64,000 nucleotides of DNA, taken from a virus (taxonomy: Duplodnaviria; Heunggongvirae; Uroviricota; Caudoviricetes). Each line of letters begins with the position of its first letter. Position 1 is the stretch's first letter. Under the pieces are notes generated by a model, which saw only the letters and a list, made by a program, of their open reading frames with translations, searched no databases and was not told where the DNA came from. The DNA lies in IMG/VR virus record IMGVR_UViG_3300042991_000725, positions 59,632 through 123,631 of that record; one strand, 5' to 3'. Shown here one piece after another: positions 1 through 64,000 of this stretch. Position numbers and translations under genes: made by a program.

Positions 1-827
1 TCGCTCATTGAAATCATAGATTCCTTTTCGCCGTCGTTTAAGTCTGTCTTGCTAATAGCGTATTCAAATCTTGGTGCCGAACATGAATCAAAACCGCATT
101 GAATTTTATTCTTTAAACAGAATCCAATCAATTTTGCGTATTCATCTGGATCAATCGGATCAAAGCAGTCTTTTGCCCTACCTTTTGGTTTCACGCACAA
201 AAACACTATTGCATTCATATTGGCCAATCTTGTGTCGTTCAATCTGTCATTCAAAACCTCATAAACAAAATCAATTGTTTGCCGTGAAACCATCAAATGG
301 ATATTCGTTTGCTTGACACCCAAATCCAAAAATTTCTTGACTGTGTTGTAGCAAACATTCTTATCGGTTTTGTATGCAGATACGGCTACCGCCCCTACCA
401 ACCCGGCACAGCGTTCTGCAATTTCGTCAGTTAGATCTATTCCAGATAAAGTAAAGTTGGGAACGACCCCGCATTCTCTACAATATTCCATCATACGAAT
501 AAAATCTGGATTAGTTTGTACTCCAGTTATTCCAAACGCAACCTGTGTTAATAGACTCTTTATTTTATCTAATATCACCTTAAAAGTATCGAATGACATA
601 TTAGTTGGTGCTTCGTTGGTATTACTTTTATAACAAAATTCACACTTATTAGGACACCCATTGATAGAAATTTCAATGTCTGCTATTGTTGGACCGAACG
701 GAGAAAATATTGGGTCATCTTTTAATGTTTTACCCCACGTGAGAGTGAGACCACTCTGTTTATTGAAGTAATAATTATAATCGTCAGACCTGAAACTTTT
801 TGAAGTTGCAGTCTCATTGATCCCCAT
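1..827 (-). CDS. radical SAM domain protein (partial; runs off window start)
   Basis: Minus-strand frame from ATG at 827-825 (SD GGAG ~10 nt upstream) is open to position 1 (checked by hand; translation MNSMGINETATSK...). Contains INGCPNKCEFCY = CxxxCxxC radical-SAM cluster motif. Absent from the ORF track because no stop lies in the window. Plus-strand ORFs 71..316 and 370..633 are its antisense. Confidence 0.6.
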   Translation of the reverse strand, partial: MGINETATSKSFRSDDYNYYFNKQSGLTLTWGKTLKDDPIFSPFGPTIADIEISINGCPNKCEFCYKSNTNEAPTNMSFDTFKVILDKIKSLLTQVAFGITGVQTNPDFIRMMEYCRECGVVPNFTLSGIDLTDEIAERCAGLVGAVAVSAYKTDKNVCYNTVKKFLDLGVKQTNIHLMVSRQTIDFVYEVLNDRLNDTRLANMNAIVFLCVKPKGRAKDCFDPIDPDEYAKLIGFCLKNKIQCGFDSCSAPRFEYAISKTDLNDGEKESMISMS

Positions 828-828
828 A

Positions 829-1863
829 CTATTCATTCTCCAATAAATATTCCGGATTAATTACTTTAAAGGACATTCTGCTACCTAACACATAGCTGTA
901 TTTTTCTTCTACTGGCCTAACCACGATTCCTTCTTGCTTGCAATTCGATGGTTGATAAGTGTGTTTCTTGCAAATCTGCAGCAATTCTTCGACATTCGTC
1001 CAACTAAATGTTGCGCACCCCAGCACTGGCACACTCTGAAGTGGCCCGCCCTTCATTGTTTCGCTAAAAAATGCATAATAATTAAGGAACTTCTGCTTCG
1101 TGATATTAAAGATATTGAAGACAAACAACTCTCGTTCAGCCAGCCCCATTCTGTTCTTTTGAATACCGGGGCCTGCGATCTCGCCCTGAATTGCCCACTC
1201 GTCACCATTTTCTTCTTGCCATTGCTTCAAAATGTTTTCAATGCCGTACTTCCTAGCCATGTCAAAGTAAATAGACGGCTTGCCTTCTTTTTCCCTAAGA
1301 TGCATGTTGCGGCTACAGACATAGAATACTCCGTCTTTCAGGGCATAAGATGCCGAAGTGCCATCAATTTTCTGCGTAATATAGACCGATAATCCCTGCA
1401 TTTCTTTGAAAAGTTCTGGAAAACCATTAATTCTCAACTCATCTGTTTTGTGAATAAATGGAGTAAAGTTTCCAGCAATTTCGCCAGAAAAGAAAGCCGG
1501 AGCGGGCGGTTCATATTTCTTGATTCCAAGTCTATCGGTTAAGTCTTCTCCCTCTGTCAATTCGCTGATATTAATTCCAAAGGCAGTCGCCGTTTCAAGC
1601 GGCAAAACGAGACCTTGGGATATGCGCTTCTTGAGCCGGATTGTCTTTATGCGGATTAATACAGTATCCTCTTTGTTGTTAGACAAAAACCACGTTGGAA
1701 CTATGCTGTCAATTTCTATAAAAAGAACTAACTCGTTTTCTTTGAATAAATCTTTTTTTATGACAACGTTCCACATCTGAATATTTGCTTCTTGAATTTT
1801 ATCTGCATCGGCTATATTTCTTATATTGATTATCTTTTCTACCCTAGCCAACTTTCGTTCCAT
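829..1863 (-). CDS. ATP-dependent RNA ligase (Rnl2/Rnl5-like)
   Basis: 344 aa. Nucleotidyltransferase motif I QKIDGTSASY (KxDG lysine) in a T4 Rnl2-like context. ~140-aa N-terminal extension as in Rnl5/DraRnl-type ligases. Confidence 0.6.
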   Translation of the reverse strand: MERKLARVEKIINIRNIADADKIQEANIQMWNVVIKKDLFKENELVLFIEIDSIVPTWFLSNNKEDTVLIRIKTIRLKKRISQGLVLPLETATAFGINISELTEGEDLTDRLGIKKYEPPAPAFFSGEIAGNFTPFIHKTDELRINGFPELFKEMQGLSVYITQKIDGTSASYALKDGVFYVCSRNMHLREKEGKPSIYFDMARKYGIENILKQWQEENGDEWAIQGEIAGPGIQKNRMGLAERELFVFNIFNITKQKFLNYYAFFSETMKGGPLQSVPVLGCATFSWTNVEELLQICKKHTYQPSNCKQEGIVVRPVEEKYSYVLGSRMSFKVINPEYLLENE

Positions 1864-1864
1864 A

Positions 1865-2926
1865 TCAGTTTCCTTTCTTGTAAAATTTATTTTTCATTAA
1901 TTTTGTTTTAATCAACTCGCATATTTGTTTACCAGTTTTATTTTTAATCTCGTGTTCCCATATTTCTATAATTTTATACCCATTTTTACTGGCAAGTTTT
2001 CTCTTATATCTGTCTTTTTTCCACACATCTTTCGCTTTAAGATCGCCGCATATAATATCGTTAGCTTTATACTTTTCTTTGCATGCATGCCAATAGTCAC
2101 CTTGGACTTCTATAACAATCTTCTTTTGTAATAAGAAATCAAAATTAAATCTCCATAAAAACACATTATGGCAGTATTTGACACCTAAAATTTTCAAAGC
2201 TTTCTCAATTTTCCTCTCTGGTTTCGATATCCAGTTTCTAAATTTTTTAAAATGTCCCGCTCTGCGAGGTGCCTCTGTTCGTTTAATTTTTTCTTCATAT
2301 GATCGACTGGCCCATAATTTTTTAATAGTTTTTATCCTTTTCAATATAGCTACATTTCCAGCACCAAAATTTCTATGCCCATATTTTCTTAAGCATGTTT
2401 CCTCCATTCTATCTATGTCTTTTTTATACTTTGAAGTTTTGCGATATTTTTTACTTCCAATCAACATTCTTTTACGACAAACTTCTAAGTATTTATTGTA
2501 CGATCCATATTTTTTTGCTAAAGTTCTTTCCTTTTTCTTCTGAATAATTGGAGATGCTGACAAATTGGTAATATTCTTGCCGTATTTTTTACGAATGCCG
2601 GACAAGTATCTTTTTTTATATCTTGCTGTCTTTCTTTCTTCTTTTGATGTTCGTTTTATTTTCAATAAATTAAGTAGTTTTTTTGGACAAGCATATTTTT
2701 CCCTTATTTCATTAGTACATATTTTCTCGTTTTTATATTTTCTAATAATATTGTGCAATCTTTTTTTCCCAAAACACGTTTCCCATAAACACGACTCTTT
2801 ATCTAGATTAGTTTTAAATCTTTTGTATTCTGTGCGTGAAAAATGAATACTTAATTCTCTGATATGATTGAATTTTCTGTGACAAAAGGGGCAAATCATG
2901 CTATTCACCATAAAAGGCTCTCCCAT
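1865..2926 (-). CDS. zinc-finger + Vsr-like endonuclease domain protein (putative homing/free-standing endonuclease)
   Basis: N-terminal CPFCHRKFNHIRELSIH (C2H2-like), a long Lys-rich linker, and C-terminal IEVQGDYWH...DVWKKD...IIEIWEHE resembling the Vsr/DUF559 nuclease core. Confidence 0.45.
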   Translation of the reverse strand: MGEPFMVNSMICPFCHRKFNHIRELSIHFSRTEYKRFKTNLDKESCLWETCFGKKRLHNIIRKYKNEKICTNEIREKYACPKKLLNLLKIKRTSKEERKTARYKKRYLSGIRKKYGKNITNLSASPIIQKKKERTLAKKYGSYNKYLEVCRKRMLIGSKKYRKTSKYKKDIDRMEETCLRKYGHRNFGAGNVAILKRIKTIKKLWASRSYEEKIKRTEAPRRAGHFKKFRNWISKPERKIEKALKILGVKYCHNVFLWRFNFDFLLQKKIVIEVQGDYWHACKEKYKANDIICGDLKAKDVWKKDRYKRKLASKNGYKIIEIWEHEIKNKTGKQICELIKTKLMKNKFYKKGN

Positions 2927-3008
2927 GTAGCCGGACCGGACTAGGGATGGCCACAGAGGGGAGAGTTGAATTTATAGTGTAAATAGTCCGATCCATATTT
3001 ATATACAC

Positions 3009-3281
3009 CTAATCTGGGAATAATTGAGTGCCAGTCAGTCTGCCATTTTCCTCTAAACGTATTAAAACCGACTCAATATCCGTTGAAAAGCAGCCATACG
3101 GCCCGATTGTTTGTATTCCGAAAAACTTACTAAACATCTCGGTCCACTCTTTGCCCTTCTTTTTGAACAGAAGATCCAAGCTTTCGTTCGTCACACATCC
3201 TTCTTTAATTTCCAGCCCATATTTATGACAATACTTTAACTCATCGTTCTTGATTTCCTTTTTTATTTTCTTGGCCATCAT
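3009..3281 (-). CDS. hypothetical protein
   Basis: 90-aa ORF in the co-oriented minus block; no recognisable motif. Confidence 0.4.
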   Translation of the reverse strand: MMAKKIKKEIKNDELKYCHKYGLEIKEGCVTNESLDLLFKKKGKEWTEMFSKFFGIQTIGPYGCFSTDIESVLIRLEENGRLTGTQLFPD

Positions 3282-3287
3282 GCCCTC

Positions 3288-3914
3288 CTAGTGGTTAGAA
3301 ATATGAATATGTGAGATTTTATCAAATATTTCTCCACTCTCTAAAACGTTCTCTACTCCCCCATTGTGATCTTCGTAATCTACTACAAATAGATGCTTGC
3401 CCTCAAATTCATGCTTTATTGTGTCGTAATATTTTTCTGCTGCCTGTTTGATTAAATCAGCACGATGTTGATGCATTTGTTCTCTCAACTTTGTTATTGC
3501 TTCCCTGTCTCTTTTGGCCTCTTCGTTCTTATCTACCAAGCCGTCAGTTTCATCTGAATATACCTCCTGCACTTTATATTTTGCCATAAACTTTTTTCGC
3601 ATCTCATCGATATTTTGCCTATCTTTGTCCCCCCAATCAAAATCGGGGCGTCCTTGAAAATAGCCAGAACTAATTTCTTTAATCAAATCAGACCGAACGA
3701 TTTTTCTCATTTTACCGCCGCACAAATCTTCCCACAACCGATCAGTGATTTCGTCTATATGAGCAACTTCACCATAATGTACAATATGCTCAATCCCACA
3801 ACGTTTTCCAAAAAACAGATTTTTTAATTCTTCACGAGTCTTTGGAACTTTATCAAACCCTAGTATAAACGAACTACTGCTTGAATTGGCGACAAAACCA
3901 GTCCTAATTTTCAT
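3288..3914 (-). CDS. hypothetical protein (paralog of 43893..44354)
   Basis: 208 aa. N-terminus MKIRTGFVANSSSSSFIL is near-identical to MKIRAGFVANSSSASFIL of the ORF at 43893..44354. Confidence 0.5.
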   Translation of the reverse strand: MKIRTGFVANSSSSSFILGFDKVPKTREELKNLFFGKRCGIEHIVHYGEVAHIDEITDRLWEDLCGGKMRKIVRSDLIKEISSGYFQGRPDFDWGDKDRQNIDEMRKKFMAKYKVQEVYSDETDGLVDKNEEAKRDREAITKLREQMHQHRADLIKQAAEKYYDTIKHEFEGKHLFVVDYEDHNGGVENVLESGEIFDKISHIHISNH

Positions 3915-4021
3915 AGCCGCTCTCTTTCAAAAATAGATATTGAAAAATATTCCGTGTTATAAAAATATTCATTTCCTGCCCGAACAAACAGAACGCGATC
4001 TCAATATCTTACAAACTGTTT

Positions 4022-4150
4022 TTATTCCTCACTCATCGAAAGACTAAACCCCAATTCATCCAATGCGACAAGTGCGGCATCCTCGTCGTTATCCGCTTCA
4101 ATCTCAAAAAAATCATTCATGTCTTCGTGACTGATAACAAGATATTTCAT
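4022..4150 (-). CDS. small acidic protein (42 aa)
   Basis: ATG at 4150 preceded by GAGAGGA SD; MKYLVISHEDMNDFFEIEADNDEDAALVALDELGFSLSMSEE. Below the ORF-track size cutoff. Confidence 0.35.
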   Translation of the reverse strand: MKYLVISHEDMNDFFEIEADNDEDAALVALDELGFSLSMSEE

Positions 4151-4198
4151 TATTTTATCCTCTCTAATGATTGTCCATCGTTTCATCATAAACATCGT

Positions 4199-4459
4199 CT
4201 ATTCTCGTCTTTTCTCTTTCCATAACTGCATGACACGCCATGTGTTGCATCCCCAACATATTTCATTCCAAAGTTTTTCCGGTATGTCTTTAACCTTAAT
4301 CGGAATGCGAAACGTTTCGCTCTTTACTTCTATTTCTACCCAAGCAGAATAAACTCCCGGTTGTGAATCGTCAGCATATTTACCACGATTTTCAAATTCG
4401 AAATTAAGATTTTTGTACTGATAAAGCATTGTTTGCCCTTTCAATAAATATAAAAACAA
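4199..4459 (-). CDS. hypothetical protein
   Basis: 86-aa ORF in the minus block. Confidence 0.4.
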   Translation of the reverse strand: MFLYLLKGQTMLYQYKNLNFEFENRGKYADDSQPGVYSAWVEIEVKSETFRIPIKVKDIPEKLWNEICWGCNTWRVMQLWKEKRRE

Positions 4460-4561
4460 TATAGAAGGAACATCAATCCCTACAACATAACGGCAAGCAG
4501 GATCTTGGAGGGTGGTATTTACCGGGGCTAACCGGTCCGTTGTTTCCCGTCTTCTATGTTG

Positions 4562-5311
4562 TCAATCTTTCCAAAATAAAATGCCATGCCAACTTCGTCT
4601 GTCAAATGCATCGGTCAATTGCTGAGCCTCTACCCAAGTAGTTGCACCCTCTATCGCTTTAACATGCTTGAGTTCGTGCTTTTTAATAAACCACCATAAA
4701 AATGGGCGGATATGCAAATATTCAATCTTGGCATAACATCCATCATTATCGTAATAAAAATTCAAATAACCAAACCAATGATTAGACAATCTGCTAATTC
4801 GATTGATCTTGCCCACTTCCCATATCCAACACTTATCTATAATATTTATTTTAACTTCCATCGGTGTCCTCCTGTTTCCATACTTTTTTAACTGTTCTGC
4901 CAAACTTTCACATTCTCTTTCTATATAATCGTTGTCGTATGGCCCCGTCTTGTCTCCGTAGTGGTAGCAATCAAATCCCAAGACCCACAAGCCTTCAGCC
5001 TCCTTCACCTTGTCAGTATAATCGGAATATGTTATTGAACCATGGACATCAAACAATAAATCAATTCTTGTATTTTCTAAACTATCTGCACATATACAGG
5101 ATATAATCCCACGCTTGCCCACAGACGTATCATCCTCTAATGTAATTCCACTATTGTCTGAATATTTTTTCCCATAAAATGGATGATTTTTAGGAATGGC
5201 CACATAACCACAGCCCCAACCCGCCATATACTCGTAGTCAGAGCATCGGTTAATAAACGCAATGTAGCCAGCCTTTGTAGTCCAAACTTTTTCAGTTTTC
5301 CATTCACTCAT
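4562..5311 (-). CDS. hypothetical protein
   Basis: 249-aa ORF, Trp/Tyr-rich, no recognised motif. Confidence 0.5.
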   Translation of the reverse strand: MSEWKTEKVWTTKAGYIAFINRCSDYEYMAGWGCGYVAIPKNHPFYGKKYSDNSGITLEDDTSVGKRGIISCICADSLENTRIDLLFDVHGSITYSDYTDKVKEAEGLWVLGFDCYHYGDKTGPYDNDYIERECESLAEQLKKYGNRRTPMEVKINIIDKCWIWEVGKINRISRLSNHWFGYLNFYYDNDGCYAKIEYLHIRPFLWWFIKKHELKHVKAIEGATTWVEAQQLTDAFDRRSWHGILFWKD

Positions 5312-5561
5312 GGCTATTTATCCAAAAAGTAAAAAACAATCTTTGCTGTACAGTGTCCTATACAAACAACAAAATAAACATATATCATTCCCCAAAACAA
5401 ATCAAGCATATCTTCACAAAATGTTGCTTTCATAAAACCCTCCATCCGTTGTTTATGGTAGGCGGCCAACGAGTCGAACGTTGTGTACGAAATTATAAGT
5501 TTCGCCCTCAAAACCGTCGAGGACACCGCCTGTATTTAAATATTTATTCCTTGCAGACTTC

Positions 5562-5759
5562 TTAATCTCGTTCACATTTTTCACAATGATTTTCTAATCT
5601 GACTTCCTCTAATTTCTTCGTTAACGATTCAATCTCCTTTTTAAGCCTGAAAACTTCTCGGCCATTTGCATTAGCGCAACACACTTTGCATTCTGTGTCA
5701 CCATTTTTATGGCAACTACAGACGCAAGTAAAATTAGGATTTAAATCTTTGTCACTCAT
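5562..5759 (-). CDS. small Cys-rich protein
   Basis: 65 aa; CVCSCHKNGDTECKVCC cluster followed by a coiled-coil-like tail. Confidence 0.35.
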   Translation of the reverse strand: MSDKDLNPNFTCVCSCHKNGDTECKVCCANANGREVFRLKKEIESLTKKLEEVRLENHCEKCERD

Positions 5760-5904
5760 TTCCCGGCCTCCTCAATTTTTTGTACAATATTTTCTGCTAA
5801 TCTTAACACCGCATTCTCGCCGCCGTACCATTTATAGCCATCAGACAATCTATCTTCGTGGTCGTTGATTATATCTACTATCATTTTAACCATTTTTTCG
5901 TAAC

Positions 5905-6609
5905 TCATTTTTTTATCCTTTCATAACACTGCTTGCAGTTCAAACACGCAAGTTTATGGTCAATTTCCTCCACATCACACTGACAGAATTTTCCACTTTG
6001 CTTATATTTTTCAATTGCATTCTTTCTCTTATCTACATTGAAAATAATGTCGTAAGTTCCTTTGATTAGTGGCGAATCGAATTCTTCGTTCTTGTCCAAC
6101 GTATAAACCAATTTACTGTTTTTGTTATAAATTCTGAATTCTTTGTGCCAAGCATCTGCTTTTATCTCTTTATCAAAAGAAAGATTAATAAATACATTTG
6201 GATTCTTAATCAGCCTTTTAAGGTCATGCCGATATTTTTTGATGGTCAATGCTTTGCTAATTATTCCAAACTTTATAAAATAAAATCGGCTAAAAACCTT
6301 TTGTGCAATATCAAAATAATCATGAATATAGTCACCAAACGCGAAGCACCTTACATTATCCACACATTTTATAGCAATCTGATTTAAATCTTTTACCAAA
6401 CAATCATGATATTCATCTGGATGTTCAAGAAGAAGTTTGAAATTACGATCCAACTTTTTCTTGACCGATTTATGTATAGCCAGAATTTTTTTATTATAGC
6501 AATATTTGCAATCTTTAATACAACTTCCCAAAGTCCCCGGGGTCGCATCAAAAATAGAGACAAATGTTTTGAAATTATTCATCGCAACTTTCAGTTTTAG
6601 GTCGTGCAT
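5905..6609 (-). CDS. hypothetical protein with CxxxCxxC motif (possible radical SAM/4Fe-4S)
   Basis: 234 aa; GSCIKDCKYCY near the N-terminus fits CX3CX2C; additional C-terminal Cys pairs (CQCD, CLNCKQC). Confidence 0.4.
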   Translation of the reverse strand: MHDLKLKVAMNNFKTFVSIFDATPGTLGSCIKDCKYCYNKKILAIHKSVKKKLDRNFKLLLEHPDEYHDCLVKDLNQIAIKCVDNVRCFAFGDYIHDYFDIAQKVFSRFYFIKFGIISKALTIKKYRHDLKRLIKNPNVFINLSFDKEIKADAWHKEFRIYNKNSKLVYTLDKNEEFDSPLIKGTYDIIFNVDKRKNAIEKYKQSGKFCQCDVEEIDHKLACLNCKQCYERIKK

Positions 6610-7208
6610 AATGTCCTCTTAACAATATCATATGCCGATGGTTCTTGCAATACCATGATGATGTTCCTATGTGCTATAAGTATACGATGCAGATAGATAA
6701 AGTCAAGCGATTTTTCGGAAAAACATATTGAGGTAACTAGTTGTGGATACCGGGTTAGCAACCATGTTGTTTGATCGTACCCTATTGTGTTGACCTGTAT
6801 CGCCATCCTAATGGCGTACTTCAAGCACACAGAAATATTTGGGATACGATGAGGGGCAAAAACAGTTTCTACAGAAAAGTTCACATGATTGCGTAAGTAC
6901 CCCGCAATTTTGTCTTCTTGTTTGCAAAATCGCTTTCCATTATCTCCGCCTCTTACAGCCTTGACAATGATAGGAATGCCAAATGTATCAAGAAAATCAT
7001 ACGGAGTCACAAAACAGTTGTTTAAGCAATTGCGCGAACTTAACAAAAGATGCGGAATGCATATGCATGATATTTTTTTCTTCACAATATCTTCACGCTG
7101 TAGTTTTGTGTTTATGCTTGTTATTTCTAAACATGCCTGCCTGTCGGCAACTCTAGATGAATCGAATGTATTATCAAAGTGCTTATAGCACAGGAGAGTT
7201 GAGTCCAT
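6597..7208 (-). CDS. hypothetical protein
   Basis: 203-aa ORF. Confidence 0.45.
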   Translation of the reverse strand: MDSTLLCYKHFDNTFDSSRVADRQACLEITSINTKLQREDIVKKKISCICIPHLLLSSRNCLNNCFVTPYDFLDTFGIPIIVKAVRGGDNGKRFCKQEDKIAGYLRNHVNFSVETVFAPHRIPNISVCLKYAIRMAIQVNTIGYDQTTWLLTRYPQLVTSICFSEKSLDFIYLHRILIAHRNIIMVLQEPSAYDIVKRTLCTT

Positions 7209-7240
7209 TGGATTCTCCTATATAAGTGGAACTTCATTGA

Positions 7241-7459
7241 TTAGTTGAGCCAATATCTCACTTTTCTGTTCTTTATATCCATGTGTATGGTGATTTTGTT
7301 TCCCTTAACCAAGACCGCAGTCCCGTCTTTCAAACATGTCTCGTTTTTCTCAAAATCGAATTCTTCCAAGTGAAAATATTTTCTAACATCATCGAGCACT
7401 ACTTCATCACTGGAAGTCATTATTTTCTCCTTAACTATTTTTGTTAATAACCAGCCCAT
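7241..7459 (-). CDS. hypothetical protein
   Basis: 72-aa ORF. Confidence 0.35.
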   Translation of the reverse strand: MGWLLTKIVKEKIMTSSDEVVLDDVRKYFHLEEFDFEKNETCLKDGTAVLVKGNKITIHMDIKNRKVRYWLN

Positions 7460-7658
7460 TTTCGGTAATCTGATACCCTCTTTTCATTAATTCTCTAAAA
7501 CATCTTTCTAAAATCAGCAAATCACTCACTCCATAGCATTGCGAAACATAAATAGCGCTATGGGTAGACTGTGCTATTTTCTTTATTTTCTGTGTCGTCC
7601 AGTCCTTGAAATGTATAGAATCATTATTATATTTCTTTGTTTCAGGCGTGGTAGTCAT
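7431..7658 (-). CDS. hypothetical protein (intact copy of a duplicated gene; degraded copy near 23.8 kb)
   Basis: 75 aa; the gene and its upstream region (~7540-7700) share extended nucleotide similarity with 23790-23950. Confidence 0.4.
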   Translation of the reverse strand: MTTTPETKKYNNDSIHFKDWTTQKIKKIAQSTHSAIYVSQCYGVSDLLILERCFRELMKRGYQITENGLVINKNS

Positions 7659-7841
7659 TTATTTATCTCAACCTCCAAAAATTATTTTTGATTTCTTCCA
7701 CTTAGCCTGTTTGATAGATTCAATTAACCCGTTATATCAACCAACATGTATTTAAACCAAAAATTTCCAAGTCTGCTTACCCATATATTCACTCCTCCAA
7801 CTAATAGCTCAATTCTCATATTTATACAAATTGTTTTACTC

Positions 7842-8126
7842 CTAATATCCTCCGATTTCCTCAAAATATCTCTGCCAAATCAAAGCCCTTTCTGTCTTGT
7901 CAAAACCTGCGGCCAACAGCGCACGAGATAGGGAAATCTTTCGGCCCCGCTTCTTGCTGAAAATATCCTGCGCATTACACAAAGACATCCCCCCTCCAAT
8001 GTTCAAATCATATCGTCTGGTAGCAACATCGAAATCTGCAATAGAACAGCTGGTACAATTAACCCCACAATTCCTTCGATGCTTCCACCAAATCTTTACA
8101 ACCTTGTGACCACAATCAATAAGCAT
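7842..8126 (-). CDS. hypothetical protein
   Basis: 94-aa ORF. Confidence 0.4.
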   Translation of the reverse strand: MLIDCGHKVVKIWWKHRRNCGVNCTSCSIADFDVATRRYDLNIGGGMSLCNAQDIFSKKRGRKISLSRALLAAGFDKTERALIWQRYFEEIGGY

Positions 8127-8146
8127 GACATTCCTCCCTAAATAAA

Positions 8147-8359
8147 TTAGCCGATTTCTCCATCCGACATTAAATCAAAAATCATAAGTTCATCCATGCC
8201 CGCATTTTCATCCTTTTGTTTTTGAACCATTTGTCTGGCCTTGCCATCTGAAAGATTAGCGATTCCCCCACATGCACCGCATTTATATCGCATTATTCCG
8301 AATTGTTTTTCAATTATGACTACAACATTACAATACGGACATATCATTTTTATACCCAC
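8147..8359 (-). CDS. zinc-ribbon protein
   Basis: 70 aa; CPYC...CGAC. Confidence 0.4.
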   Translation of the reverse strand: MGIKMICPYCNVVVIIEKQFGIMRYKCGACGGIANLSDGKARQMVQKQKDENAGMDELMIFDLMSDGEIG

Positions 8360-8361
8360 GA

Positions 8362-8709
8362 TTATTGTCCTTCGGAAACAAGCGCTTCATTTTCCATCAC
8401 AATATTCCCGCACTTAAACCGAAGAATATTTTCCGGCCTTACCGAAATATAAGGATGGCCGGTTTTTTGCTTGTTTGTATCGACAAAAACTAAATATTCA
8501 GCTCCTACCGTCCGTTCGCCTCCACGGAGGAACTTTTCCATCTTGCCCTTGCATGACCTACATGTGATTTCTCCAGTAATTTTCTTAAACTTGACTGAGA
8601 AGAACCTCCCACTTTTTACCATCGTCATCATCTTATTCTTGTCAATCATAATGTAACTCCTCTCTTGATTTTGTCGGTCGTAAATTCCGTAGCATCCTTT
8701 TCTTTCCAT
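8362..8709 (-). CDS. hypothetical protein
   Basis: 115-aa ORF; CRSC...C. Confidence 0.4.
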   Translation of the reverse strand: MERKGCYGIYDRQNQERSYIMIDKNKMMTMVKSGRFFSVKFKKITGEITCRSCKGKMEKFLRGGERTVGAEYLVFVDTNKQKTGHPYISVRPENILRFKCGNIVMENEALVSEGQ

Positions 8710-8802
8710 CCATATTCATGAATATTCGTGCAAAAACAAATTGAATCGTGGTTAATTCTTTCAAAAAATGCTCTTTGCTCAATACTTTCCCTCGCCATTG
8801 AT

Positions 8803-9042
8803 TCAGATATTGTATTCATTCCTTTCATAATTTGCTATAGTTTCCATTTCCTTGTTGCCATTCGCCAAAATCTGTCTGCATATCGGACATTTATACAGAA
8901 CATTTGGAGTATTGCTTCCCACCAAAATATTTTTGCTATCCGCAATCTGTACAAATTCCGATGACGTTTTTATAACAAAATTAATCTCGTTTTTGCATCC
9001 GAAGCATATCATGCAAACCCCTCCATTAAAAACATCCTCCAC
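8803..9042 (-). CDS. zinc-ribbon protein
   Basis: 79 aa; CMICFGC...CPIC. Confidence 0.4.
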   Translation of the reverse strand: MEDVFNGGVCMICFGCKNEINFVIKTSSEFVQIADSKNILVGSNTPNVLYKCPICRQILANGNKEMETIANYERNEYNI

Positions 9043-9085
9043 AACAACCTGAATCTACATGTTTTAGGTTATTTGTCCGTTCTCC

Positions 9086-10069
9086 TTAGTTCGCAATAGC
9101 CATCGCCAAATCTAACGCCTTTGTCTTCACACCAATGCTTGGACCGTACCAAATGCGTTTAATCCTATTATTTTGCCTGAATTCATTCGTCTTTCCCCTT
9201 GTCGGCTTGAAATGATCTTCGTATTCTGCAACAGCTTGGAATGCGGCATATGTCGTCCCCTGCATTCCAGGCAAACGATTTGTGGAACTATTGAAAATTG
9301 TCTCTACGGAATTGCGGATATTTTCGGTGCGCGTATTTTTCCCCGCTTCCTTATTGTCTGGATAAATAGATTCCAGATAAGTTTTAAGTTCTCCAGAATT
9401 GATCTGCTTGCGGACAAGAACCTTCATTTGTTCCTCAAATAACTTATAATAATTCACGGTAATCCCAAGAATATGTCGAGACTGATCAATCTTCCCCTTG
9501 ATGCTCTTTGTATGTCGCACATTAATAGAATTTCCTATGTGATTCATTGCAATATTCAAGGTATTCTGACAGACAACACGCGTCGGCGTAAAACCAACGC
9601 AAACTGAACAGCTTCCATTATGGCTTGTTGAAAGCAACAGATATTTATTTATTTCATCGTTAGGAACAGCAGTTATTGGACTTCCAGAAAGTTTTGCCAT
9701 GATCCAAACACGACAACCGCGTTCCAATGCGCCTGCCGTTTCATAAATTGCCTGACCTTCTCCGACAACTCCATCAAAAAAATCAAAAGCTTCGAAGTTC
9801 TGCAAAATTGTATAATCATTTCCGACAACACCAAGAGCTTCATTTACGTCCGTGCGCACTGTTGCAAAAACATTTGGAATCGTAGTCCTTTCATCATCCT
9901 TCATAAAGGAAATATCACGTTTTTCCACAAGCCAATTAAGATGAGCTTTTTCAATAGCGTCTTGGGCCGTTAAGCATCCATCTACAACCTGGCCTAATTT
10001 GTGCCAAGGGATTTCCCGCACCGAAAACATAGACGCTACACCATTTCTGACATCAATATTCGCAGACAT
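9086..10069 (-). CDS. DUF932/TIGR03299-like phage/plasmid protein
   Basis: 327 aa; N-terminal MFSVREIPWHKLGQ matches my recollection of the DUF932 family start motif. Confidence 0.45.
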   Translation of the reverse strand: MSANIDVRNGVASMFSVREIPWHKLGQVVDGCLTAQDAIEKAHLNWLVEKRDISFMKDDERTTIPNVFATVRTDVNEALGVVGNDYTILQNFEAFDFFDGVVGEGQAIYETAGALERGCRVWIMAKLSGSPITAVPNDEINKYLLLSTSHNGSCSVCVGFTPTRVVCQNTLNIAMNHIGNSINVRHTKSIKGKIDQSRHILGITVNYYKLFEEQMKVLVRKQINSGELKTYLESIYPDNKEAGKNTRTENIRNSVETIFNSSTNRLPGMQGTTYAAFQAVAEYEDHFKPTRGKTNEFRQNNRIKRIWYGPSIGVKTKALDLAMAIAN

Positions 10070-10279
10070 TTACAATTCCTTTCAAAAGTTCAATTCTCAA
10101 TTTCCACAATTTTTGGACGCTGACAATCAGTCGCTTCCATTTCCGCTTCTAATATAGTATCAAAAACCTTCACATTTCCAGTATCTTCATCCATTACAGG
10201 AAAAGTATCTTCTGCATCTGGCCAAGTTTCTAGAACAATAAAGACCATTAGTTTCCCTCCGAAGATAAAACTACAGACA

Positions 10280-11056
10280 TTACCCGAAGATACTTAGGTT
10301 TTGTGAATTTCCCATATGCGGGGATATAGGCATAGAAAAAGTCTTGTTTTGAGCCACAACCGTTTTTGGCTTTTCCTGTAATATGGCCATACATCTCCTT
10401 TCAAAAAATATCGGTTCTATAAAAGAATAATTGTTTTGAATATTAATCTCGTGTTGCGTACCCAAAACGCTCGCCCACTTATTCTTACCGACACACTTTA
10501 GCAAAGAAATAACCTTTCCGTCCTGAGTTTTTATTGGAAAATACAGCTTAATGCATTTTCCTTTTGTCGGCTTTCTCCAAATCTCTCCTTCCTCTATTTT
10601 TGCATCGCTTTCTACGATCCATTCGTGTATGCCAGCTCCTGTTTGATAAGTATGCCTTTTTACTTGAGATAAAAAATTATTTGCAGACCTGCTATAACTC
10701 AAAACAGGCCATTCGCCAATAGACAAAAGCTTCAAAAATAAATTGTTTTCTGCCCTTCTGTAAGCTTTAGTCTTAAGGCAAAAGAGAACTGGCCGACTTG
10801 CTTCCGACAAGCAGACATGATAGAAAAATGCATCGTTTGTTTTAGTGCAATGCAGATCTCGATCAATTTTATTTAATATGTTGGCTTTACAAATGCTTGG
10901 AAATAAACCTGTATATCCTCCCAACTCTTCTTCTACTATCATGTCCGTACAATATTGCGTAAGTAACTTCTTTAAATCATAGTCTGGACTGCTTCTATTG
11001 ACAGTCAAGAAAAAACCATGTGTTGCGCGTTCTTTTATGGTCATGGCATACCTCAA
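10280..11056 (-). CDS. hypothetical protein
   Basis: 258 aa; last gene of the operon 14130->10280; overlaps upstream gene by 4 nt. Confidence 0.5.
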   Translation of the reverse strand: MRYAMTIKERATHGFFLTVNRSSPDYDLKKLLTQYCTDMIVEEELGGYTGLFPSICKANILNKIDRDLHCTKTNDAFFYHVCLSEASRPVLFCLKTKAYRRAENNLFLKLLSIGEWPVLSYSRSANNFLSQVKRHTYQTGAGIHEWIVESDAKIEEGEIWRKPTKGKCIKLYFPIKTQDGKVISLLKCVGKNKWASVLGTQHEINIQNNYSFIEPIFFERRCMAILQEKPKTVVAQNKTFSMPISPHMGNSQNLSIFG

Positions 11057-11982
11057 ATAACAGGTTTAAATTGAGGAATAGCTCCAGTTTCTTCAGACAA
11101 TTCGGCATTTGCTTCGTCGTGTTCAACTTGACTATAAATTTTTCTCTCGTTTTCAGCAGACTCAATTTCCATAAGCCACTCTTTTTCCTCCTCGGTCAAT
11201 CCGGCATATTCATCATCTTCTGCGTCAATATCGGCCAAATCTTTTGAGAAATTGCGTGTATCTTTTGGATCATTTTTTGGATTGTCCCAATAACCATCAT
11301 ATTCATATGTCCCATTTTTCTTGAAATAACTTGCAGCATAATCGTAATCGCGAAACGGATAGACGCCAGAATAATCACCATAACTCCAAGCCTTTGTTTT
11401 GTACCCATCGTTAGAATAAAAAATTCCCTCATCTTCAATCCAATTACCGACTTTGTAAATAAACTTTGAAGTGAAAATAATTACCTTGCTTCTGCTTTCC
11501 TTTATAAAAAGCTCGATAAACTTTCTGGCTGAAGCGTACTTGGCCTCATCCTTTATCACATTGCTCAAAACATTTTTACAGAAAATCATGGTGTCTGACA
11601 CTTCGTTCTTTCTATCATTGAAAATTCCGAAGATTCCGTTATGCATAAGAAGATAGTCGTATGAACCAGACAATTTTTCCATTGTATCAAAGCGATTTGT
11701 TATTGGAAAAGGATGGGTGTGCTTCTCATTCGTCTTCCCGCTTGTTCCAATCCGTGCATGAAATGCGAACGCCGTACTTTTCATATCAACCTTTTCGCTA
11801 ATTCTTTTAATTGCACCAATTACTCCCTCTTTTGTTCTAAATCCCTTTTCAAAATAAATGCGCCCCTTCAAATAATACATGAAACCCGCACCGTCTCGAT
11901 TCGAACTCATCATATTTTCTACCTGCTTTTCCCAATCTTTGGGCATTTCTTTCTCAGACGGCTTGTACATAATTACGCACAT
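11053..11982 (-). CDS. class-II glutamine amidotransferase-like (Ntn-hydrolase, Cys2 nucleophile) protein
   Basis: Begins MCVIMYK (Cys directly after initiator Met); AFHARIGTSGKTNEKHTHPFPI fits the GATase-II HxRxxTxG...N.HPF motif; LMHNGIFGIF fits HNGxI. Confidence 0.5.
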   Translation of the reverse strand: MCVIMYKPSEKEMPKDWEKQVENMMSSNRDGAGFMYYLKGRIYFEKGFRTKEGVIGAIKRISEKVDMKSTAFAFHARIGTSGKTNEKHTHPFPITNRFDTMEKLSGSYDYLLMHNGIFGIFNDRKNEVSDTMIFCKNVLSNVIKDEAKYASARKFIELFIKESRSKVIIFTSKFIYKVGNWIEDEGIFYSNDGYKTKAWSYGDYSGVYPFRDYDYAASYFKKNGTYEYDGYWDNPKNDPKDTRNFSKDLADIDAEDDEYAGLTEEEKEWLMEIESAENERKIYSQVEHDEANAELSEETGAIPQFKPVI

Positions 11983-12881
11983 TACAGACCCCTTCCAGTA
12001 AAATAACTATTTAGTTCAACAAACTGTTGTTTGAAACAAAAATCCTTAAAAGTCTCCCATTTTGCCTCCGCAATTTTGTAAACATTATTGCTCATTACAA
12101 ATTTTCTCATGCAATGAATCAATTGAAGTGAAGCAATAAAATCGAAATGGTTCATTGTTCCCTTAAAAATTCTGAATTCGACCGTGCCTCTATTGGCAAT
12201 ATTTATGCAAATATACCTATCAATACATCTATTCTTAATGAGCTTCAAATCATAACGAGCAATTGCGCGTTTGCAATAAGAAAGTAAAGTTGGCTTGCGC
12301 CGAGAGAAAACAATCATTTGTTTCCAGAATTTTTGCATCAACCATACAAGTTTCAGAATATTTAATTGCTTGCCAGGTTCCGCACCTCCAAGAGATTCCG
12401 TCCCAAGATGAATATGTAATCCACACGTATTTTCTGCCGAACATCCTGCGTCGATTGTCAAATATTCAAAAATTTCCTTCCAATTAAATTCTTTATGAAA
12501 AGATAATGACGCTGGATTGCTTACCATTTCCATCCCGTTTCTAAGACTTCCATCATTCTTGAAGAAAATGAAATCGTGATATGCACTCAAAGATATAATA
12601 TTCTTCCTTATTTCTTTTTTCATCGAGTCATTTTCACATTCGAACTCTATTTCAACACCAAAAAATTCTTTATTTCTGACGAAACTGCGCTCTAATGGCT
12701 CTTTTCCAGTTTTAAAAAAGTAAAGGTCCAATTTTTTGTAATTATGCGGGAATAACTGAACAAAAAACTCGAAACAACCGCTGCATAAGCAAGTCCCATT
12801 CCTTAGTTTATACAACAGAGGGCTGTTTCCGCAAGAGCATGTTCCACCAAAGTCCTCGTTTTGGTAAAAAATCCTGTTCAT
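11982..12881 (-). CDS. amidoligase-like protein (Pfam Amidoligase_2-like, glutamine-synthetase-like fold)
   Basis: 299 aa; FGVEIEFE, CGLHIHLG, TVEFRIFKGT motifs shared with the paralog 12898..14130; the amidoligase assignment is from motif recall, not verified. Confidence 0.4.
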   Translation of the reverse strand: MNRIFYQNEDFGGTCSCGNSPLLYKLRNGTCLCSGCFEFFVQLFPHNYKKLDLYFFKTGKEPLERSFVRNKEFFGVEIEFECENDSMKKEIRKNIISLSAYHDFIFFKNDGSLRNGMEMVSNPASLSFHKEFNWKEIFEYLTIDAGCSAENTCGLHIHLGTESLGGAEPGKQLNILKLVWLMQKFWKQMIVFSRRKPTLLSYCKRAIARYDLKLIKNRCIDRYICINIANRGTVEFRIFKGTMNHFDFIASLQLIHCMRKFVMSNNVYKIAEAKWETFKDFCFKQQFVELNSYFTGRGL

Positions 12882-12897
12882 ATTCCCTCCAGCGGAT

Positions 12898-14130
12898 TTA
12901 TATTTTCTTTTCGCTAAATGGCGGCAACAGTCTTTTTTCGTCTAAATATTTGAATAGCATTTTAAATTCATATTTTGCCGCAAACTTCAAATAATCCTGC
13001 CATTGCATCTTGCTGATTTTCTTAACCGGAGTGGCTCTGACAAAATGACAAAAGGTGTGAACAAATTCCAATGTGGCTATTAGCGTAGAATATCTCAGTG
13101 TTCCATTAAAGATTCTGAATTCGGATGTTCTGCTCGGTGTTATATTAATACAGAAAAACTTCCCGTATTCACTACACTTATTTTTTACTTTTTGCAGATT
13201 GGTTATTGAATCATAACGGCGACAAAAGGTGTCAATCTGGCCGCTTTTTCGTCTGGAGAATTTTACAATTTCTGGCCAAAATTTTTGTGCCATCAAAATT
13301 AATTTCAAATCAGATATATCTTGGCCGCCACTATTCTTAGCAAAAAAGTCCTTGTTCACATGAACATGGAGGCCACAATTCCCTGCGTCATGGGACGTGC
13401 ATCCATTTTTTTCCAAATATGAAACAATCTCCTCCCAGCAAAAAAACTTGTGAAAATTTAATGTTCCCGGGTGAGACACGGCCTCAATTCCACAGCGAAG
13501 GCTCTCGTCTTCTTTGTAATACAAAAAATCGCTATCTTTTCTTTTCATCCAATCTACAATAGAGTGTCGGTCTCCATCCACTTCAAATTCCAATTCGACG
13601 CCAAGAAACAATTTTCTCGCAACGCCAAAATCTTCTTTGGTCTCTTTAAAGTTTGGGCTTGGCTTGTAATCGTGATTAAAGAGGGAGGAGCATTCTTCGG
13701 ACGCATCTGCACAATTATTGCAAAGGCAAGAGTTAGAACTAGAACAATCATCATTATGATAAGTTTCTCTGCAAGAATCGCAAACAAAATAGTCGTTTTC
13801 ATAACAATAATCACAAAGAAGTTTAGATCCATGAAAGCAAGCGTATTCGCTAATTCTGTCACTATCAAAAGAAATCTGACCACAATTCTCGCAAGTGATG
13901 GCTTTTTCTTTTGCACAAGCCGTGCAGGCTAAATTGCCATCACTATCTTTTTCAAGTTCGCTCATTGGGAATAATTCAGAACACAAAAAACATTGTATCA
14001 AATCATTGTAACACTTTTTGCAGTAAAACTTTCCGTTGGTACTGCCCGTTTCTTCTACGCAAGAAATCTCGTCGCACATAGCACACTGAATACCATGCTC
14101 CTCAATTGTATCGACATTCTGTTCGGCCAT
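12898..14130 (-). CDS. multi-zinc-ribbon + amidoligase-like protein
   Basis: 410 aa; N-terminal ~150 aa holds >10 CxxC pairs; C-terminal half is paralogous to 11982..12881 (LGVELEFE, CGLHVHV, TSEFRIFNGT). Confidence 0.4.
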   Translation of the reverse strand: MAEQNVDTIEEHGIQCAMCDEISCVEETGSTNGKFYCKKCYNDLIQCFLCSELFPMSELEKDSDGNLACTACAKEKAITCENCGQISFDSDRISEYACFHGSKLLCDYCYENDYFVCDSCRETYHNDDCSSSNSCLCNNCADASEECSSLFNHDYKPSPNFKETKEDFGVARKLFLGVELEFEVDGDRHSIVDWMKRKDSDFLYYKEDESLRCGIEAVSHPGTLNFHKFFCWEEIVSYLEKNGCTSHDAGNCGLHVHVNKDFFAKNSGGQDISDLKLILMAQKFWPEIVKFSRRKSGQIDTFCRRYDSITNLQKVKNKCSEYGKFFCINITPSRTSEFRIFNGTLRYSTLIATLEFVHTFCHFVRATPVKKISKMQWQDYLKFAAKYEFKMLFKYLDEKRLLPPFSEKKI

Positions 14131-14302
14131 TTTCTTCTCCTATGAAATATGGGATCTTGTTTATCCAATTAAAATCTTGTAAAGAAGATAATTGGCAGAA
14201 ACTAACAGAACGATTGCATTCAATACAGCAATAAAAAAATCTTTCCATAAAACACAATGATTTGGCTTCAAGGCCGGAGCCCTCCATAAAAAAATGATAA
14301 AA

Positions 14303-14383
14303 TGCCGATGGCGGGAGTCGAACCCGCATGGGAAATCCCGGCGGCTTTTAAGGCCGCTGTGTCTGCCATTCCACCACATCGGC
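14303..14383 (-). tRNA. tRNA-Leu (anticodon UAA)
   Basis: Cloverleaf on minus strand: acceptor GCCGATG/CATCGGC+A, anticodon loop CU-UAA-AA, long variable arm (type II), T-arm GGGTTCGACTCCC. Confidence 0.75.
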
Positions 14384-14811
14384 TAAAACTTTAGTCTTTT
14401 GTCCAAAGCCAAACTATAGAAAAAAAGAAAAGATATATAAATGCTGCCGATTGAACTTGGTAAATATCCTTCAAAACTTCTAAAATTTCTTTATCCACGG
14501 TGGTCCCTCCCTGATCGAGTACTTATACGGTTTTCTCCAATCACGGCTCCTTTATTTCTTCCATTTTAATCAAAACTACACCATAACCCAGCGGAACAGC
14601 GCGCAGTTGCCTGATTATTCCCGCGTATATTACGCGGTCCCTGTCGTTCAGCAAAACTTGCTTCCAATTTTGTGTCGTCATCCTTTGTGTGTACCGCTCT
14701 CCCAACAGACAAAATCCTTGAAGGTCTACGCTCTCGCTCATTTTGCGGTCTCCTTCCCAAGTATAACTGTTTCAATCAGTTCTTCCCATCCGCCGTTTCC
14801 CCGAAATAAAA

Positions 14812-15381
14812 TTAATAGATTAATTCCGTCGCCTTCGTGTGTTGCTCCCAAAGGTCAATGATCATTTTTTTGTGCGTCTTCCACCATGGCAACGTATCTT
14901 TGCACATTGCCGATATTTGCTGGTCCGTAAACGCGAACCACTTCGCGGCATCATGGATTTGGTACCCGATTTGAATATGTTTTTCGGTTATACATATTGG
15001 CCACTTGAGTCCCAAGATTTGAACCGGAGCCTTTTTTATTTCTTCTCCGTACAGGATTGCGCCGTACAGGCTAGCACCGCATAGGTTTGTACAGGAAACG
15101 TCTACACAGGAAAAGTTTGCGCCGTACAAGCTTGCATAAGACAGATTTACGTAAGACAAATTTGCATAGGAAAAATTTGCATAGGAAAGGTTTGCACAGG
15201 AAAAGTTTACACAGGAAAGGTTTCCGCCGTACAGGTTTATGTTGCACAGATTTGTGTAAGACAGATTTGCACCGTACAGGCTTACGCGGGATCTTATCGC
15301 TATTTCGACAGCCTCCTTGACCGATTCCGCATCACACTCGAAAATTACCAAATCAAGGTGATTGAATATCTGGATATTCAT
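14812..15381 (-). CDS. pentapeptide-repeat protein
   Basis: Start at internal ATG 15381 with GGAGG SD; ~20 consecutive A(N/D)LSx pentapeptides (ANLSYTNLCNINLYGGNLSCVNFSCANLSYANFSYANLSYVNLSYASLYGANFSC...). Confidence 0.7.
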   Translation of the reverse strand: MNIQIFNHLDLVIFECDAESVKEAVEIAIRSRVSLYGANLSYTNLCNINLYGGNLSCVNFSCANLSYANFSYANLSYVNLSYASLYGANFSCVDVSCTNLCGASLYGAILYGEEIKKAPVQILGLKWPICITEKHIQIGYQIHDAAKWFAFTDQQISAMCKDTLPWWKTHKKMIIDLWEQHTKATELIY

Positions 15382-15647
15382 TTTCCGGCCTCCTTCCACT
15401 GGCCTATCAGTCTCTGGCCAAATGCCCATAGAATTTCAATTTTTCCATCTTCTTCTAAAAGCTGCATTGCGTCGGCATAGGACGAGAGGCCGTTGGAATC
15501 CAATTTGCCTTTGCAAAAACACGCCTGATTTATTGTCCCGATCAGTGCCTCCTGATACTTTTCCAGTTCCGATTTGAGCCGGGAAATCTCGTTTTCCAAA
15601 TCAGAAACACACCGACAATCATTCACAGATTCACATATTTCGATCAT
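15378..15647 (-). CDS. hypothetical coiled-coil protein
   Basis: 89 aa; overlaps downstream gene by 4 nt. Confidence 0.4.
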   Translation of the reverse strand: MIEICESVNDCRCVSDLENEISRLKSELEKYQEALIGTINQACFCKGKLDSNGLSSYADAMQLLEEDGKIEILWAFGQRLIGQWKEAGK

Positions 15648-15703
15648 TTTGCGGCCTCCTTGTAGTGTTCGCGCCGAACTTCCAAAATTTCTTTATCCAT
15701 TAT

Positions 15704-15949
15704 TCATACCTCTACTATTTTAATCTTTGGATTATTGAGTTTCGACCACTGTTTATTGTCAATCTTATATGCTTTAATTCTGTAAATCATGGTGCACTTT
15801 CTATTTTCTGCATCCGAAATTTTGCCAAAGAACCTTGCATCTCTTGCGGCTCCTACCAAACTAATTCTTCCATAAAACGGGCCAAAGTCTGAGCGAGAAA
15901 CATACTTATTTCTGCCCACTTTGATAGCATATCTTTTCTTATTATCCAC
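15704..15949 (-). CDS. hypothetical protein
   Basis: 81-aa basic ORF. Confidence 0.35.
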   Translation of the reverse strand: MDNKKRYAIKVGRNKYVSRSDFGPFYGRISLVGAARDARFFGKISDAENRKCTMIYRIKAYKIDNKQWSKLNNPKIKIVEV

Positions 15950-16143
15950 GGCTACGGCCCCCTGAAAGAAGCCCGCGACTTTTCAGATAATAAAAAATAT
16001 TCGAAAAATCAACCATTGATCTTTTGGCCCGAACAAACTTTTCATCTTTTGGAATTGGCACAAACTGTTTTTGCTGCGAGCCACGAACGAATAGAGCGTT
16101 TATTTTCAGAGTTTTCATGAAACGACCTTTCAATAAAAACAAA

Positions 16144-16482
16144 TCATTCCTGATCTGAAAAGACGGGCTCTTCGTCTTTTATCCCCAGAGATTCCACAAA
16201 ATCAGCATCTTTTTGCAAAGACTGATTAACAGTAAATGAGGCCAACGCGATATTTGTAAATCCAACTTCATCCAGCGAAATTTCCATAGGATTTCCCATA
16301 GAGTCCTGCCTATAAATCCAGACTAACGAATGGAGGCCGGAGGATTCACGGCATCGGAAACAAAATCTGTCATCATCTTCTGTGATACTCCTTACATCAT
16401 TCTCAAAAAGACGGTAGGCCACGCCATAAATATCCTTGAAACTCTCTTCGGAACGGCCAGCGAAACTGATTCCGTAACGCAT
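16144..16482 (-). CDS. hypothetical protein
   Basis: 112-aa ORF. Confidence 0.4.
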   Translation of the reverse strand: MRYGISFAGRSEESFKDIYGVAYRLFENDVRSITEDDDRFCFRCRESSGLHSLVWIYRQDSMGNPMEISLDEVGFTNIALASFTVNQSLQKDADFVESLGIKDEEPVFSDQE

Positions 16483-16509
16483 AAGAAATCCCCTTCAAAT
16501 GATTGGCTT

Positions 16510-16869
16510 TTACGCTACTTTTTCGGTATTTTCCGCCATGATAGAATCAATTTCTTTTAATGCTTGTTCTGTAGATAACGCCGCATAATTCCGAAATTCA
16601 TCTGGGCTCATTTTGTATTTGATAGTATCCACATACAACTTTCCAATTGCCACACAAAGATTATGCAGAGCATCACTACGAATTGTAGAAATAATTTTTC
16701 CGTGAATATTTGTTGCCATGATATCCAGAACATAAACGCAAAGTTTGGGCAAATCTTCGCTAATTTCGTCAAGAAATATAGATATTGTTTCCCCTTTTTT
16801 TGTAGTAACTTTGCCAAAATGCACGACGAAACTTTCCGCGCCCGCCTTAATTAATTGGTCACGCGTCAT
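16510..16869 (-). CDS. hypothetical protein
   Basis: 119-aa ORF. Confidence 0.4.
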   Translation of the reverse strand: MTRDQLIKAGAESFVVHFGKVTTKKGETISIFLDEISEDLPKLCVYVLDIMATNIHGKIISTIRSDALHNLCVAIGKLYVDTIKYKMSPDEFRNYAALSTEQALKEIDSIMAENTEKVA

Positions 16870-16874
16870 GATTT

Positions 16875-17231
16875 TTATTCTTTCTCATTAAAAGGTTTTA
16901 CTGTTTTTGAAAAATCAGCTCCCAATTCAATATAGTGGTCGCATCTTTTATCGTCTCTGCCAACCAAATAAACATTTCCTGCACTTCCTTTTTCGATTCT
17001 CGTAAAAACTACACAAACATTGCCTTCTAATCTCCCAGATAAATCGTGATCGTTAACAATAAATTTTTGTTTAGAATCAATAAGTTTTTTTGCTTCCTTC
17101 GCAACGAACTTGGTCAAATCACTGTATTTATCTATTAGTTTGCTCTGGATATGCAAACTCTTTATTACTTTTTCGTATGATGTTATCTGTTCAAACTCCA
17201 TTTTCACTTTTTCATCTACAATTTTGGTCAC
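16875..17231 (-). CDS. hypothetical protein
   Basis: 118-aa ORF. Confidence 0.4.
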   Translation of the reverse strand: MTKIVDEKVKMEFEQITSYEKVIKSLHIQSKLIDKYSDLTKFVAKEAKKLIDSKQKFIVNDHDLSGRLEGNVCVVFTRIEKGSAGNVYLVGRDDKRCDHYIELGADFSKTVKPFNEKE

Positions 17232-17261
17232 GGCTATTGCCCCTTAAAAAGATGGGAAAAA

Positions 17262-17531
17262 TTAATAGTCACTACTTTCGTCGAAATCTACAACGCCGTT
17301 ATTAGAATTTGAAAGGGAAACGATTTTCCACTCGCTTTCTGGGTAGATAAAAGATCTATCTTCCTTCTCTAACCATCCTTTTACCTTAGATACCGCATCG
17401 TCCTTAGAGTCTGCAATAATGGTTACACTTTTTAGGTACGGATTAAAATAACTCCCACATTTCGACCAACACAAAATCTTAAACATTTCCATATTATCGC
17501 CCTTCAAAAAATCAACTTTCCAGCATTTCAT
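17262..17531 (-). CDS. hypothetical protein
   Basis: 89-aa ORF. Confidence 0.35.
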   Translation of the reverse strand: MKCWKVDFLKGDNMEMFKILCWSKCGSYFNPYLKSVTIIADSKDDAVSKVKGWLEKEDRSFIYPESEWKIVSLSNSNNGVVDFDESSDY

Positions 17532-17877
17532 AAGGGAACCGATATTTCCCCTCTTCCATCATAATCCTTGCTGTTTCTGCATGTATTTTATAAGAGAAAA
17601 GGATGGAATCAATGAGTTTGTTGGCAAAAGCGACCTCTGACTTGTTTTCAGAATTACAAATTGTTTTTAGTGCATTTTTGTAACAAATTAGAAGGTGAGA
17701 AGCTCTATCTCGATGATACTGCAAAGTTTCGGCGTTCTTAACTTCATCTGAAAGATCGTCAATCCAATAATTCCAAGGGGATGAAAATTCAAAAATATCT
17801 CTGTCAATTCCAGAATCATTTACTGGTTCAGTCTTGAACTTGCCAATCAAATCGGCGGCATTATAAATTCTTGTCAT
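17512..17877 (-). CDS. hypothetical protein
   Basis: 121-aa ORF. Confidence 0.4.
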   Translation of the reverse strand: MTRIYNAADLIGKFKTEPVNDSGIDRDIFEFSSPWNYWIDDLSDEVKNAETLQYHRDRASHLLICYKNALKTICNSENKSEVAFANKLIDSILFSYKIHAETARIMMEEGKYRFPYEMLES

Positions 17878-17985
17878 TTGTAAGTCCTTTTAAGACAAAG
17901 ACATAAGTGGGAAACATTAAATACAAGAAATTACGGTGTATATTATAGTAGTTAACGGGCAATTGTGGTGTTTCATAAAATCATA

Positions 17986-18027
17986 AAAAGCCAGACGAAT
18001 CAACGCCCGTTGACGCTGGCTTTTTTA
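17986..18027. terminator. bidirectional rho-independent terminator
   Basis: AAAAAGCCAGACGAATCAACGCCCGTTGACGCTGGCTTTTTT: GC-rich hairpin flanked by an A-run upstream and a T-run downstream. Confidence 0.5.
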
Positions 18028-18338
18028 TTTTCTGAGTGAAGTAAAAGTTTTCAAATATGTCCAACTATAAGACAGGAGAGGTTTTCCATTTATGGCCTTT
18101 TGCCACGGCTAAGATTCATAGTCAAAAAAATGGCCATTGAGATACAAGACGAAACAGAATTTTCCAGACTAAACATCTGGTTTTTCCGGGCATCTGAGTG
18201 GGTAGTGGAGGGCGACATTTCGCTCCCGGTTGATAAGATCGGCCCACAAAACCAGCGCATCCCGGTCCGCAAGTGATAAAGAAAAAAATTCTGGAAATTA
18301 AATTTTGTAATTCTCTCTAATTCCTGTTATATATATTA

Positions 18339-18674
18339 TCACGAAGGGGGCTGGTCTAAAGTAGATGTGTGTAAAAAAGAAACACTTTTTAATTTTTCTA
18401 ATCTTTCTCTTTTCCTCTTGTTCCTTCTGGTCTTAAAATCGCAATCAGTATCATTCAAAATAACTCTGTGAATCTCTGCGAAATCACGATGATCAATACC
18501 GTCACCTTTATCATTTCTGTTCGGATTATTCCATCCACGAAAATTGGCAAGAACTTCAAAATTGTTTTGGATAAAATTGTGAGCACGTCTGGCATTGGCA
18601 AAGGCAAGATAGGTTTCTTTACGTCCACATTCTGTTTCATAAGAAATCTTTACAATCCAAACTTTCATTTTCAA
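18339..18674 (-). CDS. hypothetical protein
   Basis: 111-aa ORF. Confidence 0.4.
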   Translation of the reverse strand: MKMKVWIVKISYETECGRKETYLAFANARRAHNFIQNNFEVLANFRGWNNPNRNDKGDGIDHRDFAEIHRVILNDTDCDFKTRRNKRKRERLEKLKSVSFLHTSTLDQPPS

Positions 18675-18883
18675 TCTCCTTAATTTTTTCTTTCTTCTAA
18701 TCTCTTTCGTTCAAAAAATCAAGAGAAAGAATAGATGCTTTTTGTTTTTTAAGCGGAAGCATCTAAAACCGCGCTAAAGTTGAGGCATCACGCCTTTCAA
18801 ACTCTCATTATTTTGGTGGCGAGAGATACCACGCAACAAATTAAATCTTAGGGCGGGTCCATGGCTGATCCCTTTCAAAAAAA

Positions 18884-19099
18884 TTACGCTCCCAAATTTT
18901 CATTCATCTTTTTAACCTGTTCTGAAACATTAATCCCTTCACAAATTAAATCTCCGTTTGGCCGGACAACAATATCATAAATCTGATTGCCCACCCAAAT
19001 ATCCGCATAAACAATCGCGGATTCGCTGTTTCCGTCTTGGATATCAATTGTATAACCCTTGCGAATTACTGTGATTACATTATCATTTGGGTCAGTCAT
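18884..19099 (-). CDS. hypothetical protein
   Basis: 71-aa ORF. Confidence 0.35.
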   Translation of the reverse strand: MTDPNDNVITVIRKGYTIDIQDGNSESAIVYADIWVGNQIYDIVVRPNGDLICEGINVSEQVKKMNENLGA

Positions 19100-19246
19100 T
19101 TTTCTTTTCCCTTCAATTTTCGGTCACAATCGGCCAGAATTTCCAAAATGAATTTCGAAATCCGCGCAAGCTGTTTTTGCTCCGCCTAATCCGCACAATA
19201 AAAACGGCTGGAACAAAATTGTTGTCAGCCGTCTGAATTGCGTAGA

Positions 19247-19477
19247 TTATGCAAAAACAGGGTCTCTAATAATCCGCGAAACCTTGAGAGATACCGCCTT
19301 TTTCTTCAGTTCTCTTTCTTCCTCTTGGGTAATCACACAAGCCAGATCGTATTTCCCGCCACAGATTTCACATGGAACTTCAGGATCATTTATGCAATAT
19401 CCTGTCAGCATCGTGAATTTCTTCCACGGCTTTCTCTCTGTTTCGTTCTGGATGATGCAGTTCCTACAGACTAACAT
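19247..19477 (-). CDS. zinc-ribbon protein
   Basis: 76 aa; CRNC...CEIC. Confidence 0.35.
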   Translation of the reverse strand: MLVCRNCIIQNETERKPWKKFTMLTGYCINDPEVPCEICGGKYDLACVITQEEERELKKKAVSLKVSRIIRDPVFA

Positions 19478-19519
19478 GACATGGTCCTTCCAAAATTAGA
19501 TAATTGGCATTTTCAAAAA

Positions 19520-19702
19520 CTACACTTTGAAAATAAAATTGCATTTGCGACAAACATACGTCTGTTTTGTGAGAAAAAGCAGAAGTCCGACAGGGAAAAG
19601 CAGAAAAGCGAAAATAATAAGAGCACAACCAAATCCGCCATCTGCAATTCCATTACATTTTGGACAAGATAATTGACTGCAAGCCATAAAAAATCCTTTC
19701 AA
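19520..19702 (-). CDS. small membrane zinc-ribbon protein
   Basis: 60 aa; CPKC...CRKC flanking a hydrophobic helix. Confidence 0.35.
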   Translation of the reverse strand: MKGFFMACSQLSCPKCNGIADGGFGCALIIFAFLLFPVGLLLFLTKQTYVCRKCNFIFKV

Positions 19703-19715
19703 TAAAGGTAAAAAA

Positions 19716-19788
19716 TGACGGCGGAGGGAATTGAACCCTCGACCCCCGGATTAAAAATCCGATGTTCTGCCAACTGAACTACGCCGTC
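19716..19788 (-). tRNA. tRNA-Lys (anticodon UUU)
   Basis: Minus-strand cloverleaf: acceptor GACGGCG/CGCCGTC+A, anticodon loop UU-UUU-AA, T-arm GGGTTCAATTCCC. Confidence 0.75.
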
Positions 19789-19814
19789 TTTTCGTCAAAA
19801 AACGTTTTCCATTT

Positions 19815-20048
19815 TTATTCATAAATACTTTTTATTTCCCATCCGACAATAACACCTTTTCCGTCGTAAATCTGGACGGCTCCTAACGTCCCCGAAAGAC
19901 GAGGTTCTACATTTAAGGTGTAATCGTCGTGCTCCGTTCTCTCGTAATTCCTGTTTATGTACATCTTATTTCTCCTGTAAAAAATCCGGGCAACCCCCTT
20001 TATAAGAGAAGAACCATTAGGTTTTGGTGTTTCCCATAATTTAATCAA
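19815..20048 (-). CDS. hypothetical protein
   Basis: 77-aa ORF. Confidence 0.35.
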   Translation of the reverse strand: MIKLWETPKPNGSSLIKGVARIFYRRNKMYINRNYERTEHDDYTLNVEPRLSGTLGAVQIYDGKGVIVGWEIKSIYE

Positions 20049-20050
20049 TG

Positions 20051-20443
20051 TTATTTTTGGTTTTTAAGGAGGGTAAACAATGCAGTATCGCGAACTTTTT
20101 CATACACATCTTGAGCAGAACCGCAAACTTTGGCATACTCTGTCCAAGCGGCATACCCCGCCCAAGTAGAATCACAAACCTTGCAATACTCTACCCAAGC
20201 AGCATTATAAACTTTTTCATGTACCTCCCAAGCAGAATCGCGAATTTTGGTATACTTTGCCAAATTTCTCGGACTCAAAAATTTCGCGCAAAACAATACA
20301 TCCAACTCCACGCCCTTCGCCTTTTCCCAATTGCCCCTTGTTATTTTTGCACCATCTGGGAACATCTTCCTGAACAAAGAGGTTTGTTTTCTACAGGCTT
20401 TTCCCGCCTTCAGCATTTCGGCGGTGATCTTCGTTATTTTCAC
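20051..20443 (-). CDS. tandem-family paralog 7 (AWAEY 11-residue-repeat protein)
   Basis: GTG start (VKITKITAEML) set by the invariant 25-nt spacer and AAGGG SD; same architecture as the other six copies. Confidence 0.55.
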   Translation of the reverse strand: MKITKITAEMLKAGKACRKQTSLFRKMFPDGAKITRGNWEKAKGVELDVLFCAKFLSPRNLAKYTKIRDSAWEVHEKVYNAAWVEYCKVCDSTWAGYAAWTEYAKVCGSAQDVYEKVRDTALFTLLKNQK

Positions 20444-20468
20444 CGGAATTCCCTTTCGATGTAAAAGA

Positions 20469-20843
20469 TTATTCTTGGTTTTCGAGAAGGATAAACAATG
20501 CGGAATCGCAAACTTTTTCATACTCTGTCCAAGTAGAACCGAGAGCTTTGGTATAATCTGCCCAAGCAGAACCGCAAATTCCGGCATACTCTACCCAAAC
20601 AGAATCGCGAATTTTGTTATACTCTTCCCAAGCAGAATTGCGAATTTTAATATACTCTGCCAACTTTCCCGGACTCAAAAATTTCACGCAAAATGAAATA
20701 TTCAAGCCCGCGCCCTTTGCCTTCTCCCAATTGGCCCTTGTGATTTTTGCGCCATTCGGGAAAATCTTTTTGAACAAAGCGGCTTGCTGTCCAGAGATTT
20801 TTCCCGCTTCCAGCATTTCGGCGGTGATCTTCGTTATTTCCAC
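20469..20843 (-). CDS. tandem-family paralog 6
   Basis: MEITKITAEMLEAGK...ALFILLENQE; 124 aa. Confidence 0.6.
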   Translation of the reverse strand: MEITKITAEMLEAGKISGQQAALFKKIFPNGAKITRANWEKAKGAGLNISFCVKFLSPGKLAEYIKIRNSAWEEYNKIRDSVWVEYAGICGSAWADYTKALGSTWTEYEKVCDSALFILLENQE

Positions 20844-20868
20844 TGAAGTCCCCTTTCAATGTAAAAGA

Positions 20869-21177
20869 TTATTCTTGGCTTTCAAGAAGAGTAAATAAGG
20901 CAGAAACGCAAACTTTTTCATATTCTGTCCAAGTAGAACCGAGAGCTTTGGTATAATCCGCCCAAGCAGAATCGCGAATTTTGTTATACTCTGCCAACTT
21001 TTCCGGGCTCAAAAATTTCACACAAAAAAAGACACTCAAGCCCGCGCCCTTTGCCTTCTCCCAATTGGCCCTTGTGATTTTTGCGCCATCTGGGAAAATC
21101 TCTTTGAATAAAGTAGCTTGCTGTCCACAGACTTTTTCAGCTTCCAGCATTTCGGCGGTGATCTTCGTTATTTTCAT
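20869..21177 (-). CDS. tandem-family paralog 5
   Basis: Internal ATG start (MKITKITAEMLEAEK) 25 nt after the upstream stop; 102 aa, shortest copy with two repeats. Confidence 0.55.
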   Translation of the reverse strand: MKITKITAEMLEAEKVCGQQATLFKEIFPDGAKITRANWEKAKGAGLSVFFCVKFLSPEKLAEYNKIRDSAWADYTKALGSTWTEYEKVCVSALFTLLESQE

Positions 21178-21202
21178 GAGAGTTCCCTTTCGATGTAAAA
21201 GA

Positions 21203-21676
21203 TTATTCTTGGCTTTCGAGGAGGGCAAATAAGGCAGAAACGCAAACTTTTTCATACTCTGTCCAAGTAGAATTCCAAACTTTGTCGTACTTTGCCCTGG
21301 CAGGACCGCAAATATTGTTGTACTCTACCCAAGCAGGGTTGTTACCTTTGTTATACTCTGGCAAATTAAAACCGCAAACTTTGGCATACTCTGCCCAAGC
21401 AAGACAGAGGATTTTATCATACTTTATCCGGGCAAGTTCGCAAACTTCGTCATACTCTGCCCAAGCAGAATCGCGAATTTTGGAAAACTCTGCCAACTTT
21501 TTCGGGCTCAAAAATTTCACACAAAACCAGACATCCAACTCCACGCCCTTTGCCTCTTCCCAATTGCCCCTTGTAAGTTTTGCGCCATCTGGGAAAATCT
21601 TTTTGAATAAAGCAACTTGCTGTCCACAGGCATTTTCCGCTTCCAGCATTTCGGCGGTGATCTTCGTTATTTTCAC
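21203..21676 (-). CDS. tandem-family paralog 4
   Basis: GTG start VKITKITAEML; 157 aa with ~7 repeats. The ORF-track extension to 21928 is an out-of-frame read through the upstream paralog. Confidence 0.55.
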   Translation of the reverse strand: MKITKITAEMLEAENACGQQVALFKKIFPDGAKLTRGNWEEAKGVELDVWFCVKFLSPKKLAEFSKIRDSAWAEYDEVCELARIKYDKILCLAWAEYAKVCGFNLPEYNKGNNPAWVEYNNICGPARAKYDKVWNSTWTEYEKVCVSALFALLESQE

Positions 21677-21701
21677 GGGAGTCACCTTCCAATGTAAAAG
21701 A

Positions 21702-22109
21702 TCATTCTTGGTTTTTGAGAAGATCAAACAAGGCAGAAACGCAAACTTTTTCATAATCTGCCCAAGTAGAATCGAGGACTTTGATATAATCTTCCAAAGT
21801 AGGATAGCGAATTTTTCCATACTCCGCCCAAGCAGTTCTGTCAACTTTGTTGTACTCTGCCATAGCAGAATCGCAAATTTTGGAATACTTTGCCCAAGCA
21901 GGACCGAGGACTTTGTTATATTCTGCAAAATTCTCCGGACTCAAAAATTTCACGCAAAACAAGACATCCAAGTCCGCCTTCTTTGCCTTCTCCCAATTGG
22001 CCCTTGTGAATTTTATGCCATTCGGGAAAATCTCTTTGAACAAAGCGGTTTGCTGTCCACAGGCTTTTTCCGCTTCCAGCATTTCAACGGTGATCTTTGT
22101 TACTTTCAT
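21702..22109 (-). CDS. tandem-family paralog 3
   Basis: MKVTKITVEMLEAEK...ALFDLLKNQE; 135 aa. Confidence 0.6.
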   Translation of the reverse strand: MKVTKITVEMLEAEKACGQQTALFKEIFPNGIKFTRANWEKAKKADLDVLFCVKFLSPENFAEYNKVLGPAWAKYSKICDSAMAEYNKVDRTAWAEYGKIRYPTLEDYIKVLDSTWADYEKVCVSALFDLLKNQE

Positions 22110-22134
22110 GAGAGTCCCCTTTTAATGTAAAAGA

Positions 22135-22509
22135 TCATTCTTGGTTTTTGAGAAGATCAAACAATGCAATATCGCGGACTTTCCCATACACATCTCGAGC
22201 AGAACCGAGAGTTTTGATATATTCTGTCCAAGCAGGGCCGCAAGCTTTGGAATACTTTGCCCAAGCAAGTTCGCGGATTTTGTTATGTTCTGTCCGAGCA
22301 GAATCGCGAACTTTGATATAATCTGCCAAATTCTCCGGGCTCAAAAATTCCACGCAAAACAAGATATCCAACTCCGCATTCTTTGCCTTCTTCCAATTGG
22401 CCTTTGTGAATTTTGCGCCATCTGGGAAAAGTTCTTTGAACAAAGCGACTTGCTCCTTACAGGCTTTTCCCGTCTTCAGCATTTTGGCGGTGATCTTTGT
22501 TACTTTCAT
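22135..22509 (-). CDS. tandem-family paralog 2
   Basis: MKVTKITAKMLKTGK...ALFDLLKNQE; 124 aa. Confidence 0.6.
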   Translation of the reverse strand: MKVTKITAKMLKTGKACKEQVALFKELFPDGAKFTKANWKKAKNAELDILFCVEFLSPENLADYIKVRDSARTEHNKIRELAWAKYSKACGPAWTEYIKTLGSARDVYGKVRDIALFDLLKNQE

Positions 22510-22534
22510 TTAAATTCCCTTTCAGTGTAAAAGA

Positions 22535-23014
22535 TTATTTTTGGTTTTCGAGGAGGGCAAACAAGGCAGAATCGCGAACTTTTTCATACTCTGTCTGAGC
22601 AGAATCGCGAACTTTGATCTGCTCTGCCCAAGTAGCTCTGCAAATTTTGTCGTACTTTCTGAAACGACTCTCTGACGAATAAGGGATTGAAACGTACTCC
22701 GCCCAAGTAGCTCTGGAAATTTTGTTGCGCTTTATCCGAGCAAGTTCACAGATTTTGGCAACCTCCCAAGCAGAATCACAAATTTTAGTACATTCCGCCC
22801 AAGCAGAGCCGTCGATTTTGTTATATTTTGCCAAATTCTCCGGGCTCAAAAATTTCATGCAAAATAAGACATCTAAGCCTGCCCTTTTCGCTTTCTCCCA
22901 ATTATCCCTTGTGAATTTTGCACCATCTGGAAACATCTTCCTGAACAAAGCGGTTTGTTTTTTACAGGCTTTTCCCGCCTTTAACATTTTAATAGTGATC
23001 TTTGTCATTTTCAT
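22535..23014 (-). CDS. tandem-family paralog 1
   Basis: MKMTKITIKMLKAGK...ALFALLENQK; 159 aa. Confidence 0.6.
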   Translation of the reverse strand: MKMTKITIKMLKAGKACKKQTALFRKMFPDGAKFTRDNWEKAKRAGLDVLFCMKFLSPENLAKYNKIDGSAWAECTKICDSAWEVAKICELARIKRNKISRATWAEYVSIPYSSESRFRKYDKICRATWAEQIKVRDSAQTEYEKVRDSALFALLENQK

Positions 23015-23026
23015 TTAAATTCCCTT

Positions 23027-23347
23027 TTAATAAGGATAAGATTTTGATTTAATCCGACCTGTATAACCAAGGCGGATTGGATAATATTTCTTTGGAGAGG
23101 TTTCGGCGTGTCTTGTAAATGGCGAATAAGACCACCCGTTAATCCAGGCGGATCGGTTCCAGAAAACAAGGATAGAGCGAAAACTTCTCTCGTTCCGTGC
23201 CCATAACCCATCTTTATAAAAGAACTTGCCTTCTTTGTAAACTGAATATTCAAATTTCTTGGTATTCGGCATCTTGGACCTAAAAAACTCTGTGCTTATT
23301 TTGTTGTCCATAATGATGAAACCTCGTCGAAAATTGATAGTTGGCAT
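23027..23347 (-). CDS. hypothetical protein
   Basis: 106-aa ORF ending 12 nt upstream of paralog 1. Confidence 0.35.
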   Translation of the reverse strand: MPTINFRRGFIIMDNKISTEFFRSKMPNTKKFEYSVYKEGKFFYKDGLWARNERSFRSILVFWNRSAWINGWSYSPFTRHAETSPKKYYPIRLGYTGRIKSKSYPY

Positions 23348-23699
23348 TCTGGGAGTATCTTGCTACCACCCACTTTTTTCATTCATTTTTTGGGCCGAAT
23401 CCGCCATTATTTACCATCAACAGGGGGGAGGCAAACAATGGTCCATTGAGACGGAAGAATCTCGGATTATATCGTAACCCGTTTGGTGTCAACAGGCTAT
23501 GTTTGTTCGGTGGACGTTACTTGCAGACATTTTTGATAGGTATTTCCCTTTTCTAATACCTTAAAAGATGAGATAAGATAATGAGGACGATGTTGAAGCC
23601 TCGATGAGACGGGAAAAAGGGGGGGAAAAATCGTTTTCATCGTAGTTAATATACAATAATGTATACTAACTGCAACGGTTTTGATTCCCCCAATGAAAA

Positions 23700-23945
23700 A
23701 TTTGTGAATGAACACTCACTAATCCCCTCTTTTTGCCATTAAAAAGCCGTCTGTATGCCTGGACGTGCTCCCATTCTCTCTTTTGTAGCGCGCTGTCATA
23801 CAACCAATATCGCAAGCAGATTCCGCCAATTTCTTTATTTTCTGTGCCGTCCAGCCCCCAAAATGATAGAATCATCCTTGTATTCCTTTGTTTTAGGCAT
23901 GGTAGCCATTTGTTTGTCTCAACCCCTAAAAATGATTTTTGACTT
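23700..23945 (-). pseudogene. degraded (frameshifted/truncated) paralog of gene 7431..7658
   Basis: Reverse complement reads MATMPKTKEYKDDSII... (cf. MTTTPETKKYNNDSIH...) then stops after 25 codons; similarity resumes in another frame (DGTENKEIGGICLRYWLY vs DWTTQKIKKIAQSTHSAIY). The upstream ~50 nt is also conserved with 7650-7700. Confidence 0.4.
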
Positions 23946-24332
23946 CTTCTTTTTGGCCAATTCAACGAATTCGATGAGGCCGTTATACCAATTGACGTAA
24001 AATTCATGATTCTTCTTCCCCAGCTTTTCCCCTCTTGGCCCAAAAGACCTGTCTATCCCATCTACTTTTCCCTTTGCCTTCAAAACATATGACATAAATG
24101 TATCAAGACCAGAAACTTTCAAGTTGCCCTCAGTATTAAAACAATCTTTATTTGTTTCCCGAAACCCCCACCACGAATATTCGTAGCCAGTATTGCGAGT
24201 CAGCCAAGCGAACAAACCTCCCTCGTTATAACAATCGCGGAAATACCCAAGATTACGCGCCTTGTCTGGAACTCCGAATCCAGTATACTGTGCGTCTTCA
24301 TCCATTTTCTCGATATACAAATCAGCGCCCAT
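23919..24332 (-). CDS. hypothetical protein
   Basis: 137-aa ORF. Confidence 0.4.
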   Translation of the reverse strand: MGADLYIEKMDEDAQYTGFGVPDKARNLGYFRDCYNEGGLFAWLTRNTGYEYSWWGFRETNKDCFNTEGNLKVSGLDTFMSYVLKAKGKVDGIDRSFGPRGEKLGKKNHEFYVNWYNGLIEFVELAKKKKSKIIFRG

Positions 24333-24441
24333 GGCTCCGCCCTCTCAAAAAATAATTGAATTAAAAGCTTTTCGCGTGATTGGCCGAACAAACAGAATGA
24401 ATTTCCAGATTCTCACAGACCTTAATTCCTCTTTTATGCTA

Positions 24442-24702
24442 TCAAAAAGCCATTTGTGTCGGGGGGCGTGCCTGCATAATCGCCACGAAATTCTCATGTC
24501 TGCAATCATCGCAGGAAAGGAACTCACTTTCTTCCATTTCTCTCCCACAAGTTTCGCATACTTGCACGGGAAGAGAACTCATTATTCTTTCTGTCAAATT
24601 GATCCCTGCTTCCTTGAACATGATAAGGGAAGAAATTATCCCCTCGTTATCCGTGATCCCGGCCATATCATCAATCAATTCATCGTTTTGGATGGTCTTC
24701 AT
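24442..24702 (-). CDS. zinc-ribbon protein
   Basis: 86 aa; CETCG...CDDC. Confidence 0.35.
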   Translation of the reverse strand: MKTIQNDELIDDMAGITDNEGIISSLIMFKEAGINLTERIMSSLPVQVCETCGREMEESEFLSCDDCRHENFVAIMQARPPTQMAF

Positions 24703-25010
24703 CGGTTTTTCTCCAAAAAAACATCAAAAGGTTTTAGCGTTCTTTCTTTCCCAATAATAAACGTTCATTCGGCGTATCTTAAACATCCTATGCCGTTGCT
24801 TATTTTACATTTATTTAATATATTAAACAATACCCCGCGCTTTTTGGCATATTTGTTTAATATAGTAAACAAAAACGGCATGACATTAACGGTCGGCCCT
24901 TGAAAGGGGATAAGGGAAGGGATTGCCTTCGGCTTGTGGACCGCTAGGACAATCCGTTCCGTTATGCTCTCTCTGAAATGCCTCCCTGACGGCTAGGGGA
25001 TTGAAACGTG

Positions 25011-25442
25011 TTATTCGCCCTGTTCTGCACACGATGAGCCAACGCCTTTGAAATATCTCTCTGGCGGATAAGGGACTTCGTATCCGGTACAGTCCCAGCC
25101 TAACTTTCTCCAAGCATTGTTTTCCACAATTGTCTCCGCCTGGACGACCGCTTTTTTGATGCGATCCACATCCCCCGGTTGAGCGGAGCAACAGACCGCG
25201 ATTTCCCCGCTCGGATGGATATGAAACGACACCTTTTTTCCATCAACTCCGGACGAAGACATCCAAAGGTAGAACTCGGTCGCGACCTCCGCGATCTTTC
25301 GCAACTCCGCCAGCTTCTTCAAATCACCTTCTGTATCCACTTCTGAAAATCTGTCAACATAAATCTCTACAGAAGGACTTTCCCCACACCATTGTGCTAA
25401 AGTGCAAATCTCCCCTGCCTTATTCTTCAAATTTACTATCAT
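25011..25442 (-). CDS. hypothetical protein (tandem paralog A)
   Basis: 143 aa; GGAGG SD; paralogous to 25542..25922 (NKAG.ICTLAQWCGE.PS.EI...GIAVCCSAQPG..DRIKKAV.QAE.IV.NN.WR). Confidence 0.45.
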   Translation of the reverse strand: MIVNLKNKAGEICTLAQWCGESPSVEIYVDRFSEVDTEGDLKKLAELRKIAEVATEFYLWMSSSGVDGKKVSFHIHPSGEIAVCCSAQPGDVDRIKKAVVQAETIVENNAWRKLGWDCTGYEVPYPPERYFKGVGSSCAEQGE

Positions 25443-25541
25443 TGTAATCCTCCTTAAAAAGATGAATAAAGAATTGAAACATCCGGGAAAAGCTCTTTAA
25501 ACAAAGCGGCTTGCTCCTTCTCTGAAACACCTCCCTGACGG

Positions 25542-25922
25542 CTAAAGGGTCGGAACTTCGTATTCGGTAGAATCCCAACACCAAGCCCTCCAAACATTGT
25601 TTTTCACAATTGCCTCCGCCTGAATGACCGCTTTTTTGATGCGATCCTTCTCTCCCGGTTGAGCGGAGCAACAGACCGCGATTCCCCCACTTGAATGGAT
25701 GCTCAATTTCACCTTTTTTTCGTCGACTCCGCACGAAGTTTCCCACAATTCGAAACCGATGGCTATTTGTGCGATCTTTTGCAACTCTGCCAACTTTATC
25801 ATGTCTTCTATCGGATTTGTTTCCGAAAATCTGGCTGCGTTAATCTCGATAGAAGGTCTTTCTCCACACCATTGTGCTAAAGTGCAAATCCTTCCTGCCT
25901 TATTCCTCAAAGTCACCATCAT
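25542..25922 (-). CDS. hypothetical protein (tandem paralog B)
   Basis: Start at internal ATGATG (25922) with GGAGG SD; ~126 aa; tandem ~530-bp duplication including downstream sequence. Confidence 0.45.
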   Translation of the reverse strand: MMVTLRNKAGRICTLAQWCGERPSIEINAARFSETNPIEDMIKLAELQKIAQIAIGFELWETSCGVDEKKVKLSIHSSGGIAVCCSAQPGEKDRIKKAVIQAEAIVKNNVWRAWCWDSTEYEVPTL

Positions 25923-26244
25923 CGCGTTCCTCCTTAAAGTCCGGTTTGTCCATGCCGACTTCTTCCCATGTCTGGGGGGAGCTTGATTCACAAAGGAAAG
26001 CGTAATCCTCTCCCTCCTTGTCGTAGCCATTATATCGGCAACAGACTTCTACATAGTTCCCGAAGTCATGGGGAAAAGTCTTCATGCAAAGTTTCGCCGT
26101 TCCGACTTCCGGCCCTAACTTCTTCCGGATTGCTTTAATAAATGCCCTACATTCAATTCTCGACTTCCGCACATAGTCTTCTTCTCCTACTTGCACACAA
26201 TCTTCCCCGTATGGGGCTGAACCAATATTTACAAAATCCATCAT
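25900..26244 (-). CDS. hypothetical acidic protein
   Basis: 114-aa ORF. Confidence 0.35.
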   Translation of the reverse strand: MMDFVNIGSAPYGEDCVQVGEEDYVRKSRIECRAFIKAIRKKLGPEVGTAKLCMKTFPHDFGNYVEVCCRYNGYDKEGEDYAFLCESSSPQTWEEVGMDKPDFKEERDDGDFEE

Positions 26245-27344
26245 TGCGATTCTCCTTGAAAAATTGAAAATTCTTCACATTGTCTTGATAACTGAATCCT
26301 TGGGGATGTAAACAACTTCATTCCCCAGAATCCAGATTTCCAGCATTTCCGGGAACACGTTCGCGACCGTCCCGAAAATCTTTTGGCCATTCAACCAAAA
26401 CCAAATACTGTTACCCCGCGCCATAATGTGCCCTCTCTTAAAAAGTTGAAACACGGCTTTTTCTGTTTATACAACCGTCTATCCTTCAATGCTTTGCAAC
26501 TATTCTTTTTTTCTTTCAACAAAACGCATTCTCGCGAAGTACTTATATAAGATAAGTGAAAAAGGTTTTTTGTGGCTTCGCACATAGACTTTTGCATCGC
26601 AAAAGACGAAGACTATAAGAGAAGCAGTATTATTTTCTCAGAATAACCCGAATTCTCCAGCAAAGCTCATCCGTTGGATTCGCAGTCTTCTGGAGTGAAT
26701 TAAAGCAAAATAGACGGGTTATTGTTTCAAAAATGGGAAAACTGGCGGGATTTAGCCAATTCCCCCTATGAAAAATAATACTCCAGTTTATTATCTGCAT
26801 TTGTCGAATATCTTGATAACAACCGACAAAAGCAAAGTGCTTCGTGCCAGATTGAATATCCGTCTTTATTCTACCGTCTGTCATTTTCAGGCAGTAGGAG
26901 AAAGAAGATTGATTTTTAATTATCGGGGAATCAATCAAAAACCCCGCTTTAATGGCTATCCAGATCAAGCAAGCATAGGCAGATTTTTTCCCAAATTAGC
27001 CACGGATTCGGTTTTAACGGACATTCTTGCCCGGTCTTTTATGGCAGGCAAGCGGAATCCCATTAATAATCTGTCTACTTCATTATATAAGACAAGTTGT
27101 CCTCATATACATGGGAGTTGGCTTGCGCCCTTGCTCTCCCATATTTTGCCATTCTGGAAGCCCCCCTCGGATATGGCGGACCGGATAATAGATTGTTTTA
27201 CATATTTCTTCCTTTCCAAAAAACGTTTATGAAAAAACCCTTTTGCTTTCAGATGACCAGGGCGACCCCCCGATTCATCCGAAAACACAATTAAATCTGT
27301 CCGAATCCTTTTTTCCCTTTTTGGAGCGGATATTCGGGCTTAAC

Positions 27345-27668
27345 TCAAACAACAAGCCCATCGCATGCAACCGGATTCCCCTTGTCGTCACGGATCAAAT
27401 CCCCTGGGGAAACCAAATCGGTTCTATCCGGGCAAAAGTCTCTCACCATTCTTGGGACGATATAAATATTATTATGATATTTGTCTCGCTTTGGGAGATC
27501 CTCAACATCTCCGTATGTGTTATTGTTTATCGCGATTCCGTTAAAAACATCAATCGTTTGTGTCCTGACTTTTACCCTGGCAACCTTCCCGCTTTTCGGG
27601 AAAGTCACAAACTCCCCGTCTTGCCGCTTCACCACGATGTCGTGCGGGGTCAGATTAATGAAATTCAT
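27345..27668 (-). CDS. hypothetical protein
   Basis: 107-aa ORF. Confidence 0.4.
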   Translation of the reverse strand: MNFINLTPHDIVVKRQDGEFVTFPKSGKVARVKVRTQTIDVFNGIAINNNTYGDVEDLPKRDKYHNNIYIVPRMVRDFCPDRTDLVSPGDLIRDDKGNPVACDGLVV

Positions 27669-27818
27669 AGTGTTCCCCTTCCTATAAGATTTCTACTTGA
27701 AAGCGGATACCCGGAATGGGCGCCGCTATAATTAAAAACGGTCCGTCCGCATTTAAGCAGAACGGACCTTATCGAAATGCGGCCACACTAACCGATGGCC
27801 GCCTTCTACCTTCTCCTT

Positions 27819-27965
27819 TTAAATCTCCCCGTCAAACGTCAACGGGAAAAACTCGTCACAATCCGAACAATGGAACTCTTCCGGAAGCTCATCCTCCCCG
27901 GAAAAGTCCCAGGTCGTTGTCAATTGCTTTCCACAAAACGGGCAATCCGGGTTATCGTATTCCAT
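27819..27965 (-). CDS. small zinc-ribbon protein (48 aa)
   Basis: MEYDNPDCPFCGKQL...HCSDCDEFF; AAGGAAG SD; below the ORF-track cutoff. Confidence 0.35.
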   Translation of the reverse strand: MEYDNPDCPFCGKQLTTTWDFSGEDELPEEFHCSDCDEFFPLTFDGEI

Positions 27966-28127
27966 TGTTCTTCCTTTGACAAAGGTCGTTTTTATCCAAA
28001 ATACCCTGAAAAGACCCGGGATTCGGCGATTTTTTCCGAATCTTTCCAGGATACTTTGAATCTCTCTGGAATCCCCTATCTTCCCTCTTATAACCGGGAT
28101 AGGGCAAAACTTCTTTAATGGCCGGGA

Positions 28128-28502
28128 TCATTCCTTCATTCCGTCCATGATTTCTACATACTCGAAAGCCGTCATGCCTTTAACGGCTTTCGCATAATCC
28201 CCGCAAATATCCGGGGAGAAATTAATCTTGTCTCCCATAACGGAAGAATGTCCCGCTTTACAATAAAGACAAGACCTTGTAGCCCCGGAGGCTGTTCTAT
28301 GCTCTTGAAAGAATGAATGGACACACTTTTTACAGCTTTTCATGGATTTCGCTTCGACTTCTTGTGTCGATTCGCGGAGGAGTTTGATCTCTGCTTCCTG
28401 CTCCGTCCCCTTCTCCGCTTCCCTTATTTTGGTTAATTCGGCAAGGCGTTTGATCAGTTCCAGGGGAATCAAATCCATGTCATTCCCTTTCGAAAATTGC
28501 AT
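28128..28502 (-). CDS. hypothetical protein
   Basis: 124 aa; lies in the GC-elevated island 27.7-29.7 kb. Confidence 0.4.
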   Translation of the reverse strand: MQFSKGNDMDLIPLELIKRLAELTKIREAEKGTEQEAEIKLLRESTQEVEAKSMKSCKKCVHSFFQEHRTASGATRSCLYCKAGHSSVMGDKINFSPDICGDYAKAVKGMTAFEYVEIMDGMKE

Positions 28503-28720
28503 CTTGCATTGTTATATTCTTCCGCTTCTTTCATATCCTTTTGATACTTAATCCAAACAACACAATCCGAACAATACTTTTCGCCCGCTTCGGGGCAATT
28601 CATGCAACGCCTTTCAAAAACTTTCAAGGCAATTGCATATCTTCTCATTTCCGTTTTCAATTCTCTGGTGAAATTCTTTTGGATATCCATTCTATTGCCT
28701 TTCCTGGAAAATAATGGCAT
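28469..28720 (-). CDS. zinc-ribbon protein
   Basis: 83 aa; CMNCPEAGEKYCSDC. Confidence 0.35.
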   Translation of the reverse strand: MPLFSRKGNRMDIQKNFTRELKTEMRRYAIALKVFERRCMNCPEAGEKYCSDCVVWIKYQKDMKEAEEYNNARCNFRKGMTWI

Positions 28721-28740
28721 TGTTGCAAAGACCTTGCCGA

Positions 28741-29049
28741 TTACAAAATAAATGCAAGGCGCTTCTTGTAAACTTCAAGCCGCCGTTCCAAATTCGCTTC
28801 TTCTTTGCGGATTTTCTCCGCGTAGAAGTCAATTCGTGCCGCCTTCCCCTCCGAAGATAGTTGCGCTTCGAGGGCGCTAATCTCCGCCTGGCATTGCTCC
28901 ATCTCTCTCCGGGAGTAGGCGGACACGGCCAAATCCGCCAAAAACTCCTTATGTCCTTTTTCTTCTCTTGCCAATTTCTTCGCACCTACTTCCCGCTCTA
29001 TGCCGACAATATCTATCGGCACGATCGCGCCAAAGCTTAAAATACCCAT
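28741..29049 (-). CDS. hypothetical protein (MGILSF-family paralog)
   Basis: Start at internal Met (MGILSFGAIVPIDIV...) matching the N-terminus of 29134..29436. Confidence 0.4.
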   Translation of the reverse strand: MGILSFGAIVPIDIVGIEREVGAKKLAREEKGHKEFLADLAVSAYSRREMEQCQAEISALEAQLSSEGKAARIDFYAEKIRKEEANLERRLEVYKKRLAFIL

Positions 29050-29133
29050 GAGACCCCCTTTCCGGTTAAGGTCATTAAACGACAACAAAAAAAGCCCCCT
29101 CCTGTATTAGCGAGGGGGGAAATTTTGGTGCTG

Positions 29134-29436
29134 TTAACTTTTCTTTTCGGCCGGGATCATGGCCGCAAGATACGCGGCGTATTCCTCGTCTAGCGAAGCG
29201 GCGGCAACCCCCGCGTTGGCGGCCGCCAATGTCGCGACAAGTGATATGGCCAAATTTTGGCAGGTGGGAAAATCGCCCTTCCCGTATGCCTCTCTGATGC
29301 GCTTCTCGACGCCAATCACGGCGTCACGATAGCTTTTCGCGGAGGCCAAGGCCCTTCCCGCCGTCCGCCGTGCAACCTCTTTATCCGACACGATGCCCGA
29401 TTCCACATTCACGCTGGCAAAACTCAGAATTCCCAT
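29134..29436 (-). CDS. hypothetical Ala-rich protein (MGILSF-family paralog)
   Basis: 100 aa; MGILSFASVNVESGIV... Confidence 0.4.
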   Translation of the reverse strand: MGILSFASVNVESGIVSDKEVARRTAGRALASAKSYRDAVIGVEKRIREAYGKGDFPTCQNLAISLVATLAAANAGVAAASLDEEYAAYLAAMIPAEKKS

Positions 29437-29439
29437 GAC

Positions 29440-29720
29440 AGCCTACCTTTCCGGGGATCTCTCCCCTGACTCTCCCCTATTCCCGCGGTATTGCGGGATT
29501 ACAGGGCACTACAGACAATAGTCTCTTCGTCTCACAGCGCCGACACTCCCACATCGGCCCCTCTCCCCTCATCCCCTTGCAACGTACAACTTCCCGCACA
29601 TTTCTATCACATACCGGGCACCTCGCATTGGAGATGACATCTCCGTTCTTCATTTTACCTTCCCGGGGATCTCTCCCCTTCATTCTCCTGTTCCCCGCGG
29701 CATGCGGGGTTGTATTCTTT
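29440..29720. repeat. two copies of a ~60-bp GC-rich element with a hairpin
   Basis: CCGGGGATCTCTCCCCT...TTCCCGCGGTATTGCGGG at ~29445 and CCGGGGATCTCTCCCCT...TCCCCGCGGCATGCGGGG at ~29658; each ends in a CCCGCGG-loop-CCGCGGG hairpin. Confidence 0.6.
29477..29683 (-). CDS. zinc-ribbon protein
   Basis: 68 aa; CPVCDR...CRRCE; flanked on both sides by copies of a GC-rich hairpin element. Confidence 0.35.
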   Translation of the reverse strand: MKGRDPREGKMKNGDVISNARCPVCDRNVREVVRCKGMRGEGPMWECRRCETKRLLSVVPCNPAIPRE

Positions 29721-30001
29721 CTTTCGCTGTCAATGATTATACCGGCTCCTCCCCCGGATTACAAGGCCTTTTTTTATTTTCATGTCGCTGTAACGTGCTT
29801 GTTGATAGTAGGTTATGACAATTCCGAAAATAGTCCATAAATTATTTCGATCTCATTGTAACCCGTTGATTGACACAAGGTTATGAGCATTTTGAATGTT
29901 GGAAGGGGGCGAAAGACAGCTTGCCATTTTCTATTTTCCGTTTTTTCGCACGTGCATATGTTGTTATACAGCAAGAGTTTACGATTTGATATGGCGTTCC
30001 T

Positions 30002-30036
30002 GGGACTATCGCCCTGGAGGGGACTATCGCCCTGGA
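30002..30036. repeat. direct repeat 2 x 17 bp (GGGACTATCGCCCTGGA), period 18
   Basis: Seen directly; followed by long G-runs (GGGGGGCGGGAGGGGCGC at 30050-30070 and GGGGGG/GGGGGGGGG at 30090-30140). Confidence 0.7.
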
Positions 30037-30497
30037 TTGTCACCACGGGGGGCGGGAGGGGCGCAATGCAATTGATAATGATTCTTGATAAGGTCTTGGG
30101 GGGTATTTCGATTTTGAGGGGGGAATGTGGGGAGAGAGGGGGGGGGTGGTCCTCCCTCAACATTTTCGATTTGCTCATTGCAACGCCGAATCTATCTGAT
30201 TATTGAGGGAAAGTGATGGGACATCTAATACATGTAGTGATAGAGTAATTGATCATATCACTTAAAATATTAAGAATCTATTTGTTTGGTCTTCTCTCAA
30301 CTCCAAGCCCTCAAGCATCGTAACATTGAAATTGTTAGTGTGCAACAAGCCTGTTAGTTTCTGGGAAAATACCGGACCCCCATCCCACCTTGTGCAACGC
30401 CTAATCCTTGGATAAATAGTCTGCGAAGCCGCCGGATCCTAACAATTATAGGCACTCATATATACTATGCCAACATTTTATAGACGAAGCGGCCACC

Positions 30498-30540
30498 CTG
30501 TCCAAAGACATACTGTCCAAAGACACACTGTCTAAGATGG
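30498..30540 (+). promoter_or_regulatory. three 15-bp-period iteron/operator-like direct repeats overlapping a start codon
   Basis: CTGTCCAAAGACA (30498), CTGTCCAAAGACA (30513), CTGTCTAAGATGG (30528). Confidence 0.45.
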
Positions 30541-30734
30541 GGGAATGTACTATTGGCTCTTTTTGCCATTTTTGCCAATGGGCAGCACCATTATTATATA
30601 GCGTGTTATATCATCTTTTGCAACGAAAACTATTTTATTTTCCCAACAGCAAATGGCGGCCTTTTCTATCTATATATATGTTGACAAATGGGCGAAAGAA
30701 GCGGAATAAGCGGAAGAAACGTTATGAGGACTTT

Positions 30735-30968
30735 ATGACTACCCTATCTACGTCTGTTATAGTAGTAGCGACTAGGCAGAATCAGGTAACTGGCAGACTT
30801 TATGGTAAATCGCATATAATGGTGGGCGACCGTACTGCTTGCAAAATTGATTTGCGCAGGGGCTATTGGAATATAAAATATGAAAAAGACATGGCGTGTA
30901 ATTGTAAAATATGCAACGACACTATTAAAGAAGTGAAAGGAGAATCAAATGCCCAAGATTCTTGGTAA
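30735..30968 (+). CDS. hypothetical protein
   Basis: Shorter version of ORF 30537..30968 starting at ATG 30735 with GAGGA SD; C-terminal CNCKIC. Confidence 0.3.
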   Translation: MTTLSTSVIVVATRQNQVTGRLYGKSHIMVGDRTACKIDLRRGYWNIKYEKDMACNCKICNDTIKEVKGESNAQDSW

Positions 30969-31059
30969 ATGCGGCAAGGCTATTGGCAAGCGGATTTGTA
31001 AGAAGTTCAAGCGGCTTTCGCGTTGTCCGAATAAGAATTGTAAGGGAAAGATGGCTTAA
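30949..31059 (+). CDS. small basic Cys-containing peptide (36 aa)
   Basis: MPKILGKCGKAIGKRICKKFKRLSRCPNKNCKGKMA; AAAGGAG SD; its 3' part shares a ~22-bp motif with 34528-34549. Confidence 0.3.
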   Translation: MPKILGKCGKAIGKRICKKFKRLSRCPNKNCKGKMA

Positions 31060-31083
31060 TAAAAATATTTTGAGGATTTATAT

Positions 31084-31401
31084 ATGATTAAGAAATTTGT
31101 TACGCTGATCGAAATTTTATTTATTGTTTCTATTTTTTTAATTATCACAAGTATGATTCTTAGAGGAATTGCAAAAAGTCTAGACAAACCTCCTTTGGGA
31201 ACCATAACGCTGTGTACAAACGAAGGATCTATTTCGCAAGAATATAAAGTAGACGCCCCATTGATAATCAGCCCTGACGGAACAGTCAATTTCAAGTCTC
31301 GCGGGAAAACAATCATTTTTAAGGGTAGTTATATTTATACAGAATACAAGGAAAATAACACTAACAAAGAAAGGGACAAAGGCCATGATCAGAGTCATTG
31401 A
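31084..31401 (+). CDS. membrane protein with prepilin-like N-terminal segment
   Basis: N-terminus MIKKFVTLIEILFIVSIFLIITSM resembles a class-III (type IV pilin) signal/hydrophobic stem (xTLIE), but lacks the canonical Gly at -1. Confidence 0.4.
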   Translation: MIKKFVTLIEILFIVSIFLIITSMILRGIAKSLDKPPLGTITLCTNEGSISQEYKVDAPLIISPDGTVNFKSRGKTIIFKGSYIYTEYKENNTNKERDKGHDQSH

Positions 31402-31510
31402 AATGATCGTATTGATGTCATGTATTGGAGTTTCAACAGCTTTTATTTATTATGCAGCGAAGTCAACCAATAACTCCAAGGAGGACAAAGGCCATGATCA
31501 GAGTCATTGA
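31385..31510 (+). CDS. small single-TM peptide (41 aa), tandem copy 1
   Basis: MIRVIEMIVLMSCIGVSTAFIYYAAKSTNNSKEDKGHDQSH; AAGGAGG SD lies inside the 3' end of the previous gene. Confidence 0.45.
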   Translation: MIRVIEMIVLMSCIGVSTAFIYYAAKSTNNSKEDKGHDQSH

Positions 31511-31604
31511 AATGGTTATATTGATGTCATGTATCGGGGTCGCGTCAGCTTTTATTTATTGTGCTATAAAGTCAAACAATAGCTCTAAGGAGAACAAAGA
31601 ATGA
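31494..31604 (+). CDS. small single-TM peptide (36 aa), tandem copy 2
   Basis: MIRVIEMVILMSCIGVASAFIYCAIKSNNSSKENKE; its stop overlaps the SPFH gene start (ATGA). Confidence 0.45.
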   Translation: MIRVIEMVILMSCIGVASAFIYCAIKSNNSSKENKE

Positions 31605-32416
31605 ATGATACTCGAAAGATCATTGGAATCAGTTGTGCATTTGTTGGTATCGTTGCCCTTCTTGTCGTTATTTTCTGCTCATGGGGTACGATTGACGCCG
31701 GACATAGGGGCGTTGTCCTAAGTATGGGCAAAGTCACGGGAGAGATAAAAGGCGAAGGATTTTATACAAAGATCCCGTGGATAGTTTCTGTTGTTGAAGC
31801 GGATATCAGGATGCAAAAAGAGCAGGTCGAAACAGAAGGTGCGAGTAAAGACTTGCAAACAGTCAAGGCTGATATTGCTTTGAATCTATCAATTGAACCT
31901 TCTAAATGCGCAGATCTTTATCAGTCAATTGGGAGGGACTATTTGGATAAATTTGTGGCCCCGTCAATGCAAGAGTCCATAAAGGCCGTTCTCGCTCAAT
32001 TTACTGCAGAAGAGCTTATTTCAAAAAGGGAGTGTGTGCGCGAATCAATGGGGAATCTTTTATCTTCCAAGCTGGCCCCTGTTGGTATCAAAACCTCTGC
32101 ACTAAATATTGTGGATCTTGATTTTAGTCCATCGTTCAATAGCGCGATTGAGGCCAAAGTCACAGCGGAACAAAACGCGCTTGCCGCAAAAAACTTATTG
32201 GCACAGAAGGAATTTGAGGCACAGCAGCTTATTGCTACGGCTAAGGGCAAGGCCGAAGCCATGCAAATTGAAAGTGCGGCGTTGGCAAAAAATCCACAGG
32301 TACTTCAACTCCGTGCTCTTGAAAAGTGGAACGGCGTTCTACCGCATGTTATGAGCGGCGATGTGGTTCCATTTATTGACATCACAGAAAAACAAGATAA
32401 TGTTATTAAGCGGTAA
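31601..32416 (+). CDS. SPFH/band-7 (prohibitin/HflC-like) membrane protein
   Basis: N-terminal TM helix, then GHRGVVLSMGKV...EGFYTKIPWI...DIRMQ SPFH signature, and a C-terminal Ala/Gln-rich coiled coil. Confidence 0.8.
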   Translation: MNDTRKIIGISCAFVGIVALLVVIFCSWGTIDAGHRGVVLSMGKVTGEIKGEGFYTKIPWIVSVVEADIRMQKEQVETEGASKDLQTVKADIALNLSIEPSKCADLYQSIGRDYLDKFVAPSMQESIKAVLAQFTAEELISKRECVRESMGNLLSSKLAPVGIKTSALNIVDLDFSPSFNSAIEAKVTAEQNALAAKNLLAQKEFEAQQLIATAKGKAEAMQIESAALAKNPQVLQLRALEKWNGVLPHVMSGDVVPFIDITEKQDNVIKR

Positions 32417-32553
32417 TTCGCAAGAGGGAATTTTGATTAAAAATCGTGGAGTGCCGCCAAACAATGGAGATTTCGCCTGTATTCTTGTTCTTATAGGGGC
32501 GCATCTCCTAATTATAGCCATAGCTTCCGTATTATATTGGGGGTTTATGTAAA

Positions 32554-32997
32554 ATGGACAAATGTTCGAATCCAAAATGCAAAAATGGATTTGTAAAGAC
32601 GTGTGTACTTGTGCATTCAGGCGGCAATTATTATGTTAAATGCGCTATTTGTAATTCTCAAAAAGAAGATGCTGATAGGAAGTTGTGTGAAAAATGTTCC
32701 CATTTCAACAAATGTGCTATGTGTATAAATCAAAGCAATCATAATGAAATTTTGTCTCGCAGCTCGTCTAAAAGCGAATATATAACAGAGGCTTGGCCAC
32801 GCTGTAGAATTGATGAATATGAAACTCTTGATCATTTGGCCTTTAAGTCCCCCCATGGAAATATTTATCAAATTAATTTTACACACCCGTTTGGTCGTTA
32901 TGGAGATTATTTGTTTGTGAAATTTAATAAAACAGGAAATTTTGCAAATGGGGCTGTAGAAAGTGTTGATATGCTAAAGATAAAGCAAATTATTTGA
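32554..32997 (+). CDS. Cys-rich hypothetical protein
   Basis: 147 aa; N-terminal CxxC x4 (CSNPKC, CAIC, CEKC, CAMC). Confidence 0.45.
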   Translation: MDKCSNPKCKNGFVKTCVLVHSGGNYYVKCAICNSQKEDADRKLCEKCSHFNKCAMCINQSNHNEILSRSSSKSEYITEAWPRCRIDEYETLDHLAFKSPHGNIYQINFTHPFGRYGDYLFVKFNKTGNFANGAVESVDMLKIKQII

Positions 32998-33021
32998 ATT
33001 TATTCTAAGGGCTGTTAAAGA

Positions 33022-34230
33022 ATGAAGTATTATAATGGAAATGACGCACTTGTAATAAAAAGTTGGTGCAATAATCCAGAAGATTCGGCCCTTGATCAAG
33101 CCAAGAATTTAGCCAAATTGCCGTTTGCTTATGGCAGTATTTGTTTGATGCCAGATACACATGCTGGTTACGGAATGCCCATAGGTGGAGTTCTCGCCAC
33201 CAAAGATGTTGTAATTCCTAATGCTGTTGGGGTAGATGTGGGATGTGGAATGTGTGTAGCAAAAACAAATTTACATGATTTATCAACGGATACTATCAAA
33301 CGTATTGTGGGAGAAATTAGAAAGGTTGTTCCGCTTGGATTTAACCATCACAAAGAGCCTCAACCAAAATCGCTGATGCCAGAAGGAGACTTGTATTATC
33401 AAGAATACTACAATAATTATTTTGATAAAATGTTTATTTGTGAAAGAAATCATGACAAGGCAAGAGAGTCTCTTGGAACGCTGGGCGGAGGCAATCATTT
33501 TATTGAGATACAAAAAGACAGCAGAGGGATTGTATGGATTATGATTCATTCTGGATCTCGTAATTTAGGCAAACAGGTTGCCGATCATTACAATAGGTTG
33601 GCGATAGAATTAAATGAATCATATTATAGCAATGTTCCAAAAGAATGGCAATTGGCTTTTTTGCCTATAAATTTTGAAGAAGGCGAAAAATATATACAGG
33701 AAATGGATTATTGCGTCAAGTACGCCAAGGCTAATAGAAAGTTGATGATGACAAGAATAATGCAGTGTTTTGTTGATATTATTCCTGATTGCTTATTTTC
33801 TTCTATTGACGGGAACACTGTTCTTGATGTTGTTCATAATTATGCTAGAATGGAAAATCATTTCGGACACAATTTAATGGTTCATCGAAAAGGTGCTACT
33901 TCTGCAAGAAAAGACGAATATGGGATTATACCGGGATCACAAGGGACTGCGAGCTATATAGTCAAGGGGCTTGGCAATCCAGATAGTTTCATGTCTTGTT
34001 CCCATGGCGCTGGCCGTAAAATGGGCAGGAAAGAAGCCAAGCGAACCCTTAATTTGGATTCAGAAAAGAAGAAGCTTGACGATTTGGGAATTGTCCACGG
34101 CATACGCAGCGTTGACGATTTAGAAGAGGCTTGTAGTGCATATAAAGATATTGATGTGGTTATGGAAGAGCAAAAAGATCTTGTGGAAATCGTTGAGCGT
34201 CTTAAACCTCTTGGCCTTATTAAGGGATAA
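33022..34230 (+). CDS. rtcB: RNA-splicing ligase RtcB (3'-phosphate/5'-OH RNA ligase)
   Basis: 402 aa; CLMPDTHAGYGMPIGGV, GGGNHFIEIQ, IHSGSRNLGKQ and CSHGAGRKM match the RtcB metal/GTP-binding motifs. Confidence 0.85.
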   Translation: MKYYNGNDALVIKSWCNNPEDSALDQAKNLAKLPFAYGSICLMPDTHAGYGMPIGGVLATKDVVIPNAVGVDVGCGMCVAKTNLHDLSTDTIKRIVGEIRKVVPLGFNHHKEPQPKSLMPEGDLYYQEYYNNYFDKMFICERNHDKARESLGTLGGGNHFIEIQKDSRGIVWIMIHSGSRNLGKQVADHYNRLAIELNESYYSNVPKEWQLAFLPINFEEGEKYIQEMDYCVKYAKANRKLMMTRIMQCFVDIIPDCLFSSIDGNTVLDVVHNYARMENHFGHNLMVHRKGATSARKDEYGIIPGSQGTASYIVKGLGNPDSFMSCSHGAGRKMGRKEAKRTLNLDSEKKKLDDLGIVHGIRSVDDLEEACSAYKDIDVVMEEQKDLVEIVERLKPLGLIKG

Positions 34231-34233
34231 ATA

Positions 34234-34473
34234 ATGAAAGCCTACGTTTCGCTTATTATTCTTTTAGACGACGACTACAGTGAGGCCACAAAAAAAATGA
34301 CAGTAGAGCAGAACAGTAGGATTTATGAATCAGAAGCTTGTGTTTTTGAAGATGACGAAATTGAAACTATGATAAAGACTATGCAAAAAATGGCGTCTGA
34401 TGCCTTGAATGTAGCAAAAGAAGAGGCTGGATTTAGGGAGCAAGAAAGATTAAATCATCTTGGGTTGATATAA
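34234..34473 (+). CDS. hypothetical acidic protein
   Basis: 79-aa ORF starting 4 nt after the rtcB stop. Confidence 0.4.
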   Translation: MKAYVSLIILLDDDYSEATKKMTVEQNSRIYESEACVFEDDEIETMIKTMQKMASDALNVAKEEAGFREQERLNHLGLI

Positions 34474-34600
34474 AATATTATCGGTATGCGGATTTATAAG
34501 AAGTCCAAGCGTAATATGCGGCGCTCGGATAAGAATTGCAAGGAAAAGAGCAAATGGAGCTTCTGTCTATGTCAATGATATGTGTTAAGGATAAGTCCCT

Positions 34601-35422
34601 TTGATGGTTATGGAGAATCCAAATAGCTTATCCACCAAATGTGTTTTCCGAGACGATGAATCTGGCATTTGGCTTTATCAGACCAATTGCATTGAATTTA
34701 TGGATATACTTGCTGCTAAATTCCCTGAAGGCAAGTTCGATATGATTTTTGCCGATCCGCCATATTTTTTATCTAACGGAGGGTTTACCTGCCACACGGG
34801 GAAGATGGTGGCGGTCAATAAGGGGGAATGGGATAAATCCAATGGACCGGAGATGAATCATAAATTTAATATGGAGTGGCTTTCAAGGTGCCAGAATGTT
34901 CTAAAACCAAATGGAACCTTATGGGTGTCTGGGACACACCATGTGATCCATTCTGTAGGTCATGCCATGCAACAACTGGGGATGAAAATCCTTAATAACA
35001 TTACTTGGTTGAAACCAAATCCGCCTCCGAACCTTTCTTGCCGCTATTTTACTCATTCTACGGAAACAATAATCTGGGCTGCGAAAACAGAAAAATCAAA
35101 GCATTGTTTCAATTATGGAGAAATGCGTGAAAGCAATAATGGCAAACAGATGAAATCCGTATGGTCTTTCTCTGTGCCTAACAAAAAGGAAAAGGAATTT
35201 GGGAAACATCCTACTCAAAAGCCGATTGCTCTCTTAGAAAGAATTATCCTATCATCAACGAGTGAAGGCAATTTAATCTTTGATCCTTTTGCAGGCAGTT
35301 CTACTACTGGTGTATCAGCAATACAAACACATCGTAAATTTGTAGGGACGGAACTTAAAACAGAATTTATCAATCTGTCTATTGCTCGATTAAAACATGC
35401 GATAGGTATCCGCGAAAGATAA
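34601..35422 (+). CDS. DNA N6-adenine/N4-cytosine methyltransferase (beta-class amino-MTase)
   Basis: DMIFADPPY (motif IV) precedes the C-terminal FDPFAGSSTTG (motif I), the beta-class order. Confidence 0.8.
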   Translation: MMVMENPNSLSTKCVFRDDESGIWLYQTNCIEFMDILAAKFPEGKFDMIFADPPYFLSNGGFTCHTGKMVAVNKGEWDKSNGPEMNHKFNMEWLSRCQNVLKPNGTLWVSGTHHVIHSVGHAMQQLGMKILNNITWLKPNPPPNLSCRYFTHSTETIIWAAKTEKSKHCFNYGEMRESNNGKQMKSVWSFSVPNKKEKEFGKHPTQKPIALLERIILSSTSEGNLIFDPFAGSSTTGVSAIQTHRKFVGTELKTEFINLSIARLKHAIGIRER

Positions 35423-35514
35423 CGCAATACCCAGGGATCAAGCATGATAATGCAGAACCACGACCCGTAGCTAATCAATGGATGTTACGACGATAGTAAA
35501 AGGAATGATTCATC

Positions 35515-36189
35515 ATGAACACTGGAAAAGGCAAGTCTATAATAACGAATTTTGGATGTGATAAGTCGTGTCATTATTGTATTTGGAAATATTCACAACT
35601 GAGGAATTACAAAACTACAATAGACAATACAGACTGGGAAAAGCTATCGAAGTTCATAAAGGGCTCGGATAGCATAAGTATTTCTGGTGGCGGCGACCCT
35701 CTTTATAATATTGACGGAAATTGGGCATGGTTCAAGGAGTTCTTTACCAGGGCTAAATCCTATCATGTCAAACTTCACACCGCAGTTATTTTGCCACAAG
35801 ACAAAAGTTTTTATTATGGTAGCTTTAATAAGATTGCACTGCATCTGAATTATAAAGAATTCAAACACAATCTTGACAGGGTTTTTTCTCTACATGAGAA
35901 TATTAGGCTAGTTTTCGTATTGTCGGAGAACGATTTGTCCAAGAACAGGGTAAGTGAGATATGCGAAATATGTGCTGATAAGTCTGTTCAGTTAAGTTTT
36001 AGAGAATTGTTTATCCCTGATAAGACAAAGTCTAGATTGCAGAGTGTGCTTGAAATTAATACGAAGGAAATAGTTAAGAGCAAATACAGTTCTTTCGCCA
36101 AATTTGTCGAACAGGCCGACTATAATATTTATTATATGCCAGACAATTCTATAAGAACAAAATTTTTGGAGAATGCCCATGCAATTTAA
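35515..36189 (+). CDS. QueE-like radical SAM protein (7-carboxy-7-deazaguanine synthase family, B. subtilis type)
   Basis: 224 aa; FGCDKSCHYC (cf. QueE GCDYSCSWC) and ISISGGGDPL (cf. VTISGGNP SAM-binding loop). Confidence 0.5.
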   Translation: MNTGKGKSIITNFGCDKSCHYCIWKYSQLRNYKTTIDNTDWEKLSKFIKGSDSISISGGGDPLYNIDGNWAWFKEFFTRAKSYHVKLHTAVILPQDKSFYYGSFNKIALHLNYKEFKHNLDRVFSLHENIRLVFVLSENDLSKNRVSEICEICADKSVQLSFRELFIPDKTKSRLQSVLEINTKEIVKSKYSSFAKFVEQADYNIYYMPDNSIRTKFLENAHAI

Positions 36190-37165
36190 GAATGCTTTTT
36201 ATCTCCCAAGCGGTAGGGTATTTTTGCTTGATTGTGACGGATTTCCTGTTGAATGTACAGAAATGAGAGATGTTACTGTCGGTGGGAAGGACCATGAAGA
36301 AGTACGAACATCTAACGACCCGCATGTGATTTGGAATCACTTAAAGCCATATAATGAAAAATGGCTGCTTACAGTATCTACGCAGAAGGGCTGCCCACAT
36401 AAATGCAAGTTTTGTGATGTCGCAGGGCTTGGCTTTAGCGGCAATTTAACTGTTGAACAAATCTTGGAGCAAGTTTCTTTCATCCTGGATGCTTCTCCGT
36501 ATGTGCAAAATTGCTCTAAAGTCAAAATAGGATTTGCTAGAATGGGAGAGCCGTCACATAATTTGACAAATGTTCTTAATGCCATGAAGATGCTACCATC
36601 AATCTCTTCTAGCAAAAGTAGAGTTTTCACATGGCTGCCATGCTTTAATAGTATTCTGCCCAAGAAAACAATAGATGGACGGTCAGCATACGATGTGATA
36701 GAAAGAGTTTTAGCTATGAAGGATTGGTATAATGGATTCCTCCACTTCCAAATCTCGGCAAATTCTACAGACGAGAATATTAGGAAGCAGCTTTTCGGTG
36801 GTGCCGATGTCTTGGGCTTGGAAGAAATTGTCAAATATATCAATGGAAAGTCGATTACTAATAGGACAATTACGCTGAATTTTATAGTAATAGATGGAGT
36901 CCCTATTGATGTAAAATATCTAAAGAGTATTGGCGTTAATGGCAGCAAATTTAACATTAAGCTGATCCCATTAAACAATACGGAGCGCGGGATCATCAAT
37001 AACTTGAAGACATATGCCAATTATACCAATTATGATAAACTGATTGATTTGGGAGATGAAATACGGAAGGAAGGCATTCCTGTTGTCGTAGATGCTATAG
37101 CAAAATGTGAAGAGGCCGGGTTATGTTGCGGACAGTTGGCTCATATATATGCGAAAAATAATTAA
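36173..37165 (+). CDS. RlmN/Cfr-family radical SAM RNA methyltransferase
   Basis: STQKGCPHKCKFCDVAGLGFSGNLTVEQILEQV parallels RlmN [33 protein letters not shown]; C-terminal CCGQLA parallels the RlmN ACGQLAG (second catalytic Cys). Confidence 0.7.
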   Translation: MPMQFKNAFYLPSGRVFLLDCDGFPVECTEMRDVTVGGKDHEEVRTSNDPHVIWNHLKPYNEKWLLTVSTQKGCPHKCKFCDVAGLGFSGNLTVEQILEQVSFILDASPYVQNCSKVKIGFARMGEPSHNLTNVLNAMKMLPSISSSKSRVFTWLPCFNSILPKKTIDGRSAYDVIERVLAMKDWYNGFLHFQISANSTDENIRKQLFGGADVLGLEEIVKYINGKSITNRTITLNFIVIDGVPIDVKYLKSIGVNGSKFNIKLIPLNNTERGIINNLKTYANYTNYDKLIDLGDEIRKEGIPVVVDAIAKCEEAGLCCGQLAHIYAKNN

Positions 37166-37174
37166 TTTTTTCTA

Positions 37175-37202
37175 TTGACAAAATCTGGTTTAGGTGTATA
37201 CT
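37175..37202 (+). promoter_or_regulatory. sigma70-type promoter (TTGACA-16-TATACT)
   Basis: TTGACA at 37175-37180 and TATACT at 37197-37202. Confidence 0.55.
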
Positions 37203-37208
37203 AATAAT

Positions 37209-37409
37209 AGCTTCTTACTCTTTTATAGGGGTGCGCTTTCCGTGAGATTGAAGCAATCCATATTTACCTATCTCGATATGGCCATTACGTCCCCCGGACT
37301 AGGGGAACGAACATGGTCAGTCCATCGAAATTTGGGTAGGAGAGTGATGGTGGGCTGAGGAAAACGGGAAAACCGAATTCCTCAACTCACCCACGAAAGT
37401 GGGTTTTTT
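37209..37409 (+). ncRNA. candidate ~200-nt structured small RNA / tRNA-operon leader
   Basis: No ORF; bounded by the promoter above and an intrinsic terminator. Internal hairpin CCCCGGACTAGGGG and long-range pairing CCTATCTCGATATGG / CCATCGA...GGTAGG. Confidence 0.4.
37386..37409 (+). terminator. rho-independent terminator
   Basis: CACCCACGAAAGTGGG + TTTTTTG. Confidence 0.6.
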
Positions 37410-37428
37410 GTTTGTAGTAAAAAATCGT

Positions 37429-37504
37429 TCTGGGGTAGCTCAGCTGGTAGAGCGACGGACTGTTAATCCGTTTGTCGCAGGTTCAAATCCTGCTCCCAGA
37501 GCCA
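37429..37504 (+). tRNA. tRNA-Asn (GUU)
   Basis: Acceptor TCTGGGG/TCCCAGA, anticodon loop CU-GUU-AA, T-arm GGTTCAAATCC, CCA encoded. Confidence 0.8.
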
Positions 37505-37511
37505 AAATTAT

Positions 37512-37583
37512 CAGGGTGTGGGCCAATGGCTGGCCACCAGTCTTGGGCACTGGGTCATGCAGGTTCGACTCCTGTCACCCTGA
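37512..37583 (+). tRNA. tRNA-Pro (UGG)
   Basis: Acceptor CAGGGTG/CACCCTG, anticodon stem CCAGT/ACTGG, loop CU-UGG-GC. Confidence 0.75.
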
Positions 37584-37595
37584 TTTAATATGTGC

Positions 37596-37666
37596 GTCCC
37601 TGTGATCTAATGGCAGGATACCAGATTTTCAGTCTGGGTGCAAGGGTTCGATCCCCTTCAGGGATA
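37596..37666 (+). tRNA. tRNA-Glu (UUC)
   Basis: Acceptor GTCCCTG/CAGGGAT, anticodon loop UU-UUC-AG; D-arm TCTAATGGCAGGA homologous to bacterial tRNA-Glu. Confidence 0.75.
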
Positions 37667-37684
37667 TTTGTTCTTTGAAAATGT

Positions 37685-37758
37685 AGCCCATTAACTCAAC
37701 TGGCTAGAGTGCCACTTTTACACGGTGGAAGTTGAAGGCTCGAATCCTTCATGGGCTA
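37685..37758 (+). tRNA. tRNA-Val (UAC)
   Basis: Acceptor AGCCCAT/ATGGGCT, anticodon loop UU-UAC-AC, T-arm GAAGGCTCGAATCCTTC. Confidence 0.7.
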
Positions 37759-37764
37759 TTTAAT

Positions 37765-37838
37765 GCTCGGTTAGTGTAGTGACAACACGCGACACTGTCG
37801 ATGTCGAGTCAGGAGTTTAATTCTCCTACCGAGTGCCA
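37765..37838 (+). tRNA. tRNA-Asp (GUC)
   Basis: Anticodon stem CGACA/TGTCG, loop CU-GUC-GA; CCA encoded. Confidence 0.8.
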
Positions 37839-37865
37839 TTTTTTTCGGGCTATGTGCCCACCAAT

Positions 37866-37936
37866 GGGGACATAACATAATGGGAATGTGTTACCCTTGC
37901 AAGGTAAAAATGTGGTTTCGACTACCACTGTCTCCA
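37866..37936 (+). tRNA. tRNA-Ala (UGC)
   Basis: Acceptor GGGGACA/TGTCTCC with G3:U70 identity pair; anticodon loop CU-UGC-AA. Confidence 0.8.
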
Positions 37937-37985
37937 TTATCTTTTATTTTTTGCTCTTTGACAATATTGCTGTAAAACGTAACAC

Positions 37986-38073
37986 AGAAGCGTAGCCTAA
38001 CGGTAAGGCAGCACTTTGCTAAAGTGCCATGCGTCCACAAGGCGTATTGAGAGTTCAATTCTCTCCGCTTCTG
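37986..38073 (+). tRNA. tRNA-Ser (GCU)
   Basis: Type II; acceptor AGAAGCG/CGCTTCT+G, anticodon loop UU-GCU-AA, long variable arm. Confidence 0.8.
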
Positions 38074-38095
38074 CTTTATAAAACTAGGAGCCCAT

Positions 38096-38815
38096 ATGCA
38101 AACTAATACAATGAAGTGCGAATATGGATGTGGGAATAACGCTTTATACAAGTTGCCTAAAGGCAGATGGTGTTGTTCGACGAGCTTTAATTCGTGTCCT
38201 GCTTCCAGAGAAAAAAACAGAATAGCCGTTCTCGATAGCTATAAAAATGGAAGATCTGGTTATTGGAAAGGCAAAAGTTATCCAAGTTTTGGCAAAAAAT
38301 ATGAAGAAATGTACGGCAAGGACAGGTCTGAAATAATCAAAGATAAAATATCAAAGTCTTTGATTGGCGTTTCTCCGGGCAGAGCAAGTACGGACGAGAA
38401 AGAACAAATAAGAAGATCTCGCATTTCTGCAAAAATGATTCTTAATAAATGTGGCGGGTATAGGTACGGTAGCGGCAGAGGTAAAAAGGGAACATATAAG
38501 GGGTATTGGTGTGATAGTAGTTGGGAGCTAGCCTATGTTATTTATTGTTTAGATCATAGTATCAAAATAAGTAGAAATTGGACAAGGTTTCCTTATGTTT
38601 ATAAAGGCAAGCAGCGTTTTTGGATTCCAGACTTTGTTAAAGAAGATACCTATATCGAGATTAAAGGATATGAGACAAAAAAGGATGAAGCAAAATTCAA
38701 TTATTTTAAAAAGAGCTTGATTATTCTTAAAGAAAAAGAAATGCGTTTTATACTAAGTTATGTTACTGATAAATACGGAAAGGACTATATTTCAATGTAC
38801 GAAAGGAAGAGTTGA
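38096..38815 (+). CDS. zinc-finger + PD-(D/E)xK nuclease domain protein (putative homing endonuclease inside the tRNA array)
   Basis: 239 aa; AGGAG SD; N-terminal CEYGCG...CCSTSFNSC zinc cluster; C-terminal WCDSSWE...PDFVKEDTYIEIKG (D...E-x-K); stop overlaps the 5' end of tRNA-Ser(UGA) by 11 nt. Confidence 0.5.
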   Translation: MQTNTMKCEYGCGNNALYKLPKGRWCCSTSFNSCPASREKNRIAVLDSYKNGRSGYWKGKSYPSFGKKYEEMYGKDRSEIIKDKISKSLIGVSPGRASTDEKEQIRRSRISAKMILNKCGGYRYGSGRGKKGTYKGYWCDSSWELAYVIYCLDHSIKISRNWTRFPYVYKGKQRFWIPDFVKEDTYIEIKGYETKKDEAKFNYFKKSLIILKEKEMRFILSYVTDKYGKDYISMYERKS

Positions 38816-38896
38816 CCACAGTGGGTGCGTGGCCTTGTCTTGAAAACAAGTGCCCATGAAAGTGGGCTGAGAGTTCAAATCTCTCCTCTTCCTCCA
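38805..38896 (+). tRNA. tRNA-Ser (UGA)
   Basis: Type II; acceptor GGAAGAG/CTCTTCC, anticodon stem CTTGT/ACAAG, loop CU-UGA-AA, T-arm GAGAGTTCAAATCTCTC; end taken with encoded CCA. Confidence 0.7.
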
Positions 38897-38898
38897 CT

Positions 38899-38968
38899 GC
38901 CCCGTGGTGTAATTGGAAACGCGCTGGCCTTTGGAGCCGGAGTCTCCCGTTCAAATCGGGACGGGGCA
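38899..38968 (+). tRNA. tRNA-Gln (UUG)
   Basis: Acceptor GCCCCGT/ACGGGGC+A, anticodon loop CU-UUG-GA. Confidence 0.7.
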
Positions 38969-38977
38969 ATTTTATAC

Positions 38978-39049
38978 TGCCCAGTGGTGTAATAGAAACA
39001 TATCGGACTCTGACTCCGAAGACTTCAGGTGCAAGTCCTGACTGGGCAA
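38978..39049 (+). tRNA. tRNA-Gln (CUG)
   Basis: Acceptor TGCCCAG/CTGGGCA+A, anticodon stem TCGGA/TCCGA, loop CU-CUG-AC. Confidence 0.7.
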
Positions 39050-39058
39050 TTTTTATTC

Positions 39059-39142
39059 GCAAGTGTAGCCCGTTATGGAGGCGGATGAGCCTGTAGAGCT
39101 CATATCTTCGGATCATAGAAGGTTCGATTCCTTCCACTTGCA
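39059..39142 (+). tRNA. tRNA-Tyr (GUA)
   Basis: Type II; acceptor GCAAGTG/CACTTGC+A, anticodon stem TGAGC/GCTCA, loop CU-GUA-GA. Confidence 0.8.
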
Positions 39143-39153
39143 TTTTATATTGT

Positions 39154-39226
39154 CGCAGGGTCGCCAAATGGTAAGGCTCCAGACTCATAATCTGGCAATT
39201 TGCTGGTTCGATTCCGGCCCCTGCTA
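39154..39226 (+). tRNA. tRNA-Met or Ile2 (CAU)
   Basis: Anticodon stem CCAGA/TCTGG, loop CU-CAU-AA. Elongator-type (no 3 G-C pairs in anticodon stem); a C1:U72 mismatch is read at the acceptor end, so termini are approximate. Confidence 0.65.
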
Positions 39227-39237
39227 TTTATTTTTAT

Positions 39238-39310
39238 GGTGGCTATAGTGTAGAGGACTGCACGTCTGACTGTGGCTCAGGAAGTCTGGGATCGTTACCC
39301 AGTAGTCACC
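39238..39310 (+). tRNA. tRNA-His (GUG)
   Basis: Encoded extra G(-1) opposite discriminator C73 (His hallmark); acceptor GTGGCTA/TAGTCAC, anticodon loop CU-GUG-GC. Confidence 0.8.
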
Positions 39311-39321
39311 CCATTTTTCTT

Positions 39322-39394
39322 GCGAGTGTAGCTGAATAAGACTAGCACCGGATTTTTAATCCGGGATATGTGGGTGCGAATCCCATCACTCGCA
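39322..39394 (+). tRNA. tRNA-Lys (UUU)
   Basis: Acceptor GCGAGTG/CACTCGC+A, anticodon stem CCGGA/TCCGG, loop UU-UUU-AA. Confidence 0.8.
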
Positions 39395-39399
39395 CTTTT

Positions 39400-39472
39400 G
39401 CGTCTGTAGCTCAATTGGCAGAGCATTTGGTTCTTACCCAAGGGGTTGGAGGTTCAAGTCCTCCCAGACGCA
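39400..39472 (+). tRNA. tRNA-Lys (CUU)
   Basis: Acceptor GCGTCTG/CAGACGC+A, anticodon loop UU-CUU-AC. Confidence 0.7.
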
Positions 39473-39480
39473 TTTTATTT

Positions 39481-39553
39481 GCTGGTGTAGCTTAATGGTT
39501 AAAGCGTCAGCCTTATAAGCTGAAAATCGGTGGTCCAATTCCACCCACCAGTA
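39481..39553 (+). tRNA. tRNA-Ile (UAU)
   Basis: Acceptor GCTGGTG/CACCAGT+A, anticodon stem TCAGC/GCTGA, loop CU-UAU-AA (AUA decoder). Confidence 0.65.
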
Positions 39554-39560
39554 CCATTCT

Positions 39561-39636
39561 GCGCTCATGGTGTAATGGATAACATTTCTGACTACGAATC
39601 AGAAGAGTGCAGGTTCGAGTCCTGCTGGGCGTACCA
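39561..39636 (+). tRNA. tRNA-Arg (ACG)
   Basis: Anticodon stem TCTGA/TCAGA, loop CU-ACG-AA; CCA encoded. Confidence 0.75.
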
Positions 39637-39637
39637 T

Positions 39638-39709
39638 GTGCCTGTGGTGTAATGGATAACATGTCACGGTCCTAACGTGTCGATTTGGGTTCAATTCCCA
39701 ACGGGCATA
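39638..39709 (+). tRNA. tRNA-Arg (CCU)
   Basis: Anticodon stem CACG/CGTG, loop GU-CCU-AA; T-arm TTGGGTTCAATTCCCAA. Confidence 0.65.
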
Positions 39710-39735
39710 TTTACTTTGAAAGGCGGTGATAACCA

Positions 39736-40326
39736 ATGGTTCTAAATGACGCAACTCTTGTTTTGAATAAAGGATGGGTCCCAATCGGCTTCGCTTCAGT
39801 GCGCAGGGCTATGGAACTGTTGGTTACTGATAGGGCACAGGCGATTCTCCCAGACGACTATTCTGTCCATAATTTTGATTCTTGGGCAGATTTAAGGCTG
39901 TTAGACGATGAGATACGAATCCGTACTGTAAGTTTGGAAATAAAAGTTCCTGAGATCATCAGGCTAAATACATATACCGGAGTTCCGCAACACAAACTCA
40001 AGCTTTCTAGGCGCAATCTTTTCCGCAGGGATAATTGTACGTGTCAGTATTGCGGCAAACAACTCAAGAGCGAGGATGCAACTATTGACCATGTCATTCC
40101 GAGAGCATTGGGTGGTAAAACGACTTGGCTCAATTGTGTTATCGCCTGTCTCAAGTGCAATAGCAAAAAAGACGACAAGACGCTGGCTCAGTGTGGGATG
40201 AGATTGATAAAAATTCCTGTTGCACCTAATGGAATGGCAAGTATACGGATTCCTGTATTTAAGAAGAGGATCAGTTGGGATAAGTTTATTTCAGAAGCGT
40301 ATTGGAATATTGAACTTCTTGAATAG
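39736..40326 (+). CDS. HNH endonuclease (putative homing endonuclease inside the tRNA array)
   Basis: 196 aa; CQYCGK...DHVIPRALGG...N...CLKCN HNH motif with flanking zinc-ligand Cys pairs. Confidence 0.75.
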   Translation: MVLNDATLVLNKGWVPIGFASVRRAMELLVTDRAQAILPDDYSVHNFDSWADLRLLDDEIRIRTVSLEIKVPEIIRLNTYTGVPQHKLKLSRRNLFRRDNCTCQYCGKQLKSEDATIDHVIPRALGGKTTWLNCVIACLKCNSKKDDKTLAQCGMRLIKIPVAPNGMASIRIPVFKKRISWDKFISEAYWNIELLE

Positions 40327-40358
40327 GAGTTAAGCAGACAAACGTTTCGAATAAGCAC

Positions 40359-40431
40359 ATGCCCATAGTCTAATTGGATAGGCGCCAGACTTCTAATCTG
40401 GTTTATGAGGGTCCGAGTCCCTCTGGGCATA
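40359..40431 (+). tRNA. tRNA-Arg (UCU)
   Basis: Acceptor ATGCCCA/TGGGCAT+A, anticodon stem CCAGA/TCTGG, loop CU-UCU-AA. Confidence 0.75.
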
Positions 40432-40433
40432 TT

Positions 40434-40507
40434 GCGGGTGTGGCTCAGTGGTAGAGCGCGACGTTGCCATCGTCGATGCGAGGGTCCGATTCCCTTCACT
40501 CGCTCCA
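40434..40507 (+). tRNA. tRNA-Gly (GCC)
   Basis: Acceptor GCGGGTG/CACTCGC, anticodon stem CGACG/CGTCG, loop UU-GCC-AU; CCA encoded. Confidence 0.8.
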
Positions 40508-40508
40508 A

Positions 40509-40582
40509 GCGCCTGTGGTGAAATGGCATCACGAGAGTCTTCCAAACTCTAGTCCCGGGTTCAATCCCCGGTAGGCGCTCCA
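40509..40582 (+). tRNA. tRNA-Gly (UCC)
   Basis: Anticodon stem AGAGT/ACTCT, loop CU-UCC-AA; CCA encoded. Confidence 0.8.
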
Positions 40583-40594
40583 TTTTTTTTATAC

Positions 40595-40665
40595 GCTTGG
40601 ATAGCTCAACGGTAAGGCATCTGGTTGAAGCCCAGAAAATGCAAGTTCAATTCTTGCTCCAAGCA
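40595..40665 (+). tRNA. tRNA-Phe (GAA)
   Basis: Acceptor GCTTGGA/TCCAAGC+A, anticodon stem TCTGG/CCAGA, loop UU-GAA-GC. Confidence 0.8.
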
Positions 40666-40670
40666 TTTAT

Positions 40671-40744
40671 ACGGGTGTAGTGTAGTGAAAACATTTCAGA
40701 CTCCAAATCTGAAGACAGGGGTTCGATTCCTCTCGCCCGTGCCA
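40671..40744 (+). tRNA. tRNA-Trp (CCA)
   Basis: Anticodon stem TCAGA/TCTGA, loop CU-CCA-AA; CCA end encoded. Confidence 0.75.
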
Positions 40745-40847
40745 TGCTATAAATCGTATGTGGGGAGAATAAAAATGATCGTTAGAGCTGGAATGAATTA
40801 TGCCGATGCTGGAAGAATTGGATATTTGAAAGGGAAAAGTTATTAAT

Positions 40848-40919
40848 GCCCGATAAGCGTAGATGCCGACGCAGGACCCTTGTAAGGTTCAGAGGCTGGT
40901 TGAAGTCCAGCATCGGGCT
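40848..40919 (+). tRNA. tRNA-Thr (UGU)
   Basis: Acceptor GCCCGAT/ATCGGGC, anticodon stem GGACC/GGTTC, loop CU-UGU-AA, T-arm GCTGGTTGAAGTCCAGC. Confidence 0.7.
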
Positions 40920-40930
40920 TTTATTTATAC

Positions 40931-41001
40931 GCTGTTATAGCTTAGTGGCAAAGCAGGGCTTTCGTAAAGCTCAGACGTTGGTTCGATTCCAACTAGCAGC
41001 T
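40931..41001 (+). tRNA. tRNA-Thr (CGU)
   Basis: Acceptor GCTGTTA/TAGCAGC, anticodon loop UU-CGU-AA. Confidence 0.7.
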
Positions 41002-41006
41002 TTTGT

Positions 41007-41079
41007 GCCGCCATAGCTCAGTTAGAAGAGCGCATTCTTGGTAAGAATGAGGTCGTGAGTGCAAATCTCGCTGGTGGCT
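41007..41079 (+). tRNA. tRNA-Thr (GGU)
   Basis: Acceptor GCCGCCA/TGGTGGC, anticodon stem CATTC/GAATG, loop UU-GGU-AA. Confidence 0.75.
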
Positions 41080-41084
41080 TTTAT

Positions 41085-41156
41085 GCACGAGTAGCCAAGT
41101 GGCTAAGGCGGCAAGCTGCAACCTTGCTAATATGGGTTCGATTCCCATCTCGTGCT
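41085..41156 (+). tRNA. tRNA-Cys (GCA)
   Basis: Acceptor GCACGAG/CTCGTGC, anticodon stem GCAAG/CTTGC, loop CU-GCA-AC. Confidence 0.8.
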
Positions 41157-41163
41157 TATTTGT

Positions 41164-41249
41164 GGCCAAGTGGCGGAATGGCAGACGCGAGAGTTTCAAA
41201 AGCTCTTGTCCATACACGGACACTGTGGGTTCAAGTCCCACCTTGGCTA
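41164..41249 (+). tRNA. tRNA-Leu (CAA)
   Basis: Type II with long variable arm; anticodon stem AGAGT/GCTCT, loop UU-CAA-AA; T-arm GTGGGTTCAAGTCCCAC. Confidence 0.7.
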
Positions 41250-41255
41250 TTTTAT

Positions 41256-41329
41256 GGCGCCATAGCCCAACGGCAGGAGGCATCTCGCTTAGAACGAGAG
41301 CAGTGCTGGTTCGAGTCCGGCTGGCGTTA
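41256..41329 (+). tRNA. tRNA with anticodon UAG (Leu-type anticodon, atypical short variable arm)
   Basis: Anticodon stem TCTCG/CGAGA, loop CU-UAG-AA; variable region only 5 nt (GCAGT); T-arm GCTGGTTCGAGTCCGGC; acceptor has two G:U pairs. Confidence 0.55.
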
Positions 41330-41342
41330 TTTTTTCAAATCT

Positions 41343-41414
41343 GCGGATATAGCTCAGCAGTAGAGTTCTTGTCTGATAAGCAAGAGGTCGAAGGTGCGAT
41401 TCCTTCTATCCGCA
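41343..41414 (+). tRNA. tRNA-Ile (GAU)
   Basis: Acceptor GCGGATA/TATCCGC+A, anticodon stem CTTGT/GCAAG, loop CU-GAU-AA. Confidence 0.8.
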
Positions 41415-41495
41415 TTTTATATTTTGTAATAGTGGCAGCGATTGCCTTTAACTATATCAATGCTACTTGTGGCACCAGTGAATTGCCAACTGCCA

Positions 41496-41765
41496 TCAGT
41501 TGATCTTTAACCATTCGTCCGGGAAGCCCATTAACCACAGGCTTAATCTCGGATTGATGATATCAGACCTGGGAGGAGATTTCTCTCTGTAGTAGATTGC
41601 ACGTAGCAACGCGTCCGTCCGTTTGCGTTTCCCGCTTTGTTTCGCCATTCCGGGAGTGTTTTCCCAGTCTCGAGCTTTGTCATTGACGCCGTCGTTCTTC
41701 TGGATCAATTGGAGAAGGGCATTGAGGGATTCACACATTGAAAAGCTCCATCGTTTGTTCACCAT
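41496..41765 (-). CDS. hypothetical protein with C-terminal GFPD motif (possible C5-MTase C-terminal remnant)
   Basis: ORF 41496..41867 overlaps the upstream MTase; likely starts at an internal Met; ends ...NPRLSLWLMGFPDEWLKIN resembling the (E)CxRLMGFPDxF segment of C5-MTases; GC-rich (~50%). Confidence 0.3.
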   Translation of the reverse strand: MVNKRWSFSMCESLNALLQLIQKNDGVNDKARDWENTPGMAKQSGKRKRTDALLRAIYYREKSPPRSDIINPRLSLWLMGFPDEWLKIN

Positions 41766-42717
41766 TCGCCTTTGCATGCGATATCTTTTGTTCGCTGAGA
41801 CTATTTCTTTCCCAAAACACACCGTCAGAATACCCTTGAATGCTCGAATCTGCTTTAGCTGCTTCAAGTCGCTTATGCGTCCAGCAGCAATACTCCCGGT
41901 TCAGTTCTATGCCGCAATACCGGCGTCCGAGTTTCTTTGCAGCGACAGCCGTTGTGCCGCTTCCGAGGAAGGGATCGAAAACAAAATCGCGGGGGAGTGA
42001 ACTGGCGAGAATTAGTTTCGCGATCAATTTCTCAGGCTTCTGTGTGGGATGGTCCGTGTTTTCCGGCATGGACCAGAAGGGTATCGTTATGTCAGACCAC
42101 AAGTTCGATGGATGGGTGAGTCTGTAGTTCCCATTGTCCGATTCTTCCCAATCCTTTGGTTGCCCGTCCTCGTGCCGATACGGTGCGATAACTTTCCGTT
42201 TTAGCTTAACGGCGTCCACGTTAAAGGTGTAATCGTCGTCCCGTGTGCAGAACCAGATGTCCTCTGTGTTGTTCTTCCAGTTTGCTTTTGCGCCACGACC
42301 CTTTTCGCGTTCCCACGTAATCCTGTTGCGGACATGTAGATGTCTGTCCAGAACAGGGAAAACCAGCGTGGAGGTGCGCCAATCACTGCATACGTACACG
42401 GACGACCTTGCTCGGAGTAAGGGCGTCATGGCTGACAACATACTCTCGAACCATGACGCATACTCCTCCGACTCCTGTGCGTGGAACACATGCCCGTTGA
42501 AATCCTTTGTCAGATTGTACGGGGGGTCAAGGATGAGGAGATCTACAAAGGCACGGGGAAGCAACGGGCACGCATCCCGGAAATCCTGATTGATCACGCG
42601 GTCCGTCACGTCTTCTACGGTAGCGGGGTGCGACAAGTGCAGTAGCGTGGAGGACAAATCAGACAACTCCTCCGCAGTGCATGTCAGCGTTCTATTCCGT
42701 GGTGAGCGTGTCTTCAT
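41731..42717 (-). CDS. DNA N6-adenine/N4-cytosine methyltransferase (beta-class), GC-rich foreign-looking gene
   Basis: LILDPPYNL (motif IV) then FDPFLGSGTTAVAA (motif I); ~50% GC against a ~37% background; overlaps the upstream dcm-like gene by 4 nt. Confidence 0.75.
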   Translation of the reverse strand: MKTRSPRNRTLTCTAEELSDLSSTLLHLSHPATVEDVTDRVINQDFRDACPLLPRAFVDLLILDPPYNLTKDFNGHVFHAQESEEYASWFESMLSAMTPLLRARSSVYVCSDWRTSTLVFPVLDRHLHVRNRITWEREKGRGAKANWKNNTEDIWFCTRDDDYTFNVDAVKLKRKVIAPYRHEDGQPKDWEESDNGNYRLTHPSNLWSDITIPFWSMPENTDHPTQKPEKLIAKLILASSLPRDFVFDPFLGSGTTAVAAKKLGRRYCGIELNREYCCWTHKRLEAAKADSSIQGYSDGVFWERNSLSEQKISHAKANGEQTMELFNV

Positions 42718-43676
42718 AATTTTCTGGGCTTTGGTTGTACAATCTGGGCTTTTACAGGTTGCTTTTTTCCCAGAGCATTGATCATTTCATGAGCTATAGA
42801 TTTTATTACAGGGACTGCGACTGAATTTCCTGCAACCTTTCTCACCTGTGAATAAGGAATGTTTATAATAAAATCATCAGGGAATCCTTGTAATCTAAGC
42901 ATTTCTCTTCCTGTTAGCCTTCTCGTTCCATTAACAACAAGATAGTTGTAGCTCCCACCAGCTCTTAATGCACACGAGTACGGGAGTGCTGAGATGTTCC
43001 CGCCAATATTTTCGTGCCATATAGAAGGATATGGAGGGGTTCCTTTTACGGCTTGAAGTCTTTTCTCCTTCAACCTTTCAGAAATAAAATAATTTGATGG
43101 GACATCTATTTCTTTTTCAAGAAATTCTGTAAGGGGCCTATAAAATCCTATTGGTTTTGGAAAATCCAAATGGATTTTATCTTTAAATCCTACAATGTAA
43201 ATTCGTTCCCTTTTTTGAGGTACACCGAAGTCAAGCGCGTTCAAAACCTTGTGGTAAACGGTATACCCTATCTCATTGAGTTTTTCTAAAATTATTTTAA
43301 ATGTTCTCCCTGAATCATGTGTTGTTAAACGTTTTACATTTTCAAGTAAAAAGGCTGTTGGTTTTTTGACTTTCAAAATCGACTCAATATTAAAGAACAA
43401 TGTTCCTCTTGTATCAGAAAAACCTAATCCTTTACCTGCTATGCTAAATGGTTGGCATGGGAAACCAGCAAGTAGAATGTCATGGTCAGGAATGTCTTCA
43501 GGTTTAATCAAATTTATATCACCGAAGGGTTTTTCTTTAAAATTTGCTTCGTACATAGCCTGTGCGTATTTATCCCATTCAGATGAAAAAACATTCTCGC
43601 AATCATAACATTGAAATCCTAAGCGAATTCCGCCAATACCGGCAAAAAGGTCTATAGTTCTATATTTATTCGTCAT
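42714..43676 (-). CDS. DNA (cytosine-5)-methyltransferase
   Basis: DLFAGIGG (I), GFPCQPFS (IV), ENV (VI), QKRERIYIVG (VIII), RLQGFPDDF, GNSVAVPV (X). Confidence 0.85.
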   Translation of the reverse strand: MTNKYRTIDLFAGIGGIRLGFQCYDCENVFSSEWDKYAQAMYEANFKEKPFGDINLIKPEDIPDHDILLAGFPCQPFSIAGKGLGFSDTRGTLFFNIESILKVKKPTAFLLENVKRLTTHDSGRTFKIILEKLNEIGYTVYHKVLNALDFGVPQKRERIYIVGFKDKIHLDFPKPIGFYRPLTEFLEKEIDVPSNYFISERLKEKRLQAVKGTPPYPSIWHENIGGNISALPYSCALRAGGSYNYLVVNGTRRLTGREMLRLQGFPDDFIINIPYSQVRKVAGNSVAVPVIKSIAHEMINALGKKQPVKAQIVQPKPRKL

Positions 43677-43833
43677 GTTTCGTTCGTTTTTCTTTTCTTT
43701 TTCTGCCTAACATCCCATTGCACATCATGCCCGATATTGGCAAAACTTCTGAGGATTGAGTAGCAAGTGCAAACCCGCCAATTCCCGAAAAGAGGTCAAG
43801 AACCGAGAATGTGGTCGTGGATGATAAGCCCAT
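43666..43833 (-). pseudogene. remnant N-terminus of a second C5-MTase (55-aa ORF with motif I)
   Basis: MGLSSTTTFSVLDLFSGIGGFALATQ... carries FxGxGG motif I, then ends; overlaps the start of the intact C5-MTase in another frame. Confidence 0.4.
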
Positions 43834-43892
43834 ATTTTATTTGTGATTCATAATAATGGTGAAGTTACAGTATGGCACAAACAAGACTTTTG

Positions 43893-44354
43893 TCAATCGT
43901 TGTTTATAATTTCGAGACTGGTTTGTATCCCAGACGCCGTACATATTGAATTTATAATTGCTATTATCTCGTGAATACTACTGGCATCGTTATACATTAT
44001 GGTCCATGCTGATAGTGTCATTTGCTTTGGATTGAAGACAACCCCCTCATAATCTAATATAGCACAAACTAAATCTTTTTTATTTTTGGCCTTTGATATT
44101 TTAGATCTATGTGTTTTTAATGTTTTTAATCTAGTTTTATAAAATTCTTTGAAAAAAGTCTTGTGGTCTTCTTTGCTTGCACTCTCTTCTCTTTTTATTT
44201 CTTTGTCTAAAGTCTCTATTGTTCTAGATTTGTCTAGCGTTAAAGAGAATTGTTCTATTAAAAATTGCACAAACGATTCTGGACTTTGACCAATAATCTT
44301 GAGTATAAAGCTTGCGCTGCTAGAATTAGCAACAAATCCAGCTCTTATTTTCAT
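43893..44354 (-). CDS. hypothetical protein (paralog of 3288..3914)
   Basis: MKIRAGFVANSSSASFIL N-terminus shared with 3288..3914. Confidence 0.5.
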   Translation of the reverse strand: MKIRAGFVANSSSASFILKIIGQSPESFVQFLIEQFSLTLDKSRTIETLDKEIKREESASKEDHKTFFKEFYKTRLKTLKTHRSKISKAKNKKDLVCAILDYEGVVFNPKQMTLSAWTIMYNDASSIHEIIAIINSICTASGIQTSLEIINND

Positions 44355-45052
44355 TGCGATTTCCCTTTAGATTTAGCCGACTTTATAAGATCTTCCAAGC
44401 TACTAAGTTTAGCAAGCTTTATTTTCCCGCTTTTAATATCCCTAACCCTCTTTTGCATTTCGTTTCTTGTCTTTATAACTTTTTCTGGTGTTCCAAAAAA
44501 TGATAATTCGTAAAATATGGCCGATATTACTTCTTTTAAAGTAAAGTTACAATGAACGTCTTTGGCTATTATGTTGCTACTAATAATTTTATATTTATTA
44601 TCATATTGTACGTGAGTGAAGTTGTATTTGTTCTGTATCACTATCGGCAAATGATCTATTTCATTAACAATTGTAAAGTCAAGCCCGAATCTATTTTCGT
44701 CATCCCCAATGCCATCAAAAATATTATAAAATTGCAGATCGTCTTCATTCCCCAGTTGTGTTTCTAAACAAGCTATCTTCTCAATATTAAGACTTTTTAT
44801 ATTTTTTGATTTTTCAAATTTTCCGACATTAGTTTTCCAAAAATGCAATGTGGGCACCAGGCACCCGTCTCCAAGGATATCTATAAACAACATATCTTTA
44901 TATATGGCCTCAAGAAAATTTCTGAACACTGCGCCCTTTTCTATGATCAGCATTTTGAATGAAAGGCTGAGAATCTGTCCTGTTCCACAGATGTTCTTGT
45001 TTTTATACAACAGCTTCGACGATTTAGTCAGTGTTACAGCTTCATTATACAT
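44351..45052 (-). CDS. hypothetical protein
   Basis: ORF 44351..45106 trimmed to an internal Met to limit overlap with the upstream gene. Confidence 0.4.
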   Translation of the reverse strand: MYNEAVTLTKSSKLLYKNKNICGTGQILSLSFKMLIIEKGAVFRNFLEAIYKDMLFIDILGDGCLVPTLHFWKTNVGKFEKSKNIKSLNIEKIACLETQLGNEDDLQFYNIFDGIGDDENRFGLDFTIVNEIDHLPIVIQNKYNFTHVQYDNKYKIISSNIIAKDVHCNFTLKEVISAIFYELSFFGTPEKVIKTRNEMQKRVRDIKSGKIKLAKLSSLEDLIKSAKSKGKSQ

Positions 45053-45365
45053 TTGTCTTCCTCCCAAGTTTAACAGCCATATCAACAATAAGCGTCTGTT
45101 CGTCAATGTTCATTTCAAATATTTTAGACAGTTTTTTAGCTATTTTGTTTTTTTCGACATCGTTAATACATATTTCAAAAAAATCACCAACACTAGAAAG
45201 GTCCGTGATTAAAGAACATTCCGCGTGTTCTATACCACACATTTTACCTATTGTTTTTAGCACACGTTCTATAGCCTTGGCATGCTTCTTGACTATTCCT
45301 CTATTTGCTACAGTAATTTTTTTCCTCATTGGCTCTCCATTAAATATCAAAGGTTTCTGCATCAT
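45045..45365 (-). CDS. hypothetical protein
   Basis: 106-aa ORF. Confidence 0.4.
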   Translation of the reverse strand: MMQKPLIFNGEPMRKKITVANRGIVKKHAKAIERVLKTIGKMCGIEHAECSLITDLSSVGDFFEICINDVEKNKIAKKLSKIFEMNIDEQTLIVDMAVKLGRKTNV

Positions 45366-45529
45366 CTATATATTCATCTAACTCCTCTTTATATATAGAT
45401 CGTTGATATTCAACAATCCTGTTGGTTTTTTTCTTAAATTTTTCGGTTTTATCAAAAAAAACAATCTCTTTTAGCCTCTTCTCTTTCTTCGTGCTTTGTT
45501 TAACGTGCTCTCTGTCGTCACATTCCATC

Positions 45530-45802
45530 TTAACCGCTCCTACGAATAATATTAATGTAATTACGCTTAGTCTTTAAGCACTCGTCGCACACAAGAATCT
45601 CTATCCGTTCAATTCCCCCATCACTTCCGCGCCTATTTCCCATGTGATCCATTAATGTGTCATACAGCGCAGAGCCATAATTCCCGGCATCTTGGAAAAT
45701 AACTGTACTTGCTGGCGCTTCCCAAGTATCAATCCCTTTACCAGCAGGTTTTATTTTTTTAGAACAAACAATACACTTTGGATTACTTTTTAGTGTCTTC
45801 AT
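45530..45802 (-). CDS. zinc-ribbon protein
   Basis: 90 aa; CIVC...CDEC. Confidence 0.4.
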   Translation of the reverse strand: MKTLKSNPKCIVCSKKIKPAGKGIDTWEAPASTVIFQDAGNYGSALYDTLMDHMGNRRGSDGGIERIEILVCDECLKTKRNYINIIRRSG

Positions 45803-46100
45803 TTTCCGTCCTCTTTTTTCTTATCCATAATTTGCATATTCCAAACTGATTAATTCGTCTTCCGTTTGTCCAATGTTCCCACATGGCCCTTTGTTCTTTA
45901 AGCATCTGTTGCTCTGCCCTATTAAACGGTTCATTCATTTCTACTGATCCGCATAATGGACGCTCTCCGTTGTTTGCTGAACAAAAACACTTGCTATTTA
46001 TATCTAGGTCTTTGTATTCAAAAAACCACTTACAATTCCAACAGCCATCTTGTTTTTTATACGACCTATCTAATTTATAGAGCTTTGTTTGTTTTGCCAT
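45783..46100 (-). CDS. Cys-rich hypothetical protein
   Basis: 105-aa ORF. Confidence 0.4.
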   Translation of the reverse strand: MAKQTKLYKLDRSYKKQDGCWNCKWFFEYKDLDINSKCFCSANNGERPLCGSVEMNEPFNRAEQQMLKEQRAMWEHWTNGRRINQFGICKLWIRKKRTENEDTKK

Positions 46101-47319
46101 AATTTAAAAACCTTTCAGCTATTTGTGGTTTAACATATGATTTAAGTCCTCTTCGTATGCCATTGATTAATACATCGGTTAGTTCTGGACCTCCACGTTT
46201 AAGTGCCATAAGAAGCCTATATGTAGTTTCTGTTTGCCCACAACGCCCAAAGCAATTGTATTCGATAAAACGCTTAGCGTCTTTAATAAACCCATTATCT
46301 TGCAGTACTGTCGCCCATCGAATAACAAATTCTTTTTTGGCGTCAAAGTCGACCAGCGGCGCGTTTTCAAGCGGCGTTCTTGAAGATGGTTGAAAGTTGG
46401 TAATGCTGAAATCAATACGTATGTTGTGGGAGCAACCTTTTCTCATTTGTCCGATGATATTTACCCAATTATACCATTCTTGATAATTGTCGTTTGGCAG
46501 TCCGTATATGAGATAAAAATGCAGAGTTGTCATATATGACATCATTTTTTGTATAGAATCTAACATAAAATCATTAGTAAAACCTTTCCCGATGCGCTTA
46601 CGCGTTTGTTCATCGAAGCTTTCTATTCCAGTGCGAACATTCTTTTGTAAATAATTTTGATATTTTATAATATTATTAATATAGAACATACATGTGTCTG
46701 AGTTAGCGACGAATATTTTTTTTGACATGGCATACTGGATAAGTTCATCAAACTTCGAGTAACCGGCAAAATTGGCAGACATAAAATTTACCGTCCTTGC
46801 CCCGTTTTTTACAAGCCAATCTATTTGTTTTTTGGCAAGATTCAGTTGTTTTTCTCTGTACTTGCACGTATTCCAAGAATATTCACAAAATGCACACTTA
46901 AGCCTGCAGCCTCTGGTTAATTCTATAATGCCGTTTTTATTGTTATTAATGAACGGATTCGTTACTATTTCATCTTTATTTTCTTTGTAATCATATTCGC
47001 CGCAAAACGTGCTATCAACAATGTCTTTTAATATCCAGTTATTGCCTATGCCTTGACCTCCAGCGATAATAACCGGCAGTCCATTGCGCCTATTTTTGAG
47101 AGGCTCAATCTTATTAATTCGTAAAAACGCCATTGCATTTATTATTTGTAATGGATAAAATATGTTAAATCCAATTGCGCTATATTGTTCCCAGTTTACT
47201 TTTTTGCTCCATTTTATTACATCGGCATTCCAAGAATCTTTTACTATTTGTAGGCCGAAATTTACTGTGTTTACTTGTTCAAGGTCGTATGGAGTTGTGT
47301 CTACTATTAGTGTTTTCAT
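46075..47319 (-). CDS. radical SAM protein with N-terminal B12-binding-like domain
   Basis: 414 aa; N-terminal ~150 aa Rossmann-like (VIIAGGQGIGN); core ELTRGCRLKCAFCEY = CxxxCxxC. Confidence 0.55.
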   Translation of the reverse strand: MKTLIVDTTPYDLEQVNTVNFGLQIVKDSWNADVIKWSKKVNWEQYSAIGFNIFYPLQIINAMAFLRINKIEPLKNRRNGLPVIIAGGQGIGNNWILKDIVDSTFCGEYDYKENKDEIVTNPFINNNKNGIIELTRGCRLKCAFCEYSWNTCKYREKQLNLAKKQIDWLVKNGARTVNFMSANFAGYSKFDELIQYAMSKKIFVANSDTCMFYINNIIKYQNYLQKNVRTGIESFDEQTRKRIGKGFTNDFMLDSIQKMMSYMTTLHFYLIYGLPNDNYQEWYNWVNIIGQMRKGCSHNIRIDFSITNFQPSSRTPLENAPLVDFDAKKEFVIRWATVLQDNGFIKDAKRFIEYNCFGRCGQTETTYRLLMALKRGGPELTDVLINGIRRGLKSYVKPQIAERFLNYGKTNKAL

Positions 47320-47489
47320 AAGAAAGGCTGGTGATCAGGTCGCTATGTCGTATGATGGTGTCCCGACGGTATTGAGCGGGCTTCCGCCTGTCGGTGAGTC
47401 TTGACTTATAGCCAAGAGCGCCTCATACAAACGTCTTAGTGACGAACACCCCTCATTGCGCCAGCCGCTATTATATACACTCAAATTCA

Positions 47490-48053
47490 TTATTTGTTTT
47501 TTGACCATAAACCAATGCCCTTGTCTTTGGCTACACATTCTTCTTTAATATATTCCGACCTATGCTTGAAATTAAATTTTGTATAAGCAAGAGCATAGCC
47601 GTATCTTATAAGATTAAGATTCAAACAATCTCCATTTTCGTCATAAACATACGCAAGGGTTCTTCCAAACATGTCTGTTTTTTTGTCTCCAAATTCTAAA
47701 TAAAGATTTTTATTGTATGTAAATGTTTCAGTATATATTTTTGCCTCTTCTGCCATATATTCTGGGCGGTGACTATTGCTTTTCATTTCTGGCGTATCCA
47801 CACCTATTAGTCGTACCTTTATAACTTCTCTGTTGTTCGTTATTCTAACCTCTATCGTGTCTCCGTCTATACTTCTAGTCATTTTTGCTTTTGTAAGACT
47901 TTCTTGAAAGGGGGTTGTAGCAATCTTAGCAGACTTTGTTTTATATTCTTTTGTTGTGTCATTGTTCTCTACACAAATATTAATTATTATGCTTGAAAAA
48001 AGTCCAGCTACAAAGCAAAAAAAATACATAAACGTTGTGATTGTTTTATTCAT
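47490..48053 (-). CDS. secreted thermonuclease (staphylococcal-nuclease/SNc family)
   Basis: N-terminal hydrophobic signal/TM; DGDTIEVR...RLIGVDTPE...GDKKTDMFGRTLAYV...NLNLIRYGYALAY...GLW matches the SNase catalytic core. Confidence 0.8.
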   Translation of the reverse strand: MNKTITTFMYFFCFVAGLFSSIIINICVENNDTTKEYKTKSAKIATTPFQESLTKAKMTRSIDGDTIEVRITNNREVIKVRLIGVDTPEMKSNSHRPEYMAEEAKIYTETFTYNKNLYLEFGDKKTDMFGRTLAYVYDENGDCLNLNLIRYGYALAYTKFNFKHRSEYIKEECVAKDKGIGLWSKNK

Positions 48054-48288
48054 TTTTTCCCATATCTACTGTTGTATTATATACACATCCGTTTATTACT
48101 AAGCAAAGTTTTACAAGATCGTCTAACTTTCCGTTAAAAATAACTTTTGCATTTTCAATACAATCCGGTGTGGGCTCGGCCACAAACCCTATTATACACA
48201 TATTTGTTCTTTTAACAAGTTCAGCAGAAAGCTCTTCATTTGTATATATCTCTATACCAACAGAACGTTTGCAATTGTTTTTTTTCAC
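48046..48288 (-). CDS. hypothetical protein
   Basis: 80-aa ORF. Confidence 0.35.
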   Translation of the reverse strand: MKKNNCKRSVGIEIYTNEELSAELVKRTNMCIIGFVAEPTPDCIENAKVIFNGKLDDLVKLCLVINGCVYNTTVDMGKNE

Positions 48289-48491
48289 TTTTTGCCCCCG
48301 TCTGTATGCTTTAATACAAGTGCATTATAAATAGAGTCGTTATTAATGTCTGAACTATAGTTCAAATATTCCTTCTTCGTCCGCTTATAGAATAGCTTTA
48401 TATTATCCCCATATATTTTTCTAATATCGCTGGAAACGCTCCATAACTTTTTAACAGCTTTTCTAATTATCTTTGCTTTTTTTTCGTTCAT
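48285..48491 (-). CDS. hypothetical protein
   Basis: 68-aa basic ORF. Confidence 0.35.
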   Translation of the reverse strand: MNEKKAKIIRKAVKKLWSVSSDIRKIYGDNIKLFYKRTKKEYLNYSSDINNDSIYNALVLKHTDGGKK

Positions 48492-48993
48492 TTAGTTCTC
48501 CAAAGTAGGCATTGCTAAGATTTAAGACTTTGTTGTTGTGTTTTTTGTTCTTTGGATATAACACAACACGGCACCCTTCTTTGTTGCTGGGATCAATGAA
48601 ATAAGTAGCCATATCCTCTATTACTTCCTCTGGCACCTTCTCGGAAATGTCGCACCTTTTGTTATTTTCAAAGCATTTTTTTATAGTTGTTGTGACCCAC
48701 ACTATGGTTGTTTTCGCCCCATAATCCTGTCCTATATTTATCCATTTGGCCCTTATTCTTCTGCTTATGTTTGTTTCGTCTATGATGACAGAAGATCCCT
48801 GCATCAACAAGAGTCTAGCTAACGACTCAGCTACTGCCCATACAAACATTTCGGCATTCTCGTGATATTGATGGCCAAAGATTGTTCTGCGAATTACATC
48901 TTTAGAAACAACAATTTCGTTCTTTTTTTTATTTTTTTTAATCCATGTAGATTTGCCAGACCTTGGGAGCCCACACATTATTATTAAGTTCAT
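48463..48993 (-). CDS. polynucleotide 5'-kinase (T4 Pnk kinase-domain-like)
   Basis: GLPRSGKSTW P-loop, VSKDVIRRTI, VIIDETNISRRIRAKW, NNKRCDISEKVPEEVIEDM closely parallel the T4 Pnk kinase domain (GCPGSGKSTW...INRDDYRQSI...VIISDTNLNPERRLAW...RNSKRGTKAVPIDVLRSM). Confidence 0.7.
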   Translation of the reverse strand: MNLIIMCGLPRSGKSTWIKKNKKKNEIVVSKDVIRRTIFGHQYHENAEMFVWAVAESLARLLLMQGSSVIIDETNISRRIRAKWINIGQDYGAKTTIVWVTTTIKKCFENNKRCDISEKVPEEVIEDMATYFIDPSNKEGCRVVLYPKNKKHNNKVLNLSNAYFGELNERKKSKDN

Positions 48994-49394
48994 TGGATGC
49001 TACCCACACAGTCTTTGCATAGGGTTGTGTACCATCCATTTTGACAAATAAGCTCTCCGTCTTTGCCACAAAATTCACATATTCTTGCACTATCTTTTTC
49101 AGCCTCTCTTATAAGATTTTCCATTTCATCTGTGCTTGTGGACATATAGAAGCGCAATGTACCAAATTTACTTTTAACTTGAGAAGCTATTGGATAAAAA
49201 TCTTCGTTGCAATCTTCTGCTTTGTATCCAATAATAAGTTTTTCTAATTTTGACGACAAATTATAAATAAGATCATACCATCCAGATCCGCATTCGAATC
49301 TTAAACAATTTAGATTTTGCTCGATTGTCATATTTTTTCCCATATACAGATTTGGGAAATTATTGATTAATTTTTTTTCTAATTTTGAATACAT
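48990..49394 (-). CDS. hypothetical protein
   Basis: 134-aa ORF; C-terminal CEFCGK...CKDC. Confidence 0.4.
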   Translation of the reverse strand: MYSKLEKKLINNFPNLYMGKNMTIEQNLNCLRFECGSGWYDLIYNLSSKLEKLIIGYKAEDCNEDFYPIASQVKSKFGTLRFYMSTSTDEMENLIREAEKDSARICEFCGKDGELICQNGWYTTLCKDCVGSIQ

Positions 49395-49450
49395 TGTGCG
49401 TCTTGCAACAAATGTGTTTTATTTTATTGATAAATTGGCCATATTGGAAG

Positions 49451-49708
49451 TCAGACTTTATCGTTTGTCTCTAAAAAATTTATCATTTCTTCTTGAGTAT
49501 TATTATTCAATATTATTTCTTGGAAACAGCCATAGGTGCATTTGTAGCCAAACACATATCTTATTGCAATCCATAATCTTTGCAAGAGCCGAAGATGCGT
49601 TAAATGAATCTCTACATAAACTTCTGGCTCACCATCTATTTTGCGCAGGATTAACTGATGTTCTGGAGAAGAGCAGGCGCAAAAGAAAATAATGTCTTTG
49701 TTTTTCAT
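49451..49708 (-). CDS. hypothetical protein
   Basis: 85-aa ORF. Confidence 0.35.
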   Translation of the reverse strand: MKNKDIIFFCACSSPEHQLILRKIDGEPEVYVEIHLTHLRLLQRLWIAIRYVFGYKCTYGCFQEIILNNNTQEEMINFLETNDKV

Positions 49709-49986
49709 TGTTTGGCTATCTTATATCCGATTTTATTTTTTATCAATTCTTCGTGTCTTTTTGCTATGCTTTCAATTTTTCTATGTAAAATACGTGCGAG
49801 CCTATCTTTTGCCGTTATTATATAATAATTTAAAATAATGGCGTCTTCTTCCTCGGTAAACAACTTACCACAACCACAGTTTTTCTTTTTGGCGGTTTCC
49901 AATAACTCTAACGTCTGCCTGTCTATTTTTACAACTTTATAATTTTTGCTTCCTGCGCCTGAACCCTTGCAAGTTTCGGCTTCCAT
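49705..49986 (-). CDS. hypothetical protein
   Basis: 93-aa ORF. Confidence 0.35.
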   Translation of the reverse strand: MEAETCKGSGAGSKNYKVVKIDRQTLELLETAKKKNCGCGKLFTEEEDAIILNYYIITAKDRLARILHRKIESIAKRHEELIKNKIGYKIAKQ

Positions 49987-50753
49987 GTGTACTCTCCCTT
50001 ATCAGAAATGGTAAAAATAACAAAACCGATATCTATTGTTGTCGAACAGCGTCTAGCACCATACTTGGACCCCATTGCTTGCATCCCGGGGAGTGTCATT
50101 GCCAACCAGTCAGAGTCTCCACAATATGCATACTTGTGTACGTGTGCGCGTACAATAATATCTGCTTTAGGTTGTTCTCCGTGTATATTCCAAAGCACGT
50201 TTTGCAGACGTTCTTTTGCAACAGGAGTCATTCTGCCATAGGGGACAGAAGATCCACCAATATGATGCTTTAGATCAAATAATACTCCATTTATTTCTAC
50301 AAACTCCTGACTACCTATTGATTTTGCTCCAACCTTAGCCGCTATTGTGTCCTCTAAATCTTCATAAGTCCCTGAGTGGTAAGGAGTCCCATACACAATG
50401 CTTATGCTTTTCGCATTGATTGTTTTGATAACCTCTATAGCCATATCGCATTGTTCATCACGATCAACGGTAATTAATTCCGTACTTCCAGACTTCTCTC
50501 CTCTGCCGTCTATGCAATCTCCGCCAATAAGGGCAAAGTCTAGTCCTCCGTAATGCCGCTTAATGTCTTTAATTTCGTTTTTGAACCAATTCCAGATTTC
50601 TTTTTGTATCTTGGCAAACTTGTCACGCTTATGTTCAGAAATCGTTCCTGTGCCGCTTTCTATCACTCGATAATGATAATTTGAAGGCGTAAGTCCACTA
50701 CGGTGTCCGCAATGAAAATCTGCTATAGCTATTCCAACTTTTTGTTTTCCCAA
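49929..50753 (-). CDS. calcineurin-like metallophosphoesterase
   Basis: IADFHCG (DxH), GGDCIDGRG (GDxxDRG), RAHVHKY (GHxH). Confidence 0.7.
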   Translation of the reverse strand: MGKQKVGIAIADFHCGHRSGLTPSNYHYRVIESGTGTISEHKRDKFAKIQKEIWNWFKNEIKDIKRHYGGLDFALIGGDCIDGRGEKSGSTELITVDRDEQCDMAIEVIKTINAKSISIVYGTPYHSGTYEDLEDTIAAKVGAKSIGSQEFVEINGVLFDLKHHIGGSSVPYGRMTPVAKERLQNVLWNIHGEQPKADIIVRAHVHKYAYCGDSDWLAMTLPGMQAMGSKYGARRCSTTIDIGFVIFTISDKGEYTWKPKLARVQAQEAKIIKL

Positions 50754-50926
50754 TTCAAGGCTCCTTTAAAACGTTGGTTTAATATGCTACTTGACATGAT
50801 AATAGATATAAAACATCTGAATATACTGTCAACTTTTTTATTTTTCCTGTAGATTGACCGTATATAATATACAAGACAGGGGGGTATTTGGCGTTTCATA
50901 TGCGGCGCACCCGTGCTCAAACTTTA

Positions 50927-51010
50927 GAAAAAGAAAGAAGAAAAAAGAGAAAGAAAGAAAAGAAAGAAGCAAAGAAAAGAAAGAAAGAGAAAAAAGAATA
51001 AAGAAAAAGA
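50927..51010. repeat. polypurine (AAGAAAGA)n low-complexity tract
   Basis: ~85 bp of A/G only on the plus strand in the divergent intergenic region. Confidence 0.7.
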
Positions 51011-51325
51011 TTGCAATTACTTATTATATAAAGATTTAAAGGAGTAGTAATTGCTCGAACTTCAAAATCTGCATTTTGACGGCAATTCTTGAATTCAAAC
51101 GAACGTTTGTATGCCCTCCCAGATGGCCGTTTTTACACACATACGCACACCGCCTTTATAAATAAGACAATATTATATCTGGGCGACCCGATAATTCTAT
51201 ATCCGCTTGTGATTGATAATAAAAAAATTTTGTTGACAGTATTTTCGGGTCTTGACAATCTATATTGGTATGCATGCATCTTTGCCAATCAATAACTTTA
51301 AGCGTTTCATACCACGGAGGGGACA

Positions 51326-51550
51326 ATGGGCGATTCTAAAAAAACTAGGATTAAGGCTTCTATCAACGTTAAACCGACCAAAAGAATGCTTGATGAGATT
51401 GCTGCAAACGAGGAGGCTATGGCGGCGCTTAAACACAAAGATGGTCACGAAGACAAGTCTGATTGTTTTATTTGTATTGACAAGTGCAAATGTGATGATA
51501 TAATTTCAAAGAACATTAAAAACAAAAAGCGTATAAAAAAGGATAACTAG
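51326..51550 (+). CDS. hypothetical protein
   Basis: 74 aa; CFICIDKCKCDD. Confidence 0.4.
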   Translation: MGDSKKTRIKASINVKPTKRMLDEIAANEEAMAALKHKDGHEDKSDCFICIDKCKCDDIISKNIKNKKRIKKDN

Positions 51551-52227
51551 TGCGCATTGTTGCCGTATCAATAAACAATAAAAAGTATTATTTTTTTGAT
51601 AAAAACCAAGACAAGAGCATCAGCCTTGCTAACGCCTGTTACGGCAAGTTTGAAGAAATTATCGAGTTTATTATCAACAAAAAGGCAATGCTTTATTTGG
51701 ACATGTTGCCCACATATGAAAAAGGAGATATAGCCCAGGAGATGCGGATAATCGCTTTAAATTCATTCAAAGATTTTGATGTCAGTGTTGTTTTTGGTAA
51801 AAAGAAAAATATACCAGCTAAAGATTGTGAAAATCTTATTTATATGTTTGTTCTTAAAGCAATAACGTGGCGGATGTTTAACATCAGGAGAGATAAATTA
51901 GTTAGAACCTCGGACCCGTGTTATTACTGCAAAAAGAAAACAAAAAACAAAAATGGGACATGTTCTATAAAATGTAAAAATATCCATAACAAGGTTGTTG
52001 ACGACAAGATCAAGATGAATCTATTGCTCCCATATTCTATTTTTGACGACAACTACAAACAAAAAAGAGTAGTTAAAAACAACGATGTTCAATTGCTTAA
52101 TATCATGGTGAAAGAGGCGTTTGATTACAATATAGATGATTTAAATAATTTTATTTATAAAGGTGAAATGCCATATGATAAGCGAGCCAGGCTCAAAAAA
52201 AAGCTCAGAAAATATTTTTTCAAGTAA
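51550..52227 (+). CDS. hypothetical protein
   Basis: 225 aa, GTG start; CYYCKKK...CSIKCKN. Confidence 0.4.
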   Translation: MRIVAVSINNKKYYFFDKNQDKSISLANACYGKFEEIIEFIINKKAMLYLDMLPTYEKGDIAQEMRIIALNSFKDFDVSVVFGKKKNIPAKDCENLIYMFVLKAITWRMFNIRRDKLVRTSDPCYYCKKKTKNKNGTCSIKCKNIHNKVVDDKIKMNLLLPYSIFDDNYKQKRVVKNNDVQLLNIMVKEAFDYNIDDLNNFIYKGEMPYDKRARLKKKLRKYFFK

Positions 52228-53047
52228 TTTTGGTGGAGAGTTTTTGTCCGACGAAACTAAAGGGGAAGGGAAAGAAGATAGCGATAAGTCGGTTAAGATA
52301 AGCAGGCCAAAGATTTCGAGGAAAATAACGGACTTTGACAAAGACTACATCAAGCGAAACTATCTTGTTATGTCTGATGAAGAAATAGCAGATGCGCTTG
52401 GCAAGACTGCCGCATCGGTATATAAGGCAAGGAAGGCTCTTGGATTTCTAAAAGATTCTGCATCTATTGAAAAAAACAAAGACGTTTTTGATAAAGACAA
52501 ACAAGACTCAATTTCTGCATTAAGTGACCACGACAGGGCGACTTTAGCCATTGCAGAACTTAAAAGGTCTGGCCATTACAAGTGGATAGAAACAGAACTT
52601 ATAGAAAACGAAAAAGATATTTATTTGCGAGAATTTGCGGATCAAATAGCACAACTTGAGGGTATAACCCCAGCAGAAGTCCATTCACTTCATATCATGT
52701 TAATGGAAAGAATTAAGCAACACAGAATAAACGAGCTTAAGGCGGACAAACTCCGTGAGGCCAGAGCGCAGGGTGGCTCTATAGACACAGATGCTCTTCT
52801 TACGCTTGAGAAAGAGTATAGTGAGAGTGTCAAAAACTATAGGGAGATACAAAAAACACTTATGTTAGAAAGGAGAGAAAGAAAAGATATTGCTAAAAAC
52901 AAGTATGATCTTATCAGTCTTATAAAGAAGTTGTCTGAAAGAAAGTCTAGAGACGAGATTGGTAAAGAAATAGTAGAAACAAATTTGGCGACGATAGAGT
53001 ACAGGAGTACAATAGCAGCTAATGCTGTTTTTGGCGACCAACAATAA
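52163..53047 (+). CDS. HTH protein (sigma-70 region-4-like) with C-terminal coiled coil
   Basis: MSDEEIADALGKTAASVYKARKALG resembles sigma region 4 / small-terminase-type HTH; true start probably downstream of 52163. Confidence 0.4.
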   Translation: MKCHMISEPGSKKSSENIFSSNFGGEFLSDETKGEGKEDSDKSVKISRPKISRKITDFDKDYIKRNYLVMSDEEIADALGKTAASVYKARKALGFLKDSASIEKNKDVFDKDKQDSISALSDHDRATLAIAELKRSGHYKWIETELIENEKDIYLREFADQIAQLEGITPAEVHSLHIMLMERIKQHRINELKADKLREARAQGGSIDTDALLTLEKEYSESVKNYREIQKTLMLERRERKDIAKNKYDLISLIKKLSERKSRDEIGKEIVETNLATIEYRSTIAANAVFGDQQ

Positions 53048-53069
53048 ATCAAGAACGGAGGATTTTTAT

Positions 53070-53537
53070 ATGATGTATAATAAGATAGCACTGGCCGGAA
53101 ATCTTACGAGAGACGTAGAGATTAAGCAGACAAAAGACGGGGAGACATTTGGTGTTTGCTCTATGGCTGTTCGTAATGGCTATGGAGATAATGCGGAGGT
53201 TTTTTTTGTTGATTTTATAATGTTTAATAAAACAGCCGAGGTTATAGCTTCTACGTGTGGGAAAGGGTCTACGATTTTAATTGATGGCCGCTTGGATCAA
53301 GATGTTTGGGAAACAGGAAACGGGGAAAAGCGAACAAAGTTTAAGGTGGTTGTTAATAATGCGCAGATTGTGAGAAGCAAGAGAGATATTGCCAACGGAC
53401 AACCTGTTGCTGGTGTAGTAAATAGTGTTAAAGTAAAAGACGAGCCCAAAAGAGGAAGACCTCCGAAGCAGCAACCGGCACCAGTTGAAGACGCGGTCGA
53501 GAACAATCCAACAACAGAAAATGAGCTCCCATTTTAA
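53070..53537 (+). CDS. ssb: single-stranded DNA-binding protein
   Basis: Start MMYNKIALAGNL with GGAGG SD; OB-fold SSB pattern; acidic C-terminal tail ending ENELPF. Confidence 0.8.
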   Translation: MMYNKIALAGNLTRDVEIKQTKDGETFGVCSMAVRNGYGDNAEVFFVDFIMFNKTAEVIASTCGKGSTILIDGRLDQDVWETGNGEKRTKFKVVVNNAQIVRSKRDIANGQPVAGVVNSVKVKDEPKRGRPPKQQPAPVEDAVENNPTTENELPF

Positions 53538-53546
53538 TGGTGGACA

Positions 53547-55985
53547 ATGTCAAATATGAAACATATCGACTATCCAGAGGTTTTAACAAATTTTTCTCCA
53601 AATGCACTAAAGATAATGGAGCAGCATTATTATCTCAAGGACCATAGCGGAAAATTAACAGAAAGGTGTCCGTCAGAGGTTTTTAAGAGAATTTGTGGTT
53701 TTTATCATAGAAACGGAATGGAGGTAGAGAAGTGCAAGTTTTTATATAAGCTGTTAATGAAACAAATTGTGGCATTAAATAGTCCAATTTATTACAATGT
53801 AAGAAACGATAAAAACTCAGCCCAGTGTTTGGCGTGTTTTATGGGGCAGTTTGAGGATTCTATAGACAGCATTAATTCAGAAATATCTAAGGCCGTCAAG
53901 ATATTTAAGCGCGGAGCTGGATTTGGCCATAACTATGGTGACTTGAGGCCGTCCAGCGCATCAATTGGAGATGGCGGCAAGAACATAGACAAATTCGGCG
54001 GAAGTTCTGGCCCACTGTCGTTCTTGAAGGTCGTGAACGTTTGGGCGAGAGAGATGAAGTCTGGAGGGCATCGTAGAGCAGCATACTTGGCCACATTGGA
54101 TTGTACACATCCAGACATAGAGAAATTTATAAAATGCAAGAGCATTGGAGACGAGAGAGAGTCTTATGTGTACGCGAACCTGTCGGTGTTTTTAACAAAT
54201 GACTTTATGTTGAAGGTTGTCAACAACGAGCAGGTTGATTTAGAGTGGGGCGGTGTTGTATACAAGACGGTGAACGCAGCAGATTTGTTTTATCAAATAT
54301 GCGAAGGTGCCAAGACTTCTGGAGATCCGGGCGTTTTGTTTGGTGACACAGCTCAAGAATACAATACGCTTGAAGAGTTTAATGGGAAGCCGACAAAGGT
54401 TAGAACAACCAATGCTTGTAGCGAACTTGTTGCATATGCTCCGCATTTTTGTTGTAACCTAGGCCATATTAATTTATATAAGCTGTATTTGTTTTGTCAA
54501 GAAGAGAATCTTAATTTGGTCACAGAGGTTGGTAAAATCTCCTCATTTCTTTCAGATTTCTTAGACAAAAACATAGATATTACAGAATATCCAGACGAAG
54601 TATTTGAGGTAACGGCGAAAAGAACTAGGCCGATAAGTATTGGCGTTATGGGCTTTGGTGAGATGTTGATGGCTGCAAAAATTAGATACGGTTCTATCAA
54701 ATCTATTGATTTGGCAGAAGAAATTTCAGAAGAGTTAACGCTTAGCGCTCTTGAAAGGGCCACAGAAACACAATCGTCCTATGAGGAATTGAGCAATAGT
54801 AAGAATAGGTTGCGGCTTGTGGGCGTATTACGGAAATATGAAGAACGGTCGTCTATTAAGAAAGACAGATGGACACACATTATAAGCCATATCCTATCGG
54901 GTGGACATTTTAGAAACTGTGCTGTATCCTCTGTTGCGCCAACTGGGAATAGTGGTCTTATTTCCGATTCTGGCACAACCGGTATTGAACCGGCATTTGC
55001 CTTGTATCACACAAGGAACGTGGCTGGCCAGTCCGAGCCGTTGAGGGTTGTTGACTTTGAATTAGAAAAGTTTATGAAAGAAAATAAATACGAAAACGTT
55101 TTTGATATACAGGGCATGCCAGATCACTTTATTTCCGCACATGACATAGATCCTATAGGTAGAATCAAGGTTCAGGCTGCTTTTCAAAAATTTATTATGT
55201 TTGGTATTTCGTCAACTATTAATTTGGCCAAAGACACTCCGGCAGATAAAATTAGAGATATTTATTTGACTGCTTGGAAGTCTGGCCTAAAAGGTATAAC
55301 CGTTTTTGTGGACGGGTGCTTGAAAAGTTTTGGTGGCAGTCAGGTTCTTGAGAGAGAAGAAAGCAAGATGTTAGACTCTGATATAGAAATATGCTTAGAC
55401 GGAAAGGAAATAAAAGAACAGAATAGGATATTGAAGATCACATTAACAAAAACAAGGCAGAAGGTGCAGGGATTGGAAGATAAATTAAAGATTGTCGATG
55501 GAGGATTTAAGCGTCCAATCAATGTAAAATCAGAAACTTTTTGCTTTAAGCTTCAACATAACAGGGGCGTTCATGAATTTTTGGTTACTGTTGGCGAAAT
55601 AAATGGGAAGCCGATAGAGGTTATTATTACGCTCGGCAAAAGCGGGACCGATGAGCATGCGTGGGCAGAGGCTGTTGGTCGTCTTATTTCAATGGCTCTA
55701 CAAACAGAAATACCTCTAGATCGTATTTGTAAAAAGATCAGAGACATTAAAGGCGATCTTTCTAATTTTGTAAAGTTCGAAGATAAACAGGAGCGGTCTG
55801 TGATGATTTATAGCATACCGGACTTAACGGCGAGGTTATTAGAATATAAGTATTTATTAAAAGACAAAATTGAAATAGAGGGCGCTCAAGAATGTTCTGA
55901 GTGTAACAACTTAACGCTTGTTTTTGAGGCTGGGTGTCAGATATGTAAAAATCCAGAGTGTGATTACAAGAAGGCTTGTGGATGA
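53547..55985 (+). CDS. ribonucleotide reductase catalytic subunit, class I/II type (probably class II, B12-dependent)
   Basis: 812 aa; NSPIYYN, AQCLACF, RRAAYLATLDCTHPDIEKFI, TNACSELV and CCNLGHINL match the RNR active-site/thiyl motifs. No ATP cone, no NrdB in the window, and a C-terminal CxxC...CxxC zinc ribbon favour class II. Confidence 0.7.
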   Translation: MSNMKHIDYPEVLTNFSPNALKIMEQHYYLKDHSGKLTERCPSEVFKRICGFYHRNGMEVEKCKFLYKLLMKQIVALNSPIYYNVRNDKNSAQCLACFMGQFEDSIDSINSEISKAVKIFKRGAGFGHNYGDLRPSSASIGDGGKNIDKFGGSSGPLSFLKVVNVWAREMKSGGHRRAAYLATLDCTHPDIEKFIKCKSIGDERESYVYANLSVFLTNDFMLKVVNNEQVDLEWGGVVYKTVNAADLFYQICEGAKTSGDPGVLFGDTAQEYNTLEEFNGKPTKVRTTNACSELVAYAPHFCCNLGHINLYKLYLFCQEENLNLVTEVGKISSFLSDFLDKNIDITEYPDEVFEVTAKRTRPISIGVMGFGEMLMAAKIRYGSIKSIDLAEEISEELTLSALERATETQSSYEELSNSKNRLRLVGVLRKYEERSSIKKDRWTHIISHILSGGHFRNCAVSSVAPTGNSGLISDSGTTGIEPAFALYHTRNVAGQSEPLRVVDFELEKFMKENKYENVFDIQGMPDHFISAHDIDPIGRIKVQAAFQKFIMFGISSTINLAKDTPADKIRDIYLTAWKSGLKGITVFVDGCLKSFGGSQVLEREESKMLDSDIEICLDGKEIKEQNRILKITLTKTRQKVQGLEDKLKIVDGGFKRPINVKSETFCFKLQHNRGVHEFLVTVGEINGKPIEVIITLGKSGTDEHAWAEAVGRLISMALQTEIPLDRICKKIRDIKGDLSNFVKFEDKQERSVMIYSIPDLTARLLEYKYLLKDKIEIEGAQECSECNNLTLVFEAGCQICKNPECDYKKACG

Positions 55986-56956
55986 GACCAGAATTAAGCA
56001 CTCATATTCCAGTAAATATTGCGCAAAAAAGGGCCATAATAATACCCACATGCAATAGGCACATATATTTAACAGAGTGTCTTAATAGTTTGTCTAAATG
56101 CAGGGGGGCGATACTGTTTGATGTTTTTGTTTTTGTTGATGCTCCTGCGAAGCTTGATTTGTGTAAAAAGACAATAGATGTTTTAGATAAATTCGACAAG
56201 AATGCTTTTGCGTCCTTTAATATTATAAAAAGAGAGTGTAATTATGGCATAACAAAGAATATTTTATTTGCTATGAAGTACATTTTTGACAACAACTATG
56301 ATTATTTGGTGACAATAGAAGACGATCTTATTCTGTCGAAAGACGCTCTAGAGTTTATGATAACGCTTAACCAGAGAGAAACGTGGCTTGACGACAAGAA
56401 GGTTTTTAGTCTATGTGGGTGCGGAATATCGGACCATGTTAATGACAAATATTTAGACATGACATTTATGTTAAATTGGAACAAATCAATTTTTGTTAGC
56501 TATAGAAAGAGTGTGTGGAATCTTATAGAGCCGTATTTGTGCAGAGAGTATCTTGGAGACATTAATACTCGGACACACGAAGAGAAGATGAAAGAGTATA
56601 TCTATAAGAACTTTAGCGGAAAAATAGCATCAACCAAATACGCACAATATCATGCCGACAGATTTTGGGTAGGAGGTAAGGCCAGATACCCGCTACAGGC
56701 AGGGCTTCTTAACTGCATCAGAGCCGCTAATGAAATGTATCAGGTGTGTGCCTATCACAGCAGAGCCAAGCACATTGGCGTTGTTGGCTGGAACCAAACA
56801 TTTAAGACTCTTGACAGGGCACCGAAGGCCGTTCTTGATAATATGCTAAAAAATCCAGATTCATTTGTTCATATTGTCGGGAATGGTACATGGAAAGATG
56901 ACTTTAAGTGGAACTATATTATTAATGGCAACAATGTAGAAGGGGTGGTTAGATGA
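55982..56956 (+). CDS. glycosyltransferase (GT-A/GT2-like)
   Basis: ATG overlaps the RNR stop; AIIIPTCNR resembles the GT2 N-terminal motif. Confidence 0.45.
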   Translation: MRPELSTHIPVNIAQKRAIIIPTCNRHIYLTECLNSLSKCRGAILFDVFVFVDAPAKLDLCKKTIDVLDKFDKNAFASFNIIKRECNYGITKNILFAMKYIFDNNYDYLVTIEDDLILSKDALEFMITLNQRETWLDDKKVFSLCGCGISDHVNDKYLDMTFMLNWNKSIFVSYRKSVWNLIEPYLCREYLGDINTRTHEEKMKEYIYKNFSGKIASTKYAQYHADRFWVGGKARYPLQAGLLNCIRAANEMYQVCAYHSRAKHIGVVGWNQTFKTLDRAPKAVLDNMLKNPDSFVHIVGNGTWKDDFKWNYIINGNNVEGVVR

Positions 56957-58071
56957 ACAAATACGCCTTTGTTGTTGGCGCTAGACCAAACTTTATGAAA
57001 ATCGCCCCCATATTAAGGTGTATTGACGAAACAAAGGCAGACATTCAGTATATCCTTGTTCATACGGGTCAGCACAAAAGTGTGGTGATGTCTGATGTTT
57101 TTTTTAATGATCTTGGAATAAAACATCCAGACTATATTTTTGATACAGATAGCGACAGGTTTGTTAGGGCTGGTCCAATTATGTCTGCGTTTAGTGATGT
57201 TATTGATAAAGAAAGGATAACACACACGTTTGTTGTCGGTGATGTTGACTCTACGTTTCTGTGTGCTTTCGTAGCCAAAAACAAAGGCTGTTTTGTTATG
57301 CATGCAGAGGCTGGACTTAGAAGTTTCGATACGGGAATGCCAGAAGAGCTTAATAGGGTTCTGACAGACTCTATTTCTGACAAATTTTTTGTTACAGAGA
57401 GTTCTGGTGTAAATAATTTAGTTAAAGAGGGACGGAGGTTGGCAGAGATTCATCTCGTTGGGAACCTAATGATCGATAGCCTTATTTATCAGTTAAACAA
57501 GCTCAATGGGGCAGATCTGTCTGCCAGTACAAAAATAAAAAGTATTATCGGTGATAAATATGTTGTTTTAACAATGCATAGACCGAGCAATGTTGATTCA
57601 AAGCCACAACTTGAAAGAATTATAAGCAAGCTTTTGTGTGTTGCTATAGATATTCCAATTGTGTTTTGTTGCCATCCAAGAACCGCCAACAAGATAGACG
57701 AGTTCGGTTTTAGTAATCTATTTGCCCGTATCCCCCAGCCAAACAGCGACAAGATACTTATTACAGACCCGCTGGGATACAACGACTTCATAAATATCTT
57801 AAAGGACGCAACTGCTGTAATAACTGATAGCGGTGGGATACAAGAAGAGCTTGTATATCTTAATGTTCCATGCATTACAATTAGGAATAGCACCGAGCGG
57901 CCATCTACGATTCAATCTGGAGGCAATATACTTATTGGTAAAAACTACGACCTAATAAGACAATATGTTTCGTTGGCTATACATAAAAAGTGGCCAGAGA
58001 TAAAGACTCCCGAATTATGGGATGGTAATTCGTCATCTAGAATACTTAATATATTGACGGGGCTCGCATGA
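56953..58071 (+). CDS. wecB: UDP-N-acetylglucosamine 2-epimerase (non-hydrolysing)
   Basis: LVHTGQHKSVVMSDVFFNDLGI, HAEAGLRSFD and DSGGIQEE match the 2-epimerase family. Confidence 0.8.
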   Translation: MNKYAFVVGARPNFMKIAPILRCIDETKADIQYILVHTGQHKSVVMSDVFFNDLGIKHPDYIFDTDSDRFVRAGPIMSAFSDVIDKERITHTFVVGDVDSTFLCAFVAKNKGCFVMHAEAGLRSFDTGMPEELNRVLTDSISDKFFVTESSGVNNLVKEGRRLAEIHLVGNLMIDSLIYQLNKLNGADLSASTKIKSIIGDKYVVLTMHRPSNVDSKPQLERIISKLLCVAIDIPIVFCCHPRTANKIDEFGFSNLFARIPQPNSDKILITDPLGYNDFINILKDATAVITDSGGIQEELVYLNVPCITIRNSTERPSTIQSGGNILIGKNYDLIRQYVSLAIHKKWPEIKTPELWDGNSSSRILNILTGLA

Positions 58072-58901
58072 GAAATATTACAATATGTACTACATTTAAA
58101 AACAGGGCGAATTATTTGCGTAATCATTTTAATTTTGTTCTTATGCAGGACTATGACCACAAAAAAATATCATATATTATTGCAGATGGCGGAAGTTCCG
58201 ATCACGTTCTAGATATTGTAAAAGAGTACTACGGTAGATTCAAGCAAGTGTGTTTTTTTGTTAGCGATAGAAATAAGTTGCCTTTGAAGTTGAAATATGG
58301 CAATCCGGCGATAGATTATAATGTTAGCGTTTCTCAATCAGAAGACGATCTTGTATTGAGATGCGACCCTGAAGTCGTATTCAGGAATAAGGATATGTTG
58401 AGGTTTGTTTCTAGTGTTTATGATAATAATTGTGACTATTTGCTTCATTTTAACACAATAAAAGTAAATAAAGAATTCAATCCAAGTAGCGATGTACACA
58501 TGGAGTTTGTAGACAGGTTCGCCTTAAAGGGCAAGCCATATCAAACAGATGCTAGTTTTTGTGTGTCTTATAGTAAGCGGTTTTTTATGGAAAAAATGAG
58601 GGGTTATGATGAGCGTTTTGCTTACAATTATTACTGTGGAGAGGACACATACGCTAGTCACTGGGTCAGGATAAATTACAAGTTTATAACTGCGCCATTC
58701 GAATATTCTCCGATTCATTTATGGCACGAGGAACAGATGTGCCGTGAGGATCGCGAAAGAGTCGTTACAACAGAAACTGTTCCATTTATAAGGATGTTGC
58801 AGTCGAAGAACGAAAATGCGAACTGCGGTATTGACAATTGGTGGCATCCAGAAATTATTACAAACAAGATAATTTTTAATGCTGGGGGTGGTAATGAATG
58901 A
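58068..58901 (+). CDS. glycosyltransferase (GT-A-like)
   Basis: ITICTTFKNRANYL N-terminal motif; translationally coupled to wecB. Confidence 0.4.
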   Translation: MRNITICTTFKNRANYLRNHFNFVLMQDYDHKKISYIIADGGSSDHVLDIVKEYYGRFKQVCFFVSDRNKLPLKLKYGNPAIDYNVSVSQSEDDLVLRCDPEVVFRNKDMLRFVSSVYDNNCDYLLHFNTIKVNKEFNPSSDVHMEFVDRFALKGKPYQTDASFCVSYSKRFFMEKMRGYDERFAYNYYCGEDTYASHWVRINYKFITAPFEYSPIHLWHEEQMCREDRERVVTTETVPFIRMLQSKNENANCGIDNWWHPEIITNKIIFNAGGGNE

Positions 58902-59709
58902 ACTGTGTGTGCATATACTTGCGCGTTATGAACCGTTTATTGTCTATGCTGTCGAGAGTGTTGTTAAATATGCCAATAAGATATTGTTATATGATACTGG
59001 GTCTAGGGATGCAGAATTTCCTGACTATACTATTAGCGATTGCGAAATGTTGGCTAACAAGTATCCAGACAAAGTTGTTTTTAAGGAATTTAAGACAGAG
59101 GATGAGACTCCATGGAATTTGGATACTCTAGGAGATTTTAAGGCTCGTATGGCAGGGAAGTCAGGCAAGGGGGCCGTTAGAAAAAAACATATAGAAGACA
59201 CAGACCCAAATGAATTTTCTCATTTTCTAGTTGTCGATGCAGACGAAATTTATTATGAAGAAACAATAGCTAAGATAAAAAACACAATAATCAACGAGAA
59301 TTGGGGAAAAATTTTGAATTATCGTGTTCCGCTTATATGGTATTATGACAAGGATACCTATTTTGACATTGGCCATACTGGACGAATTTTTATCACAAAA
59401 AAGACAGATATGCATATTGGTTCTCCGGGCGAAATGCATTGTGAAAAAGGAACCGGCAGTGTATTCAACTATTCAGATGGAACGTTGAAGGTAAGAGAAG
59501 ACTTGAAGTATGTTACGCACTGGGAGACTTATTTGAAAAGATGGAGAAGGCCGGTTGACAAATCTCTAATGCGTAGTCGTAAAGAAGAATTGCCAGAGGT
59601 TATGATTGATGATATGTCTTATTTTGAGAGATTTGAAAAAGAGCTCAAGGGGCCGCGTGAGGAGTATTATAAAGAGAAGCAGAAAAAATTATTCGGGAGC
59701 TTTCGATGA
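58894..59709 (+). CDS. hypothetical protein, possible GT-A glycosyltransferase
   Basis: Start MNELC overlapping the upstream stop; LVVDADE (DxD-like). Confidence 0.35.
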   Translation: MNELCVHILARYEPFIVYAVESVVKYANKILLYDTGSRDAEFPDYTISDCEMLANKYPDKVVFKEFKTEDETPWNLDTLGDFKARMAGKSGKGAVRKKHIEDTDPNEFSHFLVVDADEIYYEETIAKIKNTIINENWGKILNYRVPLIWYYDKDTYFDIGHTGRIFITKKTDMHIGSPGEMHCEKGTGSVFNYSDGTLKVREDLKYVTHWETYLKRWRRPVDKSLMRSRKEELPEVMIDDMSYFERFEKELKGPREEYYKEKQKKLFGSFR

Positions 59710-60536
59710 AAATCAAAAGAGTCGGCATGATTACCGGCTATACCATTAGTCAAGTGCGGATGGTAGAGGCCGTTAAGAAGCTGTGCAAAATTATTGGAGC
59801 GGAATTTGTTACTAGGTGTTTGTTTAATGAATTAAGTCCAGAACTTGACACTTGTGACTTGGTTATTGATGGGAACCGTGCTTATAAGAGGGCATTTAAG
59901 GATCAGAAAATCGTTTTTTTCTTTACCGGATGTGGCGATTTAACATCTAACGCTAGAAATGAAAGGCAGTTTTGTGAAAATATAGATTTTATTATTCTAC
60001 CTAAAAACAGAAGCTTAAAAAATCCAAAGGTATACTATAAATATAAAGAGATTGGGAATATAACGCAGTTATATTTTGAGGATTTTTATGTAGATGTTAC
60101 AAGTTATCCTAAAAAAGATATTGTTTTAGTGCCAGACGAAAACTGTTTTCAGATGGATAATATACTGGGCGTCGCTAGAAAGTTTGCCGAAGAGGAAGGT
60201 TTGGATGTCAGTTATAAGAGCAGGCAGAATGACGAGCCAATTGACAAGGTTATGTTGTTTTTGCGTGAGGCTAAATATATATTCACCGGATTTTCTACAA
60301 TGGCATTTGAGGGTTTATACTTTAATATTCCGTGCTGCATGTTAGACGGACTTACTGCCAAAAACATTACAAACAATAACGACCTATTTTATAAAGAAAT
60401 GAAAGAAATGTATCCTGAGATTGTAATTAAAAGCCATAAAGACGTAAAAAATATAAAGCCAGAAGTTTATAAGCAAATACGTTCCGAATTTTACAATCCC
60501 AACTTTGTCGATGACTTTGTAAATCTTTTTGAATAA
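59706..60536 (+). CDS. hypothetical protein
   Basis: 276 aa, coupled within the sugar operon. Confidence 0.4.
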   Translation: MKIKRVGMITGYTISQVRMVEAVKKLCKIIGAEFVTRCLFNELSPELDTCDLVIDGNRAYKRAFKDQKIVFFFTGCGDLTSNARNERQFCENIDFIILPKNRSLKNPKVYYKYKEIGNITQLYFEDFYVDVTSYPKKDIVLVPDENCFQMDNILGVARKFAEEEGLDVSYKSRQNDEPIDKVMLFLREAKYIFTGFSTMAFEGLYFNIPCCMLDGLTAKNITNNNDLFYKEMKEMYPEIVIKSHKDVKNIKPEVYKQIRSEFYNPNFVDDFVNLFE

Positions 60537-60546
60537 GGAGTTCGGC

Positions 60547-61311
60547 ATGTCGGGAAAAATGGGCATTATTGTTGTTTCTAGACTTTCATCAACCAGATTG
60601 CCAAGGAAGGCCATTCTTAATATAGGTAAAAAAAGAGCTATAGAGTATGTTTTTGAAAGAGCTGTCAATACTATCGGCGTCTCTGGTGTTTGTTTGGCTA
60701 CGTCTTATTTTAATGAAAATAGCATTTTGTGCGACATTGCTAAGGAATATGGGATTACATCTTATAAGGGTAGCGATTCAGATAAGGCTTTGCGTATATG
60801 TGAAGCAGCAGAACTTTGTGGGTTTGATTTCTTTGTCACATATGACGGAGATGATCTTTTCGTTTCAGAAGAGCTGGCAGAAATTGCCTTCGATAGATAC
60901 AAGAAGGAGCATTTCGATTTTATAGAATCTGATTATGATTTGGCTGTTGGTGCGTTTAGTTATGGATTCAAGACCAGCGCCTTAAGGACAATTTGTAATC
61001 TAAAGGACTCAGAAGATACAGAAATGGTTTTTAATTTTTTTGAAGCCAAGCGAGACATTTTTAATCTGGCGAAACTTACCGATGTCGATAGAGTTTATTA
61101 TAATGGCAAGGTTAGAGCTACACTGGACTATTATGAAGATCTTTTATTTTTCAAAAATATAGTTGAAAATATAGGTGTGGAAAGGTTTACCATGCGAGAT
61201 GTTTTGAATTATATAAGTTGCCATCCTGAAGTCATCAATATAAATTTCCAACGCAATTTAGATTGGATTAGGAATAGAGAAAATCACAAAAAAGTAGAAT
61301 TTAAGGTGTAA
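60547..61311 (+). CDS. CMP-sugar cytidylyltransferase (NeuA/KdsB/PseF family)
   Basis: AAGGAG SD; GIIVVSRLSSTRLPRKAILNIGKKRAIEYVFERA matches the CTP_transf_3 N-terminal motif. Confidence 0.65.
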   Translation: MSGKMGIIVVSRLSSTRLPRKAILNIGKKRAIEYVFERAVNTIGVSGVCLATSYFNENSILCDIAKEYGITSYKGSDSDKALRICEAAELCGFDFFVTYDGDDLFVSEELAEIAFDRYKKEHFDFIESDYDLAVGAFSYGFKTSALRTICNLKDSEDTEMVFNFFEAKRDIFNLAKLTDVDRVYYNGKVRATLDYYEDLLFFKNIVENIGVERFTMRDVLNYISCHPEVININFQRNLDWIRNRENHKKVEFKV

Positions 61312-61312
61312 G

Positions 61313-62188
61313 ATGAATATACTCATCACTGGATGTAGTGGTTTTGTTGGGTCTTATTTGACAAAGGCTTTGCACAAACTTGGTCATACAATCATAGGTA
61401 TTGACATAAACGACCTTGGCCCAACATGTGACAGTAAAAGTGTGGATATTTTTTTTAAGCACGACCTAACAAAGCCATTTTATAACTATATTGGCAACAT
61501 AGACTTATGCATACATTTGGCAAGTTCTGTTGGTGGCATTTTATTTAATGTTGACAAGCCTAACATTGTGGTGTATAATAAGATAGTGAATGAGAATGTT
61601 TTGAATCTGTGTGTGAGGGCAAGATGTGACAGGTTATTGTTTTTTTCAAGCATAAATGTGTTCGAAGACCGTTGTCAATTTTCTCACGAACCTCTTTATA
61701 AGCTTACGCCATATGCGGAGTCGAAGGTTGAAGGTGAGCGATTGTTCGAAAGTGCCTGTGAGAATTTAATGGTTATTAGACCAACCAATATTTTTGGGAA
61801 GAATCAGAATAGGCACGGCGGGTTTGGAGAATCTCATGTGATCCCAGACCTTTTGAAAAAAATAGACGAAAGCGACATATTGGAAGTCTGGGGAGACGGG
61901 AAACAGATGCGAAACTTTGTTCATGTTGTTGATTTATGTAATTTTATTCTGGAGGGTCTTAATTTTAATGGCAAGCTGTATTTCAACATCAGGTCGGATT
62001 TGACAATTTCAATAACCTCGTTGGCTAATTCGCTTATGGAGTTCAAGGGGAAGGCGCTGCCAATCGTTTATAAAAAAGAATATTTACAGCATGAGCGGAT
62101 GAAACTTGTTGATTTTGATATGTCGTTGCCTATTGCTTTTGGATGGAAACAGTCTATTCGTAGTATTGGCGAAGGGCTTTTGATATGA
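61313..62188 (+). CDS. NAD-dependent epimerase/dehydratase (extended SDR)
   Basis: ILITGCSGFVGSYL Rossmann motif; YAESK catalytic YxxxK. Confidence 0.7.
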   Translation: MNILITGCSGFVGSYLTKALHKLGHTIIGIDINDLGPTCDSKSVDIFFKHDLTKPFYNYIGNIDLCIHLASSVGGILFNVDKPNIVVYNKIVNENVLNLCVRARCDRLLFFSSINVFEDRCQFSHEPLYKLTPYAESKVEGERLFESACENLMVIRPTNIFGKNQNRHGGFGESHVIPDLLKKIDESDILEVWGDGKQMRNFVHVVDLCNFILEGLNFNGKLYFNIRSDLTISITSLANSLMEFKGKALPIVYKKEYLQHERMKLVDFDMSLPIAFGWKQSIRSIGEGLLI

Positions 62189-62370
62189 ATCACGACGACA
62201 CCATTGTTGTATTTGGTTCTTCTGGTATGGCCGGATCTGCTATTTCGGAACAGCTTCGTGGAAATGGACATCTTTTCGTTGTTAAGCCCAATAGGACTCA
62301 TGCTGATTTGATGAATTATGATTCAACTATTGATTTTTTGAGAATGTCTGAGCCTAGGAAGGGAAAATAA
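62185..62370 (+). pseudogene. truncated GDP-L-fucose synthase (Fcl/GMER)-like N-terminal fragment
   Basis: 61 aa TIVVFGSSGMAGSAISEQLRGNGHLFVVKPNRTHADLMNYDSTIDFL aligns with the Fcl N-terminus, then stops. Confidence 0.45.
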
Positions 62371-62372
62371 TT

Positions 62373-63569
62373 ATGGACAGGTTCTTCGGTAACGAATCTA
62401 ACTATTTAACGAAGGCCCTTTATTTGGGCGAGCAGTATGTACGGAAGTTTGAAGAAGAGTTAATTAAATACACTGGTTGTAAATATGCCGTGTTATTTAA
62501 TAGCGGAACGGCTACATTGCACACCGCACTATTGGCCGCTGGTGTAGAAAAGAATGATGCCGTTATTACACCAGCCCTTGCCCCATTTATGTGTACAAGT
62601 TCTATTTTTCATGCTGGAGCAGTCCCTTATTATTGTGATATAGACGAAAAGACGTTTACGATGTCATATGATCATTTTATTAAGCTCGTTGAGAGCGATA
62701 AAAAGAAATACGATAGCAAACATCATATTTCTGCGGCAATTTTAGTTTCGCTTTATGGCAATCCTGTTGATTTACGAATTATTAATTATGCGAAAGAAAA
62801 TGATATTGCTGTCATTCTTGATGATGCGCAGGGCTTTGGTGGGAGAATCTGTGGGAAGCATAGCTGCATATATGGAGACATTACGTCATATAGTTTTGAG
62901 AATTCGAAATTGGTAAATGTGTCGGAAGGTGGGGCTATAGTCACAGATAATGAAGAGCTTGCTACTAAGTGTAGACTTATAGGCAATCATGGATTTAAAA
63001 ACTCAACGGCGATTATGGGTAAAACGAAATTAAACAAGAGCGTTTTCCAAGACCCAGACTACATCAGACATTCTCATATTGGTTATAATTTCAGAATGAG
63101 CAACTATCTTGCTGCTATTGGCTTGGCCCAGATGGAAAACGTAGAGAAGCTTCTTGAATATAGGCGTTTGTCGGCTGAAAAACTTGACGATGTTGCTATA
63201 AGCAGCAATTGCCTGACGCCGCAAGTTATCAGTCTTACCAACACTCATGCCAATTATATTTATGCTTGTTTGTACAATCCAGAAGTCACTGGAATTCCAT
63301 GGAAGGAGTTTAGAGAGCTTTATATTCAAAATGGTGGAGAATCTCTTTATTCTGCCTGGATGAATCCATATTTTGAAGCAGCCATGGTTAATGAAGAATA
63401 TATTCGTTTTAATAGCGAGTATATTACCCCGGGCAGAGGCAGTTGTCCAACGGCTGAGCGTCTTCAAAAAAATATCATGCAATTCCAAACTAATGCAACC
63501 ACACAAGAAGAGGCTGACGTGAAAGCTAGAGCTCTTTACAAAACACTTTGTCAGGTGGGCGCAATATGA
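62373..63569 (+). CDS. DegT/DnrJ/EryC1/StrS-family PLP-dependent sugar aminotransferase
   Basis: 398 aa; LIKYTGCKYAVLFNSGTATLHTALLAAGVEKNDAVITPALAPF typical of DegT aminotransferases. Confidence 0.7.
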   Translation: MDRFFGNESNYLTKALYLGEQYVRKFEEELIKYTGCKYAVLFNSGTATLHTALLAAGVEKNDAVITPALAPFMCTSSIFHAGAVPYYCDIDEKTFTMSYDHFIKLVESDKKKYDSKHHISAAILVSLYGNPVDLRIINYAKENDIAVILDDAQGFGGRICGKHSCIYGDITSYSFENSKLVNVSEGGAIVTDNEELATKCRLIGNHGFKNSTAIMGKTKLNKSVFQDPDYIRHSHIGYNFRMSNYLAAIGLAQMENVEKLLEYRRLSAEKLDDVAISSNCLTPQVISLTNTHANYIYACLYNPEVTGIPWKEFRELYIQNGGESLYSAWMNPYFEAAMVNEEYIRFNSEYITPGRGSCPTAERLQKNIMQFQTNATTQEEADVKARALYKTLCQVGAI

Positions 63570-64000
63570 AAGAGACTGTTATAGTAACTGGTTCTAAGGG
63601 GTTGGTAGGGAGGGCCGTAACGAATAGGCTTAAGAATGTTGGGTGTCGTGTTATTGAGGCCGACATCGTTGACGGTGATGATTTTAATGACGAAGATTAT
63701 GTTAAGTCTTTTTTCAAGAAGAACATTGGCACAGCCCTTGTCAATCTCTTTGCTATGAATGACCATGTTGATGGTGGCGCAAGAGGAAATAGACTGATGG
63801 ATATTTCTCTTGATAGTTTTGACAACTATCTTAAGGTCAATGTAACTTCGCTTTTTTCTGTTTGTAGGGAGTTTGCACGCAATAGTATGAACGGCTCTAT
63901 TGTCAACTTTACATCAACGTATGGTGTTGTTTCTCCTGATCCTCTACTCTATGACAACGGAGAGAAGCATATAGCCTATGGAGTTTCTAAGGCCGCAGTA
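63566..64000 (+). CDS. short-chain dehydrogenase/reductase (partial, runs off window end)
   Basis: ATG overlaps the upstream stop; VIVTGSKGLVGRAV glycine motif and YGVSKAAV (YxxxK). Confidence 0.6.
   Translation, partial: MKETVIVTGSKGLVGRAVTNRLKNVGCRVIEADIVDGDDFNDEDYVKSFFKKNIGTALVNLFAMNDHVDGGARGNRLMDISLDSFDNYLKVNVTSLFSVCREFARNSMNGSIVNFTSTYGVVSPDPLLYDNGEKHIAYGVSKAAV

What the first reader, a model, noticed from the sequence alone, without database searches (positions are those of the whole stretch)
55982..64000. Translationally coupled CMP-sugar/amino-sugar biosynthesis operon in a phage-like genome, with a decayed Fcl-like gene
Downstream of SSB and RNR, ten overlapping genes encode UDP-GlcNAc 2-epimerase, three or more putative glycosyltransferases, a NeuA/KdsB/PseF-family cytidylyltransferase, an NAD-dependent epimerase/dehydratase, a DegT-family aminotransferase and an SDR. 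This is the enzyme set for an amino/nonulosonic-type activated sugar; the synthase step may lie beyond 64000. Phage-encoded glycan pathways could decorate virion proteins or remodel the host surface for superinfection exclusion. A 61-aa ORF aligning to the N-terminus of GDP-fucose synthase marks a recently lost step.
Basis: partly seen in the sequence, partly recalled or inferred. Interest (0 to 1): 0.55.

Follow-up and report, generated by a model that had tools for sequence, protein, structure and literature searches.

The report
Phage-encoded sialic-acid-like glycan gene island
A large tailed phage carries, between its replication genes and its head genes, a tightly packed 17.5-kb block of genes for making a sialic-acid-like (nonulosonic) sugar and attaching it with several soluble glycosyltransferases; this is rare in phages, and its target (virion, host surface or DNA) is still unknown.

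Summary
Window 55982-64000 (+) has ten abutting or overlapping ORFs. They encode three GT-A glycosyltransferases, one GT-B-fold protein, a non-hydrolysing WecB-type 2-epimerase, a CTP_transf_3 cytidylyltransferase, an Fcl-like SDR, a 61-aa Fcl N-terminal fragment, a DegT aminotransferase and a PtmA-like SDR.

An identical metagenomic contig extends the locus. The island runs to window-equivalent ~73463 (22 genes). It is followed by an intein-bearing large terminase, a portal, a cement protein and a major head protein. With 32 tRNA genes and RNA-repair genes upstream, this is a tailed phage of at least 154 kb, not bacterial flank.

Four genes recur together elsewhere: NeuB lacking the SAF domain, the cytidylyltransferase, DegT and the PtmA-like SDR. 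They are found in a cyanomyovirus and in a Polynucleobacter chromosome, and three of them (no PtmA-like SDR) in a 207-kb phage-like contig. The exact sugar cannot be named.

No flippase, polymerase or priming transferase is present. I favour cytoplasmic glycosylation of virion proteins (inferred). Host-surface remodelling and DNA glycosylation are not excluded.

The 61-aa ORF is a real Fcl remnant. It sits in a 1.06-kb insertion between two genes that are adjacent or fused elsewhere. "Recent" loss cannot be tested.

The parts
51477..51504 (+). Perfect sigma-70-type promoter match (TTGACA-16-TATAAT with TG). It lies in the strand-switch gap, ahead of the co-directional block that holds SSB, RNR, the glycan island and the head genes.
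   Evidence: 12/12 match in an intergenic position. Consensus match only; function not shown.
55982..56956 (+). ORF1, GT-A glycosyltransferase (GT2) with an EDD motif. Its start overlaps the RNR stop codon (ATGA).
   Evidence: Pfam PF00535 29.8 bits, above the 23.3 cut-off. 42% identical orthologue at the same position after SSB-RNR in related phage contig L008.
56953..58071 (+). ORF2, non-hydrolysing UDP-GlcNAc 2-epimerase (WecB type). Predicted product: UDP-ManNAc or a related UDP-sugar.
   Evidence: PF02350 1.9e-81. TIGR00236 wecB 235.5 bits, above the 210 cut-off; NeuC 57 bits, far below its 236 cut-off. Best PDB match 4neq at 246 bits; hydrolysing SiaA 6vlb only 94 bits.
58068..58901 (+). 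ORF3, GT-A glycosyltransferase (GT2).
   Evidence: PF00535 33.7 bits. 44% identical orthologue in L008.
58894..59709 (+). ORF4, GT-A-fold glycosyltransferase of a small family found only on phage-like contigs. Invariant DTGS and DxDE motifs.
   Evidence: No HMM hit. Only 4 homologues, all on phage-like contigs. AF2 pLDDT 81.8, pTM 0.85. Best structural matches are the SunS/ThuS peptide S-glycosyltransferases, E 6.6e-9. Motifs from alignment A1.
59706..60536 (+). ORF5, compact GT-B-fold protein. Candidate CMP-sugar-dependent transferase (inferred).
60547..61311 (+). ORF6, cytidylyltransferase (CTP_transf_3; KdsB/SpsF-like). Predicted to CMP-activate the ulosonic acid.
   Evidence: PF02348 9e-14. 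Best PDB match 6oew at 49 bits, then KdsB enzymes. 36-41% identical to the cytidylyltransferases next to DegT in L002, L003, L012 and L014.
61313..62188 (+). ORF7, extended SDR of the Fcl/GalE type (4-reductase or epimerase, not a dehydratase). Part of a 1.06-kb insertion between ORF6 and ORF9.
   Evidence: PF01370 2.3e-36; Fcl 77 bits, LegB 46 bits, both far below their cut-offs. Motifs read from the sequence: GxxGxxG at 7, SSINVF at 112 (no Asp/Glu dehydratase pair; Ile where, from memory, Fcl has its catalytic Cys), YAESK at 134, SHVIPDLL at 174.
62185..62370 (+). ORF8, 61-aa remnant of the N-terminus of a GDP-fucose-synthase-type gene (only the first Rossmann beta-alpha-beta).
   Evidence: NCBIfam Fcl E 2.9e-4. 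PDB Fcl 8ewu E 9e-4, colinear 1-57. 38% identity and E 3e-7 against a certified Fcl. No similarity to the two full-length SDRs of the island. Its last codons (PRKGK, stop) coincide with the Shine-Dalgarno sequence of ORF9.
62373..63569 (+). ORF9, PLP-dependent sugar aminotransferase (DegT family). The subfamily is recurrently adjacent or fused to CTP_transf_3.
   Evidence: PF01041 3.4e-58. LegC 172 bits and PseC 169 bits, both below the ~420 cut-offs. Nearest homologues are only 43% identical, and several are DegT-CTP_transf_3 fusions.
63566..64000 (+). ORF10 (cut by the window end; the full gene is 226 aa and ends at window-equivalent 64246). Classical SDR of the PRK09186/PtmA-like type.
   Evidence: NCBIfam PRK09186 128 bits, PtmA 81 bits. 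53% identical to the SDR that follows DegT in Polynucleobacter.

Best explanation
The finding is the first 8 kb of a 17.5-kb, 22-gene glycan-biosynthesis island (window 55982 to window-equivalent ~73463). It belongs to a tailed phage of at least 154 kb and lies between SSB/RNR and the terminase-portal-head module.

Shown by homology: the island encodes a NeuB-family synthase lacking the SAF domain, a cytidylyltransferase, a DegT aminotransferase, a PtmA-like SDR, two extended SDRs (one with a dehydratase-like S-S-E / YxxxK signature), a PIG-L deacetylase, methyltransferases, a non-hydrolysing WecB epimerase, three GT-A enzymes, one GT-B-fold protein and a GT4.

Inferred mechanism: the phage makes its own CMP-activated, amino-substituted and probably methylated nonulosonic (sialic-acid-like) acid, plus UDP-ManNAc. 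The soluble transferases then assemble a short glycan in the cytoplasm. ORF5, which keeps its position directly upstream of the cytidylyltransferase in a distant relative, is the candidate transferase for the CMP-sugar.

The most likely acceptor is a phage structural protein (capsid, cement or tail). This would give a sialic-acid-like coat on the virion, analogous to mycobacteriophage virion glycosylation and to legionaminic acid on Bacillus spore crust proteins.

The 61-aa ORF is a non-functional remnant of an Fcl-type gene. It lies in a 1.06-kb ORF7+ORF8 insertion that splits the otherwise conserved cytidylyltransferase-DegT pair.
For: Identity and extent:
- Contig L001/L010 is 100% identical to the window over 11,628 nt.
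- Downstream genes found: NeuB 1.2e-65, PIG-L, DUF268, an SDR, GT4 and a methyltransferase.
- After the island: TerL with an intein (phrog_9666, 6.7e-47), portal 7e-14, Phage_cement 3.3e-4, major head protein 5.5e-9.
- Upstream: 32 tRNA genes, RNA ligase, RtcB and DNA methyltransferases.

Lineage feature, not cargo:
- Related contig L008 has SSB-RNR-GT2-GT2-ORF4h-CTP_transf_3, with 42-51% identical orthologues.

Conserved module:
- CTP_transf_3 and DegT are adjacent, and a NeuB-family gene lies in the same cluster, in L002, L003 and L012. L014 shows the CTP_transf_3-DegT pair but ends inside DegT.
- A PtmA-like SDR sits next to the pair in L003 and L012. DegT-cytidylyltransferase fusions also exist.

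Cytoplasmic assembly:
- None of the island's 22 proteins, nor SSB or RNR upstream, has more than one hydrophobic stretch. None hits a flippase, polymerase, ABC transporter or priming transferase family.

Protein target:
- ORF4's best structural matches are peptide-glycosylating SunS/ThuS.
- A ClpP-family, prohead-protease-like gene is embedded in the island (phrog_94, 8.5e-27).
- The island abuts and is co-directional with the head module, with no enrichment of terminators.

ORF5:
- TagF/TarL are the top structural hits.
- TagB-like proteins are the proposed Pse/Leg transferases in Tannerella and B. subtilis (PMC5420450, PMC7439481).
- The ORF5-CTP_transf_3 adjacency is conserved.
Against: - No acceptor has been shown. 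Adjacency to head genes is circumstantial.
- Peripheral GT2/GT4 enzymes that act on lipid-linked host intermediates also lack transmembrane segments.
- No N-acetyltransferase (LegH/PseH) and no hydrolysing epimerase or PseG-type hydrolase was recognised. The route to the synthase's hexose substrate is therefore unexplained.
- Every equivalog score (LegC, PseC, NeuB, PseI, LegB) is far below its cut-off, so the sugar's identity is open.
- The ClpP-like protein scores about equally as a cellular ClpP (59.7 bits) and as a head-maturation protease (64 bits, cut-off 120). The 626-aa protein between portal and cement has a long C-terminal Ala/Lys/Glu-rich segment with weak coiled-coil-type Pfam hits; it may be the scaffold or protease.
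- Only about 93 kb of the genome (at least 154 kb) could be read.
Confidence: 0.5

Rival explanations
1. Host-surface remodelling. The phage-made CMP-nonulosonic acid and the transferases alter the infected cell's LPS, capsule, S-layer or flagellar glycans, using the host's lipid carrier, flippase and ligase. This would block superinfection by other phages or prevent progeny from re-adsorbing.
For: This is the published reading of glycosyltransferase and sugar clusters in cyanophages and jumbo phages (PMC7824862). The same synthase/cytidylyltransferase/DegT/SDR module sits in a bacterial surface-polysaccharide-type locus in Polynucleobacter, together with Gmd, Fcl, GT10, GT11 and GT25, and in a cyanomyovirus cluster with GT11 and GT2. 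GT2/GT4 enzymes acting on lipid-linked intermediates need no transmembrane segment.
Against: No priming phosphoglycosyl transferase, Wzx, Wzy, ABC transporter, ligase or acyltransferase is present among the 22 genes. A lytic-type phage of at least 154 kb has little time to resurface a cell. The island is contiguous and co-directional with the head genes.
Confidence: 0.3
2. DNA hypermodification. The transferases attach the CMP-activated acid and other sugars to hydroxymethylated bases of the phage DNA to evade restriction and CRISPR, as shown for Kdo- and heptose-modified 5hmC.
Against: No TET/JBP-type dioxygenase and no thymidylate-synthase-type hydroxymethylase was seen. The Pfam coverage is partial: gene tables, plus the ORFs scanned. 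In window 15700-31484 only two ORFs were scanned, and most small ORFs in 43600-52372 were not. The C5-MT sits beside an N6/N4 methyltransferase like an ordinary anti-restriction pair. Five to eight transferases plus a 10-enzyme sugar pathway far exceed the known DNA-glycan clusters.
Confidence: 0.08
3. The cluster is bacterial DNA (chromosome next to a prophage, or an assembly chimera) and is not phage-encoded.
For: All the enzymes have bacterial homologues. Sugar clusters of this kind are typical of bacterial O-antigen and capsule loci.
Against: Phage genes flank the island on both sides on one contig. Two independent assemblies (a 154,404-bp JGI contig and the Logan contigs) hold identical proteins. 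GC content and GC skew are continuous with the neighbours. A related phage contig shows the same SSB-RNR-GT2 synteny.
Confidence: 0.02
4. ORF8 is not a dead remnant. It is a functional small protein, or it marks a fucose-type step that decayed in place rather than an imported fragment.
For: It keeps an ATGA-coupled start, a Shine-Dalgarno motif and an open frame, and both gene callers call it. 6-deoxyhexose genes lie near this nonulosonic module elsewhere: certified Gmd and Fcl in L003, and a 4,6-dehydratase with a divergent Fcl-like gene in L012. An ancestral fucose-type branch in this island is therefore plausible.
Against: It retains 57 residues of a ~320-residue enzyme, so the catalytic Ser/Tyr/Lys and the substrate domain are absent. 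In four comparators the cytidylyltransferase and DegT genes are directly adjacent, so ORF7+ORF8 looks like an insertion. No Gmd and no fucosyltransferase is found in the island.
Confidence: 0.1

Closest known systems
CMP-legionaminic and CMP-pseudaminic acid pathways (C. jejuni LegB/C/H/G/I/F with PtmA; H. pylori PseB/C/H/G/I/F; B. subtilis SpsM/C/D/G/E/F)
   Same: Same enzyme families: a NeuB-family synthase, a CTP_transf_3 cytidylyltransferase, a DegT aminotransferase, a dehydratase-like extended SDR and a PtmA-like SDR. In B. subtilis the product decorates a proteinaceous shell, the spore crust (PMC7439481). That is the closest functional analogy to a virion coat.
   Different: No N-acetyltransferase is present. 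The 2-epimerase is of the non-hydrolysing WecB type. NeuB lacks the SAF domain. All equivalog scores are 40-60% of their cut-offs. The DegT subfamily is linked or fused to the cytidylyltransferase, which is not the arrangement in the classic pathways.
Kdo8N biosynthesis in Shewanella (dehydrogenase KdnB plus aminotransferase KdnA acting on the finished ulosonic acid); pathway recalled from memory
   Same: A dehydrogenase plus a DegT-family aminotransferase paired with an ulosonic-acid synthase and cytidylyltransferase. KdnA (PDB 5k8b) is among ORF9's better structural relatives at 95 bits. This offers a four-enzyme logic that would explain the conserved module without an acetyltransferase.
   Different: KdnB is an iron-dependent alcohol dehydrogenase, not an SDR. 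The substrate is an 8-carbon sugar. The analogy is inference only.
Mycobacteriophage virion glycosylation (Freeman et al. 2023, as cited in PMC12619734)
   Same: Phage-encoded soluble glycosyltransferases modify capsid and tail-tube subunits in the cytoplasm.
   Different: As I recall, those phages carry a few transferases and methyltransferases and use host nucleotide sugars. Here a full pathway for an activated nine-carbon acid is encoded. Glycosylation of this virion has not been shown.
Polysaccharide and glycosyltransferase clusters of cyanophages and jumbo phages (Iyer et al. 2021, PMC7824862)
   Same: Variable cassettes of sugar-nucleotide enzymes plus several paralogous transferases in large phage genomes. 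One cyanomyovirus record (MH319754) carries the same four-gene module.
   Different: The paper's text has no occurrence of sialic, NeuB, nonulosonic, pseudaminic or legionaminic. NeuB homologues occur in only 3 of 50,697 phage records.
Phage DNA glycan hypermodification clusters (Pyle et al., bioRxiv 10.1101/2023.12.21.572611)
   Same: GT-A and GT-B transferases, epimerases and a cytidylyltransferase in phage genomes. A CMP-activated ulosonic acid (Kdo) can be the sugar.
   Different: The defining neighbours (a 5mYOX/TET dioxygenase or a ThyS-type hydroxymethylase next to the transferases) were not found. This island is far larger.
TagB-like nonulosonic acid transferases of Tannerella forsythia (PMC5420450)
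   Same: Soluble GT-B/TagB-like proteins encoded next to the CMP-Pse or CMP-Leg genes. Their acceptor is a ManNAc-type residue. This matches the co-occurrence here of a WecB epimerase with a TagF/TarL-like ORF5.
   Different: ORF5 is 276 aa, against ~445 aa. No sequence similarity was detected, and no invariant His is seen for an HP motif. The resemblance is at fold level only.

Membership tests
CMP-legionaminic acid pathway | NDP-GlcNAc 4,6-dehydratase (LegB/PglF/SpsM) | tested here: inconclusive
   The 310-aa SDR at L001 18215-19147 has S-S-E and YAASK motifs and an RmlB-like score of 97 bits against a 365 cut-off. Its LegB score is 38 bits against 475. ORF7 scores 46 bits on LegB and lacks the acid/base pair.
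CMP-legionaminic acid pathway | LegC-type 4-aminotransferase | tested here: inconclusive
   ORF9 scores 172 bits on TIGR04181 against a 420 cut-off and 169 bits on PseC. The family is met; the equivalog is not.
CMP-legionaminic / CMP-pseudaminic acid pathways | N-acetyltransferase (LegH/PseH/SpsD) | tested here: not met
   No acetyltransferase family hit among the 22 island proteins. Four proteins remain unassigned, so a novel one cannot be excluded.
CMP-legionaminic acid / Neu5Ac pathways | Hydrolysing 2-epimerase (LegG/NeuC) | tested here: not met
   ORF2 passes the non-hydrolysing wecB equivalog (235.5 bits, cut-off 210). It scores 57 bits on NeuC_NnaA against a 236 cut-off. Its PDB ranking agrees.
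Nonulosonic acid pathways in general | NeuB-family PEP-condensing synthase | tested here: met
   PF03102 1.2e-65, full-length on the profile. The motifs MHCNSSYP, GYSGHEVG and IERHVT are present at positions 174, 204 and 226; from memory these carry the metal-binding histidines. Equivalog scores are NeuB 218 bits (cut-off 400) and PseI 161 bits (cut-off 340). The SAF domain is absent; the best PDB relative, 6ncs, is only 290 aa and is matched to its last residues.
Nonulosonic acid pathways in general | CMP-activating cytidylyltransferase (NeuA/PseF/LegF/KdsB family) | tested here: met
   ORF6: PF02348 52 bits, above the 22.6 cut-off. Specificity is unknown, because only KdsB-type subfamily models hit and they hit weakly.
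CMP-pseudaminic acid pathway | PseG-type UDP-sugar hydrolase (GT-B fold) | tested here: inconclusive
GDP-L-fucose synthase (Fcl), for ORF8 | Full-length ~310-320-aa SDR with a Ser/Tyr/Lys catalytic centre and a substrate-binding domain | tested here: not met
   ORF8 is 61 aa and covers only profile positions 3-54 of 308. Its homology to the N-terminus is real. It is a remnant, not an enzyme.
Wzx/Wzy- or ABC-dependent surface polysaccharide locus | Priming phosphoglycosyl transferase plus flippase/polymerase or ABC transporter (multi-pass membrane proteins) | tested here: not met
   No such Pfam or NCBIfam hits. No protein has more than one hydrophobic 19-residue stretch.
Phage DNA sugar-hypermodification cluster | 5mYOX/TET dioxygenase or ThyS-type hydroxymethylase near the transferases | tested here: not met
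   None appears in the Pfam-annotated gene tables or scans. These do not cover most ORFs of window 15700-31484 or the small ORFs of 43600-52372.
Phage virion glycosylation system | Glycans covalently attached to capsid or tail proteins | not testable with these tools
   This needs virion glycoproteomics. Only genomic adjacency to the head module is available.
Caudoviricetes (tailed phage) genome | Large terminase, portal and HK97-type major head protein on the same contig | tested here: met
   PHROG hits for TerL, portal (7.4e-14) and major head protein (5.5e-9), plus Phage_cement 3.3e-4.

The most novel reading that the evidence does not exclude
The phage coats its own virion with a glycan capped by a previously undescribed amino-nonulosonic acid. 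That acid is made by a non-canonical four-enzyme route: a SAF-less NeuB, a KdsB-like cytidylyltransferase, and a PtmA-like SDR plus DegT that aminate the finished nine-carbon acid, as in Kdo8N synthesis. ORF5 would then found a new family of compact GT-B CMP-nonulosonate transferases. This would be the first sialic-acid-like virion modification, and the first such biosynthetic route, described for a bacteriophage.
Probability: 0.2. Interest if true: 0.8.

Novelty: new variant of a known kind. Interest (0 to 1): 0.55.

Why it matters
Nonulosonic acids (sialic, legionaminic and pseudaminic acids) are used by cells as surface identity marks and as shields against immunity and phages. I found no report of a phage that makes its own. 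NeuB homologues occur in only 3 of 50,697 deposited phage records, and none of those is from a cultured or studied phage.

If the glycan ends up on the virion, this would extend phage virion glycosylation, so far known from mycobacteriophages that use a few transferases, to a self-sufficient sialic-acid-like coat. That would bear on phage stability, adsorption and immune recognition in therapy.

The recurrent NeuB/cytidylyltransferase/DegT/SDR module has no N-acetyltransferase or hydrolysing epimerase recognised beside it in the window island, and the gene tables of L002 and L003 list none either. It occurs in bacteria, a cyanomyovirus and large phage contigs. It points to an uncharacterised biosynthetic route that four cloned genes could test. 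ORF4, ORF5 and the two orphan paralogues are candidate new transferase families for glyco-engineering.

Tried and rejected
- Megablast of the 8-kb region against 50,697 phage records found no match. tblastn with RNR gave at most 27% identity, so no named relative exists.
- A scan of IMG/VR with DegT peptide patterns found nothing.
I got round this with exact-sequence cluster ids.
- The paralogue pair after NeuB (330 and 321 aa, 35% identical), the 261-aa protein and the 201-aa protein gave nothing. There was no Pfam hit even at E = 10 apart from E >= 0.07 noise for the 201-aa protein and no PHROG hit. The 330- and 201-aa proteins had no credible PDB sequence hit (one at E 0.46), and the 330-aa protein has no homologue in 5.8 billion proteins. 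From HDD/NPD motifs read by eye I suspect they are GT-A enzymes. I do not claim this.
- Was ORF8 a local duplicate of ORF7 or of the 310-aa SDR? No: E 0.42 and 0.07.
- Flanking direct repeats around the ORF7+ORF8 insertion: only short two-copy matches of 9-22 nt, of the kind the tool warns are often chance.
- ORF5 as PseG: not supported by the structural rankings.
- Intrinsic terminators that would delimit the operon: counts equal the shuffled expectation.
- A TET-like gene beside the C5 methyltransferase: none found among the ORFs of 43600-51600.
- Literature searches for phage-encoded nonulosonic acid synthesis returned only phage enzymes that modify host capsule sugars.

Full report
**1. 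Observation**

The + strand of window 55982-64000 holds ten ORFs with almost no intergenic DNA. Six junctions are 4-nt ATGA overlaps: RNR/ORF1, 1/2, 2/3, 4/5, 7/8 and 9/10. One junction overlaps by 8 nt (3/4). Three are gaps of 1, 2 and 10 nt. Nearly every start has a GGAG/AAGG-type Shine-Dalgarno motif.

Pfam and NCBIfam give the following:
- ORF1 and ORF3: GT2, 29.8 and 33.7 bits against a cut-off of 23.3.
- ORF2: UDP-GlcNAc 2-epimerase, 1.9e-81.
- ORF6: CTP_transf_3, 9e-14.
- ORF7: NAD-dependent epimerase/dehydratase, 2.3e-36.
- ORF8 (61 aa): N-terminus of GDP-fucose synthase, E 2.9e-4.
- ORF9: DegT, 3.4e-58.
- ORF10: classical SDR of the PRK09186/PtmA type.

ORF4 and ORF5 have no HMM hit.

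**2. The locus continues, and it is phage DNA**

A look-up of the DegT protein returned a 50.7-kb metagenomic contig that is identical to the window over all 11,628 shared bases. Further contigs from the same sample tile the rest of the window. A 154,404-bp JGI contig holds the identical proteins.

Ninety-five nucleotides after ORF10 lies a NeuB-family synthase (PF03102, 1.2e-65). After it come:
- two orphan paralogues and a 261-aa orphan;
- a ClpP-family protease;
- a DUF268 methyltransferase-like protein;
- a PIG-L deacetylase and a 201-aa orphan;
- a 310-aa extended SDR;
- a GT4 and a class I methyltransferase.

The island then ends at window-equivalent ~73463. It is followed by an ERCC4-like nuclease, a 1402-aa large terminase interrupted by an intein with a LAGLIDADG domain, a portal, a 626-aa protein with a long C-terminal Ala/Lys/Glu-rich (coiled-coil-like) region, a cement protein and a major head protein.

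Upstream, the window has 32 tRNA genes (29 of them between 37429 and 41415), an Rnl-type RNA ligase, RtcB, amidoligase-like paralogues, three DNA methyltransferases and many small orphan ORFs.

The genome is therefore that of a tailed phage of at least 154 kb.

A related contig (L008) has the same order: SSB, RNR, GT2, GT2, ORF4 homologue, cytidylyltransferase. Its orthologues are 42-51% identical. The glycan cassette is thus a feature of this phage lineage whose accessory genes vary.

**3. What the enzymes say**

- **ORF2** passes the non-hydrolysing wecB equivalog (235.5 bits, cut-off 210) and fails NeuC (57 bits, cut-off 236). Its best solved relatives are the M. jannaschii epimerase and WbpI-type enzymes, not hydrolysing SiaA. 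It probably yields UDP-ManNAc for a transferase rather than free ManNAc for the synthase.
- **ORF7** has SSINVF, YAESK and SHVIPDLL motifs. It lacks the Asp/Glu pair of dehydratases and resembles Fcl/GalE-type reductases or epimerases. The Fcl catalytic residues used for this comparison are recalled from memory.
- **The 310-aa SDR** has S-S-E and YAASK motifs and an RmlB-like score. It is the dehydratase candidate.
- **ORF9** is equidistant from LegC (172 bits) and PseC (169 bits), both well below their cut-offs. Its nearest homologues in 5.8 billion proteins are only 43% identical.
- **NeuB** keeps three conserved motifs (positions 174, 204 and 226) that, from memory, carry the metal-binding histidines. 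It lacks the C-terminal SAF domain; its best solved relative, 6ncs, is itself only 290 aa.
- **The cytidylyltransferase** is KdsB/SpsF-like.
- No N-acetyltransferase was recognised.

The island therefore clearly encodes a CMP-activated, aminated nonulosonic-type acid. The deacetylase and the methyltransferase-type genes (DUF268-like, class I) suggest further tailoring. It does not qualify as a canonical Leg, Pse or Neu5Ac pathway.

**4. ORF4 and ORF5**

ORF4 has four homologues in the large database, all on phage-like contigs with other transferase and sugar genes. Its AlphaFold model (pLDDT 81.8, pTM 0.85) is a GT-A fold. The best matches are the peptide S-glycosyltransferases SunS and ThuS (E 6.6e-9). 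DTGS and DxDE motifs are invariant.

In the one homologue with useful context (two near-identical contigs, L014/L015), the ORF5-like gene is again directly followed by a cytidylyltransferase (41% identical to ORF6) and a DegT (40% identical).

TagB-like proteins are the proposed Pse/Leg transferases of Tannerella, where the acceptor is a ManNAc-type residue. They have also been suggested for B. subtilis SpsB (PMC5420450, PMC7439481). ORF5 is therefore a reasonable, but unproven, candidate for the CMP-sugar transferase. This would also give the WecB epimerase a role.

**5. A conserved module and the Fcl fragment**

The cytidylyltransferase and DegT genes are directly adjacent in four comparators:
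- a 207-kb phage-like contig, L002 (its NeuB is 54% identical to the phage's);
- a Polynucleobacter chromosome, L003;
- a marine cyanomyovirus record, L012 (MH319754);
- L014.

They are fused in several metagenomic proteins. NeuB lies in the same cluster in L002, L003 and L012. A PtmA-like SDR sits next to the pair in L003 and L012.

In the window, ORF6 and ORF9 are separated by 1,061 nt, which hold ORF7 and ORF8.

ORF8 aligns colinearly with residues 1-58 of GDP-fucose synthases. The values are PDB E = 9e-4, and 38% identity with E = 3e-7 against the Polynucleobacter protein that passes the Fcl equivalog cut-off. ORF8 is unrelated to ORF7 and to the 310-aa SDR. The homology stops at residue 57. 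The remaining codons (PRKGK, stop) coincide with the Shine-Dalgarno sequence of DegT.

It is thus a genuine truncated gene. I read it as a recombination scar, the 5' end of a second SDR gene that came in with ORF7. In-place decay is also possible, because 6-deoxyhexose genes accompany this module elsewhere: certified Gmd and Fcl in L003, and a dehydratase with a divergent Fcl-like gene in L012. Nothing allows the event to be dated.

**6. How it most likely works**

Shown: the gene content, the phage context and the conserved linkages.

Inferred: the phage synthesises its own CMP-nonulosonate and UDP-ManNAc. It then builds a glycan with three to eight soluble transferases.

None of the island's 22 proteins (nor SSB or RNR upstream) has more than one hydrophobic stretch. 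None matches a flippase, polymerase, ABC transporter, ligase or priming transferase. Assembly is therefore cytoplasmic and cannot export a polymer on its own.

Three facts favour virion proteins as the acceptor (confidence about 0.45-0.5):
- The island is contiguous and co-directional with the head module.
- It encloses a prohead-protease-like ClpP gene (phrog_94, 8.5e-27).
- ORF4's closest structures glycosylate peptides.

Host-surface remodelling through the host's own export machinery is the main rival (about 0.3). DNA glycosylation is a minor rival (about 0.08). It is kept alive by the demonstration that phage transferases can put Kdo on 5hmC and by a C5 methyltransferase 12 kb upstream. 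It is weakened by the absence of any TET- or ThyS-type gene in the genes that could be scanned within the ~93 kb read (Pfam coverage is partial; see the membership test).

**7. Comparison and novelty**

Virus-encoded glycan pathways are known from giant viruses (recalled from memory), cyanophage and jumbo-phage polysaccharide clusters, mycobacteriophage virion glycosylation and phage DNA glycans. This is therefore a variant of a known kind.

It is uncommon, however. NeuB homologues occur in 3 of 50,697 phage records: one 484-kb metagenomic phage, one single-cell-derived cyanomyovirus and one apparently bacterial contig. My literature searches found no description of phage-encoded nonulosonic acid synthesis.

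The four-gene module has no acetyltransferase or hydrolysing epimerase recognised alongside it, and it has DegT-cytidylyltransferase fusions. This suggests an uncharacterised route, possibly amination of the finished acid as in Kdo8N synthesis. That is inference only.

**8. Limits**

- The sugar's identity, the acceptor and the timing of expression are not established.
- About 60 kb of the genome could not be read.
- Four island proteins remain unassigned.
- The structural matches for ORF5 are at fold level.
- The host is unknown. Strong Shine-Dalgarno use and a consensus sigma-70 promoter at 51477-51504 argue only against hosts that lack these signals.

Noticed in passing
window 37429-41415 (plus 5456-5531, 14303-14383, 19716-19788): 32 tRNA genes, 29 of them between 37429 and 41415, in runs separated by protein-coding ORFs. 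One of those ORFs is an HNH endonuclease (39736-40326). The set is nearly complete, with two or more isoacceptors for several amino acids.
   Followed up: partly
L010 11191-15399 (window-equivalent 73958-78166): The large terminase gene encodes 1402 aa and carries an intein with a LAGLIDADG homing-endonuclease domain. The RNR of relative L008 is 1069 aa against 812 aa here, which may also reflect an intein.
   Followed up: partly
L001 15563-16201 (window-equivalent 67935-68573): A ClpP-family serine protease lies in the middle of the sugar genes, 6 kb upstream of the terminase and 10 kb upstream of the portal. It scores about equally as a head-maturation protease and as a cellular ClpP. The 626-aa protein between portal and cement may be the scaffold or protease instead. 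Its placement is unexplained.
   Followed up: partly
L001 12826-13818 and 13811-14776 (window-equivalent 65198-67148): Two paralogous orphan proteins (330 and 321 aa, 35% identical) are translationally coupled to NeuB. The first has no homologue in 5.8 billion proteins. Both carry an F-H-D-D motif that looks like a GT-A DxD motif.
   Followed up: partly
window 34601-35422, 41731-42717, 42714-43676: Three DNA methyltransferases: two of the N6/N4 type and one C5-cytosine type (1.8e-92). The last two genes overlap. No TET-like dioxygenase lies next to them.
   Followed up: partly
window 829-1863, 33022-34230, 48463-48993, 47490-48053: An RNA-repair-type gene set is scattered through the window: an Rnl-type RNA ligase, RtcB and an AAA_33/KTI12-like kinase. 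A staphylococcal-nuclease homologue is also present. This fits the large tRNA complement.
   Followed up: no
window 11982-12881 and 12898-14130: Adjacent amidoligase-like paralogues (phrog_16683, 1.5e-36 and 1.3e-49) of unknown role.
   Followed up: no
L002 8460-9221: A 207-kb, 26% GC phage-like contig carries a related module (cytidylyltransferase, DegT and NeuB, but no PtmA-like SDR). It encodes a Glyco_transf_29 (eukaryote-type sialyltransferase family) protein directly upstream of its cytidylyltransferase, plus several B12-binding radical SAM enzymes and three DegT paralogues.
   Followed up: no
L012 5855-19424 (MH319754.1, Kyanoviridae): A marine cyanomyovirus genome from single-cell sequencing has the same module (SDR, cytidylyltransferase, DegT, SAF-less NeuB) inside a cluster. 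The cluster also holds a 4,6-dehydratase, an Fcl-like SDR, GT11, GT2, a 2OG-Fe oxygenase and a TOD1/MUCI70-like transferase.
   Followed up: partly
L001 19144-19248 (window-equivalent 71516-71620) and L008 8922-9167: Other mini-ORFs are wedged between sugar genes: 34 aa here, and 81 aa in the relative at the position where this phage has the WecB gene. They may be further scars of cassette turnover. No similarity was found by eye.
   Followed up: no
window 61551-61579: A second perfect 12/12 sigma-70 consensus match lies inside the ORF7 coding sequence, that is, inside the presumed insertion. It could be chance or an internal promoter.
   Followed up: no
window 46075-47319, 36173-37165, 1865-2926: Three radical-SAM-like proteins of unknown function are encoded outside the glycan island.
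   Followed up: no
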